From: a virus
Lineage: Duplodnaviria > Caudoviricetes
Strand: one strand, 5' to 3'
Length of the DNA stretch: 64,000 nt
IMG/VR virus record: IMGVR_UViG_3300034061_004620
Part shown: piece by piece, positions 1 through 64,000 of the stretch
Layout of the letters: each line of letters opens with the position of its first letter
Numbering within the stretch: position 1 is the first letter of the stretch
Position numbers and translations under genes: made by a program
The notes under the pieces: generated by a model
Databases searched by the model: none
What the model was told of the DNA's origin: nothing
What the model saw: only the letters and a program-made list of their open reading frames with translations

Positions 1-1
1 T

Positions 2-1609
2 AACACCACAGTACAAGTTATTACAAATAGCAATCACGGATTAAAAGTCAACAACACATTGTCGGTGGTCAACTTTAGTTGGGCAAACATTACAGGCGCT
101 CAAACTATTGCCACAGTATCAAATACCAAGGCATTTGAATATACAGTTGGCACAACTTTAGGTACTACTTCATTTGCAGCCAGTGCAGGTAATGTTTATG
201 TTAGGCCGCAAGGGGTAGCATATGCCGCTCCGGTTGATGGCGGTATTACAATGACCACAAACGACACACAACCTAATAGTCGTATCATTAGACAAAGCCG
301 TAAGTATTTTCGGTATCAGTCTGGTAAAGGTGTTCAAGTTTCGTTTGCTGTGGCATTTAATAATCCAGCACAGGCTGCAAGCAATATTCAAAACAGAGCT
401 GGTGTATACGATGATCAAAACGGTGCATTCTGGGAATGGGATGGCTCTACGTTATGGGCAGTTCGTAGATCAAGTACAAGGCAGTTGTCAGGCACAATTA
501 CTGTGACCCGAGACTCGGGGGTTTTTTCAGGCAGTGGTACAGCATTTGACACCGAACTCAAGGCCGGAGATTTCATTGTGGTAAAAGGAAACAGTTACAA
601 AGTTGTGTCGGTAAACAGTGCAACCAGTATTGATGTGGCTCCGGCCTATCGTGCAGACACATCAATTACGTCATTGTCGGGCGTTAAAGTAAGCGTCACT
701 ATTGATGCACGTATTCCACAGAGTGGGTTTAACATTGACAAGGCTGATGGTACAGGCCCAACTGGTTTCAATTTGGACATCAACAAGATTCTCATGTATT
801 ACATTGATTATGCCTGGTATGGTGCGGGTACAATCCGTTACGGTGTCAAAGATCAAGACGGTGAAATTGCCTACCTACACAAGTTTGTACACGGAAATAA
901 CAAAGTGGAAGCATACTTCCGTTCTGGTAACCTACCTGTAAGATACGAAGTGTTAAATGGAGAGACAGCACCAAGTGCACCACCTACCCTGTTCCATTGG
1001 GGTACTTCCATGATCATGGATGGTTTGTTTAACGAAGACCGCGGCTATACATTTAGTGCCACTGGACAATTAAATACTATTAACCAATTTAGTCCATATA
1101 CTATTTTGAATCTTAGATTGGCACCAACTGCGGATTCCGGCATTCCGGGCGGGTTTGGCGTAAGAGACTTGTGTAACCACATGCAAGTATGGCCGTTGAG
1201 TCTCGAAGTGGCAGCAAGTGATGCGTGTCAGATGCAAGTAATTTTAAATGGAATATTGAGTAATCCTGCACCAACCTGGATAAATGTTGGAGGTAACAGT
1301 TTGTGTCAGTACGATGATTCGGCAACATTGACCACTGGCGGTGAAATAGTATGGCAAGGAATTATACCAGCGCCAGCACCACGACAAAATGCTGTAAATT
1401 ATTCTGGTTCTCTTACTACTGGTGGAGTTAATTACAGTACCATTGTGTATGATTTATCAAAGGTAAAAGAACTTAACAACAGTTTGTTGGGTGGATTCAA
1501 CACATTCCCAGACGGCCCAGACACACTTAGTGTAGTAGTTACTCCACTTAACAATAATATTCGTGTGTTTTCAAGAGCAGTGCTACGTTGGCAGGAAAAT
1601 CAGGCCTAA
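2..1609 (+). CDS. Virion structural protein (tail/baseplate-associated), 5'-truncated by the window edge
   Basis: Frame is open from position 2 (the track start at 59 is an internal TTG). Thr/Ser/Gly-rich beta protein with RQSRKYFRYQSGKG, DKADGTGPTG and IDYAWYGAG..RSGNLPVRYE blocks seen in large myovirus virion proteins; sits among fibre genes. Confidence 0.6.
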   Translation, partial: NTTVQVITNSNHGLKVNNTLSVVNFSWANITGAQTIATVSNTKAFEYTVGTTLGTTSFAASAGNVYVRPQGVAYAAPVDGGITMTTNDTQPNSRIIRQSRKYFRYQSGKGVQVSFAVAFNNPAQAASNIQNRAGVYDDQNGAFWEWDGSTLWAVRRSSTRQLSGTITVTRDSGVFSGSGTAFDTELKAGDFIVVKGNSYKVVSVNSATSIDVAPAYRADTSITSLSGVKVSVTIDARIPQSGFNIDKADGTGPTGFNLDINKILMYYIDYAWYGAGTIRYGVKDQDGEIAYLHKFVHGNNKVEAYFRSGNLPVRYEVLNGETAPSAPPTLFHWGTSMIMDGLFNEDRGYTFSATGQLNTINQFSPYTILNLRLAPTADSGIPGGFGVRDLCNHMQVWPLSLEVAASDACQMQVILNGILSNPAPTWINVGGNSLCQYDDSATLTTGGEIVWQGIIPAPAPRQNAVNYSGSLTTGGVNYSTIVYDLSKVKELNNSLLGGFNTFPDGPDTLSVVVTPLNNNIRVFSRAVLRWQENQA

Positions 1610-1630
1610 TAGAAAAAGGAAACAAGAGCT

Positions 1631-2149
1631 ATGGCATTACAAAGAATTGATACAGCGTTTGGGCCTAATCCAATTAGATTTAATGGAAACATTCAGCCAC
1701 AAGCAAACGCAAACGTATATTTAGGCAATTTAACCTTTCGTTTTGCAACCATATATGGTGTTTCTCACAATGCCTTATATGCTGACTTGGCAGAAATGTA
1801 TACTGCAGATCAGCTGTACGGTCCGGGCACTGTGGTGCAGTTTGGCGGCACTGAAGAAATTACTCAAGCACAAGCAGGCACAACCAGAGTAGCTGGAGTA
1901 GTTTCTACTAACCCTGCTTATTTGATGAACGACAGCTTGACTGGTAGTCATATAACAGCAGTGGCGCTTATTGGGCGGGTTCCGTGCCGAGTAGTAGGTC
2001 CAGTGGAAAAAGGCGATATGCTTGTGTCGGCTGGCAACGGATTTGCAAGTGCTTGCAGCACTCCAACCATTGGATCAGTTATTGGTAAAGCATTAGAGAA
2101 ATTTGATGGCGAAACAGGTACTGTGGAAGTGGTAGTTGGCCGGTTATAA
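1631..2149 (+). CDS. Short tail-fibre-type protein with C-terminal intramolecular chaperone/autocleavage domain (peptidase G2/S74-like)
   Basis: YADLAEMY..YGPGTVV..VAGVVSTNPAYLMN..VALIGRVPC..VEVVVGRL; paralogous to the C-terminus of 4113..5372. Confidence 0.65.
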   Translation: MALQRIDTAFGPNPIRFNGNIQPQANANVYLGNLTFRFATIYGVSHNALYADLAEMYTADQLYGPGTVVQFGGTEEITQAQAGTTRVAGVVSTNPAYLMNDSLTGSHITAVALIGRVPCRVVGPVEKGDMLVSAGNGFASACSTPTIGSVIGKALEKFDGETGTVEVVVGRL

Positions 2150-2167
2150 TTTGGGCAATTTTGTAAC

Positions 2168-2196
2168 AAGGGCTCTTAGGAGCCCTTTTATTTTTT
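2168..2196 (+). terminator. Rho-independent terminator
   Basis: AAGGGCTC-ttag-GAGCCCTT followed by TTATTTTTT. Confidence 0.8.
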
Positions 2197-2199
2197 CCA

Positions 2200-2205
2200 T
2201 AAATA
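2200..2205 (+). promoter_or_regulatory. T4-type late promoter (TAAATA) within a hairpin that covers the RBS
   Basis: TAAATA 20 nt before ATG 2226; TCCATAA (2196-2202) pairs with TTATGGA (2213-2219). Confidence 0.65.
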
Positions 2206-2225
2206 CAAAATATTATGGATAAAAG

Positions 2226-4103
2226 ATGGCATTAACCCGAGCACGCCTTGCACAAGTAAACACTACCGTAGCCAGCCTGCAGGATCCTATTACACTAATT
2301 AATAGGGGCGCAGACACTGCCAATGTTGATGTTGGCTTTGTTTTTAATAGAGATGCCGGCAGTAACTCAAATGTTGCCATAATTTGGGACGAAACAAATG
2401 ATCTCTTTACTACTGTTTTCACTGATAGCACAGGTGGAACAAACAGTAATATTAACGTTGTAAACTTTGCTAACCTAAAAATAAACAATCTTTTTGCTAA
2501 TATAGGTGGCGGCACCTCGCAAGCAAACATATATGTCACAGGTTCTTTATTACCAAGTGCAAATATAACTTATGATTTAGGATCTGCTACTAACCGATTT
2601 AAAACTTTGTGGTTGGCAGGTAATACTTTGGACATAGGTGGCGAAACTATTTCTGTTGGCGAAAGCGGTACCTGGAACTTTAGTAGCAACGGCACCGTGA
2701 TCAGTTTAGGGCATTCTGCCCCCTTTAACCCTGTATCGATAAACAGTACAAGCGGTACCTTTACCATACTCACGACTACTGGTACAACAGTTTTAGCTAA
2801 TACAAGCGGTAACACAGTAGTAGCATCAACTACTCAAAGTACCGGAGCCACATTGGGTGCCTTGGTTGTAAAAGGTGGTGTAGGTATAGCCAAAGATCTT
2901 TGGGTGGATGGCAATTTGATTGTAGCAGGAACATCTACTACACTCAATACTGCAACTTTGGATGTGACTGATCTCAATGTTACATTAGCCAAAGGTGCTC
3001 CAACTGCGTTTGCTGCTGATGGTGCCGGAATTACCATTGATGGCGCTGGTGCCACGTTGTTGTACAACAATGCAAATGATGCTTTTGATTTTAATAAAGT
3101 TGTACGTGGACCAGGGTTGTATCTTACAACAGCAAATGTTACCACAGGAAACATAGTCACAGCTGATGTAGTGACACTTAATGCATCAACGGGTAACATA
3201 ACTACTCTCACTGGTTCAACTGTAAATGTGCAGTCCACCACATCAACGGTGTTGAATGTAACAACTGCCAACATTGGATCAACAATCACAGCCAGTGGCA
3301 ATATTGTTGCTGCATCGGGAACAGAAAGTGTAAGCACTACTACTGGTGCAGTAGTTGTTGTTGGCGGTGTTGGTGCCAGCGGCAATGTTACTGCATCAAA
3401 ATTGTACACCGGCGGCGGATTATTTTGGTCGGCAAACGGTGTCAGTGCGCTATCAGCAGCAGGTACTACAGCAAGCACAAGCCCACCTGGCAGTGCCAAA
3501 TACGGTGACTTATGGTACAATACCGCCACCGACGTGGTATATCAATATCTAAATGATGGTGTTAGTGACTACTGGATTGATATATCATCACAGACTATTG
3601 CAGCCAATACATCAAATGTTGTTAGTGGTAATTTAAGTATCACTGGAACATATCAAGTTGGTGGCAAACAAGCTGTCAATGGTCCTGCTTTTAGAGCCTA
3701 CATAGCTACTGAACAAGCGATCACTTCGGGCAGTCAACAAAAAGTAACATTTGGTACAGAAACATTTGATACTAACAGTAACTTTAGTTCAAGCCGCTTT
3801 ACTCCTACCATAGAAGGCTATTATCAACTCAACGCCACAGTTCGTATTGAAGGTAATTCAGGCACAGGCGAGTGTATGATCACTATATGGAAAAACGGCA
3901 GTGAATATGCTCGTGGCACCAATGAACAAGGCACTGAACAAGGTGCAAACTGGTATTCAATGCAGGTATCAGACTTGGCCTATGCCAACGGCACTGGAGA
4001 CTATTTTGAGATTTATATACAACAAGGCAGTGGTGGCAATAGAAATACAACTGCTGGCACAAACATCTCGTACTTCAGTGGCGCCATGGTAAGAGGAGCA
4101 TAA
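2226..4103 (+). CDS. Tail fibre / receptor-binding protein with C-terminal C1q/TNF-like domain
   Basis: T/G/N-rich fibre repeats (LLPSANITYDLGSATNRF, GALVVKGGVGI), a GDLWYNT module, and C-terminal AFRAY..KVTFGTETFDT..FTPTIEGYYQL..FSGAMV typical of C1q-like jelly rolls. Confidence 0.7.
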   Translation: MALTRARLAQVNTTVASLQDPITLINRGADTANVDVGFVFNRDAGSNSNVAIIWDETNDLFTTVFTDSTGGTNSNINVVNFANLKINNLFANIGGGTSQANIYVTGSLLPSANITYDLGSATNRFKTLWLAGNTLDIGGETISVGESGTWNFSSNGTVISLGHSAPFNPVSINSTSGTFTILTTTGTTVLANTSGNTVVASTTQSTGATLGALVVKGGVGIAKDLWVDGNLIVAGTSTTLNTATLDVTDLNVTLAKGAPTAFAADGAGITIDGAGATLLYNNANDAFDFNKVVRGPGLYLTTANVTTGNIVTADVVTLNASTGNITTLTGSTVNVQSTTSTVLNVTTANIGSTITASGNIVAASGTESVSTTTGAVVVVGGVGASGNVTASKLYTGGGLFWSANGVSALSAAGTTASTSPPGSAKYGDLWYNTATDVVYQYLNDGVSDYWIDISSQTIAANTSNVVSGNLSITGTYQVGGKQAVNGPAFRAYIATEQAITSGSQQKVTFGTETFDTNSNFSSSRFTPTIEGYYQLNATVRIEGNSGTGECMITIWKNGSEYARGTNEQGTEQGANWYSMQVSDLAYANGTGDYFEIYIQQGSGGNRNTTAGTNISYFSGAMVRGA

Positions 4104-4112
4104 GGATAAACA

Positions 4113-5372
4113 ATGGCATTTCCAACAACACCAACAAACGGCCAAATTGCCACAGTAAACGGAATAACATTTTCCTATAGCTCGTCTACAAACAGCTGGA
4201 CCAGAGTAAGCAGTGCTTTATACAATATCGCAAACATTGTTATTACCAGTAATGCCAACGTAGGTAATCTCAATGCAATCAACAATGTAACTGGTAGTAC
4301 TGGTAATTTTAGTGGCAATGTTTTTGCTGCAGGCGTAGTAGGAACTACCTACTACGGTCAGATTAACTTAGGTACTACCAGTGTCAACTTAGATCGTACA
4401 AGCGGAAGTCAAATCCTTAATGGCGTGGGTATTGGTGGCACTGCCGCCACTGCAACTGTTGCTATTAATAATCAAATTACAGCGAACACCAACGCCGGTA
4501 CAGCCTACATAACATTTGTAGACAAAACTTCTGGCAATGCAGGAGAAAATGCAACAACCAGCCTGACATTTAATCCAGCAACAGGCAATATTACTGCACA
4601 AGGCATGTTTACTGCCACTGGCGTATATTGGGCAGGAAATGGCGCAGCATTTGCTTCTGCACCTGGCGGAACCACTGGGCAAATACAATTTAACAATGCT
4701 TCAACATTTGCTGGTGCTGCAGGTTTGACATATTTTCCAGTATCAGGGAACTTGTATCTCTCTACAAATACTCAATCTACCAGCGTTACTACCGGAGCAT
4801 TAGTAATTGAAGGTGGACTGGGATTAGATTCTAATTTGTATATTCAAGGCTCTGCAGGAAATTCAATTGTGGCCACTGGTAATGTAAATGTACGTGGTAA
4901 TCTTGTTCCATTTGGTTGGGCATCGGGATCAGGTAACATTGGCAGTCCAGGCCGAGCCTGGAACACAGTATTTGCAAAAGCTACATCTGCTCAGTATGCT
5001 GACTTGGCAGAAAATTACATCGCAGACAGTGATTATGCTCCAGGCACTGTGTTAATTTTTGGTGGCGACAAAGAAGTTACTGTTACAGAACTTTCGCACG
5101 ATACCAGAGTAGCCGGTGTGGTATCAACTGAACCTGCATATTTAATGAACTCGATGAATGGTAATGTGCCTGTTGCATTAACTGGTAGAGTGCCGTGTTT
5201 TGTTCGCGGGCCAATTTATAAAGGATCACTATTAGTGACCAGTGACATACCAGGTGTAGCCGAAGCTATGTCTACCGGTCTTTATAGACCAGGTTGTGTA
5301 ATTGGTAAAAGTTTAGAAGAAATACAAACAAACGAAATACAAACTATCGAAGTTGTAGTAGGGAGAACATGA
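4113..5372 (+). CDS. Tail fibre protein with C-terminal chaperone/autocleavage domain
   Basis: N-terminal MAFPTTPTNGQ..WTR module, GQIQFNN and GALVIEGGLG fibre motifs, C-terminal YADLAENY..VALTGRVPC..IEVVVGR. Confidence 0.7.
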   Translation: MAFPTTPTNGQIATVNGITFSYSSSTNSWTRVSSALYNIANIVITSNANVGNLNAINNVTGSTGNFSGNVFAAGVVGTTYYGQINLGTTSVNLDRTSGSQILNGVGIGGTAATATVAINNQITANTNAGTAYITFVDKTSGNAGENATTSLTFNPATGNITAQGMFTATGVYWAGNGAAFASAPGGTTGQIQFNNASTFAGAAGLTYFPVSGNLYLSTNTQSTSVTTGALVIEGGLGLDSNLYIQGSAGNSIVATGNVNVRGNLVPFGWASGSGNIGSPGRAWNTVFAKATSAQYADLAENYIADSDYAPGTVLIFGGDKEVTVTELSHDTRVAGVVSTEPAYLMNSMNGNVPVALTGRVPCFVRGPIYKGSLLVTSDIPGVAEAMSTGLYRPGCVIGKSLEEIQTNEIQTIEVVVGRT

Positions 5373-6130
5373 TGCAAAAATTAACTAAAATTTATAGAAA
5401 AGATTATCGCGGCGAAGATGTGATTATAGATAGAATCTACAAAAATTCAGAGTGGAATCCTCGAGCTGAATTTGTACCCAAGACATTTAATTTTATCCCC
5501 GAACAACCTCGTGCAGTTGTTATTGGTAACGGAACGTCAAGGTTAGATTTTGATCTACGTATGTTCTTAGAGTATAGAGAAGGTAATTTTCAAAATTGGA
5601 AGCCAGCATCAATAAAAAGAACATTTTATACCTACGGATGTAACGCAATTTTTAGAGATTATGTGACCGACTTTATCGCAATTACTGGCGAAGGTTTATT
5701 AGATGAATTTGTTAGTACTGTACAAAGACAGGAAGTTATTGCCTACGCTAACAATCAATTTTTGTATAAACATCCATCAAAGTTTAGTTTGATTCCACAA
5801 AATCCCAATCTAAATAGCGGAGCCATTGCTTCTTATCTGGCCGCCTTTGATGGCCATAGTCAAATTTACATGTTAGGATTTGATGGTAACGATACGCCAA
5901 ATTACAATTATAATGTATATGCTAACACATCTTATTATCCAACCTTGTATGAAAACGTACAAGAAGATTTTTGGGTTAAAAGCCTGTCAACAATAATGAA
6001 AGTTTACAACGATACAGAATTTGTTAGAGTGATGCCAACCAGCAGTTCAAGAATTCCTGAACCATGGAAGTATTTTACTAATTTTAGACAAGTAAATTTT
6101 AATCAATTTGCATCTGAGATTGGTTTATAA
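5369..6130 (+). CDS. CstII/Maf (DUF115-like) glycosyltransferase-fold protein
   Basis: AVVIGNGTSR..YGCNAIFR..NSGAIASYLAAFDGHSQIYMLGFD matches the GNGPS/CN/xSG/IYLxGxD pattern of CstII and Maf sialyl-type transferases. Confidence 0.55.
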   Translation: MMQKLTKIYRKDYRGEDVIIDRIYKNSEWNPRAEFVPKTFNFIPEQPRAVVIGNGTSRLDFDLRMFLEYREGNFQNWKPASIKRTFYTYGCNAIFRDYVTDFIAITGEGLLDEFVSTVQRQEVIAYANNQFLYKHPSKFSLIPQNPNLNSGAIASYLAAFDGHSQIYMLGFDGNDTPNYNYNVYANTSYYPTLYENVQEDFWVKSLSTIMKVYNDTEFVRVMPTSSSRIPEPWKYFTNFRQVNFNQFASEIGL

Positions 6131-6545
6131 CCTGTTCCACCGTTTTAATCTTGTCGATAATTGATTTAAAGCTAAAGGTACGCCATACCCCTGGATGCAA
6201 TGGTTTTGGATGATCCTCTAAACCGGTCCAAGCATACCCGCGATGTTCGGTATTTAACCGTGGTATAAATTCGTCGTCTACAACAATCAAATAGGTATGA
6301 TATTCAAAGTTGTTGGTATCACTGGTAAATTTTTCTAAGGGTATAATTTTGGTAGTCGTAATTTGACCAATTTCTTCGCAGATTTCTCGTTGTAATCCTT
6401 CAATTGGGGTTTCATGTTGTTCCAATCCACCACCTACCAATCCCCAAGACCCTGCATGACGTTTTTGATTACGTAGTAAAAAAAGATATCTTTGAGTTGA
6501 CTTACTGTAAATTAAAGCACCACAACCTATATGATTAGACTCCAC
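6099..6545 (-). CDS. Nudix hydrolase
   Basis: Nudix box GGGLEQHETPIEGLQREICEEIG. Confidence 0.9.
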   Translation of the reverse strand: MESNHIGCGALIYSKSTQRYLFLLRNQKRHAGSWGLVGGGLEQHETPIEGLQREICEEIGQITTTKIIPLEKFTSDTNNFEYHTYLIVVDDEFIPRLNTEHRGYAWTGLEDHPKPLHPGVWRTFSFKSIIDKIKTVEQVINQSQMQID

Positions 6546-7882
6546 TCACCACCTCGATAAACACCTTCTACACTCTTGACCCACTCCTCACCAGTCCATC
6601 TGTACTGTGTGTTGGTATTGGTATTGGTTACATATTCTATTTGATCGTTAGCTGCACTGTTAAATACCACTGTCCACTGCGAGCCATTGTATTCTATTAT
6701 ATCGTTCTGATACGCAACTATTTCACCCCATTCGCTGTAAAACTGATTTTCAGCTGATCCAACATTGTCTGTAAGCAGGTATCTTGTACCTGCTGTGGGT
6801 GTTAGTAGAGCACTGTCAACATCTATGTTCAAAGGATTAATGATAGCATCAACTGGATCTATAGTATTCAAGGGCATGGTATCTTCAATTGCCGTGAACA
6901 AAAGAATGTTTGGATCCGATGGGTGATAGGTAATTGATCCTATCAGTTCGTTGCCAGTGGGCAATTCTATTCTGATTTCACTTTGCCCAGTTACCAGACT
7001 ACCATAAATGTCAATAAAAGCACGCCATGTATCTGGAGCACCCACATTGGTAATGTTTGCTTGATCGTCTACCACTTCCTGCGGTTTCAGCAAGCGCAAT
7101 TGATTACCAGCAAAGAATATGCCATAGTTCATAGGAGTTACTCGAACTCTACTTACCAAATTAGATAACACTGTTTCTTCACTGAATGCGCCTTGCTCGT
7201 CGTAAATGTTAGCGATGAATTTTTGTATCACACCAAGACGTTTGACCTTGGCCGGTGCACTGATCCAGATTGGCATTTCAAAAGTCAATGTTGCAACATC
7301 AATTGGTTCTTCAGTGCTGGTTGGAATAGTGCGCGAACTCCACATCATCTCGGTCAATTGCACGTAAGTTAAACTGGTCCAATCTATATAATTGTCAGTG
7401 CTTTGTATTTCCAGACTGGGATTGAACAGCACAGCCAATTGTTCAATGATCTGCATTTTTTGTTCGGTATTACTGGTCCATATATCTAACTTTGCTGTAA
7501 GTTTGTAAGGAACCGGCATCAAGCGTTCAATAGTGTAACTGTCACCTTGATTGGAGTTATACAAACCGGTATCAGGATCAAATTCACGTTCACGCAAATG
7601 CATCTTGCTTACAAAGTTTGGCTCTTGCATGCGAGCTTGATCGTAATTTAAACCGTCGATGTAGACAGCCATTGCAGGAACTGCATTCAGTGTATTCTCG
7701 CTGTTACCCTTGAGTATTACAGCAGCCTGTCTACTTTGGTCTCCATAGTACACTGGTACACGTTGCAAAGATCTCACGCCTTGACTGTTTTTACCAAATT
7801 CCACATCAATTCCGCTCACAATTCGCATGAATTGAACCAAGAATCTACGTAACTGACCATCATAAAAAAATTGTTGAGCCAT
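6527..7882 (-). CDS. gp15: Tail terminator / sheath stabiliser, T4 gp15-like, with C-terminal extension
   Basis: N-terminal QFFYDGQLRRF..VPVYYG and MPVPYKL..LDIWT..QIIEQL..FNP pattern of gp15; adjacent to gp14. Confidence 0.7.
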   Translation of the reverse strand: MAQQFFYDGQLRRFLVQFMRIVSGIDVEFGKNSQGVRSLQRVPVYYGDQSRQAAVILKGNSENTLNAVPAMAVYIDGLNYDQARMQEPNFVSKMHLREREFDPDTGLYNSNQGDSYTIERLMPVPYKLTAKLDIWTSNTEQKMQIIEQLAVLFNPSLEIQSTDNYIDWTSLTYVQLTEMMWSSRTIPTSTEEPIDVATLTFEMPIWISAPAKVKRLGVIQKFIANIYDEQGAFSEETVLSNLVSRVRVTPMNYGIFFAGNQLRLLKPQEVVDDQANITNVGAPDTWRAFIDIYGSLVTGQSEIRIELPTGNELIGSITYHPSDPNILLFTAIEDTMPLNTIDPVDAIINPLNIDVDSALLTPTAGTRYLLTDNVGSAENQFYSEWGEIVAYQNDIIEYNGSQWTVVFNSAANDQIEYVTNTNTNTQYRWTGEEWVKSVEGVYRGGEWSLII

Positions 7883-9267
7883 TAGTTATCTGCCTTTGGT
7901 CTAAGTGCCTGACTTAAACTTTGTCTAATTGTAACATTGCCGGTGTTGTTGACATAAGTTTCGGTATTGTTAACAAAGCCGCTGCGTTGTGTCTTGTTGT
8001 CTGCACCAAGGGTGAGTGTTGTGCGTACATTGTCTTCAATCTTGACCCATCTACGACCCTCCCATCTAAATAGCCTGTTAGGCAAATAGTCGGTTCTTAA
8101 TGCATAATCACCAATTTGCGGATTGACAGGAAAGGCTATACCGGTGGTCATTGGCAAGCCGTTTGGCGGCCCTCCTACACCAGTTAGATAACCATGTACA
8201 GTATCGTCTGGTGACAAAATACCCGTATCTGTTCCTATGATCCCAGTGTCGCCGGTTACTGCATCGCTATCTGTTGTGATTCCGGCAGGATCGCCAGGCG
8301 CCTCATCAACTGTTTTAGATTTAATATAAAGATGGCTGATATCATAACCACTGTAAGGTACATTGGTTTCTGCTTCTTCAAGAATAGCATTGTTGATGGT
8401 TTGGTACTTGCTGATAATACTGGAAACAGAGCCTAATGAAATATTACCCAAAGTTGGATCACCCTCAGGAGCATCAACTTTGATCTGATTGAGAATGTCT
8501 TTGTATTCTTGACTGTCAGTCAACGGATTAATCTTGCAACGCCATAAATGCGGCCACCAGGTAGGACTAAATCCTTCAGAAGCATTGTTACAGTCGCTTA
8601 TTACATAAAATCTTTTCAGTGCCACTGGTAACGTGTCGTCCAGCGGATAATAGTCTTTGAGATGCATGAGTTCAATGACATCGCCAGGCATCAACTTGCG
8701 TCCTATTGTTTCAATCATGTCGTTGATATGAAAAACTATAAACAAGGTACCTGTTTGCAAGAACATACCAAATTGGCTAAGATCAAAGGTTACATCTTGT
8801 GTTTGATAGATACCACGCATGGCATACACGCTGGTATCATATTTTCTATCGCGATTTTCTAAGAAAAACAGATCTTGAATGTTTTGTGCGCTTTGATTGA
8901 TATAACTTGGTTTACTGGCATTTTCATAAAACTTTACAGTTGAATTACTGGTCAGCGCAGTAGTGGTATTTGAGCTCAATGTCACTGTGTTTGCGGTTTT
9001 TGCAATTACAGTTGTGTTGGCTGCTATACCAGTACCAACAACAAAGTTACCAAGCATGACATCGCCTGTAGCGCCAAAATTCAAAATTGGACTTGCATTT
9101 GCTTGAGATACTGAAGTGATTTTTACCGTGTTCTGTTCGTTTATACCAAGATATTTGTGAACCAAAATACCAGTGCCGCCCAGAGTAAACATTTCGCTTA
9201 TTCTGCGATCAAAAAATTTATAGTCGTTGCTGTGACGTCCGTCTTTCCAAAGTGATAATCTTGGCAC
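7882..9267 (-). CDS. gp14: Neck protein, T4 gp14-like (GTG start)
   Basis: FDLSQFGMFLQ..FHINDM..GRKLMPGDVIEL motif; SD (AGGA) and TAAATA upstream on the minus strand. Confidence 0.65.
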   Translation of the reverse strand: MPRLSLWKDGRHSNDYKFFDRRISEMFTLGGTGILVHKYLGINEQNTVKITSVSQANASPILNFGATGDVMLGNFVVGTGIAANTTVIAKTANTVTLSSNTTTALTSNSTVKFYENASKPSYINQSAQNIQDLFFLENRDRKYDTSVYAMRGIYQTQDVTFDLSQFGMFLQTGTLFIVFHINDMIETIGRKLMPGDVIELMHLKDYYPLDDTLPVALKRFYVISDCNNASEGFSPTWWPHLWRCKINPLTDSQEYKDILNQIKVDAPEGDPTLGNISLGSVSSIISKYQTINNAILEEAETNVPYSGYDISHLYIKSKTVDEAPGDPAGITTDSDAVTGDTGIIGTDTGILSPDDTVHGYLTGVGGPPNGLPMTTGIAFPVNPQIGDYALRTDYLPNRLFRWEGRRWVKIEDNVRTTLTLGADNKTQRSGFVNNTETYVNNTGNVTIRQSLSQALRPKADN

Positions 9268-9287
9268 AATTGTATCCTGTTATTTTA

Positions 9288-9293
9288 TATTTA
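9288..9293 (-). promoter_or_regulatory. Late promoter TAAATA for the gp14-gp15-Nudix operon
   Basis: Reverse strand reads GCTAAATATAAAATAACAGGATACAATT-GTG. Confidence 0.65.
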
Positions 9294-9306
9294 GCGGACT
9301 CCTACT

Positions 9307-9335
9307 TTGACATAAATTAGGGTATACTATATAAT
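9307..9335 (+). promoter_or_regulatory. Sigma70-type early promoter
   Basis: TTGACA-17 nt-TATAAT, perfect consensus; ATG 9343 lies 7 nt after the -10 box. Confidence 0.85.
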
Positions 9336-9342
9336 ACACACA

Positions 9343-9624
9343 ATGAGTGAATTTAAAAGTTTACACGACTGGCAAGAAATTGAAACGCAAATCAAGCGTT
9401 CGTTATGGTCCTTGTACAATTTACAGCACAAACGAGAGCTGGAACGCATGTACAAAAACTTAATGAACACTGTGACTGATTTGAGCCGAGCAGATGTAGA
9501 CAGACGCAGGTATGGGCATAGCATTAAGTATGACGAACAGTTAGCAAAAGTGCAACAACAGTTGCAAGAATTGCAATCCTGGCTCATGTTTGCAACACTA
9601 CTTGACGAAAAACCCAAAGAATAG
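9343..9624 (+). CDS. Hypothetical early protein (93 aa, helical)
   Basis: ORF directly behind a perfect sigma70 promoter, with no SD. Confidence 0.65.
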   Translation: MSEFKSLHDWQEIETQIKRSLWSLYNLQHKRELERMYKNLMNTVTDLSRADVDRRRYGHSIKYDEQLAKVQQQLQELQSWLMFATLLDEKPKE

Positions 9625-9630
9625 TATAAT
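9602..9630 (+). promoter_or_regulatory. Sigma70-type promoter embedded in the 3' end of the upstream ORF
   Basis: TTGACG-17 nt-TATAAT. Confidence 0.8.
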
Positions 9631-9660
9631 TGTAAAGTTGTAAATATCAAGGAGCCTGCT

Positions 9661-10848
9661 ATGGCATTAGCACAATCTGTTAAAGCACCTAAAAAAGCAC
9701 CACCAAAAAAACGTGATCCGCTATTTGCTGATGAAAAGTACACCGGACGTGAACCAGTCTGGGATACAGAACGAGCACTTGCAATGACACAAGAGGAGTT
9801 TGATCATCACTTGCGTAAAAGTTTTTTTTACTACAACTACTTTTATGTACAAAAAGATCTCAAAAAACATGCAGTAAAGTGGATGCAAGACAACAAATAC
9901 AGCAAAGCAGAAGTTTCTGCCTTTGTTCGCAGCCCAGACCGCGCAGTTACAATGACTGCTTACAGTCTGCTTATGTCAAGTCTGCAAGGTATGCCGTTCC
10001 GTGAAAAAGAACTTGCTTACTTCAAGCAACAAATTGCCAATGCCATCAGTTCAGCTGACGCAGAGCCAGCAGAAACTGTGACAGGCGCAAAAGCAGCGGT
10101 GCCGATTGCGGCAGTGCGAGTGCCCACTATTCAGGACAGGCTCAACGAAAAAACCAGCGAGCATCTGGCACACTTTGAAGGACTGTATGACGAAGTGTGC
10201 ATGGGCACCACTGTTGATCCCAAAGCCTACGATTATCTGGTTTCAAACGCAGTGCCACAAAGCCAGATTAAAAAGTTTGAAGACCTGTTCATGCGGCGCA
10301 AGACCGAGTTGGGCGAAGCTGTAGGTAAAGTTGACGAACAAATAGTGGAAGCGTACCGGCATTACAAAACTGCGGACTTTAAACGGTTGCATGCGTTTAT
10401 TCAATGCATCTTAGACGCTCTGGACCAATACCGTTCAGTTAAAAAAGCTACAAAGAAGGCTCGCGTAAAACGTGCGCCCAACAAGGAAAAAGTTGTCAGC
10501 AAGCTCAAGTACATGAAGGAAGAAAAGACACTCAAGCTGGTGAGTATTAATCCAGTTGATATCATTGGCGCACAAGAGTTGTGGACATACAACACAAAGA
10601 CCCGTAAACTGTACAAGTACATTGCCGACAGCTTGCACGGACCGTTGGGTGTAAAAGGTACCAGCCTAACCGGATTTGATGACGCCAAATCTGTAGGTAA
10701 AACTTTGCGTAAACCCGATGAAAAGCTCAAGGAGTTTGGCCGAGCCAGCAAGGTACAGCTACGCAAGTTCTTGGACGAAATCAAAGCCACAGAAACTGTA
10801 GGTAACGGGCGTATCAATGCTGACATGATTCTGCTTCGAATCAACTAA
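9661..10848 (+). CDS. Conserved hypothetical protein of T4-like phages
   Basis: 395 aa, SD AAGGAG; C-terminal ELWTYNTKTRKL..VKGTSLTGFD..KTLRKP block recalled from T4-like phages; function unknown. Confidence 0.7.
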   Translation: MALAQSVKAPKKAPPKKRDPLFADEKYTGREPVWDTERALAMTQEEFDHHLRKSFFYYNYFYVQKDLKKHAVKWMQDNKYSKAEVSAFVRSPDRAVTMTAYSLLMSSLQGMPFREKELAYFKQQIANAISSADAEPAETVTGAKAAVPIAAVRVPTIQDRLNEKTSEHLAHFEGLYDEVCMGTTVDPKAYDYLVSNAVPQSQIKKFEDLFMRRKTELGEAVGKVDEQIVEAYRHYKTADFKRLHAFIQCILDALDQYRSVKKATKKARVKRAPNKEKVVSKLKYMKEEKTLKLVSINPVDIIGAQELWTYNTKTRKLYKYIADSLHGPLGVKGTSLTGFDDAKSVGKTLRKPDEKLKEFGRASKVQLRKFLDEIKATETVGNGRINADMILLRIN

Positions 10849-10854
10849 GAGCAA

Positions 10855-10885
10855 GGTGTCCTGGTAAATACACTATCAGGACACC
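10855..10885 (+). promoter_or_regulatory. Late promoter inside an SD-sequestering hairpin
   Basis: GGTGTCCTG-gTAAATAcactat-CAGGACACC: 9-bp perfect stem, TAAATA (10865-10870) in the loop, AGGA SD in the 3' arm, ATG at 10889. Confidence 0.8.
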
Positions 10886-10888
10886 CAA

Positions 10889-11815
10889 ATGGCCACAGCA
10901 GATACAACCAACTTTTACGCCAATGGCGTAATGATTACAGACAGTCTTTACAATCCAGTTACTGGAACAGGCACTGGGCACATTGCCTATGATCCCAACG
11001 AAACACTCGGGAACATTTCTGCGCCCGAACTTGACACAGTCAATAATAAACGTACCGAAATCACGGACTATATTAGACTGCGTTTAGCCGACGGTATAGT
11101 AGACGTAGAATTAGATAAAGAGCATTATGATTTAGCCATTAACCAAGCTCTTATCAAATATAGACAACGTGCCGCCAACAGCCAAGAAGAGTCTTACGCT
11201 TTCTTAAAACTAAAACCTGAAACACAAGAATATATATTACCCAACGAAGTTATGGAGGTACGTGCTGCCTATCGCAGAGGTATAGGATCAGTTACTGGTA
11301 CTACAGCCAGCCAATTTGAGCCATTTAGTTCCGGGTACCTGAACACCTACATGCTTGTAGCTGGCAGAGTGGGCGGACTGTTAAGCTATGAACTATTTGT
11401 TGATTATCAGAAAATGTCAATGAAGATGTTTGGCGGATACTTAAATTTTTATTTTAATAAAACAACTAAAAAGTTAACTCTTATACGTAAAATTCCATAT
11501 GCTGGTGCAAATCAACAAGAAGAACAAATGGAAGATTGTTTGCTGCACATATACAATTACAAACCTGACAGCATGTTGTTAAACGATTTCCAAGCGTTTC
11601 CTTGGATCCAAGAGTATGCATACAGCTTTGCCAAACGTATCCTGGGCGAAGCAAGAGAAAAGTTTGGCAGTATTGCAGGTCCACAAGGCGGAACGCAACT
11701 GAACGGTGCCAGTTTAAAAGCAGAAGCAGTAAATGAAATTACCGAATTAGAAAAGCAACTGTTAGACGCAGTAGATGGCTCTATTCCTACGTCAGCATTT
11801 TTTGTTATAGGTTAA
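10889..11815 (+). CDS. gp13: Neck protein, T4 gp13-like
   Basis: YIRLRLADGIVDVELDKEHYDLAINQAL..W.QEYAY..KRILGEAREKF..GGTQLNG pattern of gp13. Confidence 0.75.
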   Translation: MATADTTNFYANGVMITDSLYNPVTGTGTGHIAYDPNETLGNISAPELDTVNNKRTEITDYIRLRLADGIVDVELDKEHYDLAINQALIKYRQRAANSQEESYAFLKLKPETQEYILPNEVMEVRAAYRRGIGSVTGTTASQFEPFSSGYLNTYMLVAGRVGGLLSYELFVDYQKMSMKMFGGYLNFYFNKTTKKLTLIRKIPYAGANQQEEQMEDCLLHIYNYKPDSMLLNDFQAFPWIQEYAYSFAKRILGEAREKFGSIAGPQGGTQLNGASLKAEAVNEITELEKQLLDAVDGSIPTSAFFVIG

Positions 11816-11816
11816 C

Positions 11817-12191
11817 ATGAAAATCAAAGACATTATCATTGAGCAAAAAGGTGTGTTAAAAGATCGGGCACGATTGGCCACACGTGGGTTAAATAAGTTC
11901 TCAGACGCAAAAAAATGGAACGGCGATTACACACTTTATAGACTTGGTTTGGCGTTGGCGTCCACAGACGGTAAAGAAATGCCAGATGTTGACGAAGAAT
12001 CTTGGATTGGTAAGTGGAAACTGGCAGCACCCTATACTCAAGCTGAGCAAGACATGCTAAACTTGGCATACAAAGCAGTGGATGCAAATGTTGAAGATAT
12101 GAATCACGGAGATATGAAAAGTCAAGAATGTCACACTGTGAACAAATCCAGTCCGGTAGCTGTAAACAAAAAGAACAAATATGGTGTTTGA
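11817..12191 (+). CDS. Hypothetical protein with a capsid-targeting-like leader (MKIKDIIIE)
   Basis: 124 aa ORF coupled to gp13; N-terminus ends in I-I-E. Confidence 0.55.
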   Translation: MKIKDIIIEQKGVLKDRARLATRGLNKFSDAKKWNGDYTLYRLGLALASTDGKEMPDVDEESWIGKWKLAAPYTQAEQDMLNLAYKAVDANVEDMNHGDMKSQECHTVNKSSPVAVNKKNKYGV

Positions 12192-12237
12192 CTTGTGCTT
12201 AAAAATAAATTAAAATGCTCCTTAGGGGGCATTTTTT
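12188..12237 (+). promoter_or_regulatory. Sigma70 promoter overlapping a terminator-like hairpin
   Basis: TTGACT (12188)-17 nt-TAAAAT (12211); hairpin AAAATGCTCC-ttag-GGGGCATTTT-TT ends just before ATG 12238. Confidence 0.7.
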
Positions 12238-12903
12238 ATGATCATAGGTATTACAGGTTTTATTGGATCTGGTAAAGACACAGTAGCAAATTATCTTGTT
12301 GCCAAACATGGATTTGTAAGAGACAGTTATGCTGGTACGCTTAAAGATGCTGTAGCCAGAGTATTTGGGTGGGATAGAGAACTGTTAGAAGGACTAACAC
12401 CCGAAGCCAGAGAATGGCGAGAACAAGTAGACCCGTGGTGGGCAAAACGACTGGACATGCCCCGACTCACTCCTCGGTATATGCTGCAACTTTGGGGGAC
12501 AGAAGTTTGCCGTAAAGCATTTCATAATGATATATGGATTGCCAGCTTAGAAAATAGACTCCGTAAAACCACTGAAGATATTGTTATCAGTGATGTGCGT
12601 TTTCCTAATGAAATAGCTGCTATTAGAAAACACGGTGGAATCTGTGTATGGGTAAAACGTGGATCATTACCACAGTGGTATGATTGTGCGTTACGTGAAA
12701 ACACCACACACGAACATAGCCAATGGCTATTAGAAGATGCCGGACAGCTTATGCCGCAACAGTATCCTGATGTGCATCACAGCGAGTGGGCTTGGATTGG
12801 GCAAGCATTCGACTACGAACTGGACAACAACGGCACAGTAGAAGATTTATACCAGCAAGTTAATAATCTGCTACAAGCGGACTCTCACGCCAAGTTGTTT
12901 TAG
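12238..12903 (+). CDS. gp1: Deoxynucleoside monophosphate kinase, T4 gp1-like
   Basis: P-loop GITGFIGSGKDT, YAGTLKDAV, RYMLQLWGTEV, ISDVRFPNE. Confidence 0.9.
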   Translation: MIIGITGFIGSGKDTVANYLVAKHGFVRDSYAGTLKDAVARVFGWDRELLEGLTPEAREWREQVDPWWAKRLDMPRLTPRYMLQLWGTEVCRKAFHNDIWIASLENRLRKTTEDIVISDVRFPNEIAAIRKHGGICVWVKRGSLPQWYDCALRENTTHEHSQWLLEDAGQLMPQQYPDVHHSEWAWIGQAFDYELDNNGTVEDLYQQVNNLLQADSHAKLF

Positions 12904-13204
12904 AGTTATCAATATCAATTCTACAGTTAGCACAAACTGACCGTAGATTTGTCCAATCATTGTTCTTGAGATTGCCGTCAATGTGAAAAACAAACATTTG
13001 ATTGGCGGTTTTTGCTTTAAAATTGCAACGGTCACACGCTAATTTTTTCTTATACCCGGTCTTGATCCAACCGGGCGAAACACGATTCTTTTTACCCTTG
13101 CGTAAACAACCTGCACACATTTTCCTGTAGCGTGTTTTTTCACCTGAATGATAATTAATAGCTACAGGATTGCCATGACATGCTGCACATAATGGTCTAT
13201 TCAT
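12860..13204 (-). CDS. Zn-finger / HNH-like protein
   Basis: CxxC pairs (CAAC, CAGC, CDRC, CANC) and FHIDGNLKNNDWTNL; start moved to the second ATG because the first overlaps the TAAATA at 13215-13210. Confidence 0.65.
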   Translation of the reverse strand: MNRPLCAACHGNPVAINYHSGEKTRYRKMCAGCLRKGKKNRVSPGWIKTGYKKKLACDRCNFKAKTANQMFVFHIDGNLKNNDWTNLRSVCANCRIDIDNSKTTWRESPLVADY

Positions 13205-13259
13205 AGTCATATTTATATATAAACCTTTCGAAAGGCACCTGTACAGCCATAAAATAATA

Positions 13260-13296
13260 TCCTTTTAATAAATACACAAAATGTTTGTTAAAAGGA
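13260..13296 (+). promoter_or_regulatory. Late promoter inside a 15-bp SD-sequestering hairpin
   Basis: TCCTTTTAATAAATA (13260-13274) pairs with TGTTTGTTAAAAGGA (13282-13296; 2 G-U pairs), 7-nt loop; AAAGGA SD in the 3' arm, ATG at 13304. Confidence 0.75.
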
Positions 13297-13303
13297 AAAA
13301 AAC

Positions 13304-16300
13304 ATGGCACTCGTATCCGCAGGTTTAGAAATTAGCGTAACAGACGAAAGTCAATACGTACCAGGAGCAGTGGGCACTATCCCACTTATTATAATGGCCA
13401 CAGCGCAAGATAAAACAAATCCGTCTGGCGCTATTGCAACTGACACTACATCGGCAAGAGCTGGCAAATTATTAGCATTTAGTAGTCAGCGAGAACTTAT
13501 CAGTGCTATGGGCTATCCAAGCTTTAAGCAAAGTGCAGCTGGCACCCCATTACATGGCGATGAACGCAATGAATACGGTTTGATGGCAGCTTATAGTGCG
13601 CTGGGCAACGTTAATAGAATCTATGCCATACGTGCAGACGTTGATTTAAATGCCTTAGAAGGTACCAGTGTCAGACCTACCAACCCAGTTGCTAATGGTA
13701 CACATTGGTTAGACTTGTCAGAATCAACCTGGGGCATTAACGAATGGGATGCTGTAAATTCTACTTTTAGTTTAAAATCTCCTTTATTAGTAACAGACAA
13801 TGCCAATGACACAACTTCAGTAGGTGGAATTAATACACCTAAAAGCAGTATTGGACAAATTGGACAGTATGCAATTGCTTGGACAGGTACCAATGCACAT
13901 ATGTTTTACAAAGCAGGCTCAAGTTTGCCAGTTCAAGGCGTGGTACAGGCACCTGCGACAGATTCTAAATATAACGTATGGGTAAGATTAGGTACAGCAG
14001 ATTGGCAAAGATCTTGGGCCACTGTCAAAGGCACAGTTACAGTTACAGATGGTAATGCAGATCTTATTCCTGCAAGTACACCGGCTGCATCTATTACAAT
14101 TAATGGCACCACAATCACGGTTGGTAATACCGGTGCAGCCAGAAGTCTAAATCAGGTGGTTACAGCTATTACTGGTATCACAGGTGTCACAGCAGCTAAT
14201 GTAGGTGGTAAGCTGTTCTTGTATGCCACAAGTTTGGCAGAAAGCGTTCCAGGTACCGCAGATGGTAAAATTTTAATTGGTAACAGCTCAGGGACTCCGT
14301 TGGCTACGTTAGGAATTACAGCCGGCGAATACGCAAACACACAACTTGAATATGGAAATTTTGCTCAAATTCCAAGTTGGAGAAGCACAGATACTACACC
14401 ACGACCAAGTGGTAGTGTATTTGTCAAAATTGGGGCAACAGGTAGCGGTGCCGATCAAGTAATTAAACGATACAGTGCATCAACTGGTCAGTGGTTGACT
14501 CTTGCTACAGAATTTTACGAGAGAGCCGAAGATGCGCTATTTGGTTTAGATCCAAGCGGTGGCGGTAATGGTATTGCAGCAGGCACAGTATGGGTAGGAT
14601 ACGATCCATTAAGAACACAAACTGGAGGATACAAGCCATTTAGACGCAGGGTTTCTGGACAAACAGTAGTAAGCGGTAGCGCCACAGCAGCCAATCCATT
14701 TACAGCAGCCGATGCGTTAATTATTGGCGTAACAGAAATTGGTTCTGCCGATATCACGGAATACACTGTGACACTGACTGGTACAAGCACAGGCAGTTTT
14801 GTAAGTGACGTATTAGCTACAAATATTCCTGAAATAAACGTAAGTGTGAGCACTTCTAATGTGATCACATTTACTCATATCTATGGAGGTGACATCTATC
14901 TTACCGACGATGTTGGAACTCCAACAGCTGATGCAGGATTTACCAGTACCACAACAGGAACTATCGTATATGGGTCAACTCTGGCACTAACTAATTGGGA
15001 AATTCCTAACAGCACCAGTTTTATTGTAACTTACAGTACCACAGAACCGTACCAAGAGCCAGCAGACGGTACTTTATGGTACTACAGTGATCCTGCTACA
15101 GTTGACATCATGATTAATGAAATTGGTGGTTGGAGATCTTATCATAGCAGCTATTACGACGGCTCTACCACAGACGCAAGAGGCTTTGATCTAAGTCTAA
15201 CCGATCCTGAAGGTGTTATTATCAGTGCAAGTCAGCCTACACAACAAAGTGATGGCGTAACGGCATTAGCAGCAGGAGATTTATGGTTAGACAGTGGTGA
15301 CCTTGAAAATTATCCAGTGCTGTACAGATATGATGGCTCAGACTGGATTCTGATTGATAACACCGATCAGGTAGGGCAAAATGGTATATTATTTGCTGAT
15401 GCCCGTTGGGATACATCAGGTACAACTGATATTATCACTGACAGTTTACCATCAATTACTGATCTATTAGAAAGCGATTATTTAGATCAAGATGCACCTG
15501 ACTTTAGATTGTATCCGCGTGGTATGTTATTGTTTAACACAAGACGCAGTGGTTACAATATCAAACAGTATGTGAGTAATAAATTTAATGCAACAGCATA
15601 CCCTGATTTACCAGCCGTGCCAGGCGCCGGAGGTAGTTTGCCAGCAGTGAAAAATACATGGCAAACAGCCAGTGGGTTGAAAGACAACGGAAGTCCGTAC
15701 ATGGGTCGCCAAGCACAGCGTAGAATGATTACAGCAGCTATGCAGGCAGCGTTGATAGCCAGTACCGAAGTCCGTGAAGAACAATTTGCATTCAATATTA
15801 TTTGTGCACCAGGTTATCCAGAAGTAATTGATGAGATGGTAGCATTAAATAACGATCGTGCAAACACAGCATTTATCATTGGCGACACACCGATGCGACT
15901 TGCACCAAATGCAATTGACATTGCCAATTGGAGCAACAACGCCAACGGTGACGGTCTGGCAATATCTGATCCTTACCTGGGCGTGTATTATCCATGCGGT
16001 CAGACAAGTGATTTGCAAGGCAACTCGATTGTAGTACCAGCCAGTCATATGGCATTACGTACAATGATTTTTAATGACAATGTAGCCTATCAATGGTTTG
16101 CTCCAGCCGGAACACGAAGAGGCTTAATTGATAATGCCAGCAGCATTGGTTATATTGATGCCAATACTGGTGAGTTTAATTTTAACAGCATACGTGTGGG
16201 ACTAAGAGACACATTGTATGAAAATAGAATTAATCCTATTACAAACTTACCTGGTGTTGGTCTTGTTGTATGGGGGCAGAAAACTCGTAACCCAACTGCA

Positions 16301-16630
16301 AGCAGTCTGGATCGTATCAATGTTGCAAGACTGGTCAACTATATAAGAACTATTCTTGCAAATGTGGGCAATGGTTTCTTGTTTGAACCAAACGATAAAA
16401 TCACTCGTGATCAGATCAAGAACGTAATTAGCGGAGCTATTAACGATCTTGTGTCAAAACGCGGTATTTACGACTATCTTGTTGTTTGTGACGATACTAA
16501 CAATACACCAACACGTATTGCACGTAATGAATTGTACGTTGATATTGCAATTGAGCCTATGAAAGATGTAGAGTTTATTTACATTCCAATTCGTTTAAAG
16601 AACCCAGGTGACATTGCAGCAGGAGTATAA
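13304..16630 (+). CDS. gp18: Contractile tail sheath protein (large, with insertions)
   Basis: N-terminal LVSAGLEISVTDESQY; C-terminal WFAPAG..RG, RINPIT..VWGQKT..SLDRINVARL..FLFEPND..IAIEPMKDVEFIYIPI. Confidence 0.95.
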   Translation: MALVSAGLEISVTDESQYVPGAVGTIPLIIMATAQDKTNPSGAIATDTTSARAGKLLAFSSQRELISAMGYPSFKQSAAGTPLHGDERNEYGLMAAYSALGNVNRIYAIRADVDLNALEGTSVRPTNPVANGTHWLDLSESTWGINEWDAVNSTFSLKSPLLVTDNANDTTSVGGINTPKSSIGQIGQYAIAWTGTNAHMFYKAGSSLPVQGVVQAPATDSKYNVWVRLGTADWQRSWATVKGTVTVTDGNADLIPASTPAASITINGTTITVGNTGAARSLNQVVTAITGITGVTAANVGGKLFLYATSLAESVPGTADGKILIGNSSGTPLATLGITAGEYANTQLEYGNFAQIPSWRSTDTTPRPSGSVFVKIGATGSGADQVIKRYSASTGQWLTLATEFYERAEDALFGLDPSGGGNGIAAGTVWVGYDPLRTQTGGYKPFRRRVSGQTVVSGSATAANPFTAADALIIGVTEIGSADITEYTVTLTGTSTGSFVSDVLATNIPEINVSVSTSNVITFTHIYGGDIYLTDDVGTPTADAGFTSTTTGTIVYGSTLALTNWEIPNSTSFIVTYSTTEPYQEPADGTLWYYSDPATVDIMINEIGGWRSYHSSYYDGSTTDARGFDLSLTDPEGVIISASQPTQQSDGVTALAAGDLWLDSGDLENYPVLYRYDGSDWILIDNTDQVGQNGILFADARWDTSGTTDIITDSLPSITDLLESDYLDQDAPDFRLYPRGMLLFNTRRSGYNIKQYVSNKFNATAYPDLPAVPGAGGSLPAVKNTWQTASGLKDNGSPYMGRQAQRRMITAAMQAALIASTEVREEQFAFNIICAPGYPEVIDEMVALNNDRANTAFIIGDTPMRLAPNAIDIANWSNNANGDGLAISDPYLGVYYPCGQTSDLQGNSIVVPASHMALRTMIFNDNVAYQWFAPAGTRRGLIDNASSIGYIDANTGEFNFNSIRVGLRDTLYENRINPITNLPGVGLVVWGQKTRNPTASSLDRINVARLVNYIRTILANVGNGFLFEPNDKITRDQIKNVISGAINDLVSKRGIYDYLVVCDDTNNTPTRIARNELYVDIAIEPMKDVEFIYIPIRLKNPGDIAAGV

Positions 16631-16639
16631 TATGGGTAA

Positions 16640-16658
16640 GGGGGTGTAAAATACCCCC
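16640..16658 (+). terminator. GC-rich hairpin between sheath and tube genes (terminator or processing site)
   Basis: GGGGGTGT-aaa-ATACCCCC; no clean U-tract, so function is uncertain. Confidence 0.4.
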
Positions 16659-16681
16659 GAAAAATTTTGGAAAAAATTTGA

Positions 16682-16687
16682 TAAATA
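16682..16687 (+). promoter_or_regulatory. Late promoter TAAATA (gp19)
   Basis: ATAAATA, then SD AGGAG, then ATG 16708. Confidence 0.7.
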
Positions 16688-16707
16688 CCTATAACAGGAG
16701 AATATAA

Positions 16708-17331
16708 ATGGCAATAGCCTCATTAAACAGATTTACAGTACCTTTAGCAACTAATCAAAGTGCGAGCACCCAAGGTCTGCTAATGCCTAAACTAAAGTAT
16801 CGCTTCCGTGCGATATTTGAAAACTTTGGTGTAAGCAGCGACAGAGTTGAACTAACAAAACAAGTGGCAAGTATTAGCCGTCCTAACGTAAACTTCAATC
16901 CTTTTGTCATTGAGGCTTATAACAGTAAGGTTAACTTGGTTGGTAAACCAAGTTGGGAACCAGTCACTGTCACATTACGTGACGATGCCGGCGGCAATGT
17001 GAGCAAATTGGTTGGTGAGCAGATTCAGAAACAATTTGATTTTATGGAACAGGCATCAGCAAGCTCTGGCATTGATTACAAATTCCTTTTAAAGTTTGAA
17101 ATGTTAGATGGTGGCAATGGTGCTAACCAGCCTACCGTATTAGAAACTTGGGAACTGTATGGAGCGTTTGTTAATCAAGTAAATTATGGTGAAATGGCAT
17201 ATACTGAGAGTTCTCCAGCAGATATTACATTGACAGTGACTTACGATAATGCAATCCAGACTCCAACTGGAACAGGAGTAGGAACATTGGTAGGACGTAC
17301 ACTGGGAACATTGGTTACTGGTGTAAGTTAA
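16708..17331 (+). CDS. gp19: Tail tube protein
   Basis: PKLKYRFR..KPSWEPVTVTLRDD..W.L.GAF..VNYGE..ITLTVTYDNA; follows the sheath gene. Confidence 0.9.
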   Translation: MAIASLNRFTVPLATNQSASTQGLLMPKLKYRFRAIFENFGVSSDRVELTKQVASISRPNVNFNPFVIEAYNSKVNLVGKPSWEPVTVTLRDDAGGNVSKLVGEQIQKQFDFMEQASASSGIDYKFLLKFEMLDGGNGANQPTVLETWELYGAFVNQVNYGEMAYTESSPADITLTVTYDNAIQTPTGTGVGTLVGRTLGTLVTGVS

Positions 17332-17346
17332 TTATTTTGATTGTAG

Positions 17347-17379
17347 AAAAAATACCCGGTCAAATCCGGGTATTTTTTT
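17347..17379 (+). terminator. Rho-independent (bidirectional) terminator
   Basis: AAAAAATACCCGG-tcaaat-CCGGGTATTTTTTT. Confidence 0.85.
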
Positions 17380-17383
17380 GGCA

Positions 17384-17389
17384 TAAATA
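17384..17389 (+). promoter_or_regulatory. Late promoter TAAATA
   Basis: Directly after the terminator, 17 nt before ATG 17407. Confidence 0.65.
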
Positions 17390-17406
17390 TCTAAAAGGTA
17401 ATCATA

Positions 17407-19071
17407 ATGGGAATATTTGACGGTTTCTTAAAGCAACTTGCCACTGGCGATCAAATAAAAGATTTCAAACATGCCAGTCGTTTGTATGTTGACAATAACT
17501 ACGCTCTAAGCCCTAAATATGATTGGCTTTATCATGTGTACTTTGATTTAGATCCTACCTTGACCAAGGTAGCAAGAGATAGAGTATTAGAAGCAGGTAT
17601 GCTGGTCAAGTCGGTTGATTTACCCAAGTTTAATATAGACACCAAAACTTTCAACATGTATAACAGACCAGATGTTATACAAACAAAAATAAAATATGAC
17701 AACATACAAATAACTTTTCATGACGATCAGTCTGATGTGGTAAGAAATTTTTGGTTTGATTACATGCATCATTACTACAGAGATATGGATGCAAGTTATT
17801 CAGACAGTTCGGGTCAAATTCATCCGTTATATCATTCAAAAACACAGTATAGACTTGGTCAAAGGGATGTACTTAACAATTTTGGATATAAGCCAAGAAA
17901 TGGTGGCGGAGTCAACGGCGCACAGTATATCCAAGCAATAAGAATTTACAGTTTACATCAAAAAAGATTTAGTGAATATACACTTGTAAATCCCACTATA
18001 ATTAGTTTCAGTCACGGACAGCATCAGGCCAGCAGCAACGGGAGCCTGGAACATTCAATGACATTGGCCTATACTACCTTGCTTTATGCCAGCGGATATG
18101 TCACAAGAAACACTGTCAAAGGCTTTGCAGACTTACACTATGACAAATCGCCAAGTCCTTTAACCGCAGCGGGCGGCGGTACTAACAGCATATTAGGCCC
18201 TGGTGGTATAGTATCGGCGCTGGACAGTTTTGTACAAAACCCAGTGCGCGGAGCATTTGGATTATTTAGATCTTTTGAAAAAAATCAGAATGTTGACTTG
18301 GGTGGATTGGCAGCGGCAGAATTGTTGTCCGCCGGAACCGATATCTTGAATGGCAGAGATCCCAGAGACAGATTTTTTGTACCTTCAATTGGCAGTTTAG
18401 CCAATAGACCATCATCGGGTGGTTTTAGTCTTCCTGGCATACCCGGAGTATCGTCGGGCTCGGTCAACAGTAACGGATCGTCAATTGGACTTGGAACAGG
18501 TCTGGCTATTGGTGGTGCAGCACTGGCACTGACAGGCAAACCAGAATTGGGTGTAGGTGTGGCCATTGCAGGCTTACTGGTTAATAATAAAAATCAAATC
18601 ACCGGCGGTGAATTGGATAAAACTGTTGTAACAGACAAACCCGGCACTCCTGGAGCAGCAGAAACTGCAACAGCACTTACAGCGGTAGGCAGTGAATCTC
18701 CGTTCGCTGCGTTTAGTTTTGGAGGAGCAATCTTGAAAGTGGCCAAAGAACGCGAAGCCAAGGCCAAAGCAGAACAAGAGAAAAAGAATCAAGAACAAGC
18801 AGATGCTTATAGAAATTATTTTAGTTCTCCATCAAATGCTCCTACATATTTTTCAGGCACAAACCAAGTTGCATCAACAACTGGTGCATTAGCTCAAACA
18901 CCATATGGCGGCACTGTGATAGCCAGCAGCGGTCAGTTTACCGAAGTGGCAGCATTTAGAAATGTAGCAGGTGCTGAAGCAGGACAATTTATTCAAAATG
19001 GTAATCCACAACCGGCTTTGAGTTATGCAGGATACCCAACGTCGACTAATGCTGCAAAAGGAAACGCATAA
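17407..19071 (+). CDS. Baseplate tail-tube initiator/cap (T4 gp48/gp54-like, tube fold) with low-complexity C-terminus
   Basis: VKSVDLPKFNIDTKTFNMYNR..YDNIQITFHDD..FWFDY..YTLVNPTI..MTLAY tube-fold signature. Confidence 0.6.
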   Translation: MGIFDGFLKQLATGDQIKDFKHASRLYVDNNYALSPKYDWLYHVYFDLDPTLTKVARDRVLEAGMLVKSVDLPKFNIDTKTFNMYNRPDVIQTKIKYDNIQITFHDDQSDVVRNFWFDYMHHYYRDMDASYSDSSGQIHPLYHSKTQYRLGQRDVLNNFGYKPRNGGGVNGAQYIQAIRIYSLHQKRFSEYTLVNPTIISFSHGQHQASSNGSLEHSMTLAYTTLLYASGYVTRNTVKGFADLHYDKSPSPLTAAGGGTNSILGPGGIVSALDSFVQNPVRGAFGLFRSFEKNQNVDLGGLAAAELLSAGTDILNGRDPRDRFFVPSIGSLANRPSSGGFSLPGIPGVSSGSVNSNGSSIGLGTGLAIGGAALALTGKPELGVGVAIAGLLVNNKNQITGGELDKTVVTDKPGTPGAAETATALTAVGSESPFAAFSFGGAILKVAKEREAKAKAEQEKKNQEQADAYRNYFSSPSNAPTYFSGTNQVASTTGALAQTPYGGTVIASSGQFTEVAAFRNVAGAEAGQFIQNGNPQPALSYAGYPTSTNAAKGNA

Positions 19072-19253
19072 TGACAGCCAACAGTGCTATATTTTCAACT
19101 TCGTTGTTTGGAAACAGCAGTGGTAGTACTGCCGCCGAACAGGCAGAAATAGATACACATGCTAAAGAAATATTCTTGGCAAAAACAAGCACAAACAATT
19201 TACGTACAAAAGTACCTGTTGTGCCAAGCAATCAAAAGTACATGAGAGATTAA
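19071..19253 (+). CDS. Hypothetical protein (60 aa)
   Basis: Stop/start overlap (TAATG) with the upstream gene. Confidence 0.5.
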   Translation: MTANSAIFSTSLFGNSSGSTAAEQAEIDTHAKEIFLAKTSTNNLRTKVPVVPSNQKYMRD

Positions 19254-19254
19254 A

Positions 19255-19656
19255 ATGGCAAACATTTTAAAAAAAACAGTCACTGAACCAACCAATTTAG
19301 AACGTATCAACTTAAATACCTTTGATCCACCAAATGTGACCAAGTATTTTAATAATTTTTTTGAAATACCAGTAAACGTAAGCAGTAATGTTGACGCTGC
19401 AATTGTTGCTTATTTTCAGCAAATAGCAGATAACGAAATTGAAGCTCGAGCCCTGGCCAGTGCTGTAATTTATACCAGTGTCAAACAAGGTATCAATCCT
19501 ATGGAAACACTGAAACAGTTTCAGCGTCTACCGCCAGGTGAACTTGATGCATACACAGCATTATTTTTAAACTTTGAACGTAAGGGCACAAGTTATCTTG
19601 GTGTTACCAATCAGCCTGTGCAGAACAAATATATACAACGCAGTATAAGACCCTAA
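19255..19656 (+). CDS. Hypothetical virion protein
   Basis: 133 aa, tightly coupled within the tail operon. Confidence 0.6.
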   Translation: MANILKKTVTEPTNLERINLNTFDPPNVTKYFNNFFEIPVNVSSNVDAAIVAYFQQIADNEIEARALASAVIYTSVKQGINPMETLKQFQRLPPGELDAYTALFLNFERKGTSYLGVTNQPVQNKYIQRSIRP

Positions 19657-20093
19657 TGGCAGCAAAATTTGCAAATGGTTTTTACCAAATTTTAAACCCA
19701 GACAAATATGTAGGAAAGAAAGTTCCACATTTCAGAAGCAGTTGGGAACACACATTTATGAGATTTTGTGACACTAATCCGGCGGTGTTGCAGTGGGCCA
19801 GTGAAGCAATACACATACCATATCGCAATCCTTTTACAAACAAAAATACAATTTATGTGCCTGATTTTATGATCATGTACGTGAATAAAAATGGTGACAA
19901 GTATGCAGAACTTATTGAAGTAAAACCTACTAAAGAAACCAATCTTCAAGAAGCACGTAGCGAAAGAGACAAAGCCTCGGCAATTTTAAATATGTACAAA
20001 TGGCAAGCAGCCCAAGCCTGGTGCAGCCAAAATGGTTTACGCTTTCGTGTTATAACTGAAAATGATATCTTCCATCAAGGACGAGCTCGGTAA
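19656..20093 (+). CDS. gp4: Head completion nuclease, T4 gp4-like (TnsA-N fold)
   Basis: G.Y..LNPDKYVG..FRSSWE..FM..CD.NP.VLQWASE..IPY..YVPDF..ELIEVKP..KW.AA..WC..F.VITE. Confidence 0.9.
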   Translation: MAAKFANGFYQILNPDKYVGKKVPHFRSSWEHTFMRFCDTNPAVLQWASEAIHIPYRNPFTNKNTIYVPDFMIMYVNKNGDKYAELIEVKPTKETNLQEARSERDKASAILNMYKWQAAQAWCSQNGLRFRVITENDIFHQGRAR

Positions 20094-20101
20094 ATACGAG
20101 C
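20085..20101 (+). promoter_or_regulatory. Late promoter in a hairpin loop, 5 nt before the start codon
   Basis: GCTCG-gTAAATA-CGAGC immediately followed by ATG 20102. Confidence 0.6.
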
Positions 20102-20599
20102 ATGACCAAAAAACTCTCAGAACTCTTTGATCTTCCTACTAATTTGCCTTCAACAGAATCTGCTGAATCAAACGAAGCTTTGAAAGCCATTGCTGACAAC
20201 AAAGAAATAATTGCCCGAGTAGACGAAGCTATAGACAAAATTGATATAGCATTGCCTACAGTGCGTGATCTCGAAGCCAGTGACCAAGAAATGGACGAAC
20301 TTGCAAACTTGGCTAAAGACAAATTTAACGATCTGATGGATTTAGGCATGAACATGGATCCAAGATTTGGCGGAGTGGTATTTCAAACAGCAGGCACATT
20401 GCTGGGTCATGCTATCACAGCCAAAACAGCCAAAATGGACAAAAAGCTACGTATGGTACAACTACAGCTACAGAAGGCCCGACTGGACCACCAAGTGAGC
20501 AAAGACGCACCAGAGGATCGTCCTATAGATGGACAAGGCATTGTGCTTGACCGTAATGCATTACTGGAACAGATTCTCCAAAAGAACAAAAACACATAA
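20102..20599 (+). CDS. Probable terminase small subunit
   Basis: 165 aa helical protein; DQEMDELA..FNDLMDLG..R..VFQTAG.L..AI.AK..K..KKL pattern and R..LL..I tail like T4-type TerS; next to gp4. Confidence 0.55.
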   Translation: MTKKLSELFDLPTNLPSTESAESNEALKAIADNKEIIARVDEAIDKIDIALPTVRDLEASDQEMDELANLAKDKFNDLMDLGMNMDPRFGGVVFQTAGTLLGHAITAKTAKMDKKLRMVQLQLQKARLDHQVSKDAPEDRPIDGQGIVLDRNALLEQILQKNKNT

Positions 20600-20602
20600 A
20601 TA
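20597..20602 (+). promoter_or_regulatory. Late promoter TAAATA
   Basis: Followed by SD AGGA and ATG 20625. Confidence 0.65.
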
Positions 20603-20624
20603 CTCTATAAACAGGATTTTACCT

Positions 20625-21245
20625 ATGAAAAGTCTCCACGATTATATAGCAGAACGAAACTCAAACTACAGTTTTAGGATCAAGGTAGCAAAACAAAACC
20701 CCAAAGATATCATGGAAGAAATCAAGAACGCTCTTGATGCTTACGAACTTGTAGATATCACCACACCAAAAAGTATGCCGGTACAAGAGCATAGAGAATT
20801 TCCCAAGTGGGGTGCATGCGAATGTTGGCAATTTGAAGCCACAGTGGCATATCCTACTACTACAGTACAAATCGCACAATTACTTAAAGAACGCACAGGC
20901 ATGCAGGCCGAGTGGGTTTGTGTGTACGGCAAACAACAAGCAGATCAAAACGATTATGCCGAAGCTTATGGCAAGGATCACGAAGGCGCACTATTGTTAG
21001 ACGGAGAACTCAAAGACGTACCCGGTGGGCAAGATCTTGTGGCAGAAAAGCGCAAAGACAGCTTATTAAAAGAACTTGATAAGAAGAGTCCATTACTAAC
21101 AGGCCCTGGCGAACCAGACTTAGTGACTACCCACGCAAAAGAAAGAACCAAGCCAGCACAAACAACTAATGCACTTCCGCAAGGTACTAAGAGTCCTGTA
21201 GGTAGCCAACAAAACAAATTACCCCCAATTAAAGGAAGAAAATAA
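20625..21245 (+). CDS. Putative internal head protein with CTS-like leader MKSLHDYIAE
   Basis: Start moved from 20529 to ATG 20625 (SD and late promoter); the leader resembles T4 IPII/IPIII MKTYQEFIAE. Confidence 0.6.
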   Translation: MKSLHDYIAERNSNYSFRIKVAKQNPKDIMEEIKNALDAYELVDITTPKSMPVQEHREFPKWGACECWQFEATVAYPTTTVQIAQLLKERTGMQAEWVCVYGKQQADQNDYAEAYGKDHEGALLLDGELKDVPGGQDLVAEKRKDSLLKELDKKSPLLTGPGEPDLVTTHAKERTKPAQTTNALPQGTKSPVGSQQNKLPPIKGRK

Positions 21246-22222
21246 TGAGCAACAATATCTATGACATCTTGAAAAAGATGCAACGCCTTGAGTCACCCAA
21301 GCAGGTTCTTGCAGAAGGTAAAAAAGCAAAACCTGATTTTGCAGACCTTGACAAGGATGGTGACAAAAAAGAGCCTATGAAAAAAGCTGCCAAAGAAAAA
21401 AACAAAGGCGCAATCGCAGAAGCAGTTGCTCGAGTTGAAAAGAATTTAGCAGAAAAGTACATGAGCTACAAGAAACGACTGGGCGAAGAGTCTGACATGA
21501 TTAGAAAAGTTATTCCGGTCAATGTCATTGATGGCCCTGGCGGTTACGAAGAAGCACAAAAGCGTATTAAAGATCATGAATCATCAAAAGTAAAGAGACA
21601 AGAAATGCCAGGTAAAGAGTTACCTCCAGTAGACGATAGATCTCGACCAGCCGACAAGCCCAAGACTAAAGAAGTAGATGAAAGTGGCTTACAAGCGTAT
21701 CTTGGCAAAAAGAAGTATGGCAAAGAAGGTATGCAGGCATTACAGAAAGCAGGCCGCGAAGGTGCAAGTAAAGAAAAAATGGCCAGCATTCGTGCCCGTC
21801 ATGACAAGATGGATGAAGACGCATACAATGAAGACATGCTGAGTCCTAAGCAACAAAAAATTGCTCGTATGGCCGGGGATCCTAAAAAAATTGACGCCAA
21901 CGATCTAAAAGCTTTGCGAGCCGGTAAGAACAAAAAAGCCGAAGGCAATGCTTTTAGTGGCGCTTTAGATGCAGCAAGAGACGCTGGCAAATCTGAATTT
22001 GAAGTCGACGGAAAAAGCTATAAAGTAAAAGAAGGCTGGGACGAAATGCTAAAAGCACAAAAAGAACGTAGCGGTCCACAACCCAGTGGCGGATCAGGCA
22101 TTAAGCAAGGCAAACGTTATGGTGGCGGCGCACAAACCGACGAACCAGACACAGATAACGAAACAGGTGAAGTAGCTAAAAAAGGCCGCGGTCGCCCTAA
22201 AAAAGATAAATTTGCAAAATGA
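21245..22222 (+). CDS. Putative internal head / prohead-core polyprotein-like protein (DxDxDG motif, C-terminal AT-hook)
   Basis: Lys-rich modules separated by LAE/IAE/VDE/MDE/VKE; KPDFADLDKDGDKKE; KKGRGRPKK. Confidence 0.55.
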   Translation: MSNNIYDILKKMQRLESPKQVLAEGKKAKPDFADLDKDGDKKEPMKKAAKEKNKGAIAEAVARVEKNLAEKYMSYKKRLGEESDMIRKVIPVNVIDGPGGYEEAQKRIKDHESSKVKRQEMPGKELPPVDDRSRPADKPKTKEVDESGLQAYLGKKKYGKEGMQALQKAGREGASKEKMASIRARHDKMDEDAYNEDMLSPKQQKIARMAGDPKKIDANDLKALRAGKNKKAEGNAFSGALDAARDAGKSEFEVDGKSYKVKEGWDEMLKAQKERSGPQPSGGSGIKQGKRYGGGAQTDEPDTDNETGEVAKKGRGRPKKDKFAK

Positions 22223-25200
22223 AAATTCGTGAAATAGCCAAACAGTCTTCATTACAAGAAGGTGCAATATCTAACAAAGTGTTACCTGGTTTGAGTTTTG
22301 CTGACGCTGGTATCAGAGTGGCTGAAAAAGATTATCCCGGTGCCGCCATTGCTGGCACAGCAGCTGGGCTAAGTCTAATACCAACAATACCCACACAAGC
22401 TGCCAGTATTGGTTTAGAGGCATTTAATCAATTACGCGACGAAGCTGCGCGACGCGGTGGTTGGGGAAATCTTGGCAGAGATATGATGAAGTCTGTCAGG
22501 GATGGTGATTTTGATCATATCCATATGCTACCAGAAGAATTTGACAAATTAGATCAATTAGAACGAGCAGGCAAACTTGACGAAGGTGGTTTAACAAGTA
22601 TTCCAGGCTGGATAGCCAAATACGGTGATGATGCTGTTCGGTGGTTAAAAACTGTCGGAAGACGCGATAAACCAGATGCTCCTGCTTCTAAGCCAGAAGT
22701 ACCAGATGCCTCGGTACCTTCTAAGAAGCCATACACCAGAGACGAAGATTTGCCTATTGTGGGGCGAGATACACCTACTCCACCACCGGCCTCAACTCCT
22801 GTAGAATTACCAAAACAAAAACGATTTGAATCAGACAAAGCATATTTAGACAGATTACAAAAAATGGGTCCTGAGTTTGTGCAAAAGAAAACACAAATGG
22901 ATCAAGCTCTGATTAGTGCTAATCAAGCAAAAGAGTTAAGTAAAGGACCAGTTAGAAAAGGATTAGAAACAACTGGAAAATTCTTAGTAAGGAACCCAAT
23001 AACATGGGGTGCAGGGGCATACGGAGGATACGAAGCAGCTAAAGAATACGGACCAGATATAGGACGAAAATCGATTGAATGGTGGCGACAAGGTCCTGAA
23101 AAAGAAATTCTCCAAAAAGCTCCTGAAGGCGAATTGCTGTCAGACATTATAAAAGGTGTAACAGCACAACCTCCAGCCAATGCACCGGCTCCGGTGACAC
23201 CAGAAAAACAGCAAGAACTCCCACCGCATATAGATCCTGCCACCGGCAAAACAAGGGACCAAGGCGCCAGACTTGATGACAAAGAAAAAACATTGACTGA
23301 GAAATATCAACAGTTTCTCAATGACGATAAAAAGCCGCAATACACCAAGGAACAGTTTATTCAATTGGCTGCAAAATATGCCAAGCAGTATGATGTTCCA
23401 TTGCCTGTAGTCTTACATGCCATGCGTAAGGAAACTGGTGCGTATGATGCAAACACCGCAGCCACAGTTCTTGGACCCAAAACCAAATATGGACAAGCAG
23501 TTGGTGTCATGCAGTTGATGCCATCATTCTTTAAAACATTAAAACCTGAAGATCTAACAAATCCAGATCGAAACATTGAAGCTGGTACAAAATTTTTAGC
23601 AAACTTGTACAAGACATACGGCAGTGCCGAAGCAGCCCTGGCAGCATACAACGCCGGACCATATAATAAAAAATTTAAGGCTTGGCTTAAATCCAATGAT
23701 CCAAAAGATTTACCGGCACAGACCAGAGAATATCTCTACGGCGATCCACGAAAGAAAACTGTTGGCTATGTTGATGATGTAGCACAACAAGTTGCGCTAT
23801 TGAATCCACCGAGCACCAGAGATAAAGTTGTAAAGGTAGCTACAGACGTATTGGCTGCTGCCACAGGATCAGGCGACGCACAAGCAGCAAACAGCAAAAA
23901 ATCTAAAGCTGAAGTCATCAGCGGCCCTCAATATCCACCTCACGGTACACCAATAGAGAAAGTACAACTACCTGGTCATTGGACCAATCCTGTATTGAAA
24001 CCTTTAGATGGTAGAGTACACATGCAGTTGCAAGATTTAAGTGGCGAGTTTAAAGCGGCCTTAGATAAAGCCATGGCCGATTATGCCAAAGACAATCCAG
24101 GAGTTACAATTACTGTAACCAGCGGAGTGAGAACTCCCGAAGATCAAAAGGCTTTGGCCAAGCGAGCAGCAATAGAATATGAAAAAATGAAAAGGGGAGA
24201 GCCGAACAATTATATACCTGCCTCAAAAGAATTAGCCGGACATGCAGGATATGCCATTGACATGAACACTCCTGATCTGGTAAAATTTTCCAAATGGTTG
24301 CGAAAAAACGATCCATATGACAAAAAAAATCCAAGCAACACAAAATACGGATTGCAAGACGGATTCGAAATAGCAGACCGTGTGCATTTACAATTGAGAG
24401 GCTACGAGCAATTAGATTCAGAAAAGGCCAGAAGAGCATACAATAAAAACTTGCCTATAGATAAACAAATTCTAACTGCCTCTGATTGGGAATCGTATGT
24501 ACAACGCACAGAAGCCGAAAAACTGGCTTTAGCGCAGCCTAAAGACAAGAAACTAACCGATCCCGGACTTGGTGGTGCTCCAGAAGCCCAGGCTGATACA
24601 ACATCAAAAGCAGATAACAGTAAACCTCTCAAATTTCCTTCTATTAGATCAGATATACCATCCGTTGATTACCAGTCTCAAGGTGATGACACACCGGCTA
24701 AATCAGCTGAAAAGAAAGCAGAAAAGCCAGCTGATAAACCTGCCGACAAAGACAAATCTAAAGCAAAAACTCGCGTTACAACAGATGCAACGGGAAGAGA
24801 AACAACATATACTCAAAATGAAAAAGGCCAATGGGTCGATCCTCGAGGCAATATTATGCCCGCACCCGAAAAACCAGGATCAAGAAAAGATCTTGATATC
24901 ACTGACAAAGGCGGAGACCCCAGTGCAGCAGATTTAGAAAAATCAAGAAACATAACCGGTCGTAAAGATCCTCTCATCGATCCTGACACTGGTTTTCCTA
25001 CCACAGAAAAAGCCTTACGCGACAAACTTACTCAGCGTGCCGCCGACGAAAAGGCAGCAGCAGAACGAGAAGCCAAGCGTATTGCTGACTTAGAAAAAAT
25101 TCAACGAGATGCAGAAGCCAGGAAAAAGGCCGAAAAACCAGCCGACAAAGAAGCAGGTAAAGCAGATGCAGGCACAGGTCTTGCTGGCACAGACACAGGC

Positions 25201-26040
25201 AAAGACAAAGGTAAAGCAGATAAACAACAACGTGTGCCAGCTGCACCTGCTGCTGAAGTTCCTGCTGCAGACGCAAAAGATAAGTCTGCTAAAATAAATG
25301 TACGTAAAGAATTTGAAAAGGCCTTTGCAGCAGCAAGAGCCGCACAGGCGTTAAAGACCGGAAAAGGCAGTGGAGGAACATTCACATGGACAGATCCACG
25401 AACTGGTAAAGAAAGTACATATACTACAGACTACGGTGATGAGGTCAAAGATAAAAAGTCAGTAAAGGTGGTACCTAAAGCTGAACCTAAAGCCGAACCA
25501 AAAGCCGATGCTGGTGCTGACACATACTGGGTAGATCCAAGACTATCAAAAGTGCCATACGATGTTATACGCAAGCAGATTAAACCTGATTATACAGTGG
25601 ATGCAGATCCGGATGCAATAAAAGTTCCACGAGCTACAGAACCTGATACAGATACAAAATTGCCATCACAGACACGTAGTGTGAGCGAGCCAGACCGTGC
25701 CAATGTATTACGTTCCACAGACGGCACCCCAGTTACATCAGGCACAGGCGAACCGTGGGGTACCGGCACCAGTACCAAGAAAGATATAGAACGTGCCAAG
25801 GATGAATTGCAGAAAAAAATTGATGATGAAAAATTCAAAAAAGAATTGCAAAAAATTAGTCCTGATTTGTCAGAACCCGAACAAGGTAATAGATGGATTG
25901 ACAAATGGAATCAAGGCATAGAAGCACTAACTGGTAAAGAAAGAATGACACCCGATGACATGAACAGGATACGTGTTCCAGAATCGGTAAATACAGAACT
26001 GAATGACATATTATGGTTGGCTGGAAGGGTAAAAAGATAA
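22219..26040 (+). CDS. Large virion protein with SLT lytic transglycosylase and M15-type peptidase domains
   Basis: SLT ~23341-23790 (MRKET..AVGVMQLMP..NIEAGTKFL..ALAAYNAGP); M15 ~24020-24410 (VTSGVRTPEDQ..AGHAGYAIDM..DRVHLQL). Confidence 0.75.
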   Translation: MKIREIAKQSSLQEGAISNKVLPGLSFADAGIRVAEKDYPGAAIAGTAAGLSLIPTIPTQAASIGLEAFNQLRDEAARRGGWGNLGRDMMKSVRDGDFDHIHMLPEEFDKLDQLERAGKLDEGGLTSIPGWIAKYGDDAVRWLKTVGRRDKPDAPASKPEVPDASVPSKKPYTRDEDLPIVGRDTPTPPPASTPVELPKQKRFESDKAYLDRLQKMGPEFVQKKTQMDQALISANQAKELSKGPVRKGLETTGKFLVRNPITWGAGAYGGYEAAKEYGPDIGRKSIEWWRQGPEKEILQKAPEGELLSDIIKGVTAQPPANAPAPVTPEKQQELPPHIDPATGKTRDQGARLDDKEKTLTEKYQQFLNDDKKPQYTKEQFIQLAAKYAKQYDVPLPVVLHAMRKETGAYDANTAATVLGPKTKYGQAVGVMQLMPSFFKTLKPEDLTNPDRNIEAGTKFLANLYKTYGSAEAALAAYNAGPYNKKFKAWLKSNDPKDLPAQTREYLYGDPRKKTVGYVDDVAQQVALLNPPSTRDKVVKVATDVLAAATGSGDAQAANSKKSKAEVISGPQYPPHGTPIEKVQLPGHWTNPVLKPLDGRVHMQLQDLSGEFKAALDKAMADYAKDNPGVTITVTSGVRTPEDQKALAKRAAIEYEKMKRGEPNNYIPASKELAGHAGYAIDMNTPDLVKFSKWLRKNDPYDKKNPSNTKYGLQDGFEIADRVHLQLRGYEQLDSEKARRAYNKNLPIDKQILTASDWESYVQRTEAEKLALAQPKDKKLTDPGLGGAPEAQADTTSKADNSKPLKFPSIRSDIPSVDYQSQGDDTPAKSAEKKAEKPADKPADKDKSKAKTRVTTDATGRETTYTQNEKGQWVDPRGNIMPAPEKPGSRKDLDITDKGGDPSAADLEKSRNITGRKDPLIDPDTGFPTTEKALRDKLTQRAADEKAAAEREAKRIADLEKIQRDAEARKKAEKPADKEAGKADAGTGLAGTDTGKDKGKADKQQRVPAAPAAEVPAADAKDKSAKINVRKEFEKAFAAARAAQALKTGKGSGGTFTWTDPRTGKESTYTTDYGDEVKDKKSVKVVPKAEPKAEPKADAGADTYWVDPRLSKVPYDVIRKQIKPDYTVDADPDAIKVPRATEPDTDTKLPSQTRSVSEPDRANVLRSTDGTPVTSGTGEPWGTGTSTKKDIERAKDELQKKIDDEKFKKELQKISPDLSEPEQGNRWIDKWNQGIEALTGKERMTPDDMNRIRVPESVNTELNDILWLAGRVKR
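25988..25993 (+). promoter_or_regulatory. Possible late promoter TAAATA inside the end of the SLT/M15 gene
   Basis: GGTAAATAC, 48 nt before ATG 26042. Confidence 0.4.
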
Positions 26041-26041
26041 A

Positions 26042-29000
26042 ATGAACATGCGAGAACTAATAAATCTAATAGAGGCACCGGCTCCTAAACAAGGTGTTAC
26101 TGGACAAAAACTTGCTCAAACAAGTGGCGGCCAATTTATGAATCGAGCCGATAGAACCAATCAAGCCAAAGTTGATGCAGCGTTAGGCCCAGGATTCAAA
26201 GCAGGAAGTGCAGCAGCCAATCAGGCATTAGCTAAAAAATTCAGTCAGCCACAAGCTGTACCGGCAGCAAACACAGCAAGTGCTCAACAATCAGCAGCAT
26301 TAGACACTTCCAAGGCAAATGCAATTGGTGGGCAACAGGCAGCAACCACGGCAGCAGCACCAGAACCAGACACAAGAGGTGCAGCAGCGATGGCAAGTAG
26401 ATCGGCCCCGGCCGCTGCAAATACAGAGCCAGTTCAAGCAGCAGCTCCTGCTCAAACTTCAGATCAGATTGCAACCGCTGCACTAAATGCACAAGATTCA
26501 ACACCACAAGCTGACACAAGAGGTGCAGCAGCAATGGCCAGTAGATCAACAAGTACTCCTGCTCAAACTTCAGATCAGATTGCAACCGCTGCACTAAATG
26601 CACAAGATTCAACACCACAAGCTGACACAAGAGGTGCAGCAGCAATGGCCAGTAGATCAACAAGTACTCCTGCTCAAACAACTCCGGATCAAATACCAAC
26701 TCAAACAGCAACAGCTCAAAGTATAGGTGCTACTAATTTGCAAGGCGAAAATCCAGCAGCACCAGCACAACAAAATACAGCAGCACCTGCTCAAGCAGGC
26801 GGATATGCTCAGAGTGCCACTGCCGCCACCAATAATCCTGCACCCAAGAGTGACTATCAGCCTGTAGCTGGAAGTTCTAATTTAGTCTCAAGAACCTCCG
26901 ATAAAATTGCAGCAGACGCAAAAGCTGGGCCTGGTGGGCAAAATCCTGCAACAAAAAGTTATGCCAGTTTTGGTGATTTTGCCAGTGCTGTAGGAAACAA
27001 AGTTAAAGGTTTTTTTGGTGGCAATCAACCAGCACCAGACGCAACTGCAGGTACTGGTCCTAATTTAGGTACAGGAACATTAGGCAGCACACCAAATGCA
27101 CAACAGCCGCCTGCATTTGTGCCGTCAGCTACAACAGCCGGCACCCCAGCTGCGTTTGGTAAAGTTGCCGAAGCTGATGCGCCAGTGAATTCCGCACCTC
27201 AGCAGCCGGCAGCAAAAACTCAAAAAGCACCAAGCATGTACGATGTTGACAAGGCCAACAGAAAAGAAATAGCAAGTCAATTTGACCCTAATTCAACTTA
27301 TGTAAATCCCCATGACAAAGATACACGAGCGTCTGCTCCAGGATCAAAGGCAGTAAACACCATGGCTGACTTTGAAGAAGATGTTGATCATGCATTGGCA
27401 GAGATGATGCGCTTGAGTGGTTTAACTTTGAGTGAAAAAGCACCACCAGGCAAGAAGGCCGAACGCATGGTTAAACACATTAAAAAAGGTTATGCCAAGG
27501 ACGGTAAACTCACAGACAAAGAAAAGTCAATTGCATTTGCAACTGCATGGAAACAGCACAACAAAGAAAAGGTAAACGAAGGCATGGACATTATGTTAGA
27601 CGAAGATGGGCATACACTAAAACATATCGTTAATAGATTCAAACATGAAACTAAAAATTTCATGAATACAGGATTTATGGCAGAGAACTTGTATGATGCA
27701 TTATATGATTATTATCTGGATAGAGGCGACATGCCTTACGGTATTGCCAAGGCAAGAGAAGGTGATCCATACGAGTGGGTAGAAGAACACTTCTATGCAG
27801 ACATGGGCAGTCAAATGAGTGAAGGTGCTGTAGCAGAACAAACTGTGGACCCACTGAGTGAATTAGCACGTTTGGCTGGATTGTCAGAAGACGGTCCTGG
27901 ATCTGCTATGCTAAATGCCCCAAAGAAAGACACTGATTCATTTGCAGACAGAATGAGAAGTGCAGGAAAAGAAATTAGGCGTACGATTGATCGCGCAACA
28001 TTGCCAGCTGCAATGAGAGCAGATTATGATAGAATTGAAGCAGAAAAAGAAAGAGCCTCAGCTCCTGTAGCAACACCAGCAGTCGCTAAAGCTGATGCAT
28101 TTAAAGATGCAATGGGTTCTGGATCCAACAAAGCACAAGCAGATGACAAATTGAAAGAAATGGGCGACAGTCCATTGGCAAGACTCAATCAAATGCCACA
28201 AACTAAAGGACAAGAACCAAGTTCGGGTGCAGCGAGCTCGTTCGCACCACGTGAGCGCGAGCGTGTGGTTAGCCCCAAGATTGACAAATACGAAAAAGAC
28301 AAAGAACGTGCAGAAAAAGCCAGAAGAGATATTGTTGATAGAGAAAGTCCAGATGCTAATACATTTGGTCGTAAAATAGGCAAAGCAGTATCAGAACCAG
28401 TTGCAGCAATCAAGAGTGCATGGCACGGTGCAACAGATGCCTGGGATCATACTATGGGCAATGATACAGCCCCAGATCCAAAACCACCAGTTAGTGTTGT
28501 TAACAAAAGAGACTGGAAAGGTGACAAGGATAATCCTGCACTAAAAGAAAATGACGAGTTAAATCGTATGCGTAAAATTGCCGGACTACAGGAATGTGGA
28601 GATATGGGCATGGAACGCGATCATATGCAACAAAAAGATCGATTGAATGTTACCACAAACATGAGCAGTGATGGTACCAAGGACGTCACTATCAATGCAC
28701 AAGGTGACGCCGCAGAAGATCTACTGTCTATGTTGAAACTGGCAGGTATGGAAAGACATCATCAGCCTACAATGGTCATGATTGACCGCGATGAAGAAAT
28801 GATGGAACGAGAAGAAACTCCTGTACCTGATGATGGTAATGTATTAGGTGGTATGGGAGATTTTGAACAAATAGATGCAATAGACGAAGCCAAGAAGAAG
28901 CGTATTACACGTCATAGCAACACACCCGACGAAGAATATCAAACCGTAGATAGTATTCTACGTCAAGGCAATGATCTCAACAGAGAAAAACGCCAGTACA

Positions 29001-29575
29001 AGAAAGAATACCCCGGCGACAATCCAATGTCTGAAAGCATGCTTGATCAAGACTTAAACGACATCCTTGAGAGCATCTTGATTCGCGAAGAACCTATTCC
29101 AACTACTACAGATCCTGAGACAGGACGAGTAAAAGCAACATTACCCTCAAATTTTTTCCGTCCTGGTAAAAAACGTGATCGTGCCAGTCAAGAGATACCA
29201 ATGGAACCTGAATCGCCAGAATCTCGTGTAACTGGGCCACGCAGTATGAAAATACCTGGTGAGCGAACAGGTACAGAAAACTTTGGTAAAGACAAAGAAG
29301 TTGACGAAGGTTGGGAAGATGTAAAAACAGGTGTATCTAACTTTGTTGGAGATCTTTTTAACACAGACGACAGTATACGCAGAAGAAGCGGGCAGTTTCG
29401 TGATCTTGAAGCTATGCAACAAAAGTATAAACCTGGAACTCCAGAGTATGATCAATTGGAAATGCGTAAGACCAAGCAAAAAGAAAGGTATTACGGAGAC
29501 CAAGGTGAAGTGGTAGGTAAAGACGGCGAACCAATTAAAGTATTACCACCTGATCAATGGAAAGGTGGCAAGTGA
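26042..29575 (+). CDS. Large low-complexity putative internal head protein (leader MNMRELINLIE, four LxxLAG-type helices)
   Basis: 1177 aa, Ala/Gln/Pro-rich N-terminal half, many (L/V/M/I)xE sites. Confidence 0.55.
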   Translation: MNMRELINLIEAPAPKQGVTGQKLAQTSGGQFMNRADRTNQAKVDAALGPGFKAGSAAANQALAKKFSQPQAVPAANTASAQQSAALDTSKANAIGGQQAATTAAAPEPDTRGAAAMASRSAPAAANTEPVQAAAPAQTSDQIATAALNAQDSTPQADTRGAAAMASRSTSTPAQTSDQIATAALNAQDSTPQADTRGAAAMASRSTSTPAQTTPDQIPTQTATAQSIGATNLQGENPAAPAQQNTAAPAQAGGYAQSATAATNNPAPKSDYQPVAGSSNLVSRTSDKIAADAKAGPGGQNPATKSYASFGDFASAVGNKVKGFFGGNQPAPDATAGTGPNLGTGTLGSTPNAQQPPAFVPSATTAGTPAAFGKVAEADAPVNSAPQQPAAKTQKAPSMYDVDKANRKEIASQFDPNSTYVNPHDKDTRASAPGSKAVNTMADFEEDVDHALAEMMRLSGLTLSEKAPPGKKAERMVKHIKKGYAKDGKLTDKEKSIAFATAWKQHNKEKVNEGMDIMLDEDGHTLKHIVNRFKHETKNFMNTGFMAENLYDALYDYYLDRGDMPYGIAKAREGDPYEWVEEHFYADMGSQMSEGAVAEQTVDPLSELARLAGLSEDGPGSAMLNAPKKDTDSFADRMRSAGKEIRRTIDRATLPAAMRADYDRIEAEKERASAPVATPAVAKADAFKDAMGSGSNKAQADDKLKEMGDSPLARLNQMPQTKGQEPSSGAASSFAPRERERVVSPKIDKYEKDKERAEKARRDIVDRESPDANTFGRKIGKAVSEPVAAIKSAWHGATDAWDHTMGNDTAPDPKPPVSVVNKRDWKGDKDNPALKENDELNRMRKIAGLQECGDMGMERDHMQQKDRLNVTTNMSSDGTKDVTINAQGDAAEDLLSMLKLAGMERHHQPTMVMIDRDEEMMEREETPVPDDGNVLGGMGDFEQIDAIDEAKKKRITRHSNTPDEEYQTVDSILRQGNDLNREKRQYKKEYPGDNPMSESMLDQDLNDILESILIREEPIPTTTDPETGRVKATLPSNFFRPGKKRDRASQEIPMEPESPESRVTGPRSMKIPGERTGTENFGKDKEVDEGWEDVKTGVSNFVGDLFNTDDSIRRRSGQFRDLEAMQQKYKPGTPEYDQLEMRKTKQKERYYGDQGEVVGKDGEPIKVLPPDQWKGGK
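26445..26679 (+). repeat. Exact in-frame tandem repeat, 111 bp x ~2.1 (37-aa unit)
   Basis: Unit starts CTCCTGCTCAAAC at 26445, 26556 and 26667; encodes PAQTSDQIATAALNAQDSTPQADTRGAAAMASRSTST. Confidence 0.95.
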
Positions 29576-30633
29576 TGAAAACGTTTCGCGAATATCTCAA
29601 CGAAGCAGAACTGACAGAAGGAAATCCTGCTGTTGGGGATATTTTTGAGTTAGAAATAGCCAGAGACGAAACTTTGCTCGAAACTTATATTGTTGATGTG
29701 TTTGAGGATGGAATAGTATTAGAAGCAGACGACACCATGATGAGAATTTTAACGCATGTTGGATATATAACAGAAGATTCAAACATGCCCACTGCTCGAG
29801 ATTCTATCAGTCCAATACATTCAAATGTGAACAGAGACAAAAGCTCCGATGACGACCTCATGGACAAAGACTCAGGTGCCACACCACCTGCTCGTCCTAC
29901 ACGCGATGCGGTAGACACTAAGCCGCTAACCGAGCCAAAAAACAAAAAAGATCCCAAAGACTACATGGTGCATGAGGCGCCCGAAGGATGGGGACAAGAT
30001 ACCATGACCAACAAAGACGGTTCGGTGATGAAATACAACCCCGATGATGACAGTTACAGCATGGTATCTCCTCCTACGGTAAAGCCTACTAAAACGTCAA
30101 TGTCGGTGATTGATACTCATAGATCACAAGATCGCAGCTCGTCTAAAGGAGATAGTACACACAAGCAGGAATTTACATCTGCTTCGTTTGCAAGAGATCC
30201 CAAAACTGGCGCAGGCGATTATTACATATCTCGATCAACAGATGATGATTACGACGATGACTTTCAGCAAGATGTAAGTGCCCCTTGGATGAACTATACG
30301 CAAGCCAAAGCAAAATATGATTCAGATCTTATGTTTGGTAAAAAAACAGCCATGCCTCAAGGGCCAATGAGTCAGTTCAGAGCACCAACCAATGAAGCCA
30401 AATATCAAGGTCGTGAAGTTCCGTTAGGCAAGAAGATGAAGGGCGATGTTAAGAAGAGTAAAGTGTATGTAAGAGGACCCAAAGGTAATGTAGTTAAAGT
30501 GAACTTTGGCGATCCTAACATGACAATCAAAAAGTCAAATCCAGCCCGTCGTAAAAGTTTCAGAGCAAGACACAATTGCGCCAATCCAGGACCAAGATGG
30601 AAAGCAAGGTACTGGTCATGTAGGAGTTGGTAA
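29575..30633 (+). CDS. Putative internal head protein (leader MKTFREYLNE) with a basic C-terminal RRKSFRARHNC..ARYWSC domain
   Basis: Start placed at ATG 29575 overlapping the upstream TGA; strongest CTS-like leader in the window. Confidence 0.65.
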   Translation: MKTFREYLNEAELTEGNPAVGDIFELEIARDETLLETYIVDVFEDGIVLEADDTMMRILTHVGYITEDSNMPTARDSISPIHSNVNRDKSSDDDLMDKDSGATPPARPTRDAVDTKPLTEPKNKKDPKDYMVHEAPEGWGQDTMTNKDGSVMKYNPDDDSYSMVSPPTVKPTKTSMSVIDTHRSQDRSSSKGDSTHKQEFTSASFARDPKTGAGDYYISRSTDDDYDDDFQQDVSAPWMNYTQAKAKYDSDLMFGKKTAMPQGPMSQFRAPTNEAKYQGREVPLGKKMKGDVKKSKVYVRGPKGNVVKVNFGDPNMTIKKSNPARRKSFRARHNCANPGPRWKARYWSCRSW

Positions 30634-31418
30634 TGACAGATCCAAGATTTTTTAGACAGTATTTAGAGATATTAAAAGAAGGCCCTCCTGCAGGTGTTGG
30701 TCCTAATGCACCTATAAAACAACCTGTGCAGCAGCCAGCTAATACCAGTCAAGAACCAAGCCAATTTCAACAGGCCAAGGATGCAGTAGGGCAACAATAT
30801 CAAAATTACAAAGATATATCGGGACAACTTGATCAAGGTGTACAACAAGGATTAATCAGCAAAGATGTGGCCGATAAAACAAGAAGTTATGCACAAGGTT
30901 CAATGTTAAGAGGTGGTTGGGAGGCAGGTAAAGCAGCAATGCAAGGTCGTGATCCATCATCGGCCTATGTAGGTAGCTTGATTAGATCAATGGGTAATTT
31001 GGCTGCTGATTCTGGTCTTGATGATGCTGCAAAAAAACTTGGACAATTTGCAAGTCAGTATCGAGGTCCTAATGCCAAAGATATAACAAAAGATCCCGCA
31101 TACCTAAAAGCATCACCGGAACAACAAGCACAAGCCCGTAAAGATTTTGAAGCAATTAAATCATTGCCTGATGATGAATACAATTATATTTTTGGTGGCA
31201 ATGCGTTTAAGGAACGTGGCGCACAGGCAGCTCAAGTTGGTCAAGACATGATTGATCAAAAAGATTGGGGTACAGGTCGTAGCGCAGGGTTTTCACCAAA
31301 AGCAAATGAACTTTTTGGATTAGATCCAACTCGTCAGGCAACTGATGCAGAAATGCAAGCGGCAGCAACAGGTACCAACGAAGAATTAGATAGACTCAAA
31401 CAACTTATTAGAAGATAA
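30633..31418 (+). CDS. Putative internal head protein (leader MTDPRFFRQYLEILKE)
   Basis: TAATG coupling; Q/G/A-rich; ends EELDRLKQLIRR. Confidence 0.55.
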   Translation: MTDPRFFRQYLEILKEGPPAGVGPNAPIKQPVQQPANTSQEPSQFQQAKDAVGQQYQNYKDISGQLDQGVQQGLISKDVADKTRSYAQGSMLRGGWEAGKAAMQGRDPSSAYVGSLIRSMGNLAADSGLDDAAKKLGQFASQYRGPNAKDITKDPAYLKASPEQQAQARKDFEAIKSLPDDEYNYIFGGNAFKERGAQAAQVGQDMIDQKDWGTGRSAGFSPKANELFGLDPTRQATDAEMQAAATGTNEELDRLKQLIRR

Positions 31419-31873
31419 TGAGCGATCCAAGATTTTTTAGACGATACTTAGATATTCTTGACGAACAACCTGTCACTGCAAACATTGATGACTACACAAG
31501 CGTGACTGTTGATCCTACAGCAAAAAATCTTGCAATGCAAACCAAGATTGGGGACTTGGATCTCAAAGCAACGCATGACCGTTCCGCAATCCCGGCCAAT
31601 CAAATTTCAGCCAATTACCAAGTGGACCCTAAATTAAAGGTTGGCGGCACACACACTCAAGCAGGATATAAAGGACAAATGACTCCTACCACTCAAATTT
31701 CAGCCAACTACGACGATCCTGATGTTGGTAAAGCTGATCTACAAGTAGATAAAGGTGCCATGTTCCAGGGTGCAGGAAAAAATATTCAGCAAGGAAATCC
31801 CGCTATCGTAACTGCCAAATTTACAAACCCACAAGGCCAAACAGCCACTTACAATACAAACAGAAACTTATAA
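31418..31873 (+). CDS. Putative internal head protein (leader MSDPRFFRRYLDILDE), beta-strand-rich body
   Basis: Leader nearly identical to that of the preceding gene; internal repeat TQISANYQVDP / TQISANYDDP. Confidence 0.55.
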   Translation: MSDPRFFRRYLDILDEQPVTANIDDYTSVTVDPTAKNLAMQTKIGDLDLKATHDRSAIPANQISANYQVDPKLKVGGTHTQAGYKGQMTPTTQISANYDDPDVGKADLQVDKGAMFQGAGKNIQQGNPAIVTAKFTNPQGQTATYNTNRNL

Positions 31874-31882
31874 GGAAAATCA

Positions 31883-32317
31883 ATGAAAAAATTATTAGCA
31901 ATTCTATTATTAGCACCTACTCTTGCACTTGCTCAAAAACAACCACAAGGTGTTATGTATGATGCACAAATTGTGAGAGTAAACGATGGCGACACAGTAG
32001 TCATTGCTGCTCCATTCTTGCCAGCTCCACTCAAGCCCGAGTTGGCTGTGCGTGTTTATGGAGTGGATACTCCTGAAAAAGGCCATAGAGCCATGTGTCC
32101 AAGCGAAGCACAAAGAGGTGAAGCAGCCACAGCGTTTACAAAAAATGCAGTGGCCAAATCAGTCAAGCGTCAGGTAGTGCTTTACGGTTGGGACAAGTTT
32201 GGTGGGCGAGTATTAGGCGACATGATTCTTGATGGACAAAGCTTGCGAGCTCAACTTATTGCCAATGGATACGCAAGAGAGTATTATGGTGAAGCCAAAC
32301 AGTCATGGTGTAACTAA
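31883..32317 (+). CDS. Staphylococcal-nuclease (thermonuclease) family protein with Sec signal peptide
   Basis: VNDGDTV, VRVYGVDTPE, DKFGGRVLG, LIANGYAR; N-terminal MKKLLAILLLAPTLALA; SD AAGGA. Confidence 0.9.
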   Translation: MKKLLAILLLAPTLALAQKQPQGVMYDAQIVRVNDGDTVVIAAPFLPAPLKPELAVRVYGVDTPEKGHRAMCPSEAQRGEAATAFTKNAVAKSVKRQVVLYGWDKFGGRVLGDMILDGQSLRAQLIANGYAREYYGEAKQSWCN

Positions 32318-32372
32318 AGGACCAGACACACCTGATGACGATCGTCCGGTTGTGCCTTACAGTGATCATTAA

Positions 32373-32540
32373 ATGAAATGGATTTTTGTTCTAATGGTGT
32401 TAGTGGTTGATGATGGAGTATGGAGAGCATGGAACAGTTATCCTACTTTAGCAGAATGCGACGAAGTTATACAAGTGATAACTCATCATAGAGAAGAAAA
32501 AATTAAAGCCTATTGTTTGGCCAGGCAAGTAGATGAATGA
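32373..32540 (+). CDS. Small hypothetical protein (55 aa, hydrophobic N-terminus, two Cys), missing from the ORF track
   Basis: MKWIFVLMVLVVDDGVWRAWNSYPTLAECDEVIQVITHHREEKIKAYCLARQVDE; overlaps the next start. Confidence 0.55.
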   Translation: MKWIFVLMVLVVDDGVWRAWNSYPTLAECDEVIQVITHHREEKIKAYCLARQVDE

Positions 32541-32742
32541 TATTGAACAATTACGAGTATTAGCTGGTATTAGTAACCGTGCAGTGATGCAGGAGTACAA
32601 AGGCTTTCCGGGTAGTAATATCTCTGTTACCGGAAATGAAAAAGGCGAACTCATGAAAAAACATGACATTCGCCCCGGTACTGATGCTTGGTTTAAACTT
32701 TGGTTCAGCAAGCCATATTTAACTGGTGAACGGCCAATATGA
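32533..32742 (+). CDS. Small conserved phage protein with N-terminal EQLRVLAGI motif
   Basis: 69 aa; K.ELMKKHDIRPGTDAWFKLWFSKPYLTGE. Confidence 0.65.
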   Translation: MNDIEQLRVLAGISNRAVMQEYKGFPGSNISVTGNEKGELMKKHDIRPGTDAWFKLWFSKPYLTGERPI

Positions 32743-33689
32743 GAGTCTTAGTTGATCAACTTTATGCTCATGTTGTTCCGTCAAATTTAACATACGATTT
32801 TTTAGATCAAAAGATAGATATTGATTCTTTAAATTATCAAAGTAATAAAGTAAACATAGTTGATCTATCACAGAATTGTCTTACTGAACTTGATAAACAA
32901 GCTTATCATAAGTTTTTGCAAACTTCCGATTCAGTAATAATTTTACATCCTGACCCAAGAATACACGACGAGTCAGTAATTTATTATCCGTTCTGGCAAA
33001 TTTATGGAATGCGTGAATGGGAAAGAAATAATTTCACTTATTCAAGAAATTGTATAATGAGTTGTCTTAACGGGAATCCGCACGAACATCGGTGGTATAT
33101 TTACAGAAATTTAATAAAAATGGATTACAATGATGTTATGTATTCATTTCATAATAATTCTCATTACGATTTAAATTATACCAATTGCGGATCAGAACTA
33201 TCTCATTATTTCCAACAAGAAAAACATAGTTTTCCGGAACGATCCAGTAATGATTTATCAATATCTCACGACGCCTATAAAAAATCTTTTGTAAATCTTG
33301 TTACAGAAACATCAATTGAGGACAACTTGTTTATAAGTGAAAAAACATGGAAACCAATTGCAAGCGGCCAGTTCTTTATAATTGCAGGCCCAAAGGGAAT
33401 TATAAAATATTTACGCGAAACAGGAATAGATGTCTATGACGATATAGTTGATCACAGCTATGACACGATTGCAGATTGGAGAATTAGAATGGACGCGGTA
33501 CTCCAATCTGTTAATAAGTTAATCAATCAAGATCTAAATATGCTGTTTGCACAAACTTCGGCACGTAGAAAACAAAATGTTGAACATTTTTTTTCGGGTA
33601 GTATAGCACAACCCTATTTAGAAAAATTAGAAAAACTAATTAACTCTAAGCTGCCGCAGCATCTCTACCCAAATACTGATTCCATTTAG
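32739..33689 (+). CDS. Glycosyltransferase-like protein (GT10 fucosyltransferase-like C-terminal motif)
   Basis: FVNLVTETS..FISEKTWKPIASGQFFIIAG..DHSYD resembles the GT10 F.L..EN..Y.TEK motif. Confidence 0.45.
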   Translation: MRVLVDQLYAHVVPSNLTYDFLDQKIDIDSLNYQSNKVNIVDLSQNCLTELDKQAYHKFLQTSDSVIILHPDPRIHDESVIYYPFWQIYGMREWERNNFTYSRNCIMSCLNGNPHEHRWYIYRNLIKMDYNDVMYSFHNNSHYDLNYTNCGSELSHYFQQEKHSFPERSSNDLSISHDAYKKSFVNLVTETSIEDNLFISEKTWKPIASGQFFIIAGPKGIIKYLRETGIDVYDDIVDHSYDTIADWRIRMDAVLQSVNKLINQDLNMLFAQTSARRKQNVEHFFSGSIAQPYLEKLEKLINSKLPQHLYPNTDSI

Positions 33690-34176
33690 GATCTTTTACT
33701 CTAAATGGACTGTTTTTCCATGCCGCCGCTAATGCCCAATAATCCGGGCGATATGGTTTGCGAACAGGTTTCATAAAATTTTTGTCAGCTTTTTTAAAAT
33801 TACAGGCTTTGCAACTGGTTACACAATTGGTCCATTCAGTTTTGCCACCTTGACTTATAGGGGTAACGTGATCAATCGTAAGATCTTGGAAATCGAATGT
33901 ATCTTCACAATACTGGCACTGATAAAGGTCGCGTAGATACATGTTGTATCTTGTGAAGTTGACCTTGCGTTTAAAATTGAAATATTCGCGAGTGATAGCA
34001 ACACTGGGCACATTGATAGCAAGCTTTTCGCTCCTTATAATCCAGTCTGGGTATGTTTCAATCACCTGAATTCTACCCAGATACATGAGCTTGACAGCAT
34101 GTTGCCAGTGGATAACACTTAGCGGGAGTACACTAATTGGAGTGTAATCTTTATTCAAAAGTAAAGTATGTGACAT
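33646..34176 (-). CDS. HNH endonuclease (McrA/HNH_5-like)
   Basis: RDLYQCQYC..LTIDHVTP.SQGG.TEWTNCVTSCKACNFKK; start at MSHTLLLN (34176). Confidence 0.9.
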   Translation of the reverse strand: MSHTLLLNKDYTPISVLPLSVIHWQHAVKLMYLGRIQVIETYPDWIIRSEKLAINVPSVAITREYFNFKRKVNFTRYNMYLRDLYQCQYCEDTFDFQDLTIDHVTPISQGGKTEWTNCVTSCKACNFKKADKNFMKPVRKPYRPDYWALAAAWKNSPFRVKDPKWNQYLGRDAAAA

Positions 34177-34190
34177 AAGTAATTTATATG
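34174..34190. promoter_or_regulatory. Overlapping divergent late-type promoters between two start codons 11 bp apart
   Basis: Plus strand TAAGTA-6 nt-ATG (terL); minus strand TATAAATT-4 nt-ATG (HNH). Confidence 0.55.
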
Positions 34191-35756
34191 AAAACCAATG
34201 ATACAACTATTATAAAGAGTCCGTACCAAAAGGTCAACTTTTCTGAGGATCAAATTGTAGAGTTTATGCGATGTGCTGATCCTGAATCGGGACCAGAATA
34301 CTTTATGAGCAACTATTTCTACATTCAGCACCCGGTTCGGGGAAAAATGCTATATCAACCTTTTGAGTATCAACGGAAACTTATAGATACTTATCACAAT
34401 AATAGATTTAGCATCAGCCTGATGCCTCGACAAACCGGCAAAACCACAAGTGCCGCAGGATACTTGCTTTGGTTTGCTATGTTTAGACCAGATTCAACCA
34501 TATTAATTGCAGCACACAAGTATACCGGTGCCCAAGAAATCATGCAACGTGTTCGTTATGCCTACGAACTATGTCCAGACTGGATCAGGGCAGGTGTTAC
34601 CAGCTATAACAAAGGATCAATTGATTTTGAAAATGGAAGTCGCATTGTAAGCCAAACAACAACAGAGACTACCGGCCGAGGTATGAGTATTACCCTACTA
34701 TACTGTGACGAGTTTGCATTCGTTAGACCCACAATTGCCAAAGAGTTTTGGACTTCAATATCACCGACACTCAGCACTGGAGGTAAAGCAATTATTACCA
34801 GTACACCTAATAGTGATGAAGATCAATTTGCGTTTATATGGAAACAGGCAAATAAAACCATTGATGAGTTTGGAAATCCACGAACAGATGGCTTGGGCGT
34901 AAATGGATTTAAAGGATATCAGGCCAGCTGGTGGGAGCATCCAGATAGAGACCAACAATGGAAACAAGAAGAGATTGGTCGAATTGGGGAAGAACGTTTC
35001 AGACGCGAGCACGGGTGTGAGTTTTTGATCTATGACGAAACCTTGATTAACTCAATTAAACTGTCAGAACTGGTGAGTAAAGAGCCGCTTGAATTACAAG
35101 GACAAGTAAGGTGGTTTCAAAAACCGCAGAGAAACAAAACATATGTGATTGGACTTGATCCCAGTTTAGGAACAGGAGGCGACTATGCAGCAATTGAAGT
35201 TTTTGAATTGCCTACGATGGTACAAGTGGCCGAGTGGCAGCACAACAAGACACCTGTGCAAAGACAAATCGCTATTCTTAAAGAAATTTGTGAGTACATA
35301 TACGATACCGTTGGTACTACCAATGACATATACTATAGTGTAGAGAATAACACCTTAGGTGAAGCAGCCTTGGTAGTTATAGCAGAATTTGGCGAAGAAA
35401 ATATTAAAGGAACGTTTTTAAGCCAACCTATAAAAGCCGGGCAAGCAAGACTTCATAGAAAAGGATTTACAACTACAAATAAAACAAAATTAGCAGTATG
35501 CGCCAAATTGAAAAATTTAATTGAAAACAACAAAATGACACTAAACAGTAAAAATTTAATTAGCGAGCTAAAAACATTTGTAGCCAGTGGCGCAGGATTT
35601 GCAGCCAAAATTGGAGAAACGGACGATTTGGTATCAAGCACTTTATTGGTACTTAGAGTAATACAGGCTTTGCAAAGTTTTGATGCAGAGCTTGATGAAA
35701 AATTACGTGACAAAACTGATGACTACTTGGCACCAATGCCATTTATATTGGTATGA
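34188..35756 (+). CDS. gp17: Terminase large subunit, T4 gp17-like
   Basis: Walker A MPRQTGKTT, Walker B LLYCDEFAF, STPN, nuclease GLDPSLGTGGDY and TDDLV. Confidence 0.97.
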   Translation: MKTNDTTIIKSPYQKVNFSEDQIVEFMRCADPESGPEYFMSNYFYIQHPVRGKMLYQPFEYQRKLIDTYHNNRFSISLMPRQTGKTTSAAGYLLWFAMFRPDSTILIAAHKYTGAQEIMQRVRYAYELCPDWIRAGVTSYNKGSIDFENGSRIVSQTTTETTGRGMSITLLYCDEFAFVRPTIAKEFWTSISPTLSTGGKAIITSTPNSDEDQFAFIWKQANKTIDEFGNPRTDGLGVNGFKGYQASWWEHPDRDQQWKQEEIGRIGEERFRREHGCEFLIYDETLINSIKLSELVSKEPLELQGQVRWFQKPQRNKTYVIGLDPSLGTGGDYAAIEVFELPTMVQVAEWQHNKTPVQRQIAILKEICEYIYDTVGTTNDIYYSVENNTLGEAALVVIAEFGEENIKGTFLSQPIKAGQARLHRKGFTTTNKTKLAVCAKLKNLIENNKMTLNSKNLISELKTFVASGAGFAAKIGETDDLVSSTLLVLRVIQALQSFDAELDEKLRDKTDDYLAPMPFILV

Positions 35757-36304
35757 AAATAACTGCTGTCGATGACAAAAAAGATTTATTTCTTGTAGAA
35801 GATATCTTACCTGACAATATAATCGGCGCGATACAACAATTGGATCTTGATAGTTTGGATTGGGAATTACAATCTGGGCAAGAAGTATGGAAAAGAAAGA
35901 AGCTGATTCCGCCCGCGTCATGTGTTTTAAACGACGTAGATCCCTATTTAAATTCAGTGCGATTGCAAATAGCTGACACGATTGGAATAGAATTAGTAGA
36001 ATATGATTGTTGGAGCAGTTTCTGGTATGATACAGAAGGTTTTACCACAGATATTCATTTAGATGGTACTTTGCCAAATGCTATGCAGCTATATTTAAAA
36101 AACGGTCCTGAAAATTTTGGAACAGTATTTTATTACAATAATAGCGTGCCGTGGAAAGTAAGGTATAAATTTAAATACAAACCAAATACAGGGTATATAA
36201 TGTTAAACAATCCTGATCAATGGCATGCTGTGCCTGTGGTTCTGGCAGCAGGACAATCCAGGTTTAGCAGTTACACTTACTTTGGTAACTATAGCCATAA
36301 ATAA
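35753..36304 (+). CDS. 2OG-Fe(II) oxygenase
   Basis: HxD (IHLD), GTVFY, NTGYIM, distal H (WHAV), RxS (RFS). Confidence 0.8.
   Translation: MKITAVDDKKDLFLVEDILPDNIIGAIQQLDLDSLDWELQSGQEVWKRKKLIPPASCVLNDVDPYLNSVRLQIADTIGIELVEYDCWSSFWYDTEGFTTDIHLDGTLPNAMQLYLKNGPENFGTVFYYNNSVPWKVRYKFKYKPNTGYIMLNNPDQWHAVPVVLAAGQSRFSSYTYFGNYSHK
36298..36303 (+). promoter_or_regulatory. Late promoter TAAATA, near-leaderless
   Basis: 7 nt before ATG 36311, no SD. Confidence 0.65.
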
Positions 36305-36310
36305 TACATT

Positions 36311-37762
36311 ATGCGTGAATTAGATAAAATATCAGCTGCTTTATTTGACAAAATACGTGCTCGCTTTGATCATGTGAATATTGGCGACGAAAATGCCCAA
36401 AGAGTTACAGACCCAGAAAAAGCAAGATTTCTAAATTTTGATTACATCAGCGAAGATGGTGAGAATTTTGGTAATGTTACTATCAGTCTAATAGATGAAG
36501 ACAGTTTAAAAATCTACTTTGGCGCAAATATTACCGAAGCACTGGACGAAGAACAAGAAACAGAATGGTATAAATTTTTGCGTGGGCTCCGCGAGTTTGC
36601 AAGACGTAACATGTTGAATTTTGATGTTAGGGATATTAATCGTAGTAATTTAGATCTTAAAGACATTAAACAACAGAGTGTATCAGACGCCACTTACGAT
36701 AAAGAAGAATTGGCCATTGCCGAAGGAAGATTGTACGGACACGGCAATAACCGCAGAGTAAGTTTCGGTGATGTAGGCGAACACAAACTTATTATCAAGC
36801 ACAGAGATCAAATTGATCCAGAACGGCACGGTGCAAGAGCCAGACAAATAGAACATGTGTTCATCGAAACTCCAGTTGGAGAAAGATTCCTATTAGATCA
36901 TACCAATTTACATGGTGCCAGAGCTACAGCCAATCATTTACGCCACGGTGGTAACATTGGCGACGAAGGTAGTCAATTAATTAACGAAATGGTCAAAGAA
37001 ATGGCCAGCATGCGCCATTTTGTGCGTTCGATGAAAAATAGAACATTTGAAGATGCTGAAACTTCGGGCATGGTGGAAGCAGCCATTTATCGCTACAACG
37101 AAGTTAAAAATAATTTGAAACGTTTTCAAGGTCGAAAAGGCCATGAATTACTAATAGACATGTGTGATCGCCGTTACAATGACATGGACGAAACAGTGGA
37201 TGTAGACTCATTGCGCGAGCGTTTTGTGAAGAAAATTTACGATGATAGGTTCAACGAAGCACTACCATATGTTTATCGTGCATACAAAAACAAACAAAAA
37301 ATGGACACACCAATGACAGTGGAATTTGAGTCTTGGGCAAATGAAATTACTGAACAGACTTGGGATGAGGATAATGACGATAGAGATGAACAAGATTTAA
37401 CAGTGCTCATGCAAACTCCTATCGCAGTAGGTGTAGATGCATCAGATGGTATAGCTGCTATTTCTAACATCAATTTTTTACAAGACGATGAATTAAAACA
37501 AGCACTATTAAAATTGAGTCAGGTTCAAGGTCCAGATGCTGATGCAAGACGTACAATAGTTGGCTGGCTGGCTGCAAATGGAGAAACTGCATTAGCGAAC
37601 CAATTTATGCAAGTACTACAACAACAAAATACTAACACACAGCCAGCACCACAGCAACCGGTTCCACCACCTCAACCAGTAGGCGCAACCACAATGGATC
37701 AACCGGTAGTACAAGAAGATTTAGGATTTTTACGCAAGTTGGCAGGTTTGGTTAAAAAATAA
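36311..37762 (+). CDS. Conserved hypothetical late protein ending in VVQE-DLGFLRKLAGL
   Basis: 483 aa; late promoter; C-terminal LxxLAG motif shared with the putative head proteins. Confidence 0.65.
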   Translation: MRELDKISAALFDKIRARFDHVNIGDENAQRVTDPEKARFLNFDYISEDGENFGNVTISLIDEDSLKIYFGANITEALDEEQETEWYKFLRGLREFARRNMLNFDVRDINRSNLDLKDIKQQSVSDATYDKEELAIAEGRLYGHGNNRRVSFGDVGEHKLIIKHRDQIDPERHGARARQIEHVFIETPVGERFLLDHTNLHGARATANHLRHGGNIGDEGSQLINEMVKEMASMRHFVRSMKNRTFEDAETSGMVEAAIYRYNEVKNNLKRFQGRKGHELLIDMCDRRYNDMDETVDVDSLRERFVKKIYDDRFNEALPYVYRAYKNKQKMDTPMTVEFESWANEITEQTWDEDNDDRDEQDLTVLMQTPIAVGVDASDGIAAISNINFLQDDELKQALLKLSQVQGPDADARRTIVGWLAANGETALANQFMQVLQQQNTNTQPAPQQPVPPPQPVGATTMDQPVVQEDLGFLRKLAGLVKK

Positions 37763-37773
37763 TAAATTTATTA

Positions 37774-37822
37774 TTGACTTGCTAAATACAATTGTTATAC
37801 AATTGCACGGTGCAGTTGTATA
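37774..37822 (+). promoter_or_regulatory. Dual promoter and hairpin upstream of gp32
   Basis: TTGACT (37774)-18 nt-TACAAT; TAAATA 37783-37788; 12-bp hairpin 37796-37822. Confidence 0.6.
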
Positions 37823-37863
37823 TCCAGGCACAAACATTATGGCATTTTATAAGGAGAAACATT

Positions 37864-38865
37864 ATGGCCACATCTTTAGCAGAAATTCGCGCTAAACTTC
37901 AAGCGCAAGAGAACCGTTCGCAAGGCGGACAATCACAAGGCGACAACGCCATCTATGCACACTGGAACATTCCAGAAGGCTCAAGTGCAAAAATTAGATT
38001 CCTACCAGACGCTAACACACAGAACTCATTCTTCTGGGTTGAGCGACTGATGATTCGCCTGCCGTTTGCAGGCATCAAAGGACAATCAGATTCAAAACCA
38101 GTTGTGGTACAGGTACCTTGCGTAGAAATGTATGGTGACGCCTGTCCTATTTTGGCAGAAGTACGTACTTGGTTCAAGGACCCAGGACTTGAAGAAATGG
38201 GTCGTAAGTACTGGAAAAAGAAAAGTTACTTGTTCCAAGGCTTTGTAAGAGAAAATCCATTGGCGGATGACAAAACACCTGAGAATCCTATTCGTAGATT
38301 CGTTATTAGTCCCCAGATCTTTAATTTAATCAAGGCTGCACTTATGGACCCAGAATTAGAAAGCATGCCAACTGATTACACCGCTGGTTTGGATTTTACT
38401 GTGACAAAAACTTCTAAGGGCGGCTATGCAGATTACAGCACCAGTAAGTGGAGCCGCAAAGAGACTGCGCTGAACGCACAAGAACAAGGTGCAATTGACA
38501 GCTTTGGTCTTTATAACTTAAGTGACTTCTTACCCAAGCGTCCAGGTGAAGTTGAACTAAAGGTGATCAAGGAAATGTTTGAAGCAAGTGTGGACGGCCA
38601 AGCATATGATCCAGAGCGTTGGAGTCAATATTTCAAGCCCAGCGGCTTTCAAACAAAAGGCGGTGACGATACAGAAAATACTTCGGCATCTACACCTGCT
38701 GCCAAAACAGCTCCTGCTCCCGTTCAATCTGCTGCACCAATTGATGCCGATGAGGAAGATGACGCACCAGTGGCAACTGCACCTGTGCAAGCCTCTGCTG
38801 CCAAACCATCAAGTCAACGAGCTGAGGATATCTTGGCTATGATTAGGAACCGTAGCAAGCAATAA
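37864..38865 (+). CDS. gp32: Single-stranded DNA-binding protein, T4 gp32-like
   Basis: Start MATSLAEIRAKL after SD AAGGAG; IRFLPD, CPIL, RKYWKKKSYL, DYSTSKW. Confidence 0.92.
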   Translation: MATSLAEIRAKLQAQENRSQGGQSQGDNAIYAHWNIPEGSSAKIRFLPDANTQNSFFWVERLMIRLPFAGIKGQSDSKPVVVQVPCVEMYGDACPILAEVRTWFKDPGLEEMGRKYWKKKSYLFQGFVRENPLADDKTPENPIRRFVISPQIFNLIKAALMDPELESMPTDYTAGLDFTVTKTSKGGYADYSTSKWSRKETALNAQEQGAIDSFGLYNLSDFLPKRPGEVELKVIKEMFEASVDGQAYDPERWSQYFKPSGFQTKGGDDTENTSASTPAAKTAPAPVQSAAPIDADEEDDAPVATAPVQASAAKPSSQRAEDILAMIRNRSKQ

Positions 38866-38872
38866 GGTAAAA

Positions 38873-39481
38873 ATGTTATCACAACTTGATAACATCATTT
38901 TTCCAGATCGTTGTGATGTGCTTGAAATAGTGCCATCACAACGATATGTCTATCCTATATACAAAAACGGAAGTAGCAGTTTATATAGTTCAGGATTCAG
39001 ACTCGTGAATAATGATGAGTTAAAGCATATACCTGTAATCGATATCTATGTTCGTAATCCGTACGATCGTTTTGTTACTGGTGTAAATACCTTCTTAAAA
39101 CATAATTCCAAATTAGATAGAGAAACTGCATTACACTTTGTAACTAATTATCTGTTTTTGAATAGACATTTTTGCCCGCAGTTTTATTGGTTAGTTAACC
39201 TACAACGATATACTGATGCAAAGATTAAAATTAATCCAATTGAGTCTTTGGCAGAAGTAACATCACTAAAATATAATGTCACCGAAGATTCTAAGTTAGA
39301 TGAAATTCTTAGTACAGACAAATTACATTTTTATTTGTCAATTGATAAAGTTTTGACAGAAGATTTATTAGGAAAAACTGTGCCATTCAACTTGATCCTT
39401 AATACCATAAAACATAGATATACTGAAATTTATAATGAAATAATTCAACGGAGTATTGACGTATGCAATGTCCTCGCTTAG
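38873..39481 (+). CDS. Sulfotransferase-family (Sulfotransfer_2-like) protein
   Basis: PIYKNGSSS (5'-PSB-like), VRNPYDRFVTG (3'-PB-like), HFCPQ. Confidence 0.6.
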   Translation: MLSQLDNIIFPDRCDVLEIVPSQRYVYPIYKNGSSSLYSSGFRLVNNDELKHIPVIDIYVRNPYDRFVTGVNTFLKHNSKLDRETALHFVTNYLFLNRHFCPQFYWLVNLQRYTDAKIKINPIESLAEVTSLKYNVTEDSKLDEILSTDKLHFYLSIDKVLTEDLLGKTVPFNLILNTIKHRYTEIYNEIIQRSIDVCNVLA

Positions 39482-40410
39482 ATCATTTTGTAAGATTCAA
39501 TTCAAATGGTACAGTTAGTAGATGTGGACATATGACCAATGCTCCGCAGTTTGATACCTTACGTGAAATGGAAGACAGCTCATGGTTACTTGGTGTAAAG
39601 GCCGAATTAGAATACGGAAATTGGCCAAAAGAATGTGTGCGTTGCCAAGAAACTGAAAATATTAACAATACCAGTATAAGGCTCAATGCAATTAAATTGG
39701 ATCAAATACAAACAAAGTCAGATTATTTAATAGTAGGTGGGATTCTTGATAATACTTGTAACAGTGGTTGTTTTACATGTGATGAGACATATAGCACCAA
39801 GATTGGTAGTTTAAAATCTCGTGTATATCCTATAATAAACAATTCTAATAAATTCTGGAACTTACCCTTAGACCGAATAGTTCATTTAGACATCAACGGT
39901 GGCGAACCAAGTGCAAGTAAAAATTACAAAGAAATATTACAAAATCCTCCGTCAAATGTAAAATCAATTAGAATTAACACAAACGGATCAATTGTTATTG
40001 ATGAAATAAAACAGCTTATTGACAAAGGAATAAAGGTTACTGTGACAGTTAGTCTTGATGGTATCGAAGAGGTACATGATTTTGTACGTTGGCCCATTAA
40101 ATGGGATAAGTTTTATTTAAACCTAATGCATTATAAGGCAATCGATAAATTAGAATTGAATACATGGACAACTGTGAGTGCATTAAATATTGGTAATTTT
40201 TTAAAAATTAAAAAGTTTGTAACAAAATATCAAATTAATCATTCTTATGCATTTTTACAATATCCAGAATCAATAAATGTTAAGTATAAAAATAATCTAA
40301 CATTACCTTATAAAAATATTTTTCCAAATATAGTAGCTATTGATAAAGAAAATCAAATTGATCTTGATGAATTCATAATGAAACAAAAAAAATTGCGTAA
40401 CCTGCAATAA
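39463..40410 (+). CDS. Radical SAM protein with N-terminal twitch/SPASM-like Cys cluster
   Basis: CNSGCFTC, NGGEP, NTNG; N-terminal CPRL..SRCGH..CVRC. Confidence 0.85.
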   Translation: MQCPRLDHFVRFNSNGTVSRCGHMTNAPQFDTLREMEDSSWLLGVKAELEYGNWPKECVRCQETENINNTSIRLNAIKLDQIQTKSDYLIVGGILDNTCNSGCFTCDETYSTKIGSLKSRVYPIINNSNKFWNLPLDRIVHLDINGGEPSASKNYKEILQNPPSNVKSIRINTNGSIVIDEIKQLIDKGIKVTVTVSLDGIEEVHDFVRWPIKWDKFYLNLMHYKAIDKLELNTWTTVSALNIGNFLKIKKFVTKYQINHSYAFLQYPESINVKYKNNLTLPYKNIFPNIVAIDKENQIDLDEFIMKQKKLRNLQ

Positions 40411-40434
40411 TTTTTAGGAATTATACAAACTAAA

Positions 40435-40983
40435 ATGAAAATAGCAATAACTGGTTATAGTGCAGGCATTGGGCAAGCATTAGCAAAAATTTACCAACAG
40501 CAAGGACACGAAATCATTGGCCTTAGTAGACGTAATGGATATAATATCAGAAGCATCAATAAAATTGTTGCTATGGTTGAACACTGCGATATTTTTATTA
40601 ATAACGCCCAAGTAGGCTTCGCGCAGACAGAGTTGTTGTTTGCTATCTATAAGTTGTGGCATAACCAAAAAGATAAATCAATTATTAATATTAGCTCGAT
40701 GCTTACATCTTTTCCTGTATGCACACTGCCAGGAATCGAAATGACGGAATATTTTGTGCAGAAGAAATCTCTTGAAGAAGCTATTTCACAACTAAGAAAT
40801 TATCAAGCCTGGCCAAAACTTTATTTAATTAAGCCTGGTGCAGTAGCAACACAACCAGGACAGACTGATTGCACATCATATGCCAATGTAGATGAATGGG
40901 CTATTCAATTGATAAAAATTTTAGATGCTGGTCCTACCTTAGATGTTTGTGAAATAGCATTGGGTGTAAATTATGGACAGTAA
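40435..40983 (+). CDS. Short-chain dehydrogenase/reductase (compact)
   Basis: ITGYSAGIG, FINNA, IINISS, YFVQK (YxxxK). Confidence 0.85.
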   Translation: MKIAITGYSAGIGQALAKIYQQQGHEIIGLSRRNGYNIRSINKIVAMVEHCDIFINNAQVGFAQTELLFAIYKLWHNQKDKSIINISSMLTSFPVCTLPGIEMTEYFVQKKSLEEAISQLRNYQAWPKLYLIKPGAVATQPGQTDCTSYANVDEWAIQLIKILDAGPTLDVCEIALGVNYGQ

Positions 40984-42121
40984 AGAATATTTAACTAATC
41001 GTAACTTTTGCCCAATGCCGTGGACTGGATTAATGTATAATTTTGACGGTACAGTTAAAAATTGTATAAGAAGCTCAGCACCAATTGGTAATATACAAGA
41101 AAAGTCAATTGAACAAATTATTAATAATAATACAAATATCCACACTCGATCAGAAATGATTGCAAATAGGCCTGGCCCAAATTGTAATCCTTGTTATGAA
41201 TTAGAGAAAACAAAGAATAAATTTGATATAATAAGTGATAGAGTTTTTTATTTAAAAGAATTAAAACAAGTGCCAATGAGCACATATGAGCAGACACAAA
41301 ATTTTGACTTACATACAATTGACGTTAGATGGACAAATTTATGTAATTTTGCATGTGTTTATTGCGGCCCAGAATTTAGCAGTAAATGGGCCAGTGAATT
41401 GAATGAGCAGTTACAAGTGCCAACAGATCAAGCCAAAGAAAATTTTAAAAGTTTTGTCTTATCTCGCACAAAAAATTTAAAACATGTATATCTCGCCGGC
41501 GGCGAACCATTACTCATGAAAGAAAACTTGGAGCTATTGGAAAAATTATACATAGAAAATCCTGAAGTAAACCTAAGAATTAATACAAATTTAAGTAAAG
41601 TAGATACCAGTGTATTTGATCAAGTGTGCAAATTCAAAAATGTGCATTGGACTATTAGTGTTGAAACAATAGATAAAGAATACGAATATATTAGGTACGG
41701 TGGTAGTTGGACCGACTTTGTTGATAATTTAGCTGTGGTCAAAAGTTTAAATCATAAAATAACGTTCAACATGTTATATTTTTTATTAAATTATAGTTCA
41801 ATATTTGATTGTATAGAATATCTTCAGCAAATGGGATTTCATAATAACAGTTTTGTTATAGGAGCTTTAATTGGACCTGCTTTTTTTGACGTACGGCATT
41901 TACCAGGCAGCGTTTTAAACGACGTTGCTAAAGAGCTTGAAATTCGAATTTCACAATCACCAAAATTTTTACTTGAAAATAGTTACCAAAACTTATTACA
42001 ATACATAAAAAAACCAATGAACAAAGATTTAAAAAATTCCTTTACAATGATAAAAAATATTGATAAACGACGAAATCTAAACAGCAAAGACATTTTTCCA
42101 AAATTGTATGCTTATGAATGA
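40973..42121 (+). CDS. Radical SAM protein with N-terminal twitch domain
   Basis: FCPMPW..DGTVKNC..CNPC; CNFACVYC; AGGEP; NTN. Confidence 0.9.
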   Translation: MDSKEYLTNRNFCPMPWTGLMYNFDGTVKNCIRSSAPIGNIQEKSIEQIINNNTNIHTRSEMIANRPGPNCNPCYELEKTKNKFDIISDRVFYLKELKQVPMSTYEQTQNFDLHTIDVRWTNLCNFACVYCGPEFSSKWASELNEQLQVPTDQAKENFKSFVLSRTKNLKHVYLAGGEPLLMKENLELLEKLYIENPEVNLRINTNLSKVDTSVFDQVCKFKNVHWTISVETIDKEYEYIRYGGSWTDFVDNLAVVKSLNHKITFNMLYFLLNYSSIFDCIEYLQQMGFHNNSFVIGALIGPAFFDVRHLPGSVLNDVAKELEIRISQSPKFLLENSYQNLLQYIKKPMNKDLKNSFTMIKNIDKRRNLNSKDIFPKLYAYE

Positions 42122-43286
42122 TATAAAATCAATTGGGTTTGCATTAGATCCCAATAATATACCTGCATTTCTATTAGATTGGGAGCTTACAAAACTTTGC
42201 AATTTAGATTGTAGTTATTGTGGAGTTGGCATAGAATGGGGAGGTCATGACAATAACACAAAGCATCCGGCAAAAAAAGAATGTTTTGACACTATAGATT
42301 TTATGTATGCCTATGTTGATTTATATATGAAAAATAAGAAACCAAGTCAACGCAAAGTTATTCTTAATGTTTACGGCGGGGAAAGTTTATTTCATCCAGA
42401 TATTGTAGAAATTTTGCATGAATGCAGAAATAGATATCAAATATATAAAAATAATTGGCATCTTACAATTACTTGTACAACTAATGGGGTGGTAGGATTC
42501 AATAATTGGAGACGAATTGTTCCCTTAATTGATGAATTTACTGTGAGTTATCACTCAGAGAATTTACCTAAGCAAAAACAACAATATAAAGATAATATTT
42601 TGTTTCTTAAGAAACAAAATAAAAGGTTTAAATGTGTAATTATGATGCATAACAATAAGGAATTATTTGAAGATTCTGAATCTATAGCTCAGTTTTGCAA
42701 CACACACGGTATTCGCTACGTGCTAAAGCCTTTGGATAATACCGGAGACGAATGGAAATATTCTATAGATCAATTTGAAAAAATGAAAACTTTTTGGATT
42801 AATACTGTGCCTGAATCCAAAAAAGATAATAACCGTAAAATTTTTCAAATTTTAAATGAAGGTACAAAGGTATCAAGTATACACGAAGGACGGGCTTGCT
42901 GCGGTGGAAGAAAATTAAGTATTAACAGCGATCTTAAATCAAATGTAACATATGTACCAAAACAAGGATTTCGAGATTGGTACTGTAGTGTAAATTGGTT
43001 TTTTCTATTTGTACAACAATTAACCGGTAACATTTATACAAATAAAGATTGCCGTACAAGTACAACTGGTCGGGTAGAACCATTGGGAAATTTAAGGTCA
43101 ACTAAAGAATTATTGGATAATGTAAAAACACAACTTGACAATCACTCTATGCCTGTTATAAAATGTGTAAAAGATATTTGCCAGTGTGGCTTCTGTGCTC
43201 CAAAAGCAGATAACATGAAAGATTATAAAGAATTATTTGATAGACAATTAGACAAGGAAAAATATCATGGCAACCAAACCCTTTGA
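42108..43286 (+). CDS. Radical SAM protein with C-terminal SPASM-like domain
   Basis: CNLDCSYC, YGGES, TTNG, SYH; C-terminal CCGG..CSVNW..DC..C..ICQCGFC. Confidence 0.9.
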   Translation: MLMNDIKSIGFALDPNNIPAFLLDWELTKLCNLDCSYCGVGIEWGGHDNNTKHPAKKECFDTIDFMYAYVDLYMKNKKPSQRKVILNVYGGESLFHPDIVEILHECRNRYQIYKNNWHLTITCTTNGVVGFNNWRRIVPLIDEFTVSYHSENLPKQKQQYKDNILFLKKQNKRFKCVIMMHNNKELFEDSESIAQFCNTHGIRYVLKPLDNTGDEWKYSIDQFEKMKTFWINTVPESKKDNNRKIFQILNEGTKVSSIHEGRACCGGRKLSINSDLKSNVTYVPKQGFRDWYCSVNWFFLFVQQLTGNIYTNKDCRTSTTGRVEPLGNLRSTKELLDNVKTQLDNHSMPVIKCVKDICQCGFCAPKADNMKDYKELFDRQLDKEKYHGNQTL

Positions 43287-44337
43287 TGTATCAAAATTTC
43301 GCAAAAGTATTACAAAAAGTATTGACGGTATCTCAGTTGGATTCAACGACCCAACAGATTGGATCAGCACAAACAACTACGCTCTTAACTATCTTATATC
43401 TGGAGACTTTAACAAGGGTATTCCAATGGGAAAGGTCACTGTATTTGCTGGCGAATCTGGTGCGGGCAAATCCTTTATCTGCTCAGGAAATCTTGTCAAG
43501 AACGCTCAAGAACAAGGTATCTATGTTATACTCATTGACACCGAAAACGCTCTTGATGAGGCTTGGTTACACGCACTCGGAGTGGATACTGCTGAGGACA
43601 AACTACTTAAACTTAATATGGCAATGATTGACGATGTGGCCAAAATGATTACTGAGTTTGTAAAAGAATACAAAACACTACCGGAAGACCAACGTCCCAA
43701 GGTGTTAATCGTGTTAGACAGTTTGGGCATGTTGCTCACCCCAACTGACGTAAATCAGTTCGAAGCAGGTGACTTGAAAGGTGACATGGGCCGTAAGCCC
43801 AAAGCACTGACTGCCTTGGTTCGTAACTGCGTTAACATGTTTGGCAGTTTAAATATTGGTCTGGTAGCAACCAACCATACCTATGCCAGTCAGGACATGT
43901 TTGATCCTGATGACAAGATCTCAGGTGGTCAAGGTTTTATCTATGCAAGTTCTATTGTAGTCGCTATGCGTAAGTTAAAGTTAAAAGAAGACGAAGATGG
44001 TAATAAAATTAGCGAAGTAAAAGGTATTCGTGCAGCATGCAAGATCATGAAAACACGTTATGCTAAACCGTTCGAATCAGTACAGGTCAAGATCCCTTAC
44101 GAACAGGGAATGAATCCATACTCTGGATTAGTTGACATGTTTGAAGGAAAAGGATTATTACAGAAAGAAGGTAATAGTCTTAAATACACCTTAGCAGATG
44201 GCACTGTAATTAAGCAGTTTCGTAAGGCCTGGGAGCGTAACGAAGGTGGCAGTCTTGATAGTGTAATGACTGACTATACTGCCAATCCACATCAACATCT
44301 TGCCGCAGAACACCAAAATACAGTAGATGATGAATGA
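43267..44337 (+). CDS. uvsX: RecA-like recombinase UvsX
   Basis: FAGESGAGKS (Walker A), IDTENA, LDSLG, NHTY, SGG.GF.YASS. Confidence 0.95.
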   Translation: MATKPFDVSKFRKSITKSIDGISVGFNDPTDWISTNNYALNYLISGDFNKGIPMGKVTVFAGESGAGKSFICSGNLVKNAQEQGIYVILIDTENALDEAWLHALGVDTAEDKLLKLNMAMIDDVAKMITEFVKEYKTLPEDQRPKVLIVLDSLGMLLTPTDVNQFEAGDLKGDMGRKPKALTALVRNCVNMFGSLNIGLVATNHTYASQDMFDPDDKISGGQGFIYASSIVVAMRKLKLKEDEDGNKISEVKGIRAACKIMKTRYAKPFESVQVKIPYEQGMNPYSGLVDMFEGKGLLQKEGNSLKYTLADGTVIKQFRKAWERNEGGSLDSVMTDYTANPHQHLAAEHQNTVDDE

Positions 44338-45022
44338 GCTTAATTTGGTCAGCTCGGCAACTGTAACTAAACATAATCCTATAGTCAAAGTTAGGCCTTA
44401 TGTGCCATGTTTACAAATTGAGTGGATGATAAGTAAACGTTGCAATTTTGATTGTAGTTATTGTCCTCCAATTTGGCACGATAAAACTTCTAAGGACTTA
44501 ACATTAGATGAATTAAAAAATGCCTGGCTAAAAATTATAAAAGTATCAGAACACAAAACAGAACAAAAAATTCATTTAACAATTTTAGGTGGCGAGCCAA
44601 GTTTAAATAAAAATTTATTACCTTTTTTGCAATGGGCAAGAAATAATTTTTCAGATAGAATAGGTCAAATTGGCACTATTACTAACGGAAGTGCTAATTC
44701 AAATTTTTACACAGAATTAGTTAGTTATTGCGATTGGGTGACATTTTCTACTCACAGTGAGTTCATGAATGAGAGAAAATTTTTTAGAAACGTAATCAAA
44801 GCACACCGAGCAAGTAAAAAAAAGAATGCAATGGTAATGGTCAATTTGATGCAAGAATCATGGTTCAATGAAAGAATACATTTGTATCAAAAATTTTTAA
44901 ACAAATTTAATATTGCTAATTATATGCATCAAATTGAATATAACGAAGGATTCAACGAATTTAACGGAAAACGTGCAGATGTAAAACCGGTGAAATTAAT
45001 AAAAAAAATGAAATTTATATGA
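44327..45022 (+). CDS. Radical SAM core protein (no auxiliary domain)
   Basis: IEWMISKRCNFDCSYC, LGGEP, ITNGS, FSTHSE. Confidence 0.85.
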   Translation: MMNELNLVSSATVTKHNPIVKVRPYVPCLQIEWMISKRCNFDCSYCPPIWHDKTSKDLTLDELKNAWLKIIKVSEHKTEQKIHLTILGGEPSLNKNLLPFLQWARNNFSDRIGQIGTITNGSANSNFYTELVSYCDWVTFSTHSEFMNERKFFRNVIKAHRASKKKNAMVMVNLMQESWFNERIHLYQKFLNKFNIANYMHQIEYNEGFNEFNGKRADVKPVKLIKKMKFI

Positions 45023-45348
45023 CAACACTAACTAAAGATCACCATTGTAATGCAATAGTTACTCTACGTGACGGTACTGAAATTGAAGTTTTTGCTAATC
45101 AATTGTTAGACAAAAATCTCCATCATTGGAAAGGTTGGTATTGTCACGCCGGAGTTGATAGAATTGTAATTAATGATGATTTTAGTGTGCATAGCGGAAG
45201 ATGTTTAAACGATCATCTTGGCAATTTATTAGACGACAATTTTAAACTTTTTACAGAACCCACAATATGTCGTCAACAAGAATGTTCAATATGCCACGGG
45301 GATTTGTATGTTGAAAAAAAACTTGATTGGAAAAAGGATGAAATATGA
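45019..45348 (+). CDS. Stand-alone SPASM/twitch-like Cys-rich protein
   Basis: WYCHAG..I.D..V.SGRC..LGNL..PTIC..CSIC; overlaps the stop of the rSAM core gene (ATGA). Confidence 0.7.
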   Translation: MTTLTKDHHCNAIVTLRDGTEIEVFANQLLDKNLHHWKGWYCHAGVDRIVINDDFSVHSGRCLNDHLGNLLDDNFKLFTEPTICRQQECSICHGDLYVEKKLDWKKDEI

Positions 45349-45566
45349 GCATTGATGTTGAAGTTTTGATTGAAACTTATATAACGTTAAAAGAATACGT
45401 TCCTGCCAAAGAACGACAAGCAGCGGCTGATAACTTAGTAAGTATGCTTGTTGATAATCTGAGCGACAAGGAACTGAGAGAATTTGGCGGTGCTGATAGT
45501 TACACCAAGCGAGCACTGGAAGAATATCTTGACGACGAGGACGACGAACTTGATTACGAAGAGTAA
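45345..45566 (+). CDS. Conserved small acidic phage protein
   Basis: 73 aa, SD AAGGA, acidic tail; lies between the uvsX and uvsY regions. Confidence 0.7.
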   Translation: MSIDVEVLIETYITLKEYVPAKERQAAADNLVSMLVDNLSDKELREFGGADSYTKRALEEYLDDEDDELDYEE

Positions 45567-46018
45567 TGTGGTATAATCGTGTTGTGGCAGATCTTGGCGA
45601 GATTCCGGCCTTCATTGATTATTATGAAGGCGAACTCGCACAGGCAAAAACAGAAACATACATACGAGGTAATGTCGAAAAGTCCGCTGCGAATCTACCG
45701 GGTATTACAGAGCACCGATTTAACCAGCTTCAGGAGATCGAGGCTGTACTTAACTATCTTAATATACAACTTCGCAAGATTAGACGAAAGCATTTTCAAA
45801 AATACTTGGAATCTTATGCCCGAGCTCTTACAAGTCGCGACGCTGAGAAATATACAGATGGTGAGGACGAAGTCATTGACTTTGAAACTATCATTAACGA
45901 AGTTGCTTTGCTTAGAAACAAATGGCTTGGAGTTATGAAAGGTTTAGAAAGTAAAAATTTCATGTTAGGACATGTGGTAAGACTGCGTACAGCCGGGATG
46001 GAGGACATTTCGGTTTGA
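45566..46018 (+). CDS. uvsY: Recombination mediator UvsY
   Basis: KYLESYARALTSRDAEKY.DGE..INEVALLRNKWLG.MKGL..K..LRTAGMED. Confidence 0.8.
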   Translation: MWYNRVVADLGEIPAFIDYYEGELAQAKTETYIRGNVEKSAANLPGITEHRFNQLQEIEAVLNYLNIQLRKIRRKHFQKYLESYARALTSRDAEKYTDGEDEVIDFETIINEVALLRNKWLGVMKGLESKNFMLGHVVRLRTAGMEDISV

Positions 46019-46269
46019 TAAATTACAAGGAACGGGCAGAACAAATATTACGAGAATGGGCATTATGCTCAAATGCCCGTCCCAAGTATAACGCTGTAGA
46101 CATACAAATTGAAAAAGATACGTGTGGTCGTTGGGCAACTAATCTTATCCATAATTTAAATTGGGGATCAGAAACTGAACTTGCCGAGGCTTGTAATCAA
46201 CTTGAATCAAGATTAAAACCTTTAAAAGAAAAAATAATTATTGAGGTAATACAAAATGGTGCAATTTAA
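46015..46269 (+). CDS. Hypothetical protein (84 aa)
   Basis: Coupled ORF with overlaps on both sides. Confidence 0.6.
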   Translation: MINYKERAEQILREWALCSNARPKYNAVDIQIEKDTCGRWATNLIHNLNWGSETELAEACNQLESRLKPLKEKIIIEVIQNGAI

Positions 46270-47017
46270 AAATGCATTCGAAAGTCATCAACATAGTTTA
46301 CAAACATTGGATCTACTTTATGGATACGATAGCTTTTTAGATAGTTTGGAATTTGTGGCTGACTTTGGTTGTGGCGCTGGATTAGACACAAAGTGGTGGG
46401 CTACATTAGAAACCAGAGATGATCCCCCAGAATCAAGAAATTATAAGACCTATGCAGTTGATATCAATAAAAACATTATTGATCCCGGGTTATCTCAATT
46501 AGAAAATGTATACGTTGTTAATGAAGATTTTGATACAGCTGATTGTCCAATTTCAAGAAGTGTTGATCTCATTTGGTGCCATAATGCTTTTCAGTATGTT
46601 ACCAATCCTCTATCGACCCTTCGTACTTGGAATTCTCAATTGGTGCCCGACGGGATGCTAATTCTAATTTTTCCGCAGAACAGTCACTACTCCTATAATA
46701 GATTAAACAATCATAGCTATAATGGTTGTTACTACAATCATAATCTTGTAAATTTAATATACATGTTGGCAGTCAACGGATTTGATTGTAGAGATGCGTA
46801 TTTTCTTAAAGAGGAAAACAATCCATGGCTACACGCTGCTGTATACAAATCAAATATTGCACCAATGGACCCAAAGAAAACAACCTGGTTTGATTTAGCA
46901 GATCTTAACTTGATTAATGACAGCGTGATTGATAGTCTTAATAAATTCAGCTATGTTAAACAAGAAGAAATTATTACAACTTGGCTTGATAAAAATTTCC
47001 ACTTTCCAAAAGAATGA
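46256..47017 (+). CDS. Class I SAM-dependent methyltransferase
   Basis: VADFGCGAG, AVDIN, DLIWCHNAFQY, L.PDGMLIL. Confidence 0.8.
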   Translation: MVQFKNAFESHQHSLQTLDLLYGYDSFLDSLEFVADFGCGAGLDTKWWATLETRDDPPESRNYKTYAVDINKNIIDPGLSQLENVYVVNEDFDTADCPISRSVDLIWCHNAFQYVTNPLSTLRTWNSQLVPDGMLILIFPQNSHYSYNRLNNHSYNGCYYNHNLVNLIYMLAVNGFDCRDAYFLKEENNPWLHAAVYKSNIAPMDPKKTTWFDLADLNLINDSVIDSLNKFSYVKQEEIITTWLDKNFHFPKE

Positions 47018-47793
47018 AAATAGTATTGGTTACTGGTGGATTTGATCCAGTACACTCTGGACACATATCTTATCTCAATCATGCTGATCACTTAGGCGAT
47101 TGGCTAATTGTTGGTTTAAATTCAGACGCCTGGCTTGCACATAAAAAAGGTAAACCATTTATGTCATGGCATGAGCGCATGACAATTCTTGACAATCTAC
47201 ACATGGTAGATCGTGTAATTGAGTTTGATGACCGTGACGGCACTGCATGTGATGCTATACGCAAGGCAAAAGAAATGTTCCCCAACGATACTATTATTTT
47301 TGCCAATGGTGGTGACAGAAATCAAGACAATATTCCTGAAATGATTTTTGATGATGTAGAATTTGTTTTTGGAGTAGGTGGAGAGGACAAAAAGAACAGT
47401 AGTAGTGATATTCTCAAGCGATGGACTTCTACGGAAGTACAGAGAAAATGGGGATCGTACACAGTATTAAACGAAATACCAGGCGCAAAAGTTAAAACTT
47501 TAAGAGTTGATCCAGGTCAAACTCTCAGTATGCAAAGACATCAGTATAGAAGTGAATACTGGATGGTTACAGAGGGCACTTGCATGATCAATATGGCCAT
47601 GCCCGGCGATTTAGATAACCCACCTAAGATCTTGGGAAAATATGACGAATGGCGTGTACCACGCAATGCCTGGCATCAACTTACTAATCCGTTTACAAAA
47701 CCTTGTACCATTGTAGAAATTCAGTATGGAGACCGGTGCGAAGAAGAAGATATCGAACGATTAGATGACGCCGGTCAAACAACGCAAATATAA
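47014..47793 (+). CDS. Cytidylyl/adenylyltransferase (HxGH) fused to a PMI type II-like cupin
   Basis: TGGFDPVHSGH..GLNSD..FANGGDR..K.NSSS; then RKWGSY..KVKTL.V.PGQTLSMQRHQYRSEYW..IVEIQYG..EEDIERL. Confidence 0.85.
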   Translation: MKIVLVTGGFDPVHSGHISYLNHADHLGDWLIVGLNSDAWLAHKKGKPFMSWHERMTILDNLHMVDRVIEFDDRDGTACDAIRKAKEMFPNDTIIFANGGDRNQDNIPEMIFDDVEFVFGVGGEDKKNSSSDILKRWTSTEVQRKWGSYTVLNEIPGAKVKTLRVDPGQTLSMQRHQYRSEYWMVTEGTCMINMAMPGDLDNPPKILGKYDEWRVPRNAWHQLTNPFTKPCTIVEIQYGDRCEEEDIERLDDAGQTTQI

Positions 47794-47836
47794 ATCTGTT
47801 TGTCTTTGTCTGTATTCTATAATTGCCTGTATAATT

Positions 47837-48001
47837 TTACGCATTTGATTTCCAGTCCCTGTGATTTTGATATGTGTACTGTTGTAACCAATGTTCAACA
47901 TCAGCGGCATTTTTTGGATTTTTTGATTCGATGTATTGTTCAACATCGCTTTTATAAGCGAAACAGTTTTGTAAACGTTTCATTAGACTTTGGCAGTCCA
48001 T
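47837..48001 (-). CDS. Small hypothetical protein (54 aa)
   Basis: Start MDCQSL after SD AAGGAG and TAAATA (48032-48027); YIESKNPKNAADVEHW. Confidence 0.65.
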   Translation of the reverse strand: MDCQSLMKRLQNCFAYKSDVEQYIESKNPKNAADVEHWLQQYTYQNHRDWKSNA

Positions 48002-48069
48002 TTGATCTCCTTGTGGGTTATATGAGTATTTATTGCAACGCAACAAACATTAACATATTACAAATTCAA

Positions 48070-48075
48070 TAAATA
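48070..48075 (+). promoter_or_regulatory. Late promoter TAAATA, near-leaderless
   Basis: 7 nt before ATG 48083, no SD. Confidence 0.65.
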
Positions 48076-48082
48076 GCTTATT

Positions 48083-49546
48083 ATGCGTGATTTATTAAAC
48101 ATTATTTTAAACGAAGTTACACTTAGCAAATACGGCCCTGGACATAAATTTATTTTTAGTAACGGTGCCGCTGGGCAACAGCTGGCCAGTCAATTGGCCG
48201 CTTTGGGTTTAAACACAGATGGCGTCATTGAACTTACAAATAAATCTAAAGGCCTTGAATCCTTAGTAAACAAAAGCGATATAATAACAAGATTTGGTAA
48301 AGGAACAGATGTATATGAATTTCGTACCGAAGACGATGTGTATTTTTACGTGTTTGGAACCACAGGCACCATTGAAACAGCATTAAATCACAGCAAAGAA
48401 AGTGCCATTAGCAATCGCGGCGAAGTAAGCGAAGGTATTCTTGGTGCAGCTATGTTTGCTAAATTTACCAAACGCCAACCAGGCGAAGAAGTAGGCCAAG
48501 TTACCTCTGCAGATATCACTGGTGTATTAGATGCTCTACAATCGCAAGGCGAAGATACTTATAGTGTCACCGTTAATGATGCTGAAAGCGAAATAGCAGA
48601 TACTATTAGTTTTGTTTTGAGATTAAAAACAGCCCCGTACCAAGATCTTATGAATCCGTTAAAGCGTAAGCTTTTGACCAACGAACTGAACAGTGCCGCA
48701 GCGTATGTTAACAGTGCAATGGCCGAACGCTATAGCAAGTATTTTTATATTAATGGCAAGGCAGATGAAATTAATATCATGGCCGATGGTGCTGCCAGCG
48801 AGTCTGAAAAGAAATCAGATGTCTGGGTAGGCATTAGAGATCAAAATGGAGCAATACGTACTCTCAAACTTAATGCCAGTTTAAAAGTTGGCGGGCAAGC
48901 ACAATTTGGACAAGTTGGCGGCAGTGACACAGAGTCAATGACCAAGTTGTTTGGTTATTTTGGAATCGATGTTGCTCCGTATATTGAAAAATTTGAAAAG
49001 CAACACAAACAAGATCCACTAAAAGCGGTGGAGTATATGTATAGACAGATCACCAATGCTTTGCAATCAAAGTTATCAGGGGACGACGACACTGAAGAAG
49101 CACGATTCGTTGATAGTGTTGCTCGCGCGGTAACACATTTTGCTACACTGGGTGATAGCAATGTTGAATTGGTTGATTTTGACAAGGGTGGTTTTAAGAT
49201 TTTGAGATTTAAAAATCTCGAGTATAAGTTAAGAAATATTGATTTGACTGCGTCATATGTTTCATCTAAAACAAGACCCGAAATTAGTATTCACGACGTG
49301 GAAGATCCTAAAAAAGAACTTATTTCTATTCGTTGCAAAGTTGAACATAAAAAAGCAGGACCGTATGTACGCAACTATATCGAAAAAGGTTCTTTATTAG
49401 AGGAAATTACCAAAGTTCAAGAAAGAAGTTTTAAAGAATTAGAAACTCCTGATCCAGAGAAAACAAGGGTAAAAATTAAGCCACCTGGTAGACAAGCCTT
49501 ACCTCGAGACAAAGATACAACTCCAAGACAAAAACGCGATAAGTAA
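48083..49546 (+). CDS. Putative PD-(D/E)XK (restriction-like) nuclease with CTS-like leader MRDLLNIILNE
   Basis: NRGEVSEG helix, KSDVWV..ASLK strand pair, basic C-terminal tail. Confidence 0.45.
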   Translation: MRDLLNIILNEVTLSKYGPGHKFIFSNGAAGQQLASQLAALGLNTDGVIELTNKSKGLESLVNKSDIITRFGKGTDVYEFRTEDDVYFYVFGTTGTIETALNHSKESAISNRGEVSEGILGAAMFAKFTKRQPGEEVGQVTSADITGVLDALQSQGEDTYSVTVNDAESEIADTISFVLRLKTAPYQDLMNPLKRKLLTNELNSAAAYVNSAMAERYSKYFYINGKADEINIMADGAASESEKKSDVWVGIRDQNGAIRTLKLNASLKVGGQAQFGQVGGSDTESMTKLFGYFGIDVAPYIEKFEKQHKQDPLKAVEYMYRQITNALQSKLSGDDDTEEARFVDSVARAVTHFATLGDSNVELVDFDKGGFKILRFKNLEYKLRNIDLTASYVSSKTRPEISIHDVEDPKKELISIRCKVEHKKAGPYVRNYIEKGSLLEEITKVQERSFKELETPDPEKTRVKIKPPGRQALPRDKDTTPRQKRDK

Positions 49547-49550
49547 AAAC

Positions 49551-50399
49551 ATGCAAAGACCTACTATGGAAATAACAACCATGATTGGTTGTTCCTTGAT
49601 GTGCAATTTTTGCCCTCAAGACAATTTACGAGACATGTATGGTAACGATGTCAAATACATGACTTTGGATACATTTAAAACAGCATTATCAAAAGTACCA
49701 AAAAATACCAGAATTGATTTTAGTGGCATGGCCGAAGCCTGGATCAATCCTGCGGCCACTGACATGTTAGAACATACTTTGGTATCAGGACACAATGTAG
49801 CTATCTATACAACTTTTTACAATTGGGATATTGGGACTGCTGAACGTGTTGTGCAGTTACTTTATCGTTATCGAGCACAGATCGAAGTACTTAGTGTGCA
49901 TTTTCCTGATGAATACGGTAATATGAAGGGATGGAAATATAGCACTGAATGGGAAGCTGTATTTCACATGGTAACCTCTGCGGTACAAGATGCTAATATT
50001 AAATTAGAAGCTATGACCATGAGCGATCATGGTAAGATACATAAGGATTTGCAGCATCTTGGGATCCAATTGTACAATTGGTTTGGGCACGACCGTGCTG
50101 GAAGTTTGAATAAAGAACAAGTTAAAGAACAACCAGTTCATTTTGTTACTAAACACGAACGCCCGGTGAGTTGTAGTAAGACTGTGAATTATGATCAACA
50201 CGTACTGCTACCCAATGGTGATGTAGTATTATGCTGCATGGATTATGATCTAAAACACGTGATTGGTAATTTGGTTAACGATTCCTATTTGGATTTGTTC
50301 ACCGGTGAACCCATGATAAATCTAATACGAGAAAATCAAAAAAATTGCTACAGTGCGGCAAGTTTATGTAAAAGTTGCACTGATGCTAAAATACATTGA
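49551..50399 (+). CDS. Radical SAM protein with C-terminal SPASM domain
   Basis: CSLMCNFC, FSGMAE; CSKT..LPNGDVVLCCMDY..IGNL..CKSC. Confidence 0.9.
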   Translation: MQRPTMEITTMIGCSLMCNFCPQDNLRDMYGNDVKYMTLDTFKTALSKVPKNTRIDFSGMAEAWINPAATDMLEHTLVSGHNVAIYTTFYNWDIGTAERVVQLLYRYRAQIEVLSVHFPDEYGNMKGWKYSTEWEAVFHMVTSAVQDANIKLEAMTMSDHGKIHKDLQHLGIQLYNWFGHDRAGSLNKEQVKEQPVHFVTKHERPVSCSKTVNYDQHVLLPNGDVVLCCMDYDLKHVIGNLVNDSYLDLFTGEPMINLIRENQKNCYSAASLCKSCTDAKIH

Positions 50400-50424
50400 C
50401 TTAACTGATCAAATATTATATAAT
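50396..50424 (+). promoter_or_regulatory. Sigma70-type promoter
   Basis: TTGACT-17 nt-TATAAT; ATG 5 nt after the -10 box. Confidence 0.85.
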
Positions 50425-50429
50425 CAACT

Positions 50430-50609
50430 ATGACAAAAATTTATCTGGCCATGGCCGAAATGCAAAACGGCAACCGTATCTTTGAACGTGCATATCTTAC
50501 TCAAGAGCGTGCCGAGCAAGCGTGTCAAGAGATGATAAAAGATATTACGGAAAACACTGACTGGAAAGTTGTTCCTGTTGTTGAAGAGTTGGAGTTAGTT
50601 GATGAATGA
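50430..50609 (+). CDS. Small hypothetical early protein (59 aa), missing from the ORF track
   Basis: MTKIYLAMAEMQNGNRIFERAY..LELVDE, behind the promoter and overlapping the next start. Confidence 0.65.
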   Translation: MTKIYLAMAEMQNGNRIFERAYLTQERAEQACQEMIKDITENTDWKVVPVVEELELVDE

Positions 50610-50874
50610 GCGAATCCAAGAAACTTTAGATATTTTGCAAGAAGAGTGTGCCGAAGTTATTGTTGAGATCAGCAAATGTAGAAGATTTGGATTAGATTCG
50701 TATCATTACAAAACTGGAGTTAAACATCGTGACATGCTTGAAATGGAAATTGGTGATGTTTTAGCAATGGTTGATATTTTAATAGAGCATAACTTTATAG
50801 ATCAAGATAAACTTAACAACGCCAAGGAAAATAAAAGAAATAAATTAAAGACCTGGTCTAACATTTTTAAATGA
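50602..50874 (+). CDS. MazG-like nucleotide pyrophosphohydrolase
   Basis: LQEECAEV..LEMEIGDVL (ExxE/ExxD). Confidence 0.8.
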   Translation: MNERIQETLDILQEECAEVIVEISKCRRFGLDSYHYKTGVKHRDMLEMEIGDVLAMVDILIEHNFIDQDKLNNAKENKRNKLKTWSNIFK

Positions 50875-51683
50875 TCACTCGCATAATGATGATAGGTGCT
50901 GGTCGCATATACGAAGCGGCATGCACCTTGAGTTTTGATAAAAACTTGCATCCAACAATTGACCAGACCATAATTGTAAGTCCGTATAGTTTTGTTACTT
51001 TAACAAAAGAGTTTGAACATTTTGGTGTTGATGTATCAAAATTTAAATTCTATCATGACAACGAGGTAATAGACAAATTTAATTTACAAGCATGGGCAAC
51101 AAATCATTGGTATTTACAGCAGGGATTTAAACTAAGTCTGATGGATAGCATTGATAGCGACTTTTTAATTCAAGATTGCGATGTTCTTGCATTACAACCG
51201 TATCAATATATTCTTGATAATGATATAAATTTTAGAGTAGAAGATTTATGGAATCCTTATCAACAAGTTTATGCTGATGCAATAAAAAAATTAATTGGGT
51301 TTGATAGAGCTATAAATTACAGCTTTGTGACAGAATTCATGCCCTATAAAAAGCAAGATTGGATAGCTTGTAAAAACCAAATTGAAAATTTTACTCAATC
51401 AACATGGCAAAATGCAATAACAAATTTAGCACCGTTTGATGAAAAAAAATGGTTTAGTGAATATGAATTGTTGGGAATTTTTAAAACAAATACAGATACC
51501 AATTATAAACTAAGATATGATATTCAACCAATTATTAACAATTGGGAAGATTTTTTCCGTGCAGACTGGTCAAATATCGAAACAATAAAATTTAAGGCAC
51601 AACCTTTTAAATATATGGGACGGAAGTCCGCAATAACAATACGAGATTTTTTTATTAGGAAAGATGATGACAGAATTATATAG
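50871..51683 (+). CDS. Hypothetical protein, possibly glycosyltransferase-like (DUF6492-like)
   Basis: WYLQQGFKL..LIQDCD..SEYELLG pattern; DxD-like motif. Confidence 0.45.
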   Translation: MITRIMMIGAGRIYEAACTLSFDKNLHPTIDQTIIVSPYSFVTLTKEFEHFGVDVSKFKFYHDNEVIDKFNLQAWATNHWYLQQGFKLSLMDSIDSDFLIQDCDVLALQPYQYILDNDINFRVEDLWNPYQQVYADAIKKLIGFDRAINYSFVTEFMPYKKQDWIACKNQIENFTQSTWQNAITNLAPFDEKKWFSEYELLGIFKTNTDTNYKLRYDIQPIINNWEDFFRADWSNIETIKFKAQPFKYMGRKSAITIRDFFIRKDDDRII

Positions 51684-52023
51684 AGGATTATTGTTTGTAC
51701 TCACAACTAACTTTAACAGTTTGATAGAAACTATTAGAAATCATGTGAGATCATTCAATCAAAATACTACAGACGAAGGTAATTTTTTAGATGTTGGTGT
51801 ACTTGGTTTTTGGAATTTAATGTTAGAGGTAGTTTTTACTTTGTTTGTTTTACTTAGTTTAACAACAGGAATTTTGTTAACAGCCGGGTTGGCAGTAAGT
51901 GCATATCCTTTTGTGGCATTTTTGACATATTCAAGAAACTTGCTTGTAGGTACAAGGGGAAAACAAGACAAAGATATTCAAATAATAAAGTTACCTAATG
52001 ACTCGAGTCAAGAAAAAGTCTAA
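51664..52023 (+). CDS. Hypothetical membrane protein
   Basis: Long hydrophobic stretch (LMLEVVFTLFVLLSLTTGILLTAGLAVSAYPFVAFL). Confidence 0.55.
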   Translation: MMTELYRGLLFVLTTNFNSLIETIRNHVRSFNQNTTDEGNFLDVGVLGFWNLMLEVVFTLFVLLSLTTGILLTAGLAVSAYPFVAFLTYSRNLLVGTRGKQDKDIQIIKLPNDSSQEKV

Positions 52024-52507
52024 CCTTGCCAAAGGCAAAGATAGTTACGATGCAGAAATAGGCGGCGAATTAGTCGCCTTTTTCAATAAAAATATTACTC
52101 CTTATGCAACAGAAGTAGGCGGGCCTGCCTTTGATTTAATTCCTATACAAAAACAAAAAGATATAATGGTCAATGTTGCTCGTATGCATGCCGAGCAAGA
52201 ATATAACCGTATAATGGATTTAGTTAAAGTATTACAGAAACAAGCAGATGAAATTAAAAGAAGATTATATATAACTGATGCCGTACATGCCGCAGAATAT
52301 CAATTTCAAATCTATCATGGTCAAACATATTGGCTATGCTTTGATAGCAAAATAAATCGTACAAGATTATGTCACCAAGGACCTAAAGATTGGACTACCG
52401 GTGCACCCGAACATTATAACTATATTGCACAGGTCAAATGGTTAGGTGACTACACGTGGCAAGAAGTTACCACACAAACGTTTGGGAATAGTACTGAACA
52501 ATCTTAG
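51998..52507 (+). CDS. DUF2452-like conserved protein
   Basis: EQEYNRI..LQKQA..HAAEYQFQIYHGQTYWL..GP.DW..L.D.TW. Confidence 0.55.
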   Translation: MTRVKKKSNLAKGKDSYDAEIGGELVAFFNKNITPYATEVGGPAFDLIPIQKQKDIMVNVARMHAEQEYNRIMDLVKVLQKQADEIKRRLYITDAVHAAEYQFQIYHGQTYWLCFDSKINRTRLCHQGPKDWTTGAPEHYNYIAQVKWLGDYTWQEVTTQTFGNSTEQS

Positions 52508-53420
52508 CAAGTTCTACTTCAAATACAGCTCTTGGTTGCCACCCAAGAGTCTTTAGTTTTTCATCATTGATACTATACCTTACATCTTGACCAGGTCTGG
52601 TTATATCTAAATTTAAATATTTTCCGTGATCTGTAATTTGTTCAGGGCAGAACATGTCAATAATCTGCATTGCAATAACTATATTTTGCTCTTCGTGATT
52701 GCCACTTATATTGTAAATTTCGTTCTGCACTCCGGATTCAATTATAGTGAGCACAGCACTTGCTGTGTCGCTTACGTGTAACCATGTGCGACGGGGTAGT
52801 CCGGCATCGTGCAGTGCGATTGGCCTACCTAATTGTAAATGTTTAATACTTTTTGGTATAAACTTTTCTGTATATTGACCTATTCCGTAATTGTTAGTTG
52901 GTCTAACAATTACGTAAGGAACCTTGAATGTACGTGCCCACGCTAATATTAATTGGTCTGCTGCGGCTTTGGTTGCTGAATACGGATTACTTGGCTTTAG
53001 TAAATCTGTTTCAATATGACTACCAGATTCAATATCACCATACACTTCGTCTGTACTAAAATGCAACAAGGTTGGCATCTTGAAACGATGGCGTTCTTTT
53101 ATCAAGTTTAGCAAATGATGAACACCATTTACATTACTGCGTAAAAACACATCTGAACTAACAATACTGTTATCTACATGTGTTTCTGCTGCGGTATTAA
53201 TTATATAATCGCAGTCGTATAGCATATCTAAATCATTGATATCGGATTCAATGAATTTAAAACGCGAATGTTTGATTAGGTCTGGTAAGAATTGAACGTT
53301 AGCAGCATAGGTTTTTTTATCTACACCAATTACATAGTAACCCTTATCTAAACAGGCCTGGGTAACATGATAGCCGATGAATCCAAGACAGCCGGTAACG
53401 TATACAACTTTTGTCGTCAT
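52467..53420 (-). CDS. rfbB: dTDP-glucose 4,6-dehydratase (RmlB/RfbB-like)
   Basis: VTGCLGFIG, DKKTYA, AAETHVDNSI, STDEVYG, YSATK, RPTNNYG, RPGQD.RY; start at MTTKVV. Confidence 0.9.
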   Translation of the reverse strand: MTTKVVYVTGCLGFIGYHVTQACLDKGYYVIGVDKKTYAANVQFLPDLIKHSRFKFIESDINDLDMLYDCDYIINTAAETHVDNSIVSSDVFLRSNVNGVHHLLNLIKERHRFKMPTLLHFSTDEVYGDIESGSHIETDLLKPSNPYSATKAAADQLILAWARTFKVPYVIVRPTNNYGIGQYTEKFIPKSIKHLQLGRPIALHDAGLPRRTWLHVSDTASAVLTIIESGVQNEIYNISGNHEEQNIVIAMQIIDMFCPEQITDHGKYLNLDITRPGQDVRYSINDEKLKTLGWQPRAVFEVELAKIVQYYSQTFVW

Positions 53421-53899
53421 AATTTTCTTGTTAAATTTAAATATGCTGGTTCTGGTGAACCAATAAACACAGGCCAAATGTCTTCTAATTCAGCAATACT
53501 CTGTGGTTTATATAATTGAATGTTTGGCAAAGCAGCCAACACTTGTTCGTCATCATGAGCCCAATGGCTAACACCATCGTGACTATAGTCTTTGTCTCTG
53601 CCGCTGCCAATTAGTTTTACAGGAATGTTTTCGTAACTTACATAATTACGCAGAAACTCAAAAGGACGATACAATAAAAAGCTACTCATACTGTAACATA
53701 CCGGAATCAACCCTTCATTGGCCATACCAATGGCAGCACCTATCATTAGTTGTTCAGCCGCGCCCACGTTATAAAAACGTTCCGGAAAAGCATTACGTAT
53801 TTGATCCAAGATACCAAAACCTAAGTCTGCTGTGACAACTCTTATGTCATCGGTGCTGACCATGCTTTCTAATAGAAGACCGGCACATTCTTTTCTCAT
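53417..53899 (-). CDS. Transketolase-like subunit, pyrimidine-binding domain only
   Basis: TADLGFG..RFYNVGAAEQLMIG.A.G.A..G..P..Y..SFL..R..E..R..HW. Confidence 0.85.
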   Translation of the reverse strand: MRKECAGLLLESMVSTDDIRVVTADLGFGILDQIRNAFPERFYNVGAAEQLMIGAAIGMANEGLIPVCYSMSSFLLYRPFEFLRNYVSYENIPVKLIGSGRDKDYSHDGVSHWAHDDEQVLAALPNIQLYKPQSIAELEDIWPVFIGSPEPAYLNLTRKL

Positions 53900-54510
53900 T
53901 GTGTTAACGCCTCATAATCTGATTGTTTAAGTACATAATAATGTGTGAGTAATTCTTTAGCAAAAGGCCAATTTGGCGGATTACTAAATCTCACATTGAT
54001 TCGAGGCAGAAATGCCACTAAACGATGACTCAATGTTATGGTGTCAATCATGTCGTATGCACCCATTCCGTTTAAATTGGCATAAACGTGCAAGTTATCA
54101 ATTTTGTTATCATTGATAAAGCGAAGCGCCTCCCATATTGATCCTTCGGCACATTCGCCATCGCTGATCATGCAGTAAACATTTTTATCAGGAGTAGCCA
54201 GTGCGTGTCCTACTGCAATAGGTAATCCTGACCCCAGACTACCAGTTGAGCAGTAAAGATGATTTGGTAAATCTCTACCAGGATGGATTCCATGTTTGTG
54301 CAACATTGCAACAGGATCTACTCCGTGGTATTTTTCTAAAACTACGTATAGCGCCAATCCTGCATGACCATTACTGAGAATAAAAACTTCATCATCTTTA
54401 CGTTTTGCGTAAATTTCTTCAATGATAGGCAATGCGCTCAGTGTTGAACTGAGGTGGCTGAGTTTTTCCTGATAAGTTATATCAATTATTCTACGTGTTA
54501 GTGCGTTCAT
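53896..54510 (-). CDS. Transketolase-like subunit, N-terminal ThDP-binding domain
   Basis: SHLSSTLS, FILSNGHA, STGSLGSGL..AVG.A, ISDGECAEGSIWEA..N. Confidence 0.88.
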   Translation of the reverse strand: MNALTRRIIDITYQEKLSHLSSTLSALPIIEEIYAKRKDDEVFILSNGHAGLALYVVLEKYHGVDPVAMLHKHGIHPGRDLPNHLYCSTGSLGSGLPIAVGHALATPDKNVYCMISDGECAEGSIWEALRFINDNKIDNLHVYANLNGMGAYDMIDTITLSHRLVAFLPRINVRFSNPPNWPFAKELLTHYYVLKQSDYEALTQ

Positions 54511-55214
54511 TTCCATGCCAATAGTTGATCGTGAATGACCATTTCAGTTTGATAACCGTGCCGTTGAAACAACTCTGCCAGCTGTTGTCTATTATCGCCC
54601 AAGTTACCCGGCCATGACTGTTGTTTAACATCAGTTTGATGAACTTCAACAAACCAAAATTTAACTTTGTTTGCAACAGGACCTAAAGTTGCATCTGTTA
54701 ATGCTTCCATTTCTGAACCTTCGATGTCACATTTGATAAAATCCACATGATCTAATCCTTGCATGTGTAATAGTGTTTCCAAGGTCATACATTGAACTTT
54801 GGTTTCTTTTCCGTTGCGATTAAGCATACTATTTGTAGTGCTGTTTTCGTTGATATAAAAAGAAATCATTTCATTATGCGGACCAACAGCCAATTGTAAA
54901 GGAGTAATATTGCCATGGTCCTTAACAATTTCTTGAAGTACATTAAATGTGTTTGGTGTTGGTTCAACAGCAATTACTTTGCTACAACTGTCTGCTGCAT
55001 ACAGACTAAACAATCCACAGTTTGCACCAAGGTCAAGTATAACCATGTCGCCACGACCAGCAAAAATAGGATCATACATACGATCTTCGTTGATTTGCTT
55101 TAAGATAACATCTGTATAATTTTCTGGATCGTTAAACCAGGCTTGCACATCTGCATGTTCGCTCTGATATGTATAATCTTGTTGCTGACTTGTTTTAATG
55201 GTTCGTTCTATCAT
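54507..55214 (-). CDS. FkbM-family methyltransferase
   Basis: ILDLGAN.G.FS, AVEP, IKCDIEGSE, VEVH. Confidence 0.9.
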   Translation of the reverse strand: MIERTIKTSQQQDYTYQSEHADVQAWFNDPENYTDVILKQINEDRMYDPIFAGRGDMVILDLGANCGLFSLYAADSCSKVIAVEPTPNTFNVLQEIVKDHGNITPLQLAVGPHNEMISFYINENSTTNSMLNRNGKETKVQCMTLETLLHMQGLDHVDFIKCDIEGSEMEALTDATLGPVANKVKFWFVEVHQTDVKQQSWPGNLGDNRQQLAELFQRHGYQTEMVIHDQLLAWK

Positions 55215-56037
55215 ATTTTGCCTTTAATAAAAAATCTCTAATACCTGTTTCTAAATTGTATTCGCAGCTGAAACCTAATTGTGAAGATTTGTTTATATCA
55301 CAGACCCACACTGTGTTTTCAAATGCCTTACGCATCTCTGCTACTCGTGCAACCGGTGCTCCTGCGTTTTCTGTTATTTGTACCCAAAGGTCATACAAAT
55401 CAAAATTACTAATTTGATATCCGCTACCAAAATTTACAATTTCGCCTGGTGCCAAATCCCACTCTTGTAGAACTAAATCAATTCCTCTAACAAAATCGTT
55501 TATATAGATAAAATCATGATGCCCTTGATATAATGTCATTGGTTCGTCGTAATTGAATGCTCGATATAAACGGGGAAACAACCTATGTGGCCTCTCACCG
55601 GGACCGTATACACTGTAAGGTCTCACAATCCATATGGGTAAATTTAAGTGTCGTGCCCATCCTTGACAAAGTAATGTTGCAGCACCTTTTGTGGCCTGAT
55701 AAAAATCAACAGGTTTCAGTAACGTATCTTCGGCAGTGGCATGATTGGTAGGGCCGTATTCACTGCTGCTTCCTATCTGTACCACACGACATTTTTGATC
55801 ACAATCTCGTACATATTCTAAAATAGTTTGAACCATCAATATGTTGGGTTCAAACATTTGCTCATGATCATAAATTTCTGCTGCCGAGTTTATAATAGCA
55901 TCTGGTTTGAAATTTTCTAAACACTCGCGTAAAGATTCGTGGCGTCGAAAGGCATAAACTTCATGTCCCCTTGTGGTGTAATATTGTACCAGATTTTGTC
56001 CAACAAAACCAGTGGCACCTGTTATGAAAAATTTCAT
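55195..56037 (-). CDS. NAD-dependent epimerase/reductase (extended SDR)
   Basis: ITGATGFVG, GSSSEYG, YQATK, RPYSVYGP, HDFIYIND. Confidence 0.9.
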   Translation of the reverse strand: MKFFITGATGFVGQNLVQYYTTRGHEVYAFRRHESLRECLENFKPDAIINSAAEIYDHEQMFEPNILMVQTILEYVRDCDQKCRVVQIGSSSEYGPTNHATAEDTLLKPVDFYQATKGAATLLCQGWARHLNLPIWIVRPYSVYGPGERPHRLFPRLYRAFNYDEPMTLYQGHHDFIYINDFVRGIDLVLQEWDLAPGEIVNFGSGYQISNFDLYDLWVQITENAGAPVARVAEMRKAFENTVWVCDINKSSQLGFSCEYNLETGIRDFLLKAKYDRTNH

Positions 56038-56675
56038 CTGATCAATTGTGATAAGTGATGATTGGCTCGGCTGATACGAGTTGGCTTATAGGTTCCGGGC
56101 CAATGCACTATCCAGTCGCCCGGCTCCCATGCACCACTATTACCAAGAATGTCAAATCTGGCATCGCAATAGTCATAAATTTCTGGTTCATAACTGTTCA
56201 TATATTTTTGCGGAACAATTTTTACAATGTCTTGATATTGATCGATAGTATCGATAATAACCTGTTGTTCTGCCCATTCTATATTTTTATATGATTCTTC
56301 TTTGTCTATAATCATTTGTAGATAAGCACGACCTTGTTCACTATTACGTACTAAAAAGTTACCAGAATTGAGATTGAGACGATCAACAGGTACAATGAAG
56401 TGATAGTTGTCATCAATTCGATCCTCAATTTGAATGGTTTGATTGGTAATCATAGCATCGCATTCACTGAACAACAACCATTCTATTTCTGGATGTTGGG
56501 TGAATAAATCTAATGCGTAATGAATTTTGTTAAAACCAGTAATTGTGCTATACTTCATTTCAGTTAGCACATGAAATTGGTATCCGTATCTTGCACAATA
56601 TTCTTGTTTTGATTGATCGGTTAGTGCTGCCAAATCTGAGTAATTGGCATCATGTAAGCTTGCAACAGCATGCAT
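56034..56675 (-). CDS. GT34 (GMA12/MNN10-like) glycosyltransferase
   Basis: YC.RYGY, WLLFSECDA, LNSGNFLVRN, AEQ, W.PGDWIVHWPG. Confidence 0.8.
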   Translation of the reverse strand: MHAVASLHDANYSDLAALTDQSKQEYCARYGYQFHVLTEMKYSTITGFNKIHYALDLFTQHPEIEWLLFSECDAMITNQTIQIEDRIDDNYHFIVPVDRLNLNSGNFLVRNSEQGRAYLQMIIDKEESYKNIEWAEQQVIIDTIDQYQDIVKIVPQKYMNSYEPEIYDYCDARFDILGNSGAWEPGDWIVHWPGTYKPTRISRANHHLSQLIR

Positions 56676-56703
56676 AGGTGTCCTTGAAAATCATTGAGTA
56701 AGG

Positions 56704-56721
56704 TATTTATTATACTAAGTA
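56704..56721. promoter_or_regulatory. Back-to-back late promoters for the two sugar transcription units
   Basis: Minus strand TAAATA 56709-56704; plus strand TAAGTA 56716-56721, 5 nt before ATG 56727. Confidence 0.65.
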
Positions 56722-56726
56722 TTGAC

Positions 56727-57560
56727 ATGAAAATCTATGACTGTTTTACATTTTTTAACGAATTTGAGCTATTAGAACTCAGATTACGTGAGCTTTACGA
56801 TCATGTGGATCATTTTGTTTTGGTTGAAGCCAATAGAACTTTCCAAAATAAAGAGAAATCACTTTACTATAAAGAAAATGCTGCCCGCTTTGCTCAGTGG
56901 GCAGATAAAATAATTCATTGGGTCGTTGAAGATATGCCAACAGACACGGACACATGGGGCAGAGAACGTCATCAACGAGATGCCATAGTGCAAGCGGTTG
57001 CTGATGCGGAATCAGATGATATCATACTCATTGGTGATGCAGATGAAATACCCAGACCGGAAACTATTGAATATCTAAAGAAAAGTGATCAGGGTATCTG
57101 GGGCTTTAGAATGCCATTGTTCAATTTTAAATACAACTACATGTTAACAAATCAAGATTGCTATTCTGTGTGGAGCGGTGCTGTAAGAAAAAAGCTATTG
57201 GTCAGCGCAGAAGATTTTAGACGTATGCGACATGTACTTGGTGGATTAGAATACGGTTATAAAGACAACGTGGTTGAAATAGTAGAACATGCAGGATGGC
57301 ATTTTACATATCTTGGCAACGAAGAGTTTGCAAAGACCAAAATACAAAGTTTTGCACACGCAGAAACTAATACGCCAGACATAGTAGATCAGCTGGACAT
57401 AGAGGCCAGTATAGTTCGCGGCGCTGGCATTATTCAAACAGATGTTAATTATAGATTTTCTCCTGTGGCTGTTGACAATTATTTGCCGTTATCGGTACAG
57501 AAAAGTACACATATAATTCAAGGAAACTTTCCTTCTGCGAAAGAATTTTTGCCAAAGTAG
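56727..57560 (+). CDS. GT17 (beta-1,4-N-acetylglucosaminyltransferase-like) glycosyltransferase
   Basis: MKIYDCFTFFNE..LRL.EL..VD.FV.VE..TF, RE..QR, GDADEIP, GWHFTY..KIQSFAH. Confidence 0.88.
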   Translation: MKIYDCFTFFNEFELLELRLRELYDHVDHFVLVEANRTFQNKEKSLYYKENAARFAQWADKIIHWVVEDMPTDTDTWGRERHQRDAIVQAVADAESDDIILIGDADEIPRPETIEYLKKSDQGIWGFRMPLFNFKYNYMLTNQDCYSVWSGAVRKKLLVSAEDFRRMRHVLGGLEYGYKDNVVEIVEHAGWHFTYLGNEEFAKTKIQSFAHAETNTPDIVDQLDIEASIVRGAGIIQTDVNYRFSPVAVDNYLPLSVQKSTHIIQGNFPSAKEFLPK

Positions 57561-57564
57561 CGTT

Positions 57565-57582
57565 TTGTAACACGCTTGTAAT
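57565..57582 (+). promoter_or_regulatory. Pho box (PhoB site) upstream of pstS
   Basis: TTGTAAC-ACGC-TTGTAAT, 11-bp-period direct repeat matching CTGTCAT-N4-CTGTCAY; TAAATA at 57594-57599 and palindrome TGTGCA-A-TGCACA at 57604-57616 follow. Confidence 0.6.
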
Positions 57583-57634
57583 CTTACGATGTTTAAATAT
57601 TTGTGTGCAATGCACATTAAATGGAGATTACAAC

Positions 57635-58660
57635 GTGAAAAAATTATTAGCAGTTGTGTTTGCTACACTGACCGGGTATGCCGGAGCAGCAGAACTAACA
57701 GGAGCAGGAGCAACATTTCCTTTTCCTATCTATGCCAAATGGGCCGAAGCCTATAAAGCTGCCACTGGTATTGGACTTAACTATCAATCAATTGGTAGCG
57801 GTGGTGGTATCAAACAAATCAAAGCCAAGACGGTGGACTTTGGTGCCAGCGACATGCCATTGAAGCCAGAAGAGCTTGAAAAAGAAGGCTTGATGCAGTT
57901 TCCGGCTGTTATTGGAGGAGTAGTACCAGTATACAACTTAGATGGTGTTGCACCGGGTCAATTGAAGTTGACACCAGAAATTATTGCAAACATTCATCTT
58001 GGTAAAATTACAAAGTGGAACGATAGATCAATTGTAGAATTAAATGCTGGTGTTAATTTACCAGCACTCAATATTACAGTTGTACATCGTGCAGATGGCT
58101 CAGGTACTACATTTATTTGGACAAACTTCTTAGGCAAAGCAAATACAGAATTTGCTAAAACTGTTGGCGAAGGCACAGCAGTCAAGTGGCCAACGGGTGT
58201 AGGTGGCAAAGGTAATGAAGGTGTTGCTGTTCAAGTACAAAGAATCAAAGGTGCATTTGGCTATGTAGAATATGCATATGCCAAAAGAAACAAAATTGCA
58301 CATGCTCAATTACGAAATCGTGATGGTGTTTTTGTACAACCAAGCGATGACACATTCAAGGCAGCAGCAGCTAATGCAGATTGGGCTAATGCACCAGGTA
58401 TGTATTTGTTACTAACTTGGCAGACAGGTAAGGATGCTTGGCCAGCCACAGGTGCAAGTTTTATTCTCATGCACAAGCAACAGGCAGACGCATTAACAGG
58501 TCGTGCAGTTCTCAAATTCTTTGATTGGAGTTGGAAGAATGGTGCCAAGATGAGTGAAGAGTTAGAATATGTTCACTTACCACAGGCAGTTATTAAATTA
58601 AATCAGGACAACTGGAAACGAGATCTAAAAGGTCCTGATAGCAACTCAATTTGGAAATAA
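57635..58660 (+). CDS. pstS: Phosphate ABC transporter substrate-binding protein
   Basis: GTG start after GGAG; signal peptide; TGAGATFP.P.Y.KW, NYQSIGSGGG, DFGASD, HRADGSGTT, GYVEYAYA. Confidence 0.97.
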   Translation: MKKLLAVVFATLTGYAGAAELTGAGATFPFPIYAKWAEAYKAATGIGLNYQSIGSGGGIKQIKAKTVDFGASDMPLKPEELEKEGLMQFPAVIGGVVPVYNLDGVAPGQLKLTPEIIANIHLGKITKWNDRSIVELNAGVNLPALNITVVHRADGSGTTFIWTNFLGKANTEFAKTVGEGTAVKWPTGVGGKGNEGVAVQVQRIKGAFGYVEYAYAKRNKIAHAQLRNRDGVFVQPSDDTFKAAAANADWANAPGMYLLLTWQTGKDAWPATGASFILMHKQQADALTGRAVLKFFDWSWKNGAKMSEELEYVHLPQAVIKLNQDNWKRDLKGPDSNSIWK

Positions 58661-58669
58661 GGATCAATT

Positions 58670-60076
58670 ATGAAAACATTTACAAAAATTGCTCTTGCTA
58701 TCAGTTTAGCTTTTAGTGCACCAGCTTATGCCGACGATTATCTTGATACTTTGAAAATTTTAAAAGATAAAGGTATTTTAACACAAACTGAATATGACAC
58801 CAAAGTTCAAGCACATGAAGAAAAAGCAGAAAATAAAAAGTTTGCAGAACAGCGAATCGACAAAGATGTCAGCGACTCTGTCAAATACAGACAAGCCAGA
58901 GCTAATGACGGATCAGTTACAGAAAATGGAATTGGACTCAAAAGCAAAGATGGCAACAATACCATCCAACTTACAGGTCGATTACATATGGACTATCGTC
59001 AGTACTCCCCGGATTATGGTACAGGTCAAACCACGGATTCGTATCAGAACACCGCTGAAGCACGACGAGCCAGATTTGGAGTAAGAGGACAGTTTGCCAA
59101 AGACTTCAAATATCAATTGTTAGCAAACTTTGGTGCCAGTGACGGTTTTAGCTCAACATCAAGTACAGCAGACGAAATGTGGGTCAACTATGCTGCTAAT
59201 CCAGAAATGCAATTTCAGTTTGGATTGTTTAAAATGCCTTTCAGTTTAGAACAAATGACCAGTTCAAATAATCTGGATTTCATGGAGCGTAGTTTAATTG
59301 GCCAAAACGACAGTGAATTAATTCCTGCTAAAGAAACTGGATTCATGCTGCATGGTATTCCTAAGCCTGGGTTAACTTATGCTATTGCGGCCAGTCGCGG
59401 CAAAAGTAATAAGAGTGCCGAGTTCGATGGATTTGACTACATTGGTCGTGTAACTACAAACATTGCCGAACTGACCGGAAGCAAAGCATATACAGCACAC
59501 CTTGGTGCTGCTTATAGCACAGGTGAAATCAAGGGCGGTGTTATTCCAGTAAGCGGCAGAACAGAATCACGTATGCAGTCAGCATGGTTTACCGGATCTG
59601 CTCTCAGCGGTGCAACTACAAGAACACGCCAAGGACTTGAGGCCGCATTTGCTTATAATGCTTTCAAAGTACAAGGCGAGCAGTTTAATTTTAGATATGA
59701 TCCTGCCACTGGAGACAATCAAGAAATTCGTGGATATTATGCACAAGCTGTTTATAACCTAACTGGTGAATCTCACGCATATAAAGATGGAACATTTGGT
59801 TGGATTAAGCCAAACAACCCTGTTGACAAAGGCGGCAGCGGCGCTTGGCAAGTAGGTGTACGTATGAGTGAATTTGATGCCAGTGATATCACGGTAGCCA
59901 CAGGCAAATCAAATCGTGCTACTGCTATGACATATGGAATCACCTGGTTCTGCACAGACAACCTACGTTTTATGTTAAACTACGTGGATACAAAGTTTGA
60001 TGCATTAGTTGGCAGTTCGGGTAGTCGTGTAAATGGTGACAAAGCAGTAATGTTCAGAAGTCAGCTTAGTTTTTAA
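58670..60076 (+). CDS. oprP: OprO/OprP-family phosphate-selective porin
   Basis: Signal peptide, G.LHMDY, RRARFGV.G, G.FK.PFSLE..TSSN...FMERS, LRFMLNY, C-terminal QLSF. Confidence 0.88.
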   Translation: MKTFTKIALAISLAFSAPAYADDYLDTLKILKDKGILTQTEYDTKVQAHEEKAENKKFAEQRIDKDVSDSVKYRQARANDGSVTENGIGLKSKDGNNTIQLTGRLHMDYRQYSPDYGTGQTTDSYQNTAEARRARFGVRGQFAKDFKYQLLANFGASDGFSSTSSTADEMWVNYAANPEMQFQFGLFKMPFSLEQMTSSNNLDFMERSLIGQNDSELIPAKETGFMLHGIPKPGLTYAIAASRGKSNKSAEFDGFDYIGRVTTNIAELTGSKAYTAHLGAAYSTGEIKGGVIPVSGRTESRMQSAWFTGSALSGATTRTRQGLEAAFAYNAFKVQGEQFNFRYDPATGDNQEIRGYYAQAVYNLTGESHAYKDGTFGWIKPNNPVDKGGSGAWQVGVRMSEFDASDITVATGKSNRATAMTYGITWFCTDNLRFMLNYVDTKFDALVGSSGSRVNGDKAVMFRSQLSF

Positions 60077-60092
60077 ATTAGATAGTAAATCG

Positions 60093-60160
60093 GGCACAAA
60101 GATAGAGTGCCACTGGAACTCGTAACCAGAAACAAATGGGCAACCAAAGTTGCCTATTTT
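60093..60160 (+). terminator. Three consecutive hairpins after oprP, the last terminator-like
   Basis: GGCAC-9-GTGCC, CTGG-9-CCAG, GGGCAAC-caaa-GTTGCCT-ATTTT. Confidence 0.55.
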
Positions 60161-60161
60161 C

Positions 60162-60190
60162 TTGACTTGATGCTGCGGTGCATATATAAT
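60162..60190 (+). promoter_or_regulatory. Sigma70-type promoter
   Basis: TTGACT-17 nt-TATAAT. Confidence 0.85.
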
Positions 60191-60222
60191 TCGTTCTGTA
60201 ATTTTAAACAAGGAGAAGTAAA

Positions 60223-60792
60223 TTGAAATTAGTAAAAATTGTAGTAGTAGCAGCAATGTTGGTAGCAGGTGCAGCACAAGCAGCAGGTTATACCACATTT
60301 GAGTATCATCAAGAAGAAAAACGTAGTGATTCGACCACAAGAGACAAATTTGGTATCGTAGTTGGCACCAAAACAGAAGGTGGACAAGACTACAGCATTA
60401 AACTTGATACCAACCAAAGCGCATGGGGTACAGGTAGTGTTGGTTCTGGTGTAGAAGTACGTGCCAGACAAAATTATCAATTGATTGGCAAAGTTAATTC
60501 ATATTATGGAATTAGACTTGGACAAAAATTGGGCACGGACGAAAGCTTTAGTCACTATGCAGCCGAAGCTGGTGTTAAGTTTCCGATCGCAGGTGCCTTG
60601 AGCGGAGATGTTGGTGCTCGTTATCGTGATGCATTTTCCGGCTCACAACCTTTCGACAGCACTCGCTATCATGCCATGATTTCATATGCAGTTAGTAAAT
60701 CTGATAGTGTGGGCTTGCGTTATAGCCAAGCATACGGCAACGCAGCCGAAGAGAAAAATGCTTATCGTGTAACCTGGACACACAGCTTCTAA
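60223..60792 (+). CDS. Small outer-membrane beta-barrel protein
   Basis: TTG start after AAGGAG; signal peptide (AQA cleavage site); alternating Y/G beta-strands; terminal Phe (VTWTHSF). Confidence 0.75.
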   Translation: MKLVKIVVVAAMLVAGAAQAAGYTTFEYHQEEKRSDSTTRDKFGIVVGTKTEGGQDYSIKLDTNQSAWGTGSVGSGVEVRARQNYQLIGKVNSYYGIRLGQKLGTDESFSHYAAEAGVKFPIAGALSGDVGARYRDAFSGSQPFDSTRYHAMISYAVSKSDSVGLRYSQAYGNAAEEKNAYRVTWTHSF

Positions 60793-60809
60793 TCGAACCG
60801 ATAGTTAAC

Positions 60810-60833
60810 AAAAGCCCCGCAAGGGGCTTTTTT
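60810..60833 (+). terminator. Rho-independent terminator
   Basis: AAAAGCCCC-gcaa-GGGGCTTTT-TT. Confidence 0.9.
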
Positions 60834-60840
60834 ATTGCCA

Positions 60841-60846
60841 TAAATA
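60841..60846 (+). promoter_or_regulatory. Late promoter TAAATA
   Basis: Directly after the terminator, 17 nt before ATG 60864. Confidence 0.6.
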
Positions 60847-60863
60847 GAGTATATAATTCAAAA

Positions 60864-61508
60864 ATGAAACGCTCTACGATAGCTTTGTTTATACACCAGC
60901 CCCGTTGTTCTGTACAATGTGCTAACGGGATGATTCGGGCTCTATCACCGCACTATGATTTTAAAATTTTTACCAAACACGAAATTGAAGACGACTTTTT
61001 CAACGATGTGGATTTGGTAGCTTTTCCTGGAGGTGACGGGGATTCTGACAGCTATGATTATTTGTTAAAACACCATGCACAAAGAATACGCAACTACGTA
61101 GCCGACGGCGGCCGATATCTGGGAATTTGTATGGGTGCATATTGGGCAGATACAGATTATTTTGGATTGTTGGATAGCGTCAGAGCTGTACAATACATAA
61201 CACAACCTAAAACTTGCACACGACGACCCCATGCCAAAGCCATGCCTATAAATTGGCGTGGTGAGCAGATAAAGATGTATTTTTATGATGGCTGCGCCTT
61301 AGTAGGTGATACCAGTAAATTTGAAACTGTGGCTACTTATTCCAACGGCGACCCTATGGCAATTATACAAGGACGCATTGGCTTAATTGGCTGTCATCCC
61401 GAAGCAGAGTACAACTGGTATCAATTACAAAGTTGGATGAAAAAAGAATGGCAAGGTTCAAAACATAGTTATCTACTGAATTTTGTTGACGAACTAATGC
61501 GTAGGTAA
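60864..61508 (+). CDS. Class I glutamine amidotransferase-like (BPL_N family) protein
   Basis: FPGG, YLGICMGAY (nucleophile elbow), GCHPE. Confidence 0.8.
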   Translation: MKRSTIALFIHQPRCSVQCANGMIRALSPHYDFKIFTKHEIEDDFFNDVDLVAFPGGDGDSDSYDYLLKHHAQRIRNYVADGGRYLGICMGAYWADTDYFGLLDSVRAVQYITQPKTCTRRPHAKAMPINWRGEQIKMYFYDGCALVGDTSKFETVATYSNGDPMAIIQGRIGLIGCHPEAEYNWYQLQSWMKKEWQGSKHSYLLNFVDELMRR

Positions 61509-61514
61509 TATAAT
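61486..61514 (+). promoter_or_regulatory. Sigma70-type promoter in the 3' end of the upstream gene
   Basis: TTGACG-17 nt-TATAAT. Confidence 0.8.
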
Positions 61515-61534
61515 TACAGCAACAAAGGATATAT

Positions 61535-61774
61535 ATGAATCATACATTTGATATAGACATCGAAATGATTGGGCGCATAAGCATCACTGCAACCACTAAC
61601 ATAATTGTTGCTGCTGTTGAACGACAAACTGGTCGACAAGTGTCAGATATTAAAGCAAGATACAATGACGAGAAGTTTGACGGATTTGATATTACATTTG
61701 ATCCTAAATTAAAAAGTTATCACAATTTTAAACCCTCTAAAGAATTTGTTGTGACTAATTTTGATGAGAATTAG
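61535..61774 (+). CDS. Hypothetical protein (79 aa)
   Basis: SD AAGGA, behind a sigma70 promoter. Confidence 0.65.
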   Translation: MNHTFDIDIEMIGRISITATTNIIVAAVERQTGRQVSDIKARYNDEKFDGFDITFDPKLKSYHNFKPSKEFVVTNFDEN

Positions 61775-61778
61775 TTAT

Positions 61779-61807
61779 TTGACTTTTGTTAAATAAAGTG
61801 TTAAAAT
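61779..61807 (+). promoter_or_regulatory. Sigma70-type promoter
   Basis: TTGACT-17 nt-TAAAAT. Confidence 0.75.
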
Positions 61808-61835
61808 AATATATCAATCTAACCAAGGATATATT

Positions 61836-61985
61836 ATGTTTGAATCAATTGAAATCCGTAAAGTGGCAAATGGCTTTGTGGTTACTGTGAACATGGAAGA
61901 CGAAACTGTAGAGTACGTGTTCGACACCGCTCGCAAAGCAATGAGTCATATCAAGCAATTTATTGCACCAAAAGCAGGCGAATAA
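61836..61985 (+). CDS. Small hypothetical protein (49 aa), missing from the ORF track
   Basis: MFESIEIRKVANGFVVTVNMEDETVEYVFDTARKAMSHIKQFIAPKAGE; SD AAGGA; its stop overlaps TAAATA 61983-61988. Confidence 0.7.
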   Translation: MFESIEIRKVANGFVVTVNMEDETVEYVFDTARKAMSHIKQFIAPKAGE

Positions 61986-62014
61986 ATACTTTATTCAACA
62001 ATTATTGAGGATTC

Positions 62015-63052
62015 ATGTCAAAAAAAACAGTATTAGTAACCGGCGGCGCCGGATTTATTGCACATCATGTTATTGATTTAATTTTACGTAGTACGGACTG
62101 GAACGTTGTCTGTTTAGATAGATTAGATATATCTGGAAACTTAAACAGACTGGCGGATATGTTGATGTATCATAATCCGGCAACTACCAGGAGTAGAATA
62201 CGTATTGTATTTCATGACCTAAAAGCCGAAATAAACAGTCAAATCACCCAAGACATTGGACCTGTAGATATCATTTTACATCTTGCTGCAGGCAGTCATG
62301 TGGATCGCAGTATTCAATATCCCATGGAGTTTGTACAGGACAACGTGGTAGGTACTGTTAACTTATTAGATTATGCCAGAAAGAATCTCCCTAATTTGGA
62401 GAAGTTTGTATACTTTTCCACCGACGAGATATATGGGATTGCACCACCTGGTGTGGCCTATAAGGAATATGATAGATATAACAGTACCAATCCTTACTCT
62501 GCGAGTAAGGCAGCGGCCGAAGAGTTTTGTGTGGCATATGAAAACACTTACAAGATGCCCATTGTAGTTACCCATACCATGAACGTGTTTGGTGAGCGAC
62601 AACATCCAGAAAAGTTTATTCCCAGCACAATTCAAAAGGTGAGAGATGGCGAAACAGTCATTATACATTCGGATCCCTCCAGGACCGTTGCAGGAAGTAG
62701 GATGTATATCCATGCTCGTGACGTCGCTTCGGGTCTTATGTTCATACTCGGTCTCGAGAACTATACTCATAGGGGTGACTATGGCCACGCCCACTGTCCA
62801 AAATTCAACTTGGTTGGTACTGAGGAGATTGATAATCTCACTCTTGCACAAATGATTGCCAGTGCTGTGGGCAAGGAACTAAAATACGAAATGACTGACT
62901 TTCATACCAGTCGCCCCGGCCACGACATGCGTTATGCATTAGATGGTTCGCTGTTACGAGAGCTTGGGTGGGAACCTGGTATCAAATTGAGTGATCGAAT
63001 TGAAGCTATGGTACAATGGACGCTTGCCAACGACAGATGGTTACGTAAATGA
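62015..63052 (+). CDS. rfbB: dTDP-glucose 4,6-dehydratase (second paralogue)
   Basis: VTGGAGFI, HLAAGSHVDRSI, STDEIYG, YSASK, NVFGERQHPEKFIP, RPGHDMRY. Confidence 0.9.
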   Translation: MSKKTVLVTGGAGFIAHHVIDLILRSTDWNVVCLDRLDISGNLNRLADMLMYHNPATTRSRIRIVFHDLKAEINSQITQDIGPVDIILHLAAGSHVDRSIQYPMEFVQDNVVGTVNLLDYARKNLPNLEKFVYFSTDEIYGIAPPGVAYKEYDRYNSTNPYSASKAAAEEFCVAYENTYKMPIVVTHTMNVFGERQHPEKFIPSTIQKVRDGETVIIHSDPSRTVAGSRMYIHARDVASGLMFILGLENYTHRGDYGHAHCPKFNLVGTEEIDNLTLAQMIASAVGKELKYEMTDFHTSRPGHDMRYALDGSLLRELGWEPGIKLSDRIEAMVQWTLANDRWLRK

Positions 63053-63762
63053 TAAAACATTGTTTTGTAGTAACCAGTGCTATAAATTCAAAGTTTGGTG
63101 TATATACTCCAGCAGCAAGATTACAGCAAACACTAATGACACTGGCCAGTGTTAGATCTCGTGCTCCGGGATCTAAGATAATCGTAATGGAGTGCACCGG
63201 AACACCACTAACAGACGCCCAAAGTCAACTGTTAGAAGAAAATTGTGATCTTTTGGTAGATTTCAGTCGGGACTCAGATGTTCGAGCTATCTACGACAGT
63301 ACTGATAATTGGGACATTGTAAAAAACAGTACTGAAATAATGTGTTTTGGTAAAACTTTGCGTATGTGTTTGGATGACGGTGATTTTGAAGGTGTTGACA
63401 GAATACACAAGATGTCGGGTCGTTATGTGTTAAACGACAATTTTGATTTATCAGTATATGAACAACATGCTGAAAGAATAATTATTGGACCAAAAAATCA
63501 AAGTCAATTTCCTTACGAGGTAACTGGCATTGAATTGCAATACATGGCCAGACTATGGTCATGGCCAGCCAATCAAACAGAACATGTGATTCAGACTTAC
63601 ACAGACAGTTTGAACTACATAGCTCAACGTGTGGCAGCAGGAGGGTATGCCGACATTGAACATGTGCTTTATAAATTCCTGCCACCAGATCTTGTGACAG
63701 AAATACCAGTGTTAGGTGTTGAAGGCAGCATTGCGCCCAATGGAGTAGCTATTAAAAACTAA
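63049..63762 (+). CDS. Hypothetical protein in the sugar operon
   Basis: FVVTSAI..RL.QT..TL.S.., KMSGRY.L, DIEH.LY; probably glycan-related, from context only. Confidence 0.5.
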   Translation: MIKHCFVVTSAINSKFGVYTPAARLQQTLMTLASVRSRAPGSKIIVMECTGTPLTDAQSQLLEENCDLLVDFSRDSDVRAIYDSTDNWDIVKNSTEIMCFGKTLRMCLDDGDFEGVDRIHKMSGRYVLNDNFDLSVYEQHAERIIIGPKNQSQFPYEVTGIELQYMARLWSWPANQTEHVIQTYTDSLNYIAQRVAAGGYADIEHVLYKFLPPDLVTEIPVLGVEGSIAPNGVAIKN

Positions 63763-63763
63763 T

Positions 63764-64000
63764 ATGGAAAATTGTCAAGAACTTAAACATTGTTTGGCTT
63801 GCGGCAACAAAAGTTTACAATTAGAACTTACCTTAGGCAATCAGCCTCTTGCGAATAATTTTAAGAAAAACTTAGAGGAAGAGGATCATTACCCGTTGGC
63901 AGTAAACAGATGTACGCAGTGTTGTCATTTGCAATTAACTCACATAGTTGATCCTGCTATCATTTATAAAAATTATTCTTATGTGAGCGGAACAAGTCAA
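63764..64000 (+). CDS. NDP-hexose C-methyltransferase-like protein, N-terminal Zn domain (3'-truncated)
   Basis: MENCQELKHCLACG..LG.QPLANNF..YPL.V..C..C.HLQL..VDP..IY..Y.Y.SGTS. Confidence 0.8.
   Translation, partial: MENCQELKHCLACGNKSLQLELTLGNQPLANNFKKNLEEEDHYPLAVNRCTQCCHLQLTHIVDPAIIYKNYSYVSGTSQ

Follow-up and report, generated by a model that had tools for sequence, protein, structure and literature searches.

An 11-kb block of seven genes, situated between a TerS-like gene and TerL, probably encodes capsid-targeted, protease-processed cargo, and would represent a variant of the capsid-targeting sequence (CTS) and internal-protein system of T4. From sequence features, we consider it fairly likely that the products are cargo of the prohead core, loaded by means of short tags and processed by a gp21-type protease. 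The source is an uncultured jumbo myophage of the T4 superfamily, which is distant from T4 and known solely from metagenomic sequence. The window refers to the whole stretch of DNA that was analyzed (64,000 nucleotides), and its relevant features are collected in Table 1.

Table 1. Coordinates of the block, its domains and modules, and related genes in the window
Feature	Position	Strand	Evidence
124-aa ORF outside the block, c3-type leader MKIKDIIIE	11817..12191	+	Conserved in 25 loci
TerS-like gene (T4 gp16 position), upstream border of the block	20102..20599	+	phrog_16202
ORF1, 206-aa conserved virion protein, CTS-like N-terminus	20625..21245	+	Homologue of PA5oct gp282 (ESI-MS/MS)
ORF2, 325 aa, Lys-rich, net charge +17; 24-aa conserved leader, conserved modules, C-terminal AT-hook-like GRGRPKK	21245..22222	+	Alignments, fragment charges
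ORF3, 1273 aa, two cell-wall-hydrolase domains (the second one probable), N-terminal leader (class c3), C-terminal LAG tail	22219..26040	+	Leader class, site pattern
ORF3 SLT lytic transglycosylase domain, aa 383-487	23365..23679	+	Pfam PF01464, E 1.1e-16, 60.9 bits vs cut-off 21.3
ORF3 probable M15/VanY-like peptidase domain, about aa 601-741	24019..24441	+	phrog_2649 endolysin, E 2.7e-5; phrog_23178 peptidase, E 3e-4
ORF3 C-terminal tail, aa 1256-1273: after VPE site, LAG helix then basic end	25984..26037	+	Motif search
ORF4, 1177 aa: 11-aa leader, 365-aa low-complexity region, then site-rich half with four LAG-type motifs	26042..29575	+	
ORF4 perfect 111-bp tandem duplication inside low-complexity region	26445..26679	+	TRF, 2.1 copies, 100% match
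ORF4 mobile basic module, aa 466-513, net charge +8, flanked by LSE and VNE	27437..27580	+	>587 IMG/VR stretches match
ORF5, 352 aa: acidic N-terminal part rich in sites (9 in 134 aa), C-terminal basic domain	29575..30633	+	
ORF5 widespread basic domain, aa 273-352, net charge +18, after TNE/A junction	30391..30630	+	>590 IMG/VR matches
ORF6, 261 aa, 16-aa leader holding the sole [LIVM]xE site	30633..31418	+	
ORF7, 151 aa, leader paralogous to that of ORF6	31418..31873	+	Leader kept in 18/18 aligned homologues
69-aa ORF, N-terminus is a LAG-type leader ending VMQE	32533..32742	+	Kept 3' of nuclease gene in relatives
TerL (gp17-type), downstream border of the locus	34188..35756	+	phrog_36964, E 5e-125; 54.7% identity to TerL of Pseudomonas phage PA5oct
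483-aa virion-protein homologue, C-terminus LRKLAGLVKK, scaffold-like end	36311..37762	+	phrog_13484 virion structural protein, motif search

Organization of the block and its neighborhood

A preliminary description of the locus proposed seven consecutive, translationally coupled late genes. The seven ORFs are indeed consecutive and coupled, all lie on the plus strand, and together they encode 3745 aa. Adjacent ORFs overlap by 1-4 nt or are separated by a 1-nt gap, and the N-termini quoted for them, and for the ORFs at 11817 and 48083, are all exact. The label "late" comes from context alone, since the window shows no enrichment of the T4 late consensus TATAAATA (one occurrence, on the minus strand, versus 5.8 expected). 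The sequence ATAAATA is located 30 nt 5' of ORF1, and no convincing plus-strand terminator was found inside the block. Pfam and PHROG scans did not match any of the seven ORFs to the T4 IPI, IPII, IPIII, or Alt families, and a megablast search of the block against cultured phages gave no match.

Across 52 related IMG/VR loci, the block measures between 2.7 and 10.6 kb. The placement of the TerS-like gene matches that in these loci and in PA5oct, where two virion proteins detected by ESI-MS/MS are encoded between the TerS-like gene and TerL. In the cyanophage P-HM2, a gene bearing the ORF4-type module is also found between gp16 and gp17. The PA5oct proteins gp281, gp282, gp333, and gp279 are flagged as ESI-MS/MS in the database record, and the PA5oct paper mentions no processing of virion proteins. 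The 124-aa ORF outside the block resembles gp333, a 73-aa virion protein whose gene adjoins that of the portal. Neighbors of the block in the window include tail and neck genes (sheath, tube, and gp4-like).

N-terminal leaders and head machinery

Leaders were counted using a strict working definition, and the expectation was drawn from internal Met positions. Ten of the 78 ORFs in the window carry a leader, versus 1.6 expected, and six of these ten are inside the block. Five sequence classes of leaders can be distinguished in the block, and these are conserved across the 52 related loci. The leaders of six ORFs (all except ORF1) share a conserved P1 Glu together with L/I/V at P3; this Glu is invariant across the loci, with the exception of five distant ORF2-type sequences. 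The bodies behind conserved leaders range from 98 to 1489 aa. Only 85 of 210 pairs with the c3 leader, and only 39 of 171 pairs with the c67 leader, have similar bodies, and both leaders sit on bodies that are unrelated in sequence.

The N-termini of ORF5 and ORF1 fit the T4 CTS position by position (hydrophobic or aromatic at 4 and 7, L/I at 8, Glu at 10), and the ORF5 leader is the nearest to the T4 CTS in the block. In the T4 CTS (sequence from PMC8442874), the aromatic residues 4 and 7 are responsible for targeting, and L/I 8 and E 10 for processing (PMC9026906). ORF2, ORF3, ORF4, ORF6, and ORF7 have longer or variant leaders that end with [LIV]xE. The sole Glu of ORF7 is the P1 residue of its leader, and its body contains none.

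ORF1 had been listed among the leader-bearing substrates, and its CTS-like N-terminus agrees with this. However, 13 of 44 homologues have Q, A, or S in place of E10, and the AF2 model places the helix 4-11 within a ferredoxin-like domain (aa 1-115) that is followed by a disordered tail, so ORF1 is not a clear protease substrate. A fold search with ORF1 returned just generic ferredoxin-like matches and uncharacterized phage proteins.

A Peptidase_S77 (gp21-type) protease is encoded by PA5oct and three IMG/VR relatives, one of them a contig with an ORF1 that is 90% identical. Genes for the protease, scaffold, and capsid were found in relatives only; the head module of this phage itself lies outside the window. 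Sites of the matching type are present at the N-termini of scaffold and capsid proteins in relatives, and the C-terminus of the scaffold reads RLAG[IL]K. The block contains five LAG motifs versus 0.57 expected, adjacent to sites, and the pattern suggests that scaffold and cargo use the same predicted docking helix. The shared N-termini might instead be substrate tags of a radical-SAM/SPASM system, or DNA-level elements of recombination or translation coupling without a link to the capsid. This explanation is highly improbable, as the block has no radical-SAM gene next to it in the window or in relatives, the substrates would reach 1273 aa, and the match to the T4 CTS, the protease motif, and the N-terminal sites of scaffold and capsid proteins would be left unexplained.

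The use of leaders as a genome-wide predictor of the virion status of PA5oct proteins by mass spectrometry was dropped. The loose leader regular expression, which matches 62 of 469 PA5oct ORFs (13%) and 20% of the ORFs outside the block in related loci, is unspecific in an AT-rich genome, and PA5oct is without a comparable expansion.

Internal sites and mobile modules

Site counts were judged by local shuffles and not by whole-protein shuffles. There are 57 [LIVM]xE sites in the block compared to 41 in local shuffles (z 2.75), which is a modest excess. Enrichment is seen in ORF5 and ORF4, falls short of significance in ORF2, and gives way to depletion in ORF3; in ORF6, as in ORF7, the leader supplies the single site. 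The apparent excess in ORF4 shrinks under the local shuffle because the C-terminal half of the protein is where its Glu and hydrophobic residues cluster. Since the sites are not uniform across the ORFs, the initial picture of strings of 30-60 aa modules holds for ORF2 and for some stretches of ORF4 and ORF5 and fails for the remaining ORFs. The six sites originally named in ORF2 are all present and a seventh, RLGE, was found at residue 81; six of the seven are each retained by 22 or more of 29 homologues.

Conservation across homologues is 74% for Glu residues in [LIVM]xE (n=35) versus 36% for other Glu residues (n=114; Mann-Whitney p 1e-9, no phylogenetic correction). Glu residues with a hydrophobic residue at -1, -3, -4, +1, +2, or +3 are kept in 41-53%. 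Conserved amphipathic helices could account for part of the conservation of [LIVM]xE.

The modules recur in new combinations that are joined at [LIVM]xE sites, for example in loci L207 and L220. Glu occupies P1 in all (100%) of the 47 distinct contexts that precede the ORF4 module, and one of LIVMF occupies P3 in 79% (P2 and P4-P7, 4-21%). Upstream of the ORF5 basic domain, the corresponding values for 61 distinct contexts are 69% and 64% (other positions, 13-26%). Elsewhere, the latter domain is a stand-alone phage protein of about 87 aa with its own leader of 8-10 aa, and fused forms that retain the xE/A junction are also found. The preliminary description had staked its proposal on the conservation of xE sites at module boundaries in homologues; on examination, such conservation was evident from both the Glu residues and the boundary signatures.

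The ORF4 module occurs in T4-like cyanophages and is annotated as DUF6321 in one cyanophage record. The ORF5 basic domain was modeled by AF2 with a pLDDT of 78; its fold had no match in the PDB, and ESM Atlas searches returned no names for folds. This domain is also present in podoviruses and archaeal spindle-shaped viruses, in which a gp21-type protease is not expected, and therefore it is not diagnostic of head cargo on its own.

It is conceivable that the leaders function as targeting and protease tags while the internal [LIVM]xE sites stay uncut, each protein losing its leader only, as the T4 internal proteins do. The T4 proteins are cut just once (PMC8442874), about 80% of SPN3US head proteins are uncleaved, and the site count of ORF2 is not above expectation. 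Restriction of cleavage to the leaders is nevertheless unlikely, given that the signature is found exactly at module boundaries across unrelated upstream contexts, that the ORF5-type domain exists both alone with a leader and fused behind an xE/A junction, and that the motif Glu is selectively conserved.

The matches to the loose regular expression would also be consistent with an artefact of chance or composition in partly disordered proteins that are rich in Glu and Leu. This explanation is largely refuted and hardly credible: the excess of leaders was obtained with the strict definition, neither of the control motifs, [LIVM]xD and [AGS]xE, shows enrichment (z -0.63 for [AGS]xE), and composition alone cannot give a position-specific P3/P1 signature together with conservation across loci.

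The wall-hydrolase protein ORF3

The sites in ORF3 are distributed unevenly, with six in the N-terminal part, three in the C-terminal part, and none in aa 362-1156, a region that includes 43 Glu residues (6.4 sites expected, P 0.0009). Almost all ORF3-type homologues have a site approximately 18 aa from the C-terminus. For the M15-like domain, the Pfam VanY match (E 0.003, 17.7 bits) is below the cut-off of 25, an H-x6-D motif and a downstream His are readable, and there was no sequence match in the PDB. The identification of ORF3 as a tape-measure protein was considered and rejected, because a tape-measure-like gene adjoins the portal gene in the relatives PA5oct and G002.

The block could also encode virion proteins that are not head cargo but reside in the tail lumen, baseplate, or neck, with ORF3 as a tail-tip lysin and the N-terminal helices as assembly or chaperone-docking elements. 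The position of the block among tail and neck genes would suit such proteins, tape-measure and tail proteins often carry SLT domains, and mass spectrometry of PA5oct gives virion membership and not the compartment. We assign a low probability to this location, which would not explain the invariant P1 Glu with L/I/V at P3, the same signature at the boundaries of mobile modules, the ORF3 core purged of sites, or the motif that is common to the scaffold C-terminus; moreover, the tape-measure-like gene of PA5oct and G002 is elsewhere, beside the portal gene.

Proposed loading and processing

If the block encodes prohead-core cargo as we favor, one of two short helical tags would bring each protein (ORF1 being doubtful) into a T4-type scaffold core as it assembles. 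The first would be the N-terminal CTS-like leader, and the second the ExxLxxLAG helix, which is also found at the C-terminus of the scaffold itself. After closure of the shell, a gp21-type (S77) serine protease would cut after the Glu in [L/I/V/M]-x-E. ORF3 (SLT and M15-like), ORF6, and ORF7 would lose their end tags only, and their bodies, which have been purged of the motif, would come through uncut. In ORF2, ORF4, and ORF5, cleavage would take place at several conserved internal sites, and small, very basic modules would be freed from ORF5 (+18), ORF4 (+8), and ORF2. The acidic spacer pieces may be degraded or expelled, the basic pieces would remain alongside the packaged DNA, and both the basic pieces and the wall hydrolase would probably exit with the DNA at infection. 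The proposal that all seven products are cut polyproteins can be maintained for ORF2, ORF4, and ORF5, which look polyprotein-like, but not for ORF3, ORF6, and ORF7, which look end-trimmed, with bodies purged of sites.

A broader and more tentative generalization, which we regard as possible but doubtful, is that T4-superfamily phages beyond the T-evens (PA5oct-like jumbo phages, cyanomyoviruses, and pelagimyoviruses) share a modular grammar of cargo loading. CTS-like leaders, a scaffold-mimicking LAG helix, and [LIVM]-x-E junctions would allow unrelated enzymes and small basic modules to be strung together, loaded, and released by the protease. The block would then be the largest sampled example, including a packaged double peptidoglycan hydrolase and DNA-binding peptides derived from precursors in which acidic parts mask basic ones. 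If this is true, proteins that are delivered along with the DNA could be predicted from sequence alone, by means of the leader, the LAG helix, and [LIVM]xE junctions, in abundant and mostly uncultured aquatic phages. The three small internal proteins of T4 would be extended to combinatorial precursors on a kilobase scale, and two families without a function, the DUF6321-like module and the ORF5 basic domain, would gain a context as processed head components. Such natural tags and cut sites may also be useful for loading foreign proteins into phage capsids.

Comparison with known systems

The initial statement that no such system has been described was too strong. In T4, cleavage of gp22, gp67, and gp68 yields small peptides (PMC9958956), and Alt is trimmed by gp21 at both termini (ITE-6 and LTE-619; PMC5694885). 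The phages phiKZ and SPN3US package large head proteins and cleave them multiple times (PMC9026906, PMC10052503).

Like the T4 internal proteins, the block proteins have an N-terminal tag of about 10 aa that ends with L/I-x-E, on hypervariable and partly basic bodies, and relatives of this phage encode, as T4 does, a gp21-type protease and the proteins of a scaffold core. The ORF5 leader is identical to the T4 CTS at positions 1-3, 6, and 10, and conservative at positions 4, 7, and 8. Unlike the T4 internal proteins, the block proteins are without sequence homology to them, have five leader classes instead of one, reach 1273 aa, include enzymes, and in several cases have conserved internal sites. 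Furthermore, the block has a second, scaffold-like LAG tag, and its genes are located between terS and terL. The proposed end-trimming of ORF3 resembles that of Alt, and the proposed multiple cutting of ORF2, ORF4, and ORF5 resembles that of gp22, gp67, and gp68. In contrast to the latter three, the predicted multiply cut proteins of the block hold mobile conserved basic modules, which are apparently products that are kept and not discarded scaffold.

Scaffold C-terminal helices of P22 and herpesviruses bind the coat protein, and encapsulin cargo carries loading peptides. By analogy, a short terminal helix common to scaffold and cargo could attach to the inner surface of the shell and then be freed by the maturation protease; the LAG motif is unrelated in sequence to these peptides, and the comparison is made at the level of mechanism only. 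The internal virion protein gp16 of T7 carries an SLT peptidoglycan hydrolase inside the capsid and is ejected before or with the DNA. A prohead protease is not known to play a part in this podovirus. The proposed function of ORF3 is like that of T7 gp16, a likeness that rests on the SLT domain, and ORF3 adds an M15-like domain and protease-type end tags.

With phiKZ, 201phi2-1, and SPN3US, the block would share the setting of a jumbo phage with many large packaged proteins. In those phages, a gp21-related S80 protease cuts inner-body and ejection proteins after Glu, often at several sites in long propeptides (PMC9026906, PMC10052503). They belong to another lineage, and the relatives of the window encode an S77 and not an S80 protease. 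At leaders and module boundaries, P3 is L/I/V/M here, whereas it is A/S/G in the phiKZ/SPN3US type. The leaders described here are short and T4-like, while the propeptides of the phiKZ/SPN3US type are mostly 111-254 aa in length.

Organization of the block

We consider it fairly probable that the proteins of ORF1-ORF7, the gene block between a TerS-like gene and TerL, are targeted to the phage head and processed by a protease, and we hold the further proposal of multiple internal cuts with less confidence. The preliminary description had listed seven consecutive, translationally coupled genes. The window ORFs bear this out: successive ORFs overlap by 1-4 nt or are separated by a 1-nt gap, together they encode 3745 aa, and the N-termini given in that description match exactly. 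No convincing plus-strand terminator was found within the block. An ATAAATA sequence lies 30 nt 5' of ORF1, and a search of the window for the T4 late consensus revealed no enrichment; it is plausible that these are late genes. ORF3 has a firm SLT domain and probably also an M15/VanY-like peptidase. ORF2 is Lys-rich (net charge +17) and its C-terminal end is a conserved AT-hook-like GRGRPKK.

Coordinates of the block ORFs, leader classes and positions of the LAG motif, [DE]Lxx[ILM]xx[LI][AS]G
Feature	Coordinates	Strand	Leader class	LAG motif
ORF1	20625-21245	+		
ORF2	21245-22222	+	24 aa	
ORF3	22219-26040	+	MK[IA]x[DE]I..E	extreme C-terminus, directly after VPE site
ORF4	26042-29575	+	M.M[RK].L..L[FI]E, then A	four positions, flanked by sites
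ORF5	29575-30633	+	MK[ST][FL][RK][ED]Y[LI].E	
ORF6	30633-31418	+	ORF6/7-type: M.DP[RK]F[FL]R.Y.D[IM]L.E	
ORF7	31418-31873	+	ORF6/7-type	
Conserved 69-aa ORF	at 32533			N-terminus
483-aa virion-protein homologue	at 36311			C-terminus
Scaffold, in relatives and PA5oct				C-terminus

Phage identity and synteny

The flanking genes, which encode tail sheath, tube, gp15-, gp13- and gp4-like proteins, gp32 and TerL, identify the window as part of a T4-superfamily myophage. The closest cultured TerL is that of the Pseudomonas jumbo phage PA5oct (287 kb; 54.7% identity), followed by those of Sinorhizobium phage Phosso and Agrobacterium phage Atu_ph07. Window and PA5oct share the gene order adaptor, dNMP kinase, sheath, tube, tube paralogue, gp4-like, TerS-like, block and TerL. 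An ORF1 search of IMG/VR yielded 52 loci (44-100% identity) with synteny as in the window. Block length ranges from 2.7 to 10.6 kb across the 16 sources with both borders (15 loci and the window), and the window block is the longest. Among relatives, ORF2-type proteins span 217-1060 aa, ORF3-type 135-1489 aa and ORF6/7-type 98-902 aa.

In one IMG/VR relative (IMGVR_UViG_3300047564_002282), ORF1 is 100% identical to that of the window and other block genes differ in length: ORF2 has 421 aa versus 325 in the window, ORF3 1221 versus 1273, and ORF4 1044 versus 1177. ORF4 of the window also contains a perfect 111-bp tandem duplication (26445-26679). Together, these differences and the duplication point to very rapid length change in the block genes at 21245-29575.

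Several neighboring genes were also recorded. Directly 3' of the block, a staphylococcal-nuclease homologue (31883-32317; PF00565, E 2.8e-10) has a Sec-type signal peptide and no CTS-like leader; in some relatives its place is taken by another signal-peptide protein of ~268 aa. The tail-tube paralogue at 17407-19071 carries a Gly/Ala/Ser-rich C-terminal extension of ~330 aa and is linked to ORF2, ORF3 and ORF4 by low-complexity similarity in an all-against-all BLAST. An HNH-type endonuclease ORF (33646-34206, minus strand) lies antisense, back to back with the TerL start, and overlaps the end of a convergent 316-aa ORF.

Mobile basic modules

The clearest signal comes from mobile basic modules. 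The ORF4 module (aa 466-513) is conserved and basic (net charge +8), is annotated as DUF6321 in one cyanophage record, and matches more than 587 IMG/VR stretches, where it takes varying positions in otherwise unrelated proteins of 200-1000 aa. Glu is the preceding residue (P1) in 100% of 47 distinct upstream contexts, and 79% of them have L, I, V, M or F at P3; hydrophobic residues occupy P2 and P4-P7 in only 4-21%. Modules recombine, and new combinations are found in the IMG/VR stretches L207 and L220, in which ORF2-type modules are joined straight to the ORF4 module via VQE and MDE junctions. T4-like cyanomyoviruses are the only cultured phages that have the ORF4 module. The S-RSM4 protein starts MKTFKQFREE, and the gene of Prochlorococcus phage P-HM2 (297 aa, 1000-1893) sits, like its counterpart in the window, between gp16 and gp17. 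Given P-HM2, the terS-terL gap may be an old and shared site for such cargo genes.

The C-terminal ORF5 domain (aa 273-352) has a net charge of +18 and more than 590 matches. In other phages it forms a stand-alone protein of ~87 aa that bears an 8-10 aa leader in the same style. ORF5 and its homologues retain an xE|A junction at the domain boundary; in 61 contexts, Glu occupies P1 in 69% and a hydrophobic residue P3 in 64%, versus 13-26% at other positions. LEE and LDE precede the domain in the T4-like HTVC008M and in the Flavobacterium myovirus immuto, respectively. The domain is also found in several podoviruses and in archaeal spindle-shaped viruses (Nitrosopumilaceae records), so that by itself it is no marker of head cargo. 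For an 80-aa domain, this range of hosts and morphotypes is unusually wide. Its structural model (pLDDT 78) comprises five strands and two helices, and a fold search with it found no solved structural relative. ORF5 combines predicted N-terminal fragments that are all acidic with a strongly basic C-terminal module, which suggests that the acidic part may mask the basic domain until cleavage.

Leaders and a second tag

Across the 52 loci, N-termini fall into conserved classes ending in [L/I/V/M]-x-Glu; the next residue is mostly G, A, S, Q or E. Five distant ORF2-type sequences are the only exceptions to an invariant P1 Glu. Body similarity is found in 85 of 210 ORF3-type leader pairs and 39 of 171 ORF6/7-type pairs; because these leaders stand on largely unrelated bodies, they behave as portable modules. 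A strict leader definition selects 10 of 78 window ORFs versus 1.6 expected from internal Met positions, and 15 versus 3.4 expected in the 137-kb contig of a relative. The ORFs that fit this definition include those at 35753-36304 (MKITAVDDKKDLFLVE) and 50602-50874 (MNERIQETLDILQE), which may be cargo or chance hits. The N-termini were also considered as tags of another system, such as that of radical-SAM enzymes, but no radical-SAM gene lies next to the block in the window or relatives.

In the T4 capsid-targeting sequence (CTS), targeting depends on positions 4 and 7, and processing on positions 8 and 10 (PMC8442874, PMC9026906); the ORF5 leader agrees with it at these functional positions. 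ORF1 is an exception: 13 of its 44 homologues have Q, A or S in place of the position-10 Glu, and the PA5oct homologue has Asp-Ala at this site; the N-terminal helix falls inside a ferredoxin-like domain in the AlphaFold model. Since T4 targeting persists with a non-cleavable residue at position 10 (PMC9026906), ORF1 may be targeted but uncut, or its N-terminus may be no tag at all.

The block contains five copies of the LAG motif, a short helix motif, versus 0.57 expected. A site lies ~18 aa from the C-terminus in nearly all ORF3-type homologues, and in the IMG/VR protein L163 the motif itself is the N-terminal leader. We infer from this distribution that scaffold and cargo may use one docking helix.

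Internal sites

The block contains 57 [LIVM]xE motifs versus 41 in local shuffles (z 2.75), and counts of the control motifs [LIVM]xD and [AGS]xE match expectation. A composition artefact is largely excluded. Raw counts are only moderately informative, and the distribution of sites tells more. The preliminary description read these proteins as strings of modules bounded by such sites. This fits ORF2 and parts of ORF4 and ORF5, but not all seven proteins. In ORF5, all nine sites fall within aa 1-134. Of the ORF3 sites, six lie in the first 361 aa and three in the last 117 aa; aa 362-1156, with 43 Glu and both hydrolase domains, have none (6.4 expected, P 0.0009). The sole site of ORF6 is that of the leader, and the only Glu of ORF7 is the leader P1.

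Conservation gives a stronger test than counts. In IMG/VR homologues, internal Glu in [LIVM]xE are kept in 74% (n=35) versus 36% for other Glu (n=114; Mann-Whitney p 1e-9, uncorrected for phylogeny). For Glu that have a hydrophobic neighbor at -1, -3, -4, +1, +2 or +3, retention is 41-53% (p 1e-2 to 5e-5, likewise uncorrected). Processing of the leaders only was also considered. The proposed conservation of xE at module boundaries was found both in this retention and in the P1/P3 signature at the ORF4-module and ORF5-domain junctions.

Head machinery and proposed mechanism

A gp21-family protease (Peptidase_S77) is encoded by PA5oct and three IMG/VR relatives. In a relative with a 90% identical ORF1, the head module runs from protease through scaffold to capsid protein; the scaffold has an I-N-E site at its N-terminus and ...RLAGLK at its C-terminus, and the first 19 aa of the capsid protein end in L-L-E, followed by G. 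The PA5oct scaffold and capsid protein have equivalent features, and a 73-aa PA5oct virion protein adjoining the portal gene starts MKINDIITE, then G. At the block position, PA5oct has only two genes, gp282 (the ORF1 homologue) and gp281, both with an ESI-MS/MS virion-protein flag. A place in the virion but outside the head was also considered for the block proteins.

Under head targeting, leaders and LAG helices would bring the proteins to the scaffold core, and the S77 protease would then strip the tags and cut within the proteins at conserved junctions. The ORF3 enzyme core and the bodies of ORF6 and ORF7, which are free of sites, would persist, basic modules freed from ORF2, ORF4 and ORF5 would remain with the DNA, and cargo would exit with the DNA at infection.

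Comparison with known systems

The logic of the block is that of the T4 CTS with gp21. T-even phages have diverse internal proteins with only the CTS in common (PMC3012670), T4 Alt is trimmed at both ends (PMC5694885), and gp22, gp67 and gp68 are cut to peptides (PMC9958956). In the jumbo phages phiKZ, 201phi2-1 and SPN3US, many large head proteins are packaged and undergo multiple cleavages after Glu (PMC9026906, PMC10052503). Given these precedents, the earlier statement that no such system had been described is too broad; for PA5oct-like phages, we found no paper describing one. The block differs from known systems in its lineage, PA5oct-like phages and, by extension, T4-like aquatic phages, and in having several leader classes where T4 has one. 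Further differences are kilobase-scale precursors in which cleavage motifs connect mobile modules, a second tag like that of the scaffold, and a putative capsid-borne double wall hydrolase (ORF3).

Follow-up and report, generated by a model that had tools for sequence, protein, structure and literature searches.

In both P22 and the herpesviruses, the C-terminus of the scaffold contacts the capsid protein, and in the herpesvirus UL26/UL26.5 and lambda C/Nu3 systems internal procapsid proteins are incorporated via the scaffold's own C-terminal tail, beside which a maturation cleavage releases them. Encapsulins direct varied cargo inside an HK97-fold shell with a short, conserved cargo-loading peptide, usually C-terminal on a disordered linker. 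In T4, the targeting sequence of internal head proteins (CTS) is cut off by the gp21-type protease after Glu. This strictly N-terminal sequence (consensus MKTYQEFIAE) is a short, portable peptide found on unrelated proteins that enter the prohead, namely IPI-III and Alt (PMC3012670). The scaffold of phage 80alpha and the CpmB protein of SaPI1 have a common C-terminal RIIK motif and are rivals for a single capsid-protein site (PMC5644958). How giant phages choose the dozens of proteins that are packed into their heads is little understood outside T4 and the phiKZ group.

Here we analysed a 64,000-nucleotide stretch of DNA (the window) from a giant lake phage, in which cargo probably enters the head by imitating the tail of the scaffold. 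As with 80alpha and CpmB, a C-terminal scaffold motif recurs on otherwise different proteins, those of the known pair being procapsid-entering; there, however, the motif is RIIK and its bearer a satellite's size-determining scaffold, whereas here it is L-A-G-h on the phage's own putative cargo, with N-terminal, internal and C-terminal copies whose binding is predicted from sequence. The likeness to the T4 CTS lies in a short portable peptide on unrelated proteins, which here would likewise enter the prohead, and several window carriers also have CTS-like N-termini; unlike the CTS, the window motif is mostly C-terminal or internal (5/7 copies) and matches the scaffold tail, and T4 has no convincing copy of it. 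The tails of P22 gp8, 80alpha SP/CpmB and herpesvirus UL26.5 share with it the placement at the extreme scaffold C-terminus and the arrangement of short helix, flexible linker and elongated helical body. UL26/UL26.5 and C/Nu3 depend on in-frame overlapping genes, in contrast to the independent short copies on unrelated genes seen here, and the encapsulin peptide differs in its consensus, the present setting being a scaffold- and protease-containing phage head with a putative pocket.

A recurrent helical motif in the window

The motif is an amphipathic helix of about 11 residues, numbered from its capping Gly at 0: positions -8, -5, -2 and +1 are hydrophobic, and position -1 is Ala or Ser (h-x-x-h-x-x-h-[A/S]-G-h). 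Seven copies are distributed over four window proteins (designated by their first nucleotide): one at the C-terminus of 22219, four in 26042, one at the N-terminus of 32533 and one at the C-terminus of 36311. An acidic residue usually precedes the motif, and C-terminal copies then carry 1-4 mostly basic residues. The carriers, their copies and one non-member are:

22219..26040, + strand: 1273-aa protein; SLT transglycosylase domain at aa 383-487 (Pfam PF01464, E 1e-16)
25996..26028, + strand: motif copy ELNDILWLAGR, aa 1260-1270 of 1273, followed by VKR and the stop codon
26042..29575, + strand: 1177-aa protein, largely low-complexity, with four motif copies between conserved modules
27392..27424, + strand: 26042 motif copy 1, ALAEMMRLSGL, followed by T-L-S-E/KA
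27851..27883, + strand: 26042 motif copy 2, PLSELARLAGL, followed by S-E (L-S-E site)
28556..28588, + strand: 26042 motif copy 3, ELNRMRKIAGL, aa 839-849, followed by Q-E/C (L-Q-E site)
28718..28750, + strand: 26042 motif copy 4, DLLSMLKLAGM, aa 893-903, conserved in orthologues
31380..31415, + strand: EELDRLKQLIRR, C-terminus of the 30627 protein, not a member of the motif
32533..32742, + strand: 69-aa protein with motif DIEQLRVLAGI, aa 3-13, nt 32539-32571
36311..37762, + strand: 483-aa virion protein, phrog_13484, modelled with AlphaFold2
37718..37750, + strand: motif copy DLGFLRKLAGL, aa 470-480 of 483, preceded by V-Q-E and followed by VKK and the stop codon

All the L-[A/S]-G strings listed in the initial annotation were located where it had placed them, among them AEMMRLSGL (aa 453-461) and ELARLAGL (aa 606-613) of the 26042 protein and EQLRVLAGI (aa 5-13) of the 69-aa protein. 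Its description of the carriers as unrelated also held, as pairwise comparison of the four revealed no similarity outside the motif. Five carriers had been named, of which four are confirmed; the fifth, the 30627-31418 protein with C-terminal EELDRLKQL, has no Ala-Gly and a matrix score of -9.4. Its C-terminus is a conserved amphipathic helix with two basic residues at the end (RR or KR). The N-terminus of the 21245 protein (IYDILKKMQRL, matrix score -1.8) was likewise rejected.

Enrichment of the motif over chance was apparent by two independent measures. The strict pattern [ED][LIMVQ]xx[LIMV]xx[LIMV][AS]G[LIMVR] matched the called genes 5 times against 0.10 expected from per-protein shuffles (0/300 reached 5), and matched non-coding reading frames only once. 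A 13-column HMMER profile gave untidy local matches, and we used instead an ungapped matrix trained solely on the scaffold tails of nine other phages. This foreign-tail matrix placed 7/7 window copies among the best eight of 21,000 positions in the window proteome; at a threshold of >=15 bits it returned 8 window positions, with 0.46 expected and a maximum of 3 in 300 shuffles. An unrelated match in the window, LVQFMRIVSGI in a gp15-like tail protein, scores similarly to the copies.

Every copy is kept in place in 44 related IMG/VR loci (orthologues of 57-100% identity). The copy at the end of the 22219 protein, which has a T4-CTS-like N-terminus (MKIREIAKQSSLQE), is conserved in loci L005, L009, L012, L019, L024, L031 and L038. 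The 26042 protein also has a CTS-like N-terminus, MNMRELINLIE, and the module after its copy 1 varies between orthologues. The 69-aa protein resembles the small Atu_ph07 protein AUZ94908 (113 aa), which also begins with the motif (MDIERLKILAGL); both lie just upstream of the terminase gene, and the likeness consists of the motif start and this gene position. The N-terminal two thirds of the 483-aa protein are homologous to PA5oct gp278 (tblastn E 8e-25), and its AlphaFold2 model predicts a disordered Pro/Gln linker (aa 443-470) and then a terminal helix. Residues P465, V466, E469, L477 and G479 are invariant across 25 orthologues; a fold search with the model found no match in the PDB, and its matches in BFVD were all uncharacterised phage proteins.

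A LAGLIDADG homing endonuclease, considered solely for the string LAGL, was rejected: there is no such Pfam match in any carrier, and the motif lies in disordered or terminal settings. A search of the literature on the motif strings, and on scaffold and cargo motifs of jumbo phages, found no description of the motif. The late-promoter box TATAAATA is absent throughout the window, so the label 'late' given to these proteins follows from gene context alone.

The motif at the C-terminus of the putative scaffold

In the jumbo phages that we inspected, the gene flanked by those for the PF03420 prohead protease and the major capsid protein has the motif at its end, with 1-4 mostly basic residues after it. 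In G001, closely related to the window phage (85% identity over the 483-aa protein), this gene ends NVFEIKRLAGLK, and PA5oct gp330 ends VEELRRLAGIK. The same tail design was found in Atu_ph07, Phosso, Hallingskeid, fHe-Yen9-04, 121Q, RaK2, Vibrio 2.275.O and SCTP-2, such that the motif is at the extreme C-terminus of the scaffold in 10/10 inspected phages. It is present in 120/120 close scaffold homologues and in 93/123 full-length scaffold representatives at <=50% identity, about a quarter of which are without an Ala-Gly tail. Read through these close relatives, the motif is the tail of the putative scaffolding protein of the lineage to which the window phage belongs. Scaffold and cargo of the same genome were also compared for their Ala/Ser variants, and no co-variation was seen.

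We regard the 368-aa protein as the putative scaffold because of its gene position, its coiled-coil model and the labels of depositors. It has no Pfam family and falls in phrog_10922, which carries no assigned function; 121Q and other depositor records label the gene between protease and capsid as scaffold, and in phAPEC6 it was called a putative scaffold (PMC7247149). In its AlphaFold2 model, long helices give way to disorder at 321-354, and residues 355-364 form a terminal helix that is predicted at low confidence (pLDDT about 57-66). In the family alignment, a variable linker separates a conserved L-x-E-S / TGDR block, with the L-x-E-S nearly invariant about 33 residues before the C-terminus, from the conserved L-A-G. 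As modelled, the scaffold is thus a rod-like coiled coil with a variable disordered linker and a terminal helix.

The initial annotation had proposed a docking tag. The scaffold-tail match and the carriers annotated as virion proteins lend this strong indirect support, one of its carriers fails, and the docking itself is what we infer from sequence. Its suggestion that the cargo set extends to genes outside the operon is borne out by the 69-aa and 483-aa window proteins, together with a 100-aa protein in G001. The identity of the motif with the scaffold tail was a point that it had missed.

T4 is without the motif: gp22 ends VYAKVASRF, and the two strict-pattern matches in T4 are unlike it. 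The gp22 tail, DIVSVYAKVASRF, spaces its hydrophobic residues as the motif does but has Ser in place of Gly, a weak lead on which we make no claim.

Cleavage-type sites and carriers in isolated relatives

Sites of the form [LIVM]-x-E, which is the specificity of the T4 protease and is assumed here for the protease of this lineage, lie within 10 residues on the body-facing side of 6/7 window copies, where the background chance of such a site per 10-residue window is 0.07-0.30. The copy in 22219 has a V-P-E site 5 residues upstream, and the sole site of the 69-aa protein (M-Q-E) is 9 residues past the Gly; copy 4 of 26042 has no adjoining [LIVM]-x-E site. The sites beside the copies are conserved in orthologues, and many other [LIVM]-x-E sites in the carrier proteins have no helix close by.

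Copies of the motif recur in PA5oct, Atu_ph07 and RaK2-like phages. With a matrix built without PA5oct's own scaffold, the best four matches in PA5oct were in gp249, gp281 (two copies) and the scaffold gp330; a motif-like string also occurs inside the PA5oct capsid protein. The annotations of gp281, gp249 and gp278 carry ESI-MS/MS notes, a set that also holds replication enzymes, so detection in it is no proof of location in the head. Proteins annotated as virion structural carry one matrix copy each (14.9-21.7 bits) in 121Q (gp560), RaK2 (ORF050) and fHe-Yen9-04 (g205), and near the N-terminus of each we spotted by eye a second, unscored LAGQ-type string (LSRMLALAGQ in 121Q and fHe-Yen9-04, LARMMELAGQ in RaK2). 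The motif is thus real and conserved, matches the scaffold tail, sits on disordered tethers and is found in relatives on carriers annotated as virion proteins.

Discussion

We lean towards a reading in which the motif imitates the scaffold tail and serves as a cleavable tether for docking cargo inside the prohead, with the capsid protein as its most likely partner. As the prohead assembles, the helix would dock where the scaffold tail normally binds; by analogy with other scaffolds, this site is most likely on the inward-facing surface of the major capsid protein. The docked cargo would be enclosed along with the scaffold. A T4-type prohead protease may then cut the [LIVM]-x-E sites beside the helix, freeing the body of the cargo from its anchor. 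All three elements of this model (docking, receptor and cleavage) are what we infer from the patterns above.

The same tag could have another receptor, the helix binding the scaffold core or the portal so that cargo co-polymerises with the core. T4 internal proteins are described as entering the scaffolding core via a targeting sequence (PMC3012670), the carriers with T4-CTS-like N-termini would fit such a route, and the multivalent 26042 protein could cross-link the core with its four copies. The low confidence of the modelled tail helix, on the other hand, gives no sign of docking on the scaffold body, and in known systems, 80alpha among them (PMC5644958), it is the capsid protein that the scaffold C-terminus contacts; we hold a core or portal receptor to be unlikely. 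Less likely still, the helix may be an exosite for the prohead protease that marks substrates and presents [LIVM]-x-E, with no part in anchoring during assembly. Both scaffold and cargo are expected to be substrates of the protease, cleavage-type sites adjoin nearly all copies, and the L-x-E-S of the scaffold is nearly invariant; yet the lineage conserves no copy in its capsid protein, which T4-type proteases classically process, one copy in 26042 lacks a site, many sites lack a neighbouring helix, and terminal placement on long disordered tethers fits an anchor better.

A function after ejection (e.g. self-assembly of the ejected proteins, or binding of a host target) would suit the carriers, among which are a cell-wall hydrolase (SLT) and long disordered proteins of a type that occurs among ejection proteins. 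We consider it very improbable, since the best-conserved copy is on the scaffold, a protein normally lost by degradation or expulsion ahead of DNA packaging, and the adjoining cleavage-type sites suggest that the helix is removed from mature cargo. Chance, with the motif as a generic Gly-capped amphipathic helix in proteins rich in Leu, Glu and Lys, has in its favour the similarly scoring gp15-like string and the string in the PA5oct capsid protein. As an explanation of the copies it is already contradicted by the statistics (5 vs 0.1 expected; 8 vs 0.46 with the independent matrix) and by conservation, with copies that hold position inside otherwise divergent, disordered regions and recur in PA5oct, Atu_ph07 and RaK2-like phages, and the probability that we leave to it is minute.

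Docking on the capsid protein also admits a broader form, possible if doubtful, in which the L-A-G tail acts throughout the RaK2-, PA5oct- and Atu_ph07-like jumbo phages as a loading peptide that is portable and independent of position, binding a conserved inner pocket of the HK97-fold capsid protein that is used by the scaffold tail. If so, each head would have >1000 sites for which cargo and scaffold compete, and no more than the peptide would be needed to load foreign proteins, as a phage counterpart of encapsulin cargo loading. A tag common to scaffold and cargo would allow packaged, and possibly injected, proteins to be predicted from sequence, in a clade that reaches hundreds of scaffold clusters at 50% identity, and it offers a concrete interaction that is open to test in the culturable phages PA5oct, 121Q and RaK2. 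Beside the T4 CTS, the tag may also offer a second handle by which foreign proteins could be loaded into phage heads. In several records, the scaffold gene is mislabelled as a Rad50 ATPase, tape-measure protein, sigma-1 or DNA-binding protein, annotations that can now be corrected.

Motif copies in the window and related loci

The window comes from an uncultured T4-like jumbo phage, and its gene order, which Pseudomonas phage PA5oct shares, runs as follows:
gp15-like tail gene, head-tail adaptor, dNMP kinase, tail sheath and tail tube, head closure protein
low-complexity protein block, SNase-like nuclease, 69-aa protein, large terminase (34188-35756)
183-aa protein, 483-aa protein, gp32
The genes for portal, protease, scaffold and capsid all lie outside the window, which over its full length (1-64000) has no copy of TATAAATA, the canonical late promoter box of T4.

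The initial annotation had described a short helix ending in L-A-G in five otherwise unrelated late proteins. Every string that it quoted is present in the window, and comparison of the carriers found nothing common to them beyond the motif. The proposed fifth carrier is lost, as EELDRLKQL in the protein starting at 30627 is without Ala-Gly and belongs to a conserved C-terminal helix with two basic terminal residues (RR or KR). Seven copies remain in four proteins, listed by gene start with the neighboring T4-type [LIVM]-x-E sites:
22219, 1273 aa, SLT domain: C-terminal copy, V-P-E before the motif
26042, 1177 aa: four copies, L-S-E (twice) and L-Q-E after the first three
32533, 69 aa: N-terminal copy, followed by M-Q-E, the sole [LIVM]-x-E site in the protein
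36311, 483 aa: C-terminal copy, V-Q-E directly before the motif

The motif is real, conserved and position-specific. A strict pattern gave 5 matches in called genes, compared with 0.10 in shuffles and a single match in all non-coding reading frames of the window; the 1177-aa protein adds two looser copies. Every copy is conserved in position across 44 related loci from IMG/VR, with 57-100% identity in the 483-aa protein. Within the 26042 family the copies form conserved islands in surrounding sequence that is hard to align, and in the last 40 residues of the 483-aa family only P465, V466, E469, L477 and G479 are invariant. A weak local similarity of 38% over 34 residues (pairwise E 0.001) was also seen between a 325-aa protein (21245-22222, aa 292-325) and the 69-aa protein (32533-32742, aa 22-55).

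The motif as the tail of the putative scaffold

Judged from sequence, the motif is the tail of the putative scaffold protein, seen here in relatives, the window phage's own lying outside the window. The scan of PA5oct placed it at the extreme C-terminus of gp330, whose gene lies between those of the head maturation protease and the major head protein, and a 368-aa gp330 homologue ending in NVFEIKRLAGLK is encoded between the PF03420 protease and capsid genes of G001, a 137-kb contig close to the window phage. The family, phrog_10922, is annotated as scaffolding protein in 121Q, 7t3, Munch, Serratia BF and MIJ3, and its phAPEC6 member as a putative scaffold (PMC7247149). A tail of the form h-x-x-h-[A/S]-G-[I/L/M] plus 1-4 mostly basic residues ends the scaffold in all ten phages inspected (G001, PA5oct, Atu_ph07, Phosso, Hallingskeid, fHe-Yen9-04, 121Q, RaK2, Vibrio 2.275.O and SCTP-2). 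Close database homologues end in KRLAGL, followed by at most one more residue, in 120 of 120 cases, and the tail is present in 93 of 123 full-length representatives sharing at most 50% identity, with about 10 more being near variants. T4 has no convincing copy, its gp22 ending in VYAKVASRF.

Read from N- to C-terminus, the family alignment has L-x-E-S, almost without variation, then a TGDR block, a linker that varies and the conserved L-A-G. The AlphaFold2 model (pLDDT 82.5) is a long-helix rod, disordered over residues 321-354 and closing in a terminal helix at 355-364, and the modeled end of the 483-aa window protein follows the same design, residues 443-470 being disordered before a short helix (471-477) with an A-G cap. 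The motif sits on disordered tethers.

Public records label the scaffold homologue variously, and JGI as 'predicted DNA-binding protein'; the deviant labels are probably coiled-coil artefacts:
MF403008.1 and PV764938.1 (Atu_ph07, Phosso): Rad50 ATPase
LC494302.1 (SP27): tape-measure protein
PP777464.1 (fEgEco12): outer capsid protein sigma-1
NC_071039.1 gp330 (PA5oct): hypothetical

Scaffold-tail matches in putative cargo proteins

With a position matrix built from nine scaffold tails of isolated phages only, leaving out the lake lineage, all seven copies fell among the top eight of ~21,000 window positions; eight positions reached at least 15 bits, against 0.46 in shuffles. The eighth lies in the gp15-like tail protein and is apparently a chance match. 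Applied to G001, the matrix found the scaffold, orthologues of all four carriers and one additional 100-aa protein, which combines an N-terminus resembling the T4 capsid targeting sequence (CTS) with the copy ELMDMQRLAGI.

For PA5oct the matrix was built without its own scaffold and applied to the first 165 of 287 kb, the remainder being covered by a strict DNA pattern alone. The four best matches were gp249, the scaffold gp330 and two copies in gp281, one of them right at its N-terminus. The record has ESI-MS/MS notes for both gp249 and gp281, in a list that also includes replication enzymes. A motif-like MLNRLRILAGP in the PA5oct capsid protein (NC_071039.1 85850-87037, aa 206; 18.4 bits) is unconserved in the lake-phage capsid protein and probably reflects chance.

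Across nine other complete jumbo genomes a degenerate DNA pattern matched 19 times, versus 5 for the reversed control pattern. Among these matches are scaffold tails (Atu_ph07, Phosso, Vibrio 2.275.O), a copy at the N-terminus of a small Atu_ph07 protein, which like the 69-aa protein of the window is encoded just upstream of the terminase, and three orthologous virion structural proteins:
L080:1551-2531, 121Q gp560
L081:1617-2531, RaK2 ORF050
L082:1584-2561, fHe-Yen9-04 g205
Motif carriers in isolated relatives are annotated as virion proteins. Each of these three has one matrix-scored copy and, by eye, a second, unscored LAGQ-type string near the N-terminus. They are highly acidic, and their GDNPL module resembles GDNPM of the 26042 protein, GDNP[L/M] being a shared module; they are probably distant modular relatives.

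Cleavage-type sites beside the copies

A [LIVM]-x-E site lies within 10 residues of six of the seven copies, each on the protein-body side, where the chance of one per given ten-residue window in the carriers is 0.07-0.30. Scaffold tails are arranged alike, with V-F-E (G001) or L-K-E (121Q) directly before the helix. Reading these as cleavage sites assumes, from PF03420 family membership, that the lineage's protease has T4 gp21 specificity.

Proposed mechanism and receptor

We propose that the motif helix docks, during prohead assembly, at the site receiving the scaffold tail; unrelated proteins would therefore be enclosed in the head by mimicry of that tail, and the protease would then cut the tether. 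Analogy with 80alpha/SaPI1, nested-gene scaffold tails and encapsulins points to the capsid protein as the likeliest receptor. In herpesvirus (UL26/UL26.5) and lambda (C/Nu3), two proteins have the same scaffold tail through nested genes, and encapsulins rely on loading peptides. The closest documented precedent for a motif common to a scaffold and other proteins is that of the 80alpha scaffold and SaPI1 CpmB, which both carry an RIIK motif at the C-terminus and compete for a single capsid-protein site (PMC5644958). The scaffold core, portal or protease may, less probably, receive the helix instead; the scaffold model gives no sign of docking onto the scaffold body, as the tail helix is of low confidence there. 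The other head-module genes have no copy. The motif would fall among capsid-targeting or scaffold-mimic peptides, and we found no paper on it or on its sharing.

Other termini and modules

At their C-termini the prohead proteases have an amphipathic helix that lacks Ala-Gly and, in G001 and PA5oct, ends in basic residues. The 30627 family has a comparable basic-ended helix, and helices of this kind may represent another class of C-terminal tail:
L061:1363-2004, minus strand, G001 protease: ITRLIKDLKLK
PA5oct gp331, protease: EIIKLISELKK
T4 gp21, protease: AEAMKKAL
window 31380-31415, 30627 family: ELDRLKQLIRR

Many block proteins (11817, 22219, 26042, 29557 from Met7, 30627, 31418) have T4-CTS-like N-termini ending in Glu. 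Since these resemble scaffold N-termini (MLLDAIKPLVDSGIINE in the G001 locus L061, MLKEQLIAE in T4 gp22, L062), cargo may imitate both scaffold ends.

Directly after the first 26042 copy and an L-x-E-K-A junction (window 27425-27600 and orthologues in L005-L039, from IMG/VR relatives) stands one of two unrelated modules, PPGAKAERMVKHIKKGYAKDGK or the DUF3008-like SKQQQKFMGMVHAMQKGE, so that a module seems to be swapped at the motif/cleavage junction. The 29557 protein ends (window 30400-30630) in a highly conserved basic, Cys-containing module (RRKSFRARHNC.NPGPR...ARYWSCR.W, phrog_7595), which in its orthologues is joined to variable N-terminal parts.

Follow-up and report, generated by a model that had tools for sequence, protein, structure and literature searches.

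Why does a phage keep five radical SAM (rSAM) enzymes among its recombination genes gp32, uvsX and uvsY, do these enzymes form one pathway, and on what could they act? The window, i.e., the whole stretch of 64,000 nucleotides that was analysed, belongs to an uncultured freshwater (lake) jumbo phage of ~346 kb. The E protein of the window was found on a 346-kb contig, the UvsX protein is 66-68% identical to those of the jumbo phages Atu_ph07, GAP32 and CBB, and jumbo phages of the Rak2/GAP32/Atu_ph07 type have a backbone without the inserts. All five CxxxCxxC ORFs that the preliminary description had placed at 39463, 40973, 42108, 44327 and 49551 exist with these starts (Table 1). Each contains one CxxxCxxC motif, and the real genes of the window have no other in frame. 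All five enzymes are intact and phage-encoded, they have not been characterised before, and they fall into three architectures with a twitch domain at the N-terminus (B and D), a Cys-rich domain at the C-terminus (E and its split paralogue F+G) or a C-terminal SPASM domain (M). The companions named together with them were recovered as well, namely the SDR at 40435, the class I methyltransferase at 46256 and the nucleotidyltransferase at 47014, which is cytidylyltransferase-like and carries a cupin, and the sulfotransferase-like call for the gene at 38873 stands at the level of fold and motif.

Table 1. Genes of the recombination region and its accessory cassettes (positions in the window).
Gene	Position	Strand	Assignment	Basis or remark
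gp32	37792..38865	+	gp32-type ssDNA-binding protein	phrog_1192 at 1.6e-70; GC 0.451; conserved left flank, slot 1
A	38873..39481	+	minimal 202-aa sulfotransferase-fold protein	motifs, predicted fold
B	39463..40410	+	rSAM, N-terminal twitch-like 4-Cys domain, paralogue of D	PF04055 26.1 bits
C	40435..40983	+	short classical SDR oxidoreductase, 182 aa	adh_short 26.0 bits, just below cut-off 26.6
D	40973..42121	+	N-terminal-twitch rSAM, member of NF033640	264.6 bits vs cut-off 170
E	42108..43286	+	rSAM, C-terminal 8-Cys domain, independent module	PF04055 26.7 bits
uvsX	43267..44337	+	UvsX recombinase	phrog_97 at 1.5e-68, RecA 53 bits; conserved flank separating slots 1 and 2
F	44327..45022	+	rSAM core, 231 aa, N-terminal half of split E-like enzyme	PF04055 29.5 bits
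G	45019..45348	+	109-aa Cys-rich, putative auxiliary-cluster half of F	ATGA overlap with F, different frame
H	45345..45566	+	73-aa acidic backbone protein	common to many relatives
uvsY	45566..46018	+	UvsY recombination mediator	phrog_231 at 9e-15
I	46015..46269	+	84-aa ORF, variable	in minority of relatives
J	46256..47017	+	class I SAM-dependent methyltransferase	PF08242 36.9 bits vs cut-off 30
K	47014..47793	+	cytidylyltransferase-like nucleotidyltransferase fused to PMI-type cupin	PF01467 52.1, PF01050 80.8 bits
L	48083..49546	+	487-aa protein, included for position	phrog_3560 at 5e-31, uncharacterised family
M	49551..50399	+	compact 282-aa rSAM, C-terminal SPASM	PF13186 38.2 bits; CxxxCxxC

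The enzyme genes abut or overlap gp32, uvsX and uvsY, as had been described, and are packed with the recombination genes. In slot 1 a gap of 7 nt separates gp32 and A, followed by overlaps of 19 nt (A/B), 11 nt (C/D), 14 nt (D/E) and 20 nt (E/uvsX). Further overlaps lie after uvsX (uvsX/F 11 nt, F/G 4 nt, G/H 4 nt, H/uvsY 1 nt) and after uvsY (uvsY/I 4 nt, I/J 14 nt, J/K 4 nt), and 4 nt lie between L and M. From these overlaps alone we infer that the cassettes may be co-expressed with the replication genes; promoter-like sites did not exceed their frequency in shuffled sequence, and a search for RNA runs listed none that contains the stretch. Chimeric assembly does not explain the junctions, since gp32-A-B and C-D-E-uvsX are bridged by error-free contigs of a second lake metagenome; the F/G junction is likewise spanned by an error-free metagenome contig. 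The enzyme genes are also more AT-rich than the recombination genes (GC 0.30 vs 0.41-0.45), with 0.296-0.312 for A, B, D, E and F compared to 0.451 for gp32, 0.412 for uvsX and 0.413 for uvsY. At 50599-50874 a MazG-like ORF was assigned by eye from the sequence. Searches of domain and phrog families gave no match for H or I, and L matched nothing in Pfam or NCBIfam.

The comparison with relatives shows that the stretch consists of accessory enzyme cassettes in fixed slots of a conserved terminase-gp32-uvsX-uvsY backbone, and that the turnover of these cassettes (gain, loss and replacement) is independent of their flanks. The preliminary description had proposed a single multi-step tailoring pathway. 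The intact enzymes beside the recombination genes remain of this proposal, but the one fixed unit does not, as A-B-C-D, E, F-G, J, K and M are separable cassettes that are each gained and lost on their own among relatives. The order gp32-A-B-C-D-uvsX recurs among 80 IMG/VR loci retrieved through D. Of 72 assessable loci retrieved through uvsX, 8 have ABCD in the slot between gp32 and uvsX, 3 have just E, 20 have other inserts and 41 have an empty slot, which puts ABCD in ~11% of the uvsX-sampled relatives; unrelated inserts occupy the same slots in other relatives. Identity of D does not track that of UvsX (rho 0.02, n=78), and in locus L097 the flanks are 94-97% identical, yet A is only 56% and D 60% identical. 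The GC content of D is lower than that of uvsX in all 67 of 67 relatives. In four metagenomes, spikes of summed contig depth are confined to the cores of gp32, uvsX and uvsY, with the cassettes at the depth of this strain; the spike at gp32 arises because many relatives share its sequence. E occurs in relatives without ABCD or on the opposite side of it, the split of F and G is kept in three relatives (L029, L036, L074) though the proteins are only 36-40% identical, and copies of M with 71-74% identity are found within one subclade. K is near-universal after uvsY in the clade and present in most uvsX-sampled loci, as is H, for which tblastn matches were obtained in 30 of the 80 loci. Catalytic residues are kept across relatives at only 50-60% identity. 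The four genes of ABCD stay together, either in this order or rearranged to C-D-A-B (L044, L075), although their proteins have diverged to 30-60% identity, which argues for one pathway at least inside that cassette. The presence of ABCD and that of K are not strictly coupled, and the two therefore need not share a pathway.

Among the rSAM enzymes, D is the best defined. It matches NF033640, the "twitch domain-containing radical SAM protein" family (N_Twi_rSAM), end to end, and as in that family its 4-Cys twitch/SPASM-like domain precedes the CxxxCxxC core; the searches returned no named function for this family. PF04055 scores 65.5 bits and the N-terminal SPASM/twitch domain 29.4 bits, and C13, C31, C71, C74, C124, C128 and C131 are invariant among homologues, of which a protein database search found 3762. 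The phage copies of D form a large separate clade, 50-77% identical to each other, and D was found in no cultured phage. A NF033640 member of a Bdellovibrionales MAG (389.7 bits) is likewise followed directly 3' by an E-like rSAM gene. B is paralogous to D but has diverged (26% identity across 252 aa) and stays below the NF033640 cut-off (117 vs 170 bits), with C3, C21, C58, C61, C99, C103, C106 and the GGEP motif invariant in 49 sequences. In E the eight C-terminal Cys are invariant, and no NCBIfam family came near its cut-off. F is 25% identical to E across 163 aa, and C42, C62, C84, C89 and C92 of G are invariant, while BLAST similarity between G and the E C-terminus was not significant. 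A housekeeping identity, raised as the alternative in the preliminary description, is not borne out, as none of the five enzymes reaches a family cut-off for MoaA, NrdG or QueE (QueE models 26-32 bits vs cut-offs 206-300). Viperin was rejected for all five in the same way, with 54.6 bits vs 180 for F.

The predicted fold of D (pLDDT 88.8) resembles BlsE (Z 12.0), MoaA (11.5), CteB (11.4), anSME (11.1) and SkfB (10.9), and also AprD4 (8.5). In Z, sugar- or nucleoside-acting and peptide-modifying rSAM enzymes tie, which counts against sugar tailoring as discussed below. Residues 11-86 of D match the twitch domain of the aminocyclitol dehydrogenase BtrN (2-deoxy-scyllo-inosamine dehydrogenase; E ~1e-3), which is C-terminal in BtrN and N-terminal in D. 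BtrN and AprD4 are rSAM enzymes of aminoglycoside pathways that act on sugar-like rings, and the similarity of their core to D is at superfamily level only. AprD4 is an rSAM diol dehydratase that pairs with the NADPH reductase AprD3, a pairing resembled by B or D together with C. The likeness to BtrN and AprD4/AprD3 may lie in the mode of action, by analogy, and not in membership. C has the invariant residues TGxxxGxG, Y106 and K110, with S87 and N57 conserved in at least 90% of 56 sequences. A has no Pfam match, including no direct match to a sulfotransferase, but K31 (KNGSSSL), R61 and S69 (RDPxxRxxSG) and H99 are invariant in 39 homologues. Comparison of its AlphaFold model (pLDDT 90.8) with all PDB structures gave exclusively sulfotransferases in the 17 best rows, at modest Z values of 3.1-5.6, with heparan-sulfate and other carbohydrate sulfotransferases on top, and PF03567 occurs on 14% of the members of an Atlas cluster resembling A. 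In J, DxGxGxG, D69 and D104 are invariant, as are HxGH and the cupin residues H176, E181 and H221 in K, which also matches the RfaE domain II model with 77.7 bits.

Taken from gene context, the cassettes most likely tailor nucleotide sugars or glycans into unusual sugars, a reading that we hold with about even confidence. It is favoured by K, by the fold of A, by the BtrN-like twitch domain of D, by the adjacent NDP-sugar operon with its glycosyltransferases (4,6-dehydratase, split transketolase-like pair, FkbM methyltransferase, epimerase/reductase, GT34 and GT17) and by sugar enzymes beside distant homologues. The latter occur in only three of 11 contexts of distant homologues, the remaining contexts being short contigs or uninformative; the neighbours of distant N_Twi homologues include an NTP_transferase together with ten rSAM genes in one context, and elsewhere a DegT aminotransferase with PMM, a UDP-glucose/GDP-mannose dehydrogenase and a NodU-like carbamoyltransferase. 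The cassettes would build and decorate the sugars together with the operon and the glycosyltransferases: K would activate a sugar phosphate, the rSAM enzymes would oxidise, epimerise or deoxygenate the sugar or change it by C-C chemistry, C would reduce the keto intermediate formed by the rSAM step, A would add sulfate from PAPS and J methyl groups. The phage glycosyltransferases would then move the product intracellularly, most likely onto virion proteins, the acceptor being our guess. An intracellular acceptor fits, as no match to flippase, polymerase or exporter families was found among the ORFs scanned from 36.3 to 60.1 kb. In mycobacteriophage virion glycosylation and in chlorovirus and mimivirus glycans, virus-encoded NDP-sugar enzymes and glycosyltransferases act in the cytoplasm; to our knowledge these systems have not been described with rSAM or sulfotransferase enzymes. 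A similar setting is seen for a homologue of M (31%), which forms the C-terminal part of a 717-aa "FkbM methyltransferase" protein of Synechococcus phage DSL-LC02, as its gene adjoins a mannosyltransferase gene amid tail-fibre and collagen-like genes. Against sugar tailoring, the enzymes predicted here have no assigned reaction, and long arrays of rSAM paralogues are usually seen with peptide natural products and not with known sugar pathways. We infer a substrate narrowed towards sugars, short of proof.

A rather unlikely alternative is that the rSAM enzymes modify a phage protein, e.g., of the virion, by epimerisations, cross-links or C-methylations, with A as protein (Tyr) sulfotransferase and J as protein methyltransferase. 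Peptide maturases dominate the SPASM/twitch subgroup, CteB, SkfB, SuiB and anSME are structural neighbours of D (Z 10.7-11.4), some arrays of 5-10 rSAM genes include N_Twi homologues, and tyrosylprotein sulfotransferases are among the fold matches of A (Z 2.6), although its top matches are carbohydrate sulfotransferases. One N_Twi homologue fused to TPR repeats and another beside an Asp_Arg_Hydrox (Asp/Arg-hydroxylase-type) gene give a hint of protein substrates. However, a precursor peptide is not evident, in agreement with the preliminary description: in ~90 loci ABCD has no conserved small ORF as companion, and H and I, both without Cys, are located beyond the cassette and occur independently of it. 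Moreover, no NCBIfam RiPP-maturase model came near its cut-off, and the SDR and the sugar nucleotidyltransferase would have no obvious role.

Hypermodification of DNA or nucleotides is improbable in our view. In this reading the product of the cassettes, perhaps a sugar or side chain bearing sulfate or methyl groups, would be put on a base of the genome during replication, which would protect from host nucleases and explain diversifying, swappable alleles. The packing with gp32, uvsX and uvsY speaks for it. In T4 the genes for beta-glucosyltransferase and dCMP hydroxymethylase neighbour uvsX, and rSAM enzymes are involved in the hypermodification of thymidine and in 7-deazaguanine pathways. 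The patchy distribution of the cassettes and the replacement of their alleles would fit an arms-race trait, and the MazG-like ORF can be counted here, too. On the other hand, no base hydroxymethylase, DNA glycosyltransferase, 5-hmdU kinase or deazapurine enzyme is among the families matched by the ORFs of 36.3-60.1 kb, the QueE scores are far below their cut-offs, GT34 and GT17 are families of glycan and protein glycosylation, and most close relatives are without ABCD, so that a genome-wide base modification would need to be optional between near-identical backbones. There is also little probability that the modules share no pathway and are independent AT-rich morons at recombination-prone junctions with separate targets (lipid, cofactor, host metabolism, anti-defence), as the independent variation of every module, the unrelated inserts in the same slots and the 12-13 PF04055 matches per 140 kb of relatives would suggest, since A-B-C-D stay together although their proteins have diverged to 30-60% identity, and since the functions predicted for the genes make sense together as sugar tailoring.

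High numbers of rSAM genes have a precedent in a marine T4-like genome of 183 kb, for which 12 rSAM genes were noted beside genes of Fe-S assembly (Nishimura et al., 2017, PMC5332604); this count resembles the 12-13 PF04055 matches per 141-145 kb in relatives of the window. In its passages discussing rSAM gene counts and Fe-S supply, neither cassette structure, recombination-operon slots and sulfotransferase/SDR partners nor a sugar context appear. The architecture can be compared to bacterial O-antigen and capsule loci, an analogy and not homology: here as there, conserved flanks enclose AT-rich variable cassettes of sugar genes (putative ones in the phage), and allele replacement is uncoupled from flank divergence. 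In contrast to these loci, the phage has essential recombination genes as flanks, rSAM enzymes dominate its cassettes and the scanned ORFs have no flippase, polymerase or exporter match. If the cassettes do tailor sugars, the conserved flanks would let co-infecting relatives swap cassette alleles by recombination, and this swapping would diversify the product, as an O-antigen locus does.

Regular-expression and profile searches returned the five radical SAM (rSAM) enzymes of the preliminary description at the same positions, with the motifs and in the three architectures given there, and likewise their companion genes (see the table). The motif CxxxCxxC is present once each in B, D, E, F and M and in no other enzyme ORF in the six frames of the window; the remaining matches fall in off-frame ORFs or in one unrelated ORF of HNH-like appearance. 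The AT-richness described earlier is also found, as the GC content is 0.296-0.312 in A, B, D, E and F compared with 0.451 in gp32 and 0.41 in uvsX and uvsY, and so are the small overlaps with the recombination genes, which amount to 20 nt between E and uvsX and 11 nt between uvsX and F. Between 34188 and 52507 the plus strand carries a single unbroken run of abutting or overlapping genes, whose junctions have either a gap (4-24 nt) or an overlap (1-20 nt), with the 289-nt gap between K and L as exception. This run ends with a small ORF that looks MazG-like by its sequence (50599-50874) and a DUF2452 protein (51998-52507, 29.1 bits). On the minus strand, a 186-aa ORF (33646-34206) with a C...C..C motif in HNH-endonuclease-like context lies opposite the start of the terminase gene and may encode a homing endonuclease.

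Genes of the gp32-uvsX-uvsY region and their assignment
Feature	Coordinates	Strand	Assignment
gp32-type SSB	37792-38865	+	phrog_1192 at 1.6e-70 (profile search)
A	38873-39481	+	putative sulfotransferase fold; no direct Pfam match
B	39463-40410	+	radical SAM
C	40435-40983	+	SDR
D	40973-42121	+	radical SAM with N-terminal SPASM/twitch domain
E	42108-43286	+	radical SAM
uvsX	43267-44337	+	phrog_97 at 1.5e-68 (profile search)
F	44327-45022	+	radical SAM
G	45019-45348	+	Cys-rich; directly after F
H and I		+	pair of small ORFs
uvsY	45566-46018	+	phrog_231 at 9e-15 (profile search)
J	46256-47017	+	class I methyltransferase
K	47014-47793	+	cytidylyltransferase-like domain and PMI-type cupin
L	48083-49546	+	function not assigned
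M	49551-50399	+	radical SAM with C-terminal SPASM domain

This sequence also occurs in Logan contigs from lake and freshwater metagenomes (20 data sets, 15 studies). Since error-free contigs of another lake metagenome bridge the junctions (38313-40447, gp32-A-B; 40422-43311, C-D-E-uvsX; 44788-45631, F-G-H-uvsY), the gene arrangement is real DNA and not an assembly chimera. From their overlaps, cassette and recombination genes may be co-transcribed. No clear intrinsic terminator was found within 38.8-50.4 kb, and a good bidirectional hairpin at 52528-52550, between the convergent operons, is a terminator candidate. A scan for sigma-70-type promoters gave 70 sites versus 68.7 expected, the window has a single copy of the T4 late motif TATAAATA, outside the cassette region, and none of the data sets listed for a 6.5-kb stretch or for D alone is an RNA data set.

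UvsX is 66-68% identical to that of the jumbo myoviruses Atu_ph07, Phosso, XbC2, CBB, GAP32 and Vibrio phage 2.275.O. In Atu_ph07 and the Vibrio phage, the backbone consists, in this order, of terminase, a hypothetical protein, a gp32 homolog and uvsX, the gap between gp32 and uvsX being empty, and in the Vibrio phage uvsY directly follows uvsX. Near-identical DNA was not found in cultured phages, and D is absent from them, the sole weak tblastn match among 50,697 phage records being RsoM2USA with 24.6%; the matches of E were all weak and partial. The E protein of the window sits on a 346-kb contig, and for two IMG/VR relatives, with contigs of 141-145 kb, completeness is estimated at about 40%. 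A scan of genome contigs for cellular homologs returned two loci. One of them, L083 (PBLX01000007.1, labeled as MAG: Legionellales bacterium), was rejected as a cellular locus because the full phage backbone is present: its 42-kb contig carries terminase, gp32, A, B, C, D, uvsX and uvsY at 2700-12930 with 45-79% identity. This contig is of phage origin, was binned with a bacterium and is at most a weak hint to the host. Furthermore, the window encodes a phage PstS phosphate-binding protein (PBP_like_2, 130 bits) directly followed by a phosphate-selective OprO/P porin (171 bits; 57605-60076), which implies a Gram-negative host and phosphate limitation.

The cassettes occupy fixed slots of this backbone and are exchanged. 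In order to escape the bias of a D-seeded search, a second scan of relatives was seeded with uvsX. Among 72 loci assessed, the gp32/uvsX slot contains the genes ABCD in eight, E alone in three, other inserts of 0.4-3.3 kb in 20 and nothing (<400 nt) in 41, and the uvsX/uvsY slot, assessed in 71 loci, contains F and G in three, other inserts of >700 nt in 12 and none in 56. K follows uvsY in most loci. The position of E varies among relatives (after D, before A, or alone), two loci (L044 and L075) have the permuted order C-D-A-B, and an alternative gp32/uvsX insert is a distinct four-gene cassette with an SDR gene first and three proteins of 264-326 aa without Pfam family. The identity of D to the copy of the window is uncoupled from that of uvsX (Spearman rho 0.02, n=78). 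In the related locus L097, for example, gp32, uvsX and uvsY are 94, 97 and 97% identical, yet A only 56% and D 60%. The GC content of D is below that of uvsX in 67 of 67 relatives. Moreover, in four metagenomes the summed contig depth rises 5- to 50-fold only within the cores of gp32, uvsX and uvsY (37781-38270, 43661-44150 and 45621-46110) and contigs break there, while the cassette depth equals that of the strain of the window. These cores are common to many co-occurring relatives at ≥90% identity, and the depth peaks and contig breaks indicate that many related phages share the same lakes. Slot counts, uncoupled identities, GC content and depth together are what is expected if conserved genes anchor the recombination of variable cassettes. 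The same architecture, variable cassettes between conserved anchors, is known from O-antigen and capsule loci. The initial idea of a single multi-step pathway can thus be kept in part: the enzymes are intact, uncharacterised and phage-encoded, but they do not form one fixed unit, since the cassettes vary independently of one another.

Unrelated inserts in the gp32/uvsX slot, the four-gene cassette among them, were seen in the relatives L133 (2369-5582), L126 (2063-3863), L101, L108, L111 and L147. In L060, B and C are separated by an optional ORF of 181 aa (8938-9483), with similar B-C gaps in L011, L014, L017, L021, L053, L058 and L062-L064; the window, with a B-C gap of 24 nt, is without it. 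Its HxD...H pattern, read by eye, makes it a candidate 2OG-oxygenase-like or cupin-like protein.

A D-seeded scan of IMG/VR gave 114 confirmed loci, of which 80 were kept. B, C, D and uvsX occur together in about 76 of these 80, and at least 60 have gp32 and A as well, with median identities to the window of 81% for uvsX, 59% for D, 53% for B, 50% for C and 38% for A. CxxxCxxC is invariant in the alignments of the rSAM homologs. Conserved residues of D are C13, C31, C71 and C74 in the twitch domain and C124, C128 and C131 of the SAM cluster, those of B are C3, C21, C58, C61, C99, C103 and C106 and the motif GGEP, and in the homolog alignments motif I of J, eight C-terminal cysteines of E and five cysteines of G are conserved. 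Judged by their sequences, the cassette genes are functional and old. B and D are paralogs (26% identity over 252 aa), as are E and F in their rSAM core (25% over 163 aa). The F and G arrangement is kept in relatives at only 36-40% identity, and this recurrence with varying overlaps points to a genuine two-gene enzyme rather than a frameshift error. No significant BLAST match was found between G and the C-terminus of E; the assignment of G as second half of F is based on its position, its conserved cysteines and the conserved two-gene arrangement.

The superfamily PF04055 comprises proteins in which CxxxCxxC binds the SAM-cleaving [4Fe-4S] cluster. Its gathering cut-off, 29.5 bits, is reached by D (65.5 bits) and F (29.5 bits) and narrowly missed by B (26.1) and E (26.7), and M matches SPASM only, with no PF04055 match at E up to 0.01. 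Families of rSAM proteins in PHROG match B, D, E and F. D belongs to the N-terminal-twitch rSAM family N_Twi_rSAM (NF033640; 264.6 bits versus a cut-off of 170, model positions 2-396 of 398). B stays below that cut-off with 117.2 bits, yet has the four-cysteine N-terminal domain and 26% identity to D, and is therefore a diverged paralog outside the family by the curated rule. PF13186 (cut-off 21.5 bits) matches the N-terminal domain of D (29.4) and the C-terminal domain of M (38.2), with the Cys ligands conserved; E and G have conserved Cys clusters without a PF13186 match. The enzymes do not fall into the housekeeping families that would have contradicted the preliminary description, the best scores being 40.7 bits versus a cut-off of 284 for MoaA, 32.7 versus 131 for NrdG2 and 31.7 versus 260 for QueE. 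Prokaryotic viperin (NF038283, cut-off 180) scores 54.6 with F, 37.5 with D and 26.6 with E. Anaerobic sulfatase maturase (TIGR03942, cut-off 349) was rejected, with 19.4 bits for B and no listed match for D, and the automatic JGI name “AslB” on many homologs is generic. At its N-terminus, D has a domain that can be aligned (E about 1e-3) with the twitch domain found at the C-terminus of BtrN. The AlphaFold model of D (pLDDT 88.8) matches BlsE (Z 12.0), MoaA (11.5), CteB (11.4), PFL-AE (11.2), anSME (11.1) and SkfB (10.9), and since these top matches are tied within Z 1, the fold is silent on the substrate class.

The N_Twi family is very large, with 8,882 clusters in a representative library (E up to 0.001) and 3,762 proteins in a collection of 5.8 billion sequences; profile, protein and structure searches returned no named function for it. 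Some fused proteins of 790-1106 aa contain two or three N_Twi modules, and the related locus L178 (126000-141414 of G001) has three or more N-terminal-SPASM rSAM paralogs (439, 403 and 487 aa; 6086-15406, minus strand) in tandem, adjoined by an SGNH/GDSL gene and by a P-loop ORF of 144 aa. Fusions and array show modules working in series, on whatever substrate, and count against rather than for the sugar reading given below.

The AlphaFold model of A (pLDDT 90.8) suggests a sulfotransferase fold: the 17 best matches among 48,161 PDB chains are all sulfotransferases, at modest Z scores of 3.1-5.6 and led by heparan-sulfate 3-O-, 6-O-, N- and 2-O-sulfotransferases. CHST8, 9, 11 and 14 were found among the Swiss-Prot AlphaFold models at E 0.03-0.1, Foldseek gave no match in the PDB at E up to 0.001, and a look-alike Atlas cluster has PF03567 on 14% of its members. 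In 39 sequences, K31 within KNGSSSL is invariant, and R61 and S69 within RDPxxRxxSG are invariant or nearly so. These motifs resemble the loops that bind the 5′-phosphosulfate and 3′-phosphate of PAPS and mark a putative PAPS site; we take the K31 loop to be the 5′-PSB lysine and R61/S69 to be the 3′-PB Arg/Ser motif of PAPS-dependent sulfotransferases. The window itself has no significant APS kinase match (E 0.66). The single match to the APS_kinase family is the 144-aa P-loop ORF of L178, which passes the cut-off with 39.8 bits over the N-terminal part of the model, a weak hint at an APS kinase. C is unusually short (182 aa) and scores 26.0 bits with adh_short, just below the cut-off of 26.6; it has the classical SDR cofactor motif and the N-S-Y-K tetrad, with T6, G7, G11 and G13 (TGxxxGxG), Y106 and K110 invariant and S87 and N57 conserved at ≥90%. 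K exceeds the cut-offs of PF01467 (52.1 versus 21) and PF01050 (80.8 versus 23.6), and its H14, G16 and H17 (HxGH) and the cupin metal ligands H176, E181 and H221 are invariant. It was rejected as RfaE/HldE equivalog (77.7 bits versus 181.5).

Tailoring of a nucleotide sugar or glycan has about an even chance of being the function of these genes, and this reading derives from the genomic context. In K, a PMI-type cupin is joined to a sugar-phosphate nucleotidyltransferase, and 2 kb downstream lies a convergent minus-strand operon (52467-56675) whose products are an NDP-sugar 4,6-dehydratase, the two parts of a transketolase-like enzyme, an FkbM methyltransferase, an epimerase/reductase and GT34, followed by a divergent GT17 gene (56694-57560). 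The region 52467-57560 could be a pathway for a branched-chain or otherwise unusual sugar. The pyrimidine-binding and PP-binding halves of the transketolase-like ThDP enzyme are separate genes, and the operon is kept at 74-79% identity in L060, L063, L064 and L079. The GT2 family (PF00535) gave no match in the contigs of four relatives. Contexts of 11 distant N_Twi homologs were looked up, six of which are on short or uninformative contigs. In one, NTP_transferase heads a run of about 10 rSAM genes; others adjoin a DegT aminotransferase, a further rSAM gene and a phosphomannomutase, or a UDP-glucose/GDP-mannose dehydrogenase; and in a Bdellovibrionales MAG an E-like gene (1e-32) comes immediately after the N_Twi gene, with a NodU-like carbamoyltransferase nearby. 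M has a single homolog in an isolated phage, Synechococcus phage DSL-LC02, where it forms the C-terminal portion of a 717-aa protein with an FkbM methyltransferase annotation; the gene of this protein is flanked by a mannosyltransferase gene and a second FkbM gene and is surrounded by tail-fibre and collagen-like genes. Rows of five to ten rSAM genes, several of them N_Twi, were seen in the Bdellovibrionales MAG (L084, 829-21196), in GCA_027401895.1 (L089, 164-15736) and in L180, one array headed by NTP_transferase and one flanked by a NodU-like carbamoyltransferase; such bacterial or metagenomic rows appear to be an uncharacterised cluster class related to the phage cassettes. In the sugar or glycan pathway, K would activate the sugar, the rSAM enzymes would carry out radical oxidation, epimerisation or deoxygenation, C would perform keto-reduction, A sulfation and J methylation, and phage glycosyltransferases would move the product onto an acceptor within the cell, with virion proteins as the likeliest candidate.

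Modification of a protein is an unlikely alternative, to which rSAM arrays of such size, typical of peptide natural products, an N_Twi homolog with TPR repeats and another one adjoining an Asp/Arg-hydroxylase-type gene would fit. None of the five rSAM enzymes nears a cut-off of a RiPP maturase model, and the missing precursor peptide is corroborated, as no conserved small ORF lies in or beside ABCD in the loci compared. Hypermodification of DNA or nucleotides is rather improbable, and it is more doubtful still that ABCD with J and K make a sulfated, radical-tailored sugar or side chain that is put on phage DNA during replication as a new, cassette-encoded and swappable hypermodification, which would diversify under the pressure of host restriction and defence. 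Such a hypermodification would explain the fusion of the genes into the gp32-uvsX-uvsY operon and the allele replacement between almost identical flanks. That the genes are unrelated morons or serve other small molecules is just as improbable as DNA or nucleotide hypermodification in general.

In a 2017 survey, 12 radical SAM genes are noted in a marine T4-like genome and discussed for Fe-S cluster supply (PMC5332604). Our literature search found no paper on the cassette, its slots or its partners, and none joining radical SAM with uvsX and gp32 or, relevantly, twitch domains with nucleotide sugars. Virus-encoded tailoring genes and the catalogued, uncharacterised rSAM family are already known; distinctive here is the unusual, well-defined genetic architecture together with a small, tractable enzyme set. 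The N_Twi family gains a compact conserved partner set (putative sulfotransferase-fold protein, SDR, second rSAM) within a defined slot of abundant lake phages, and the four-gene ABCD system is small enough for enzymologists to reconstitute. Essential recombination genes can serve as fixed anchors for the exchange of accessory biosynthetic cassettes, a phage counterpart of O-antigen-type loci. This also bears on the reason why some jumbo phages have dozens of oxygen-sensitive Fe-S enzymes, and should the product be attached to virions or DNA, phages of freshwater ecosystems would have a new dimension of surface or genome diversity.
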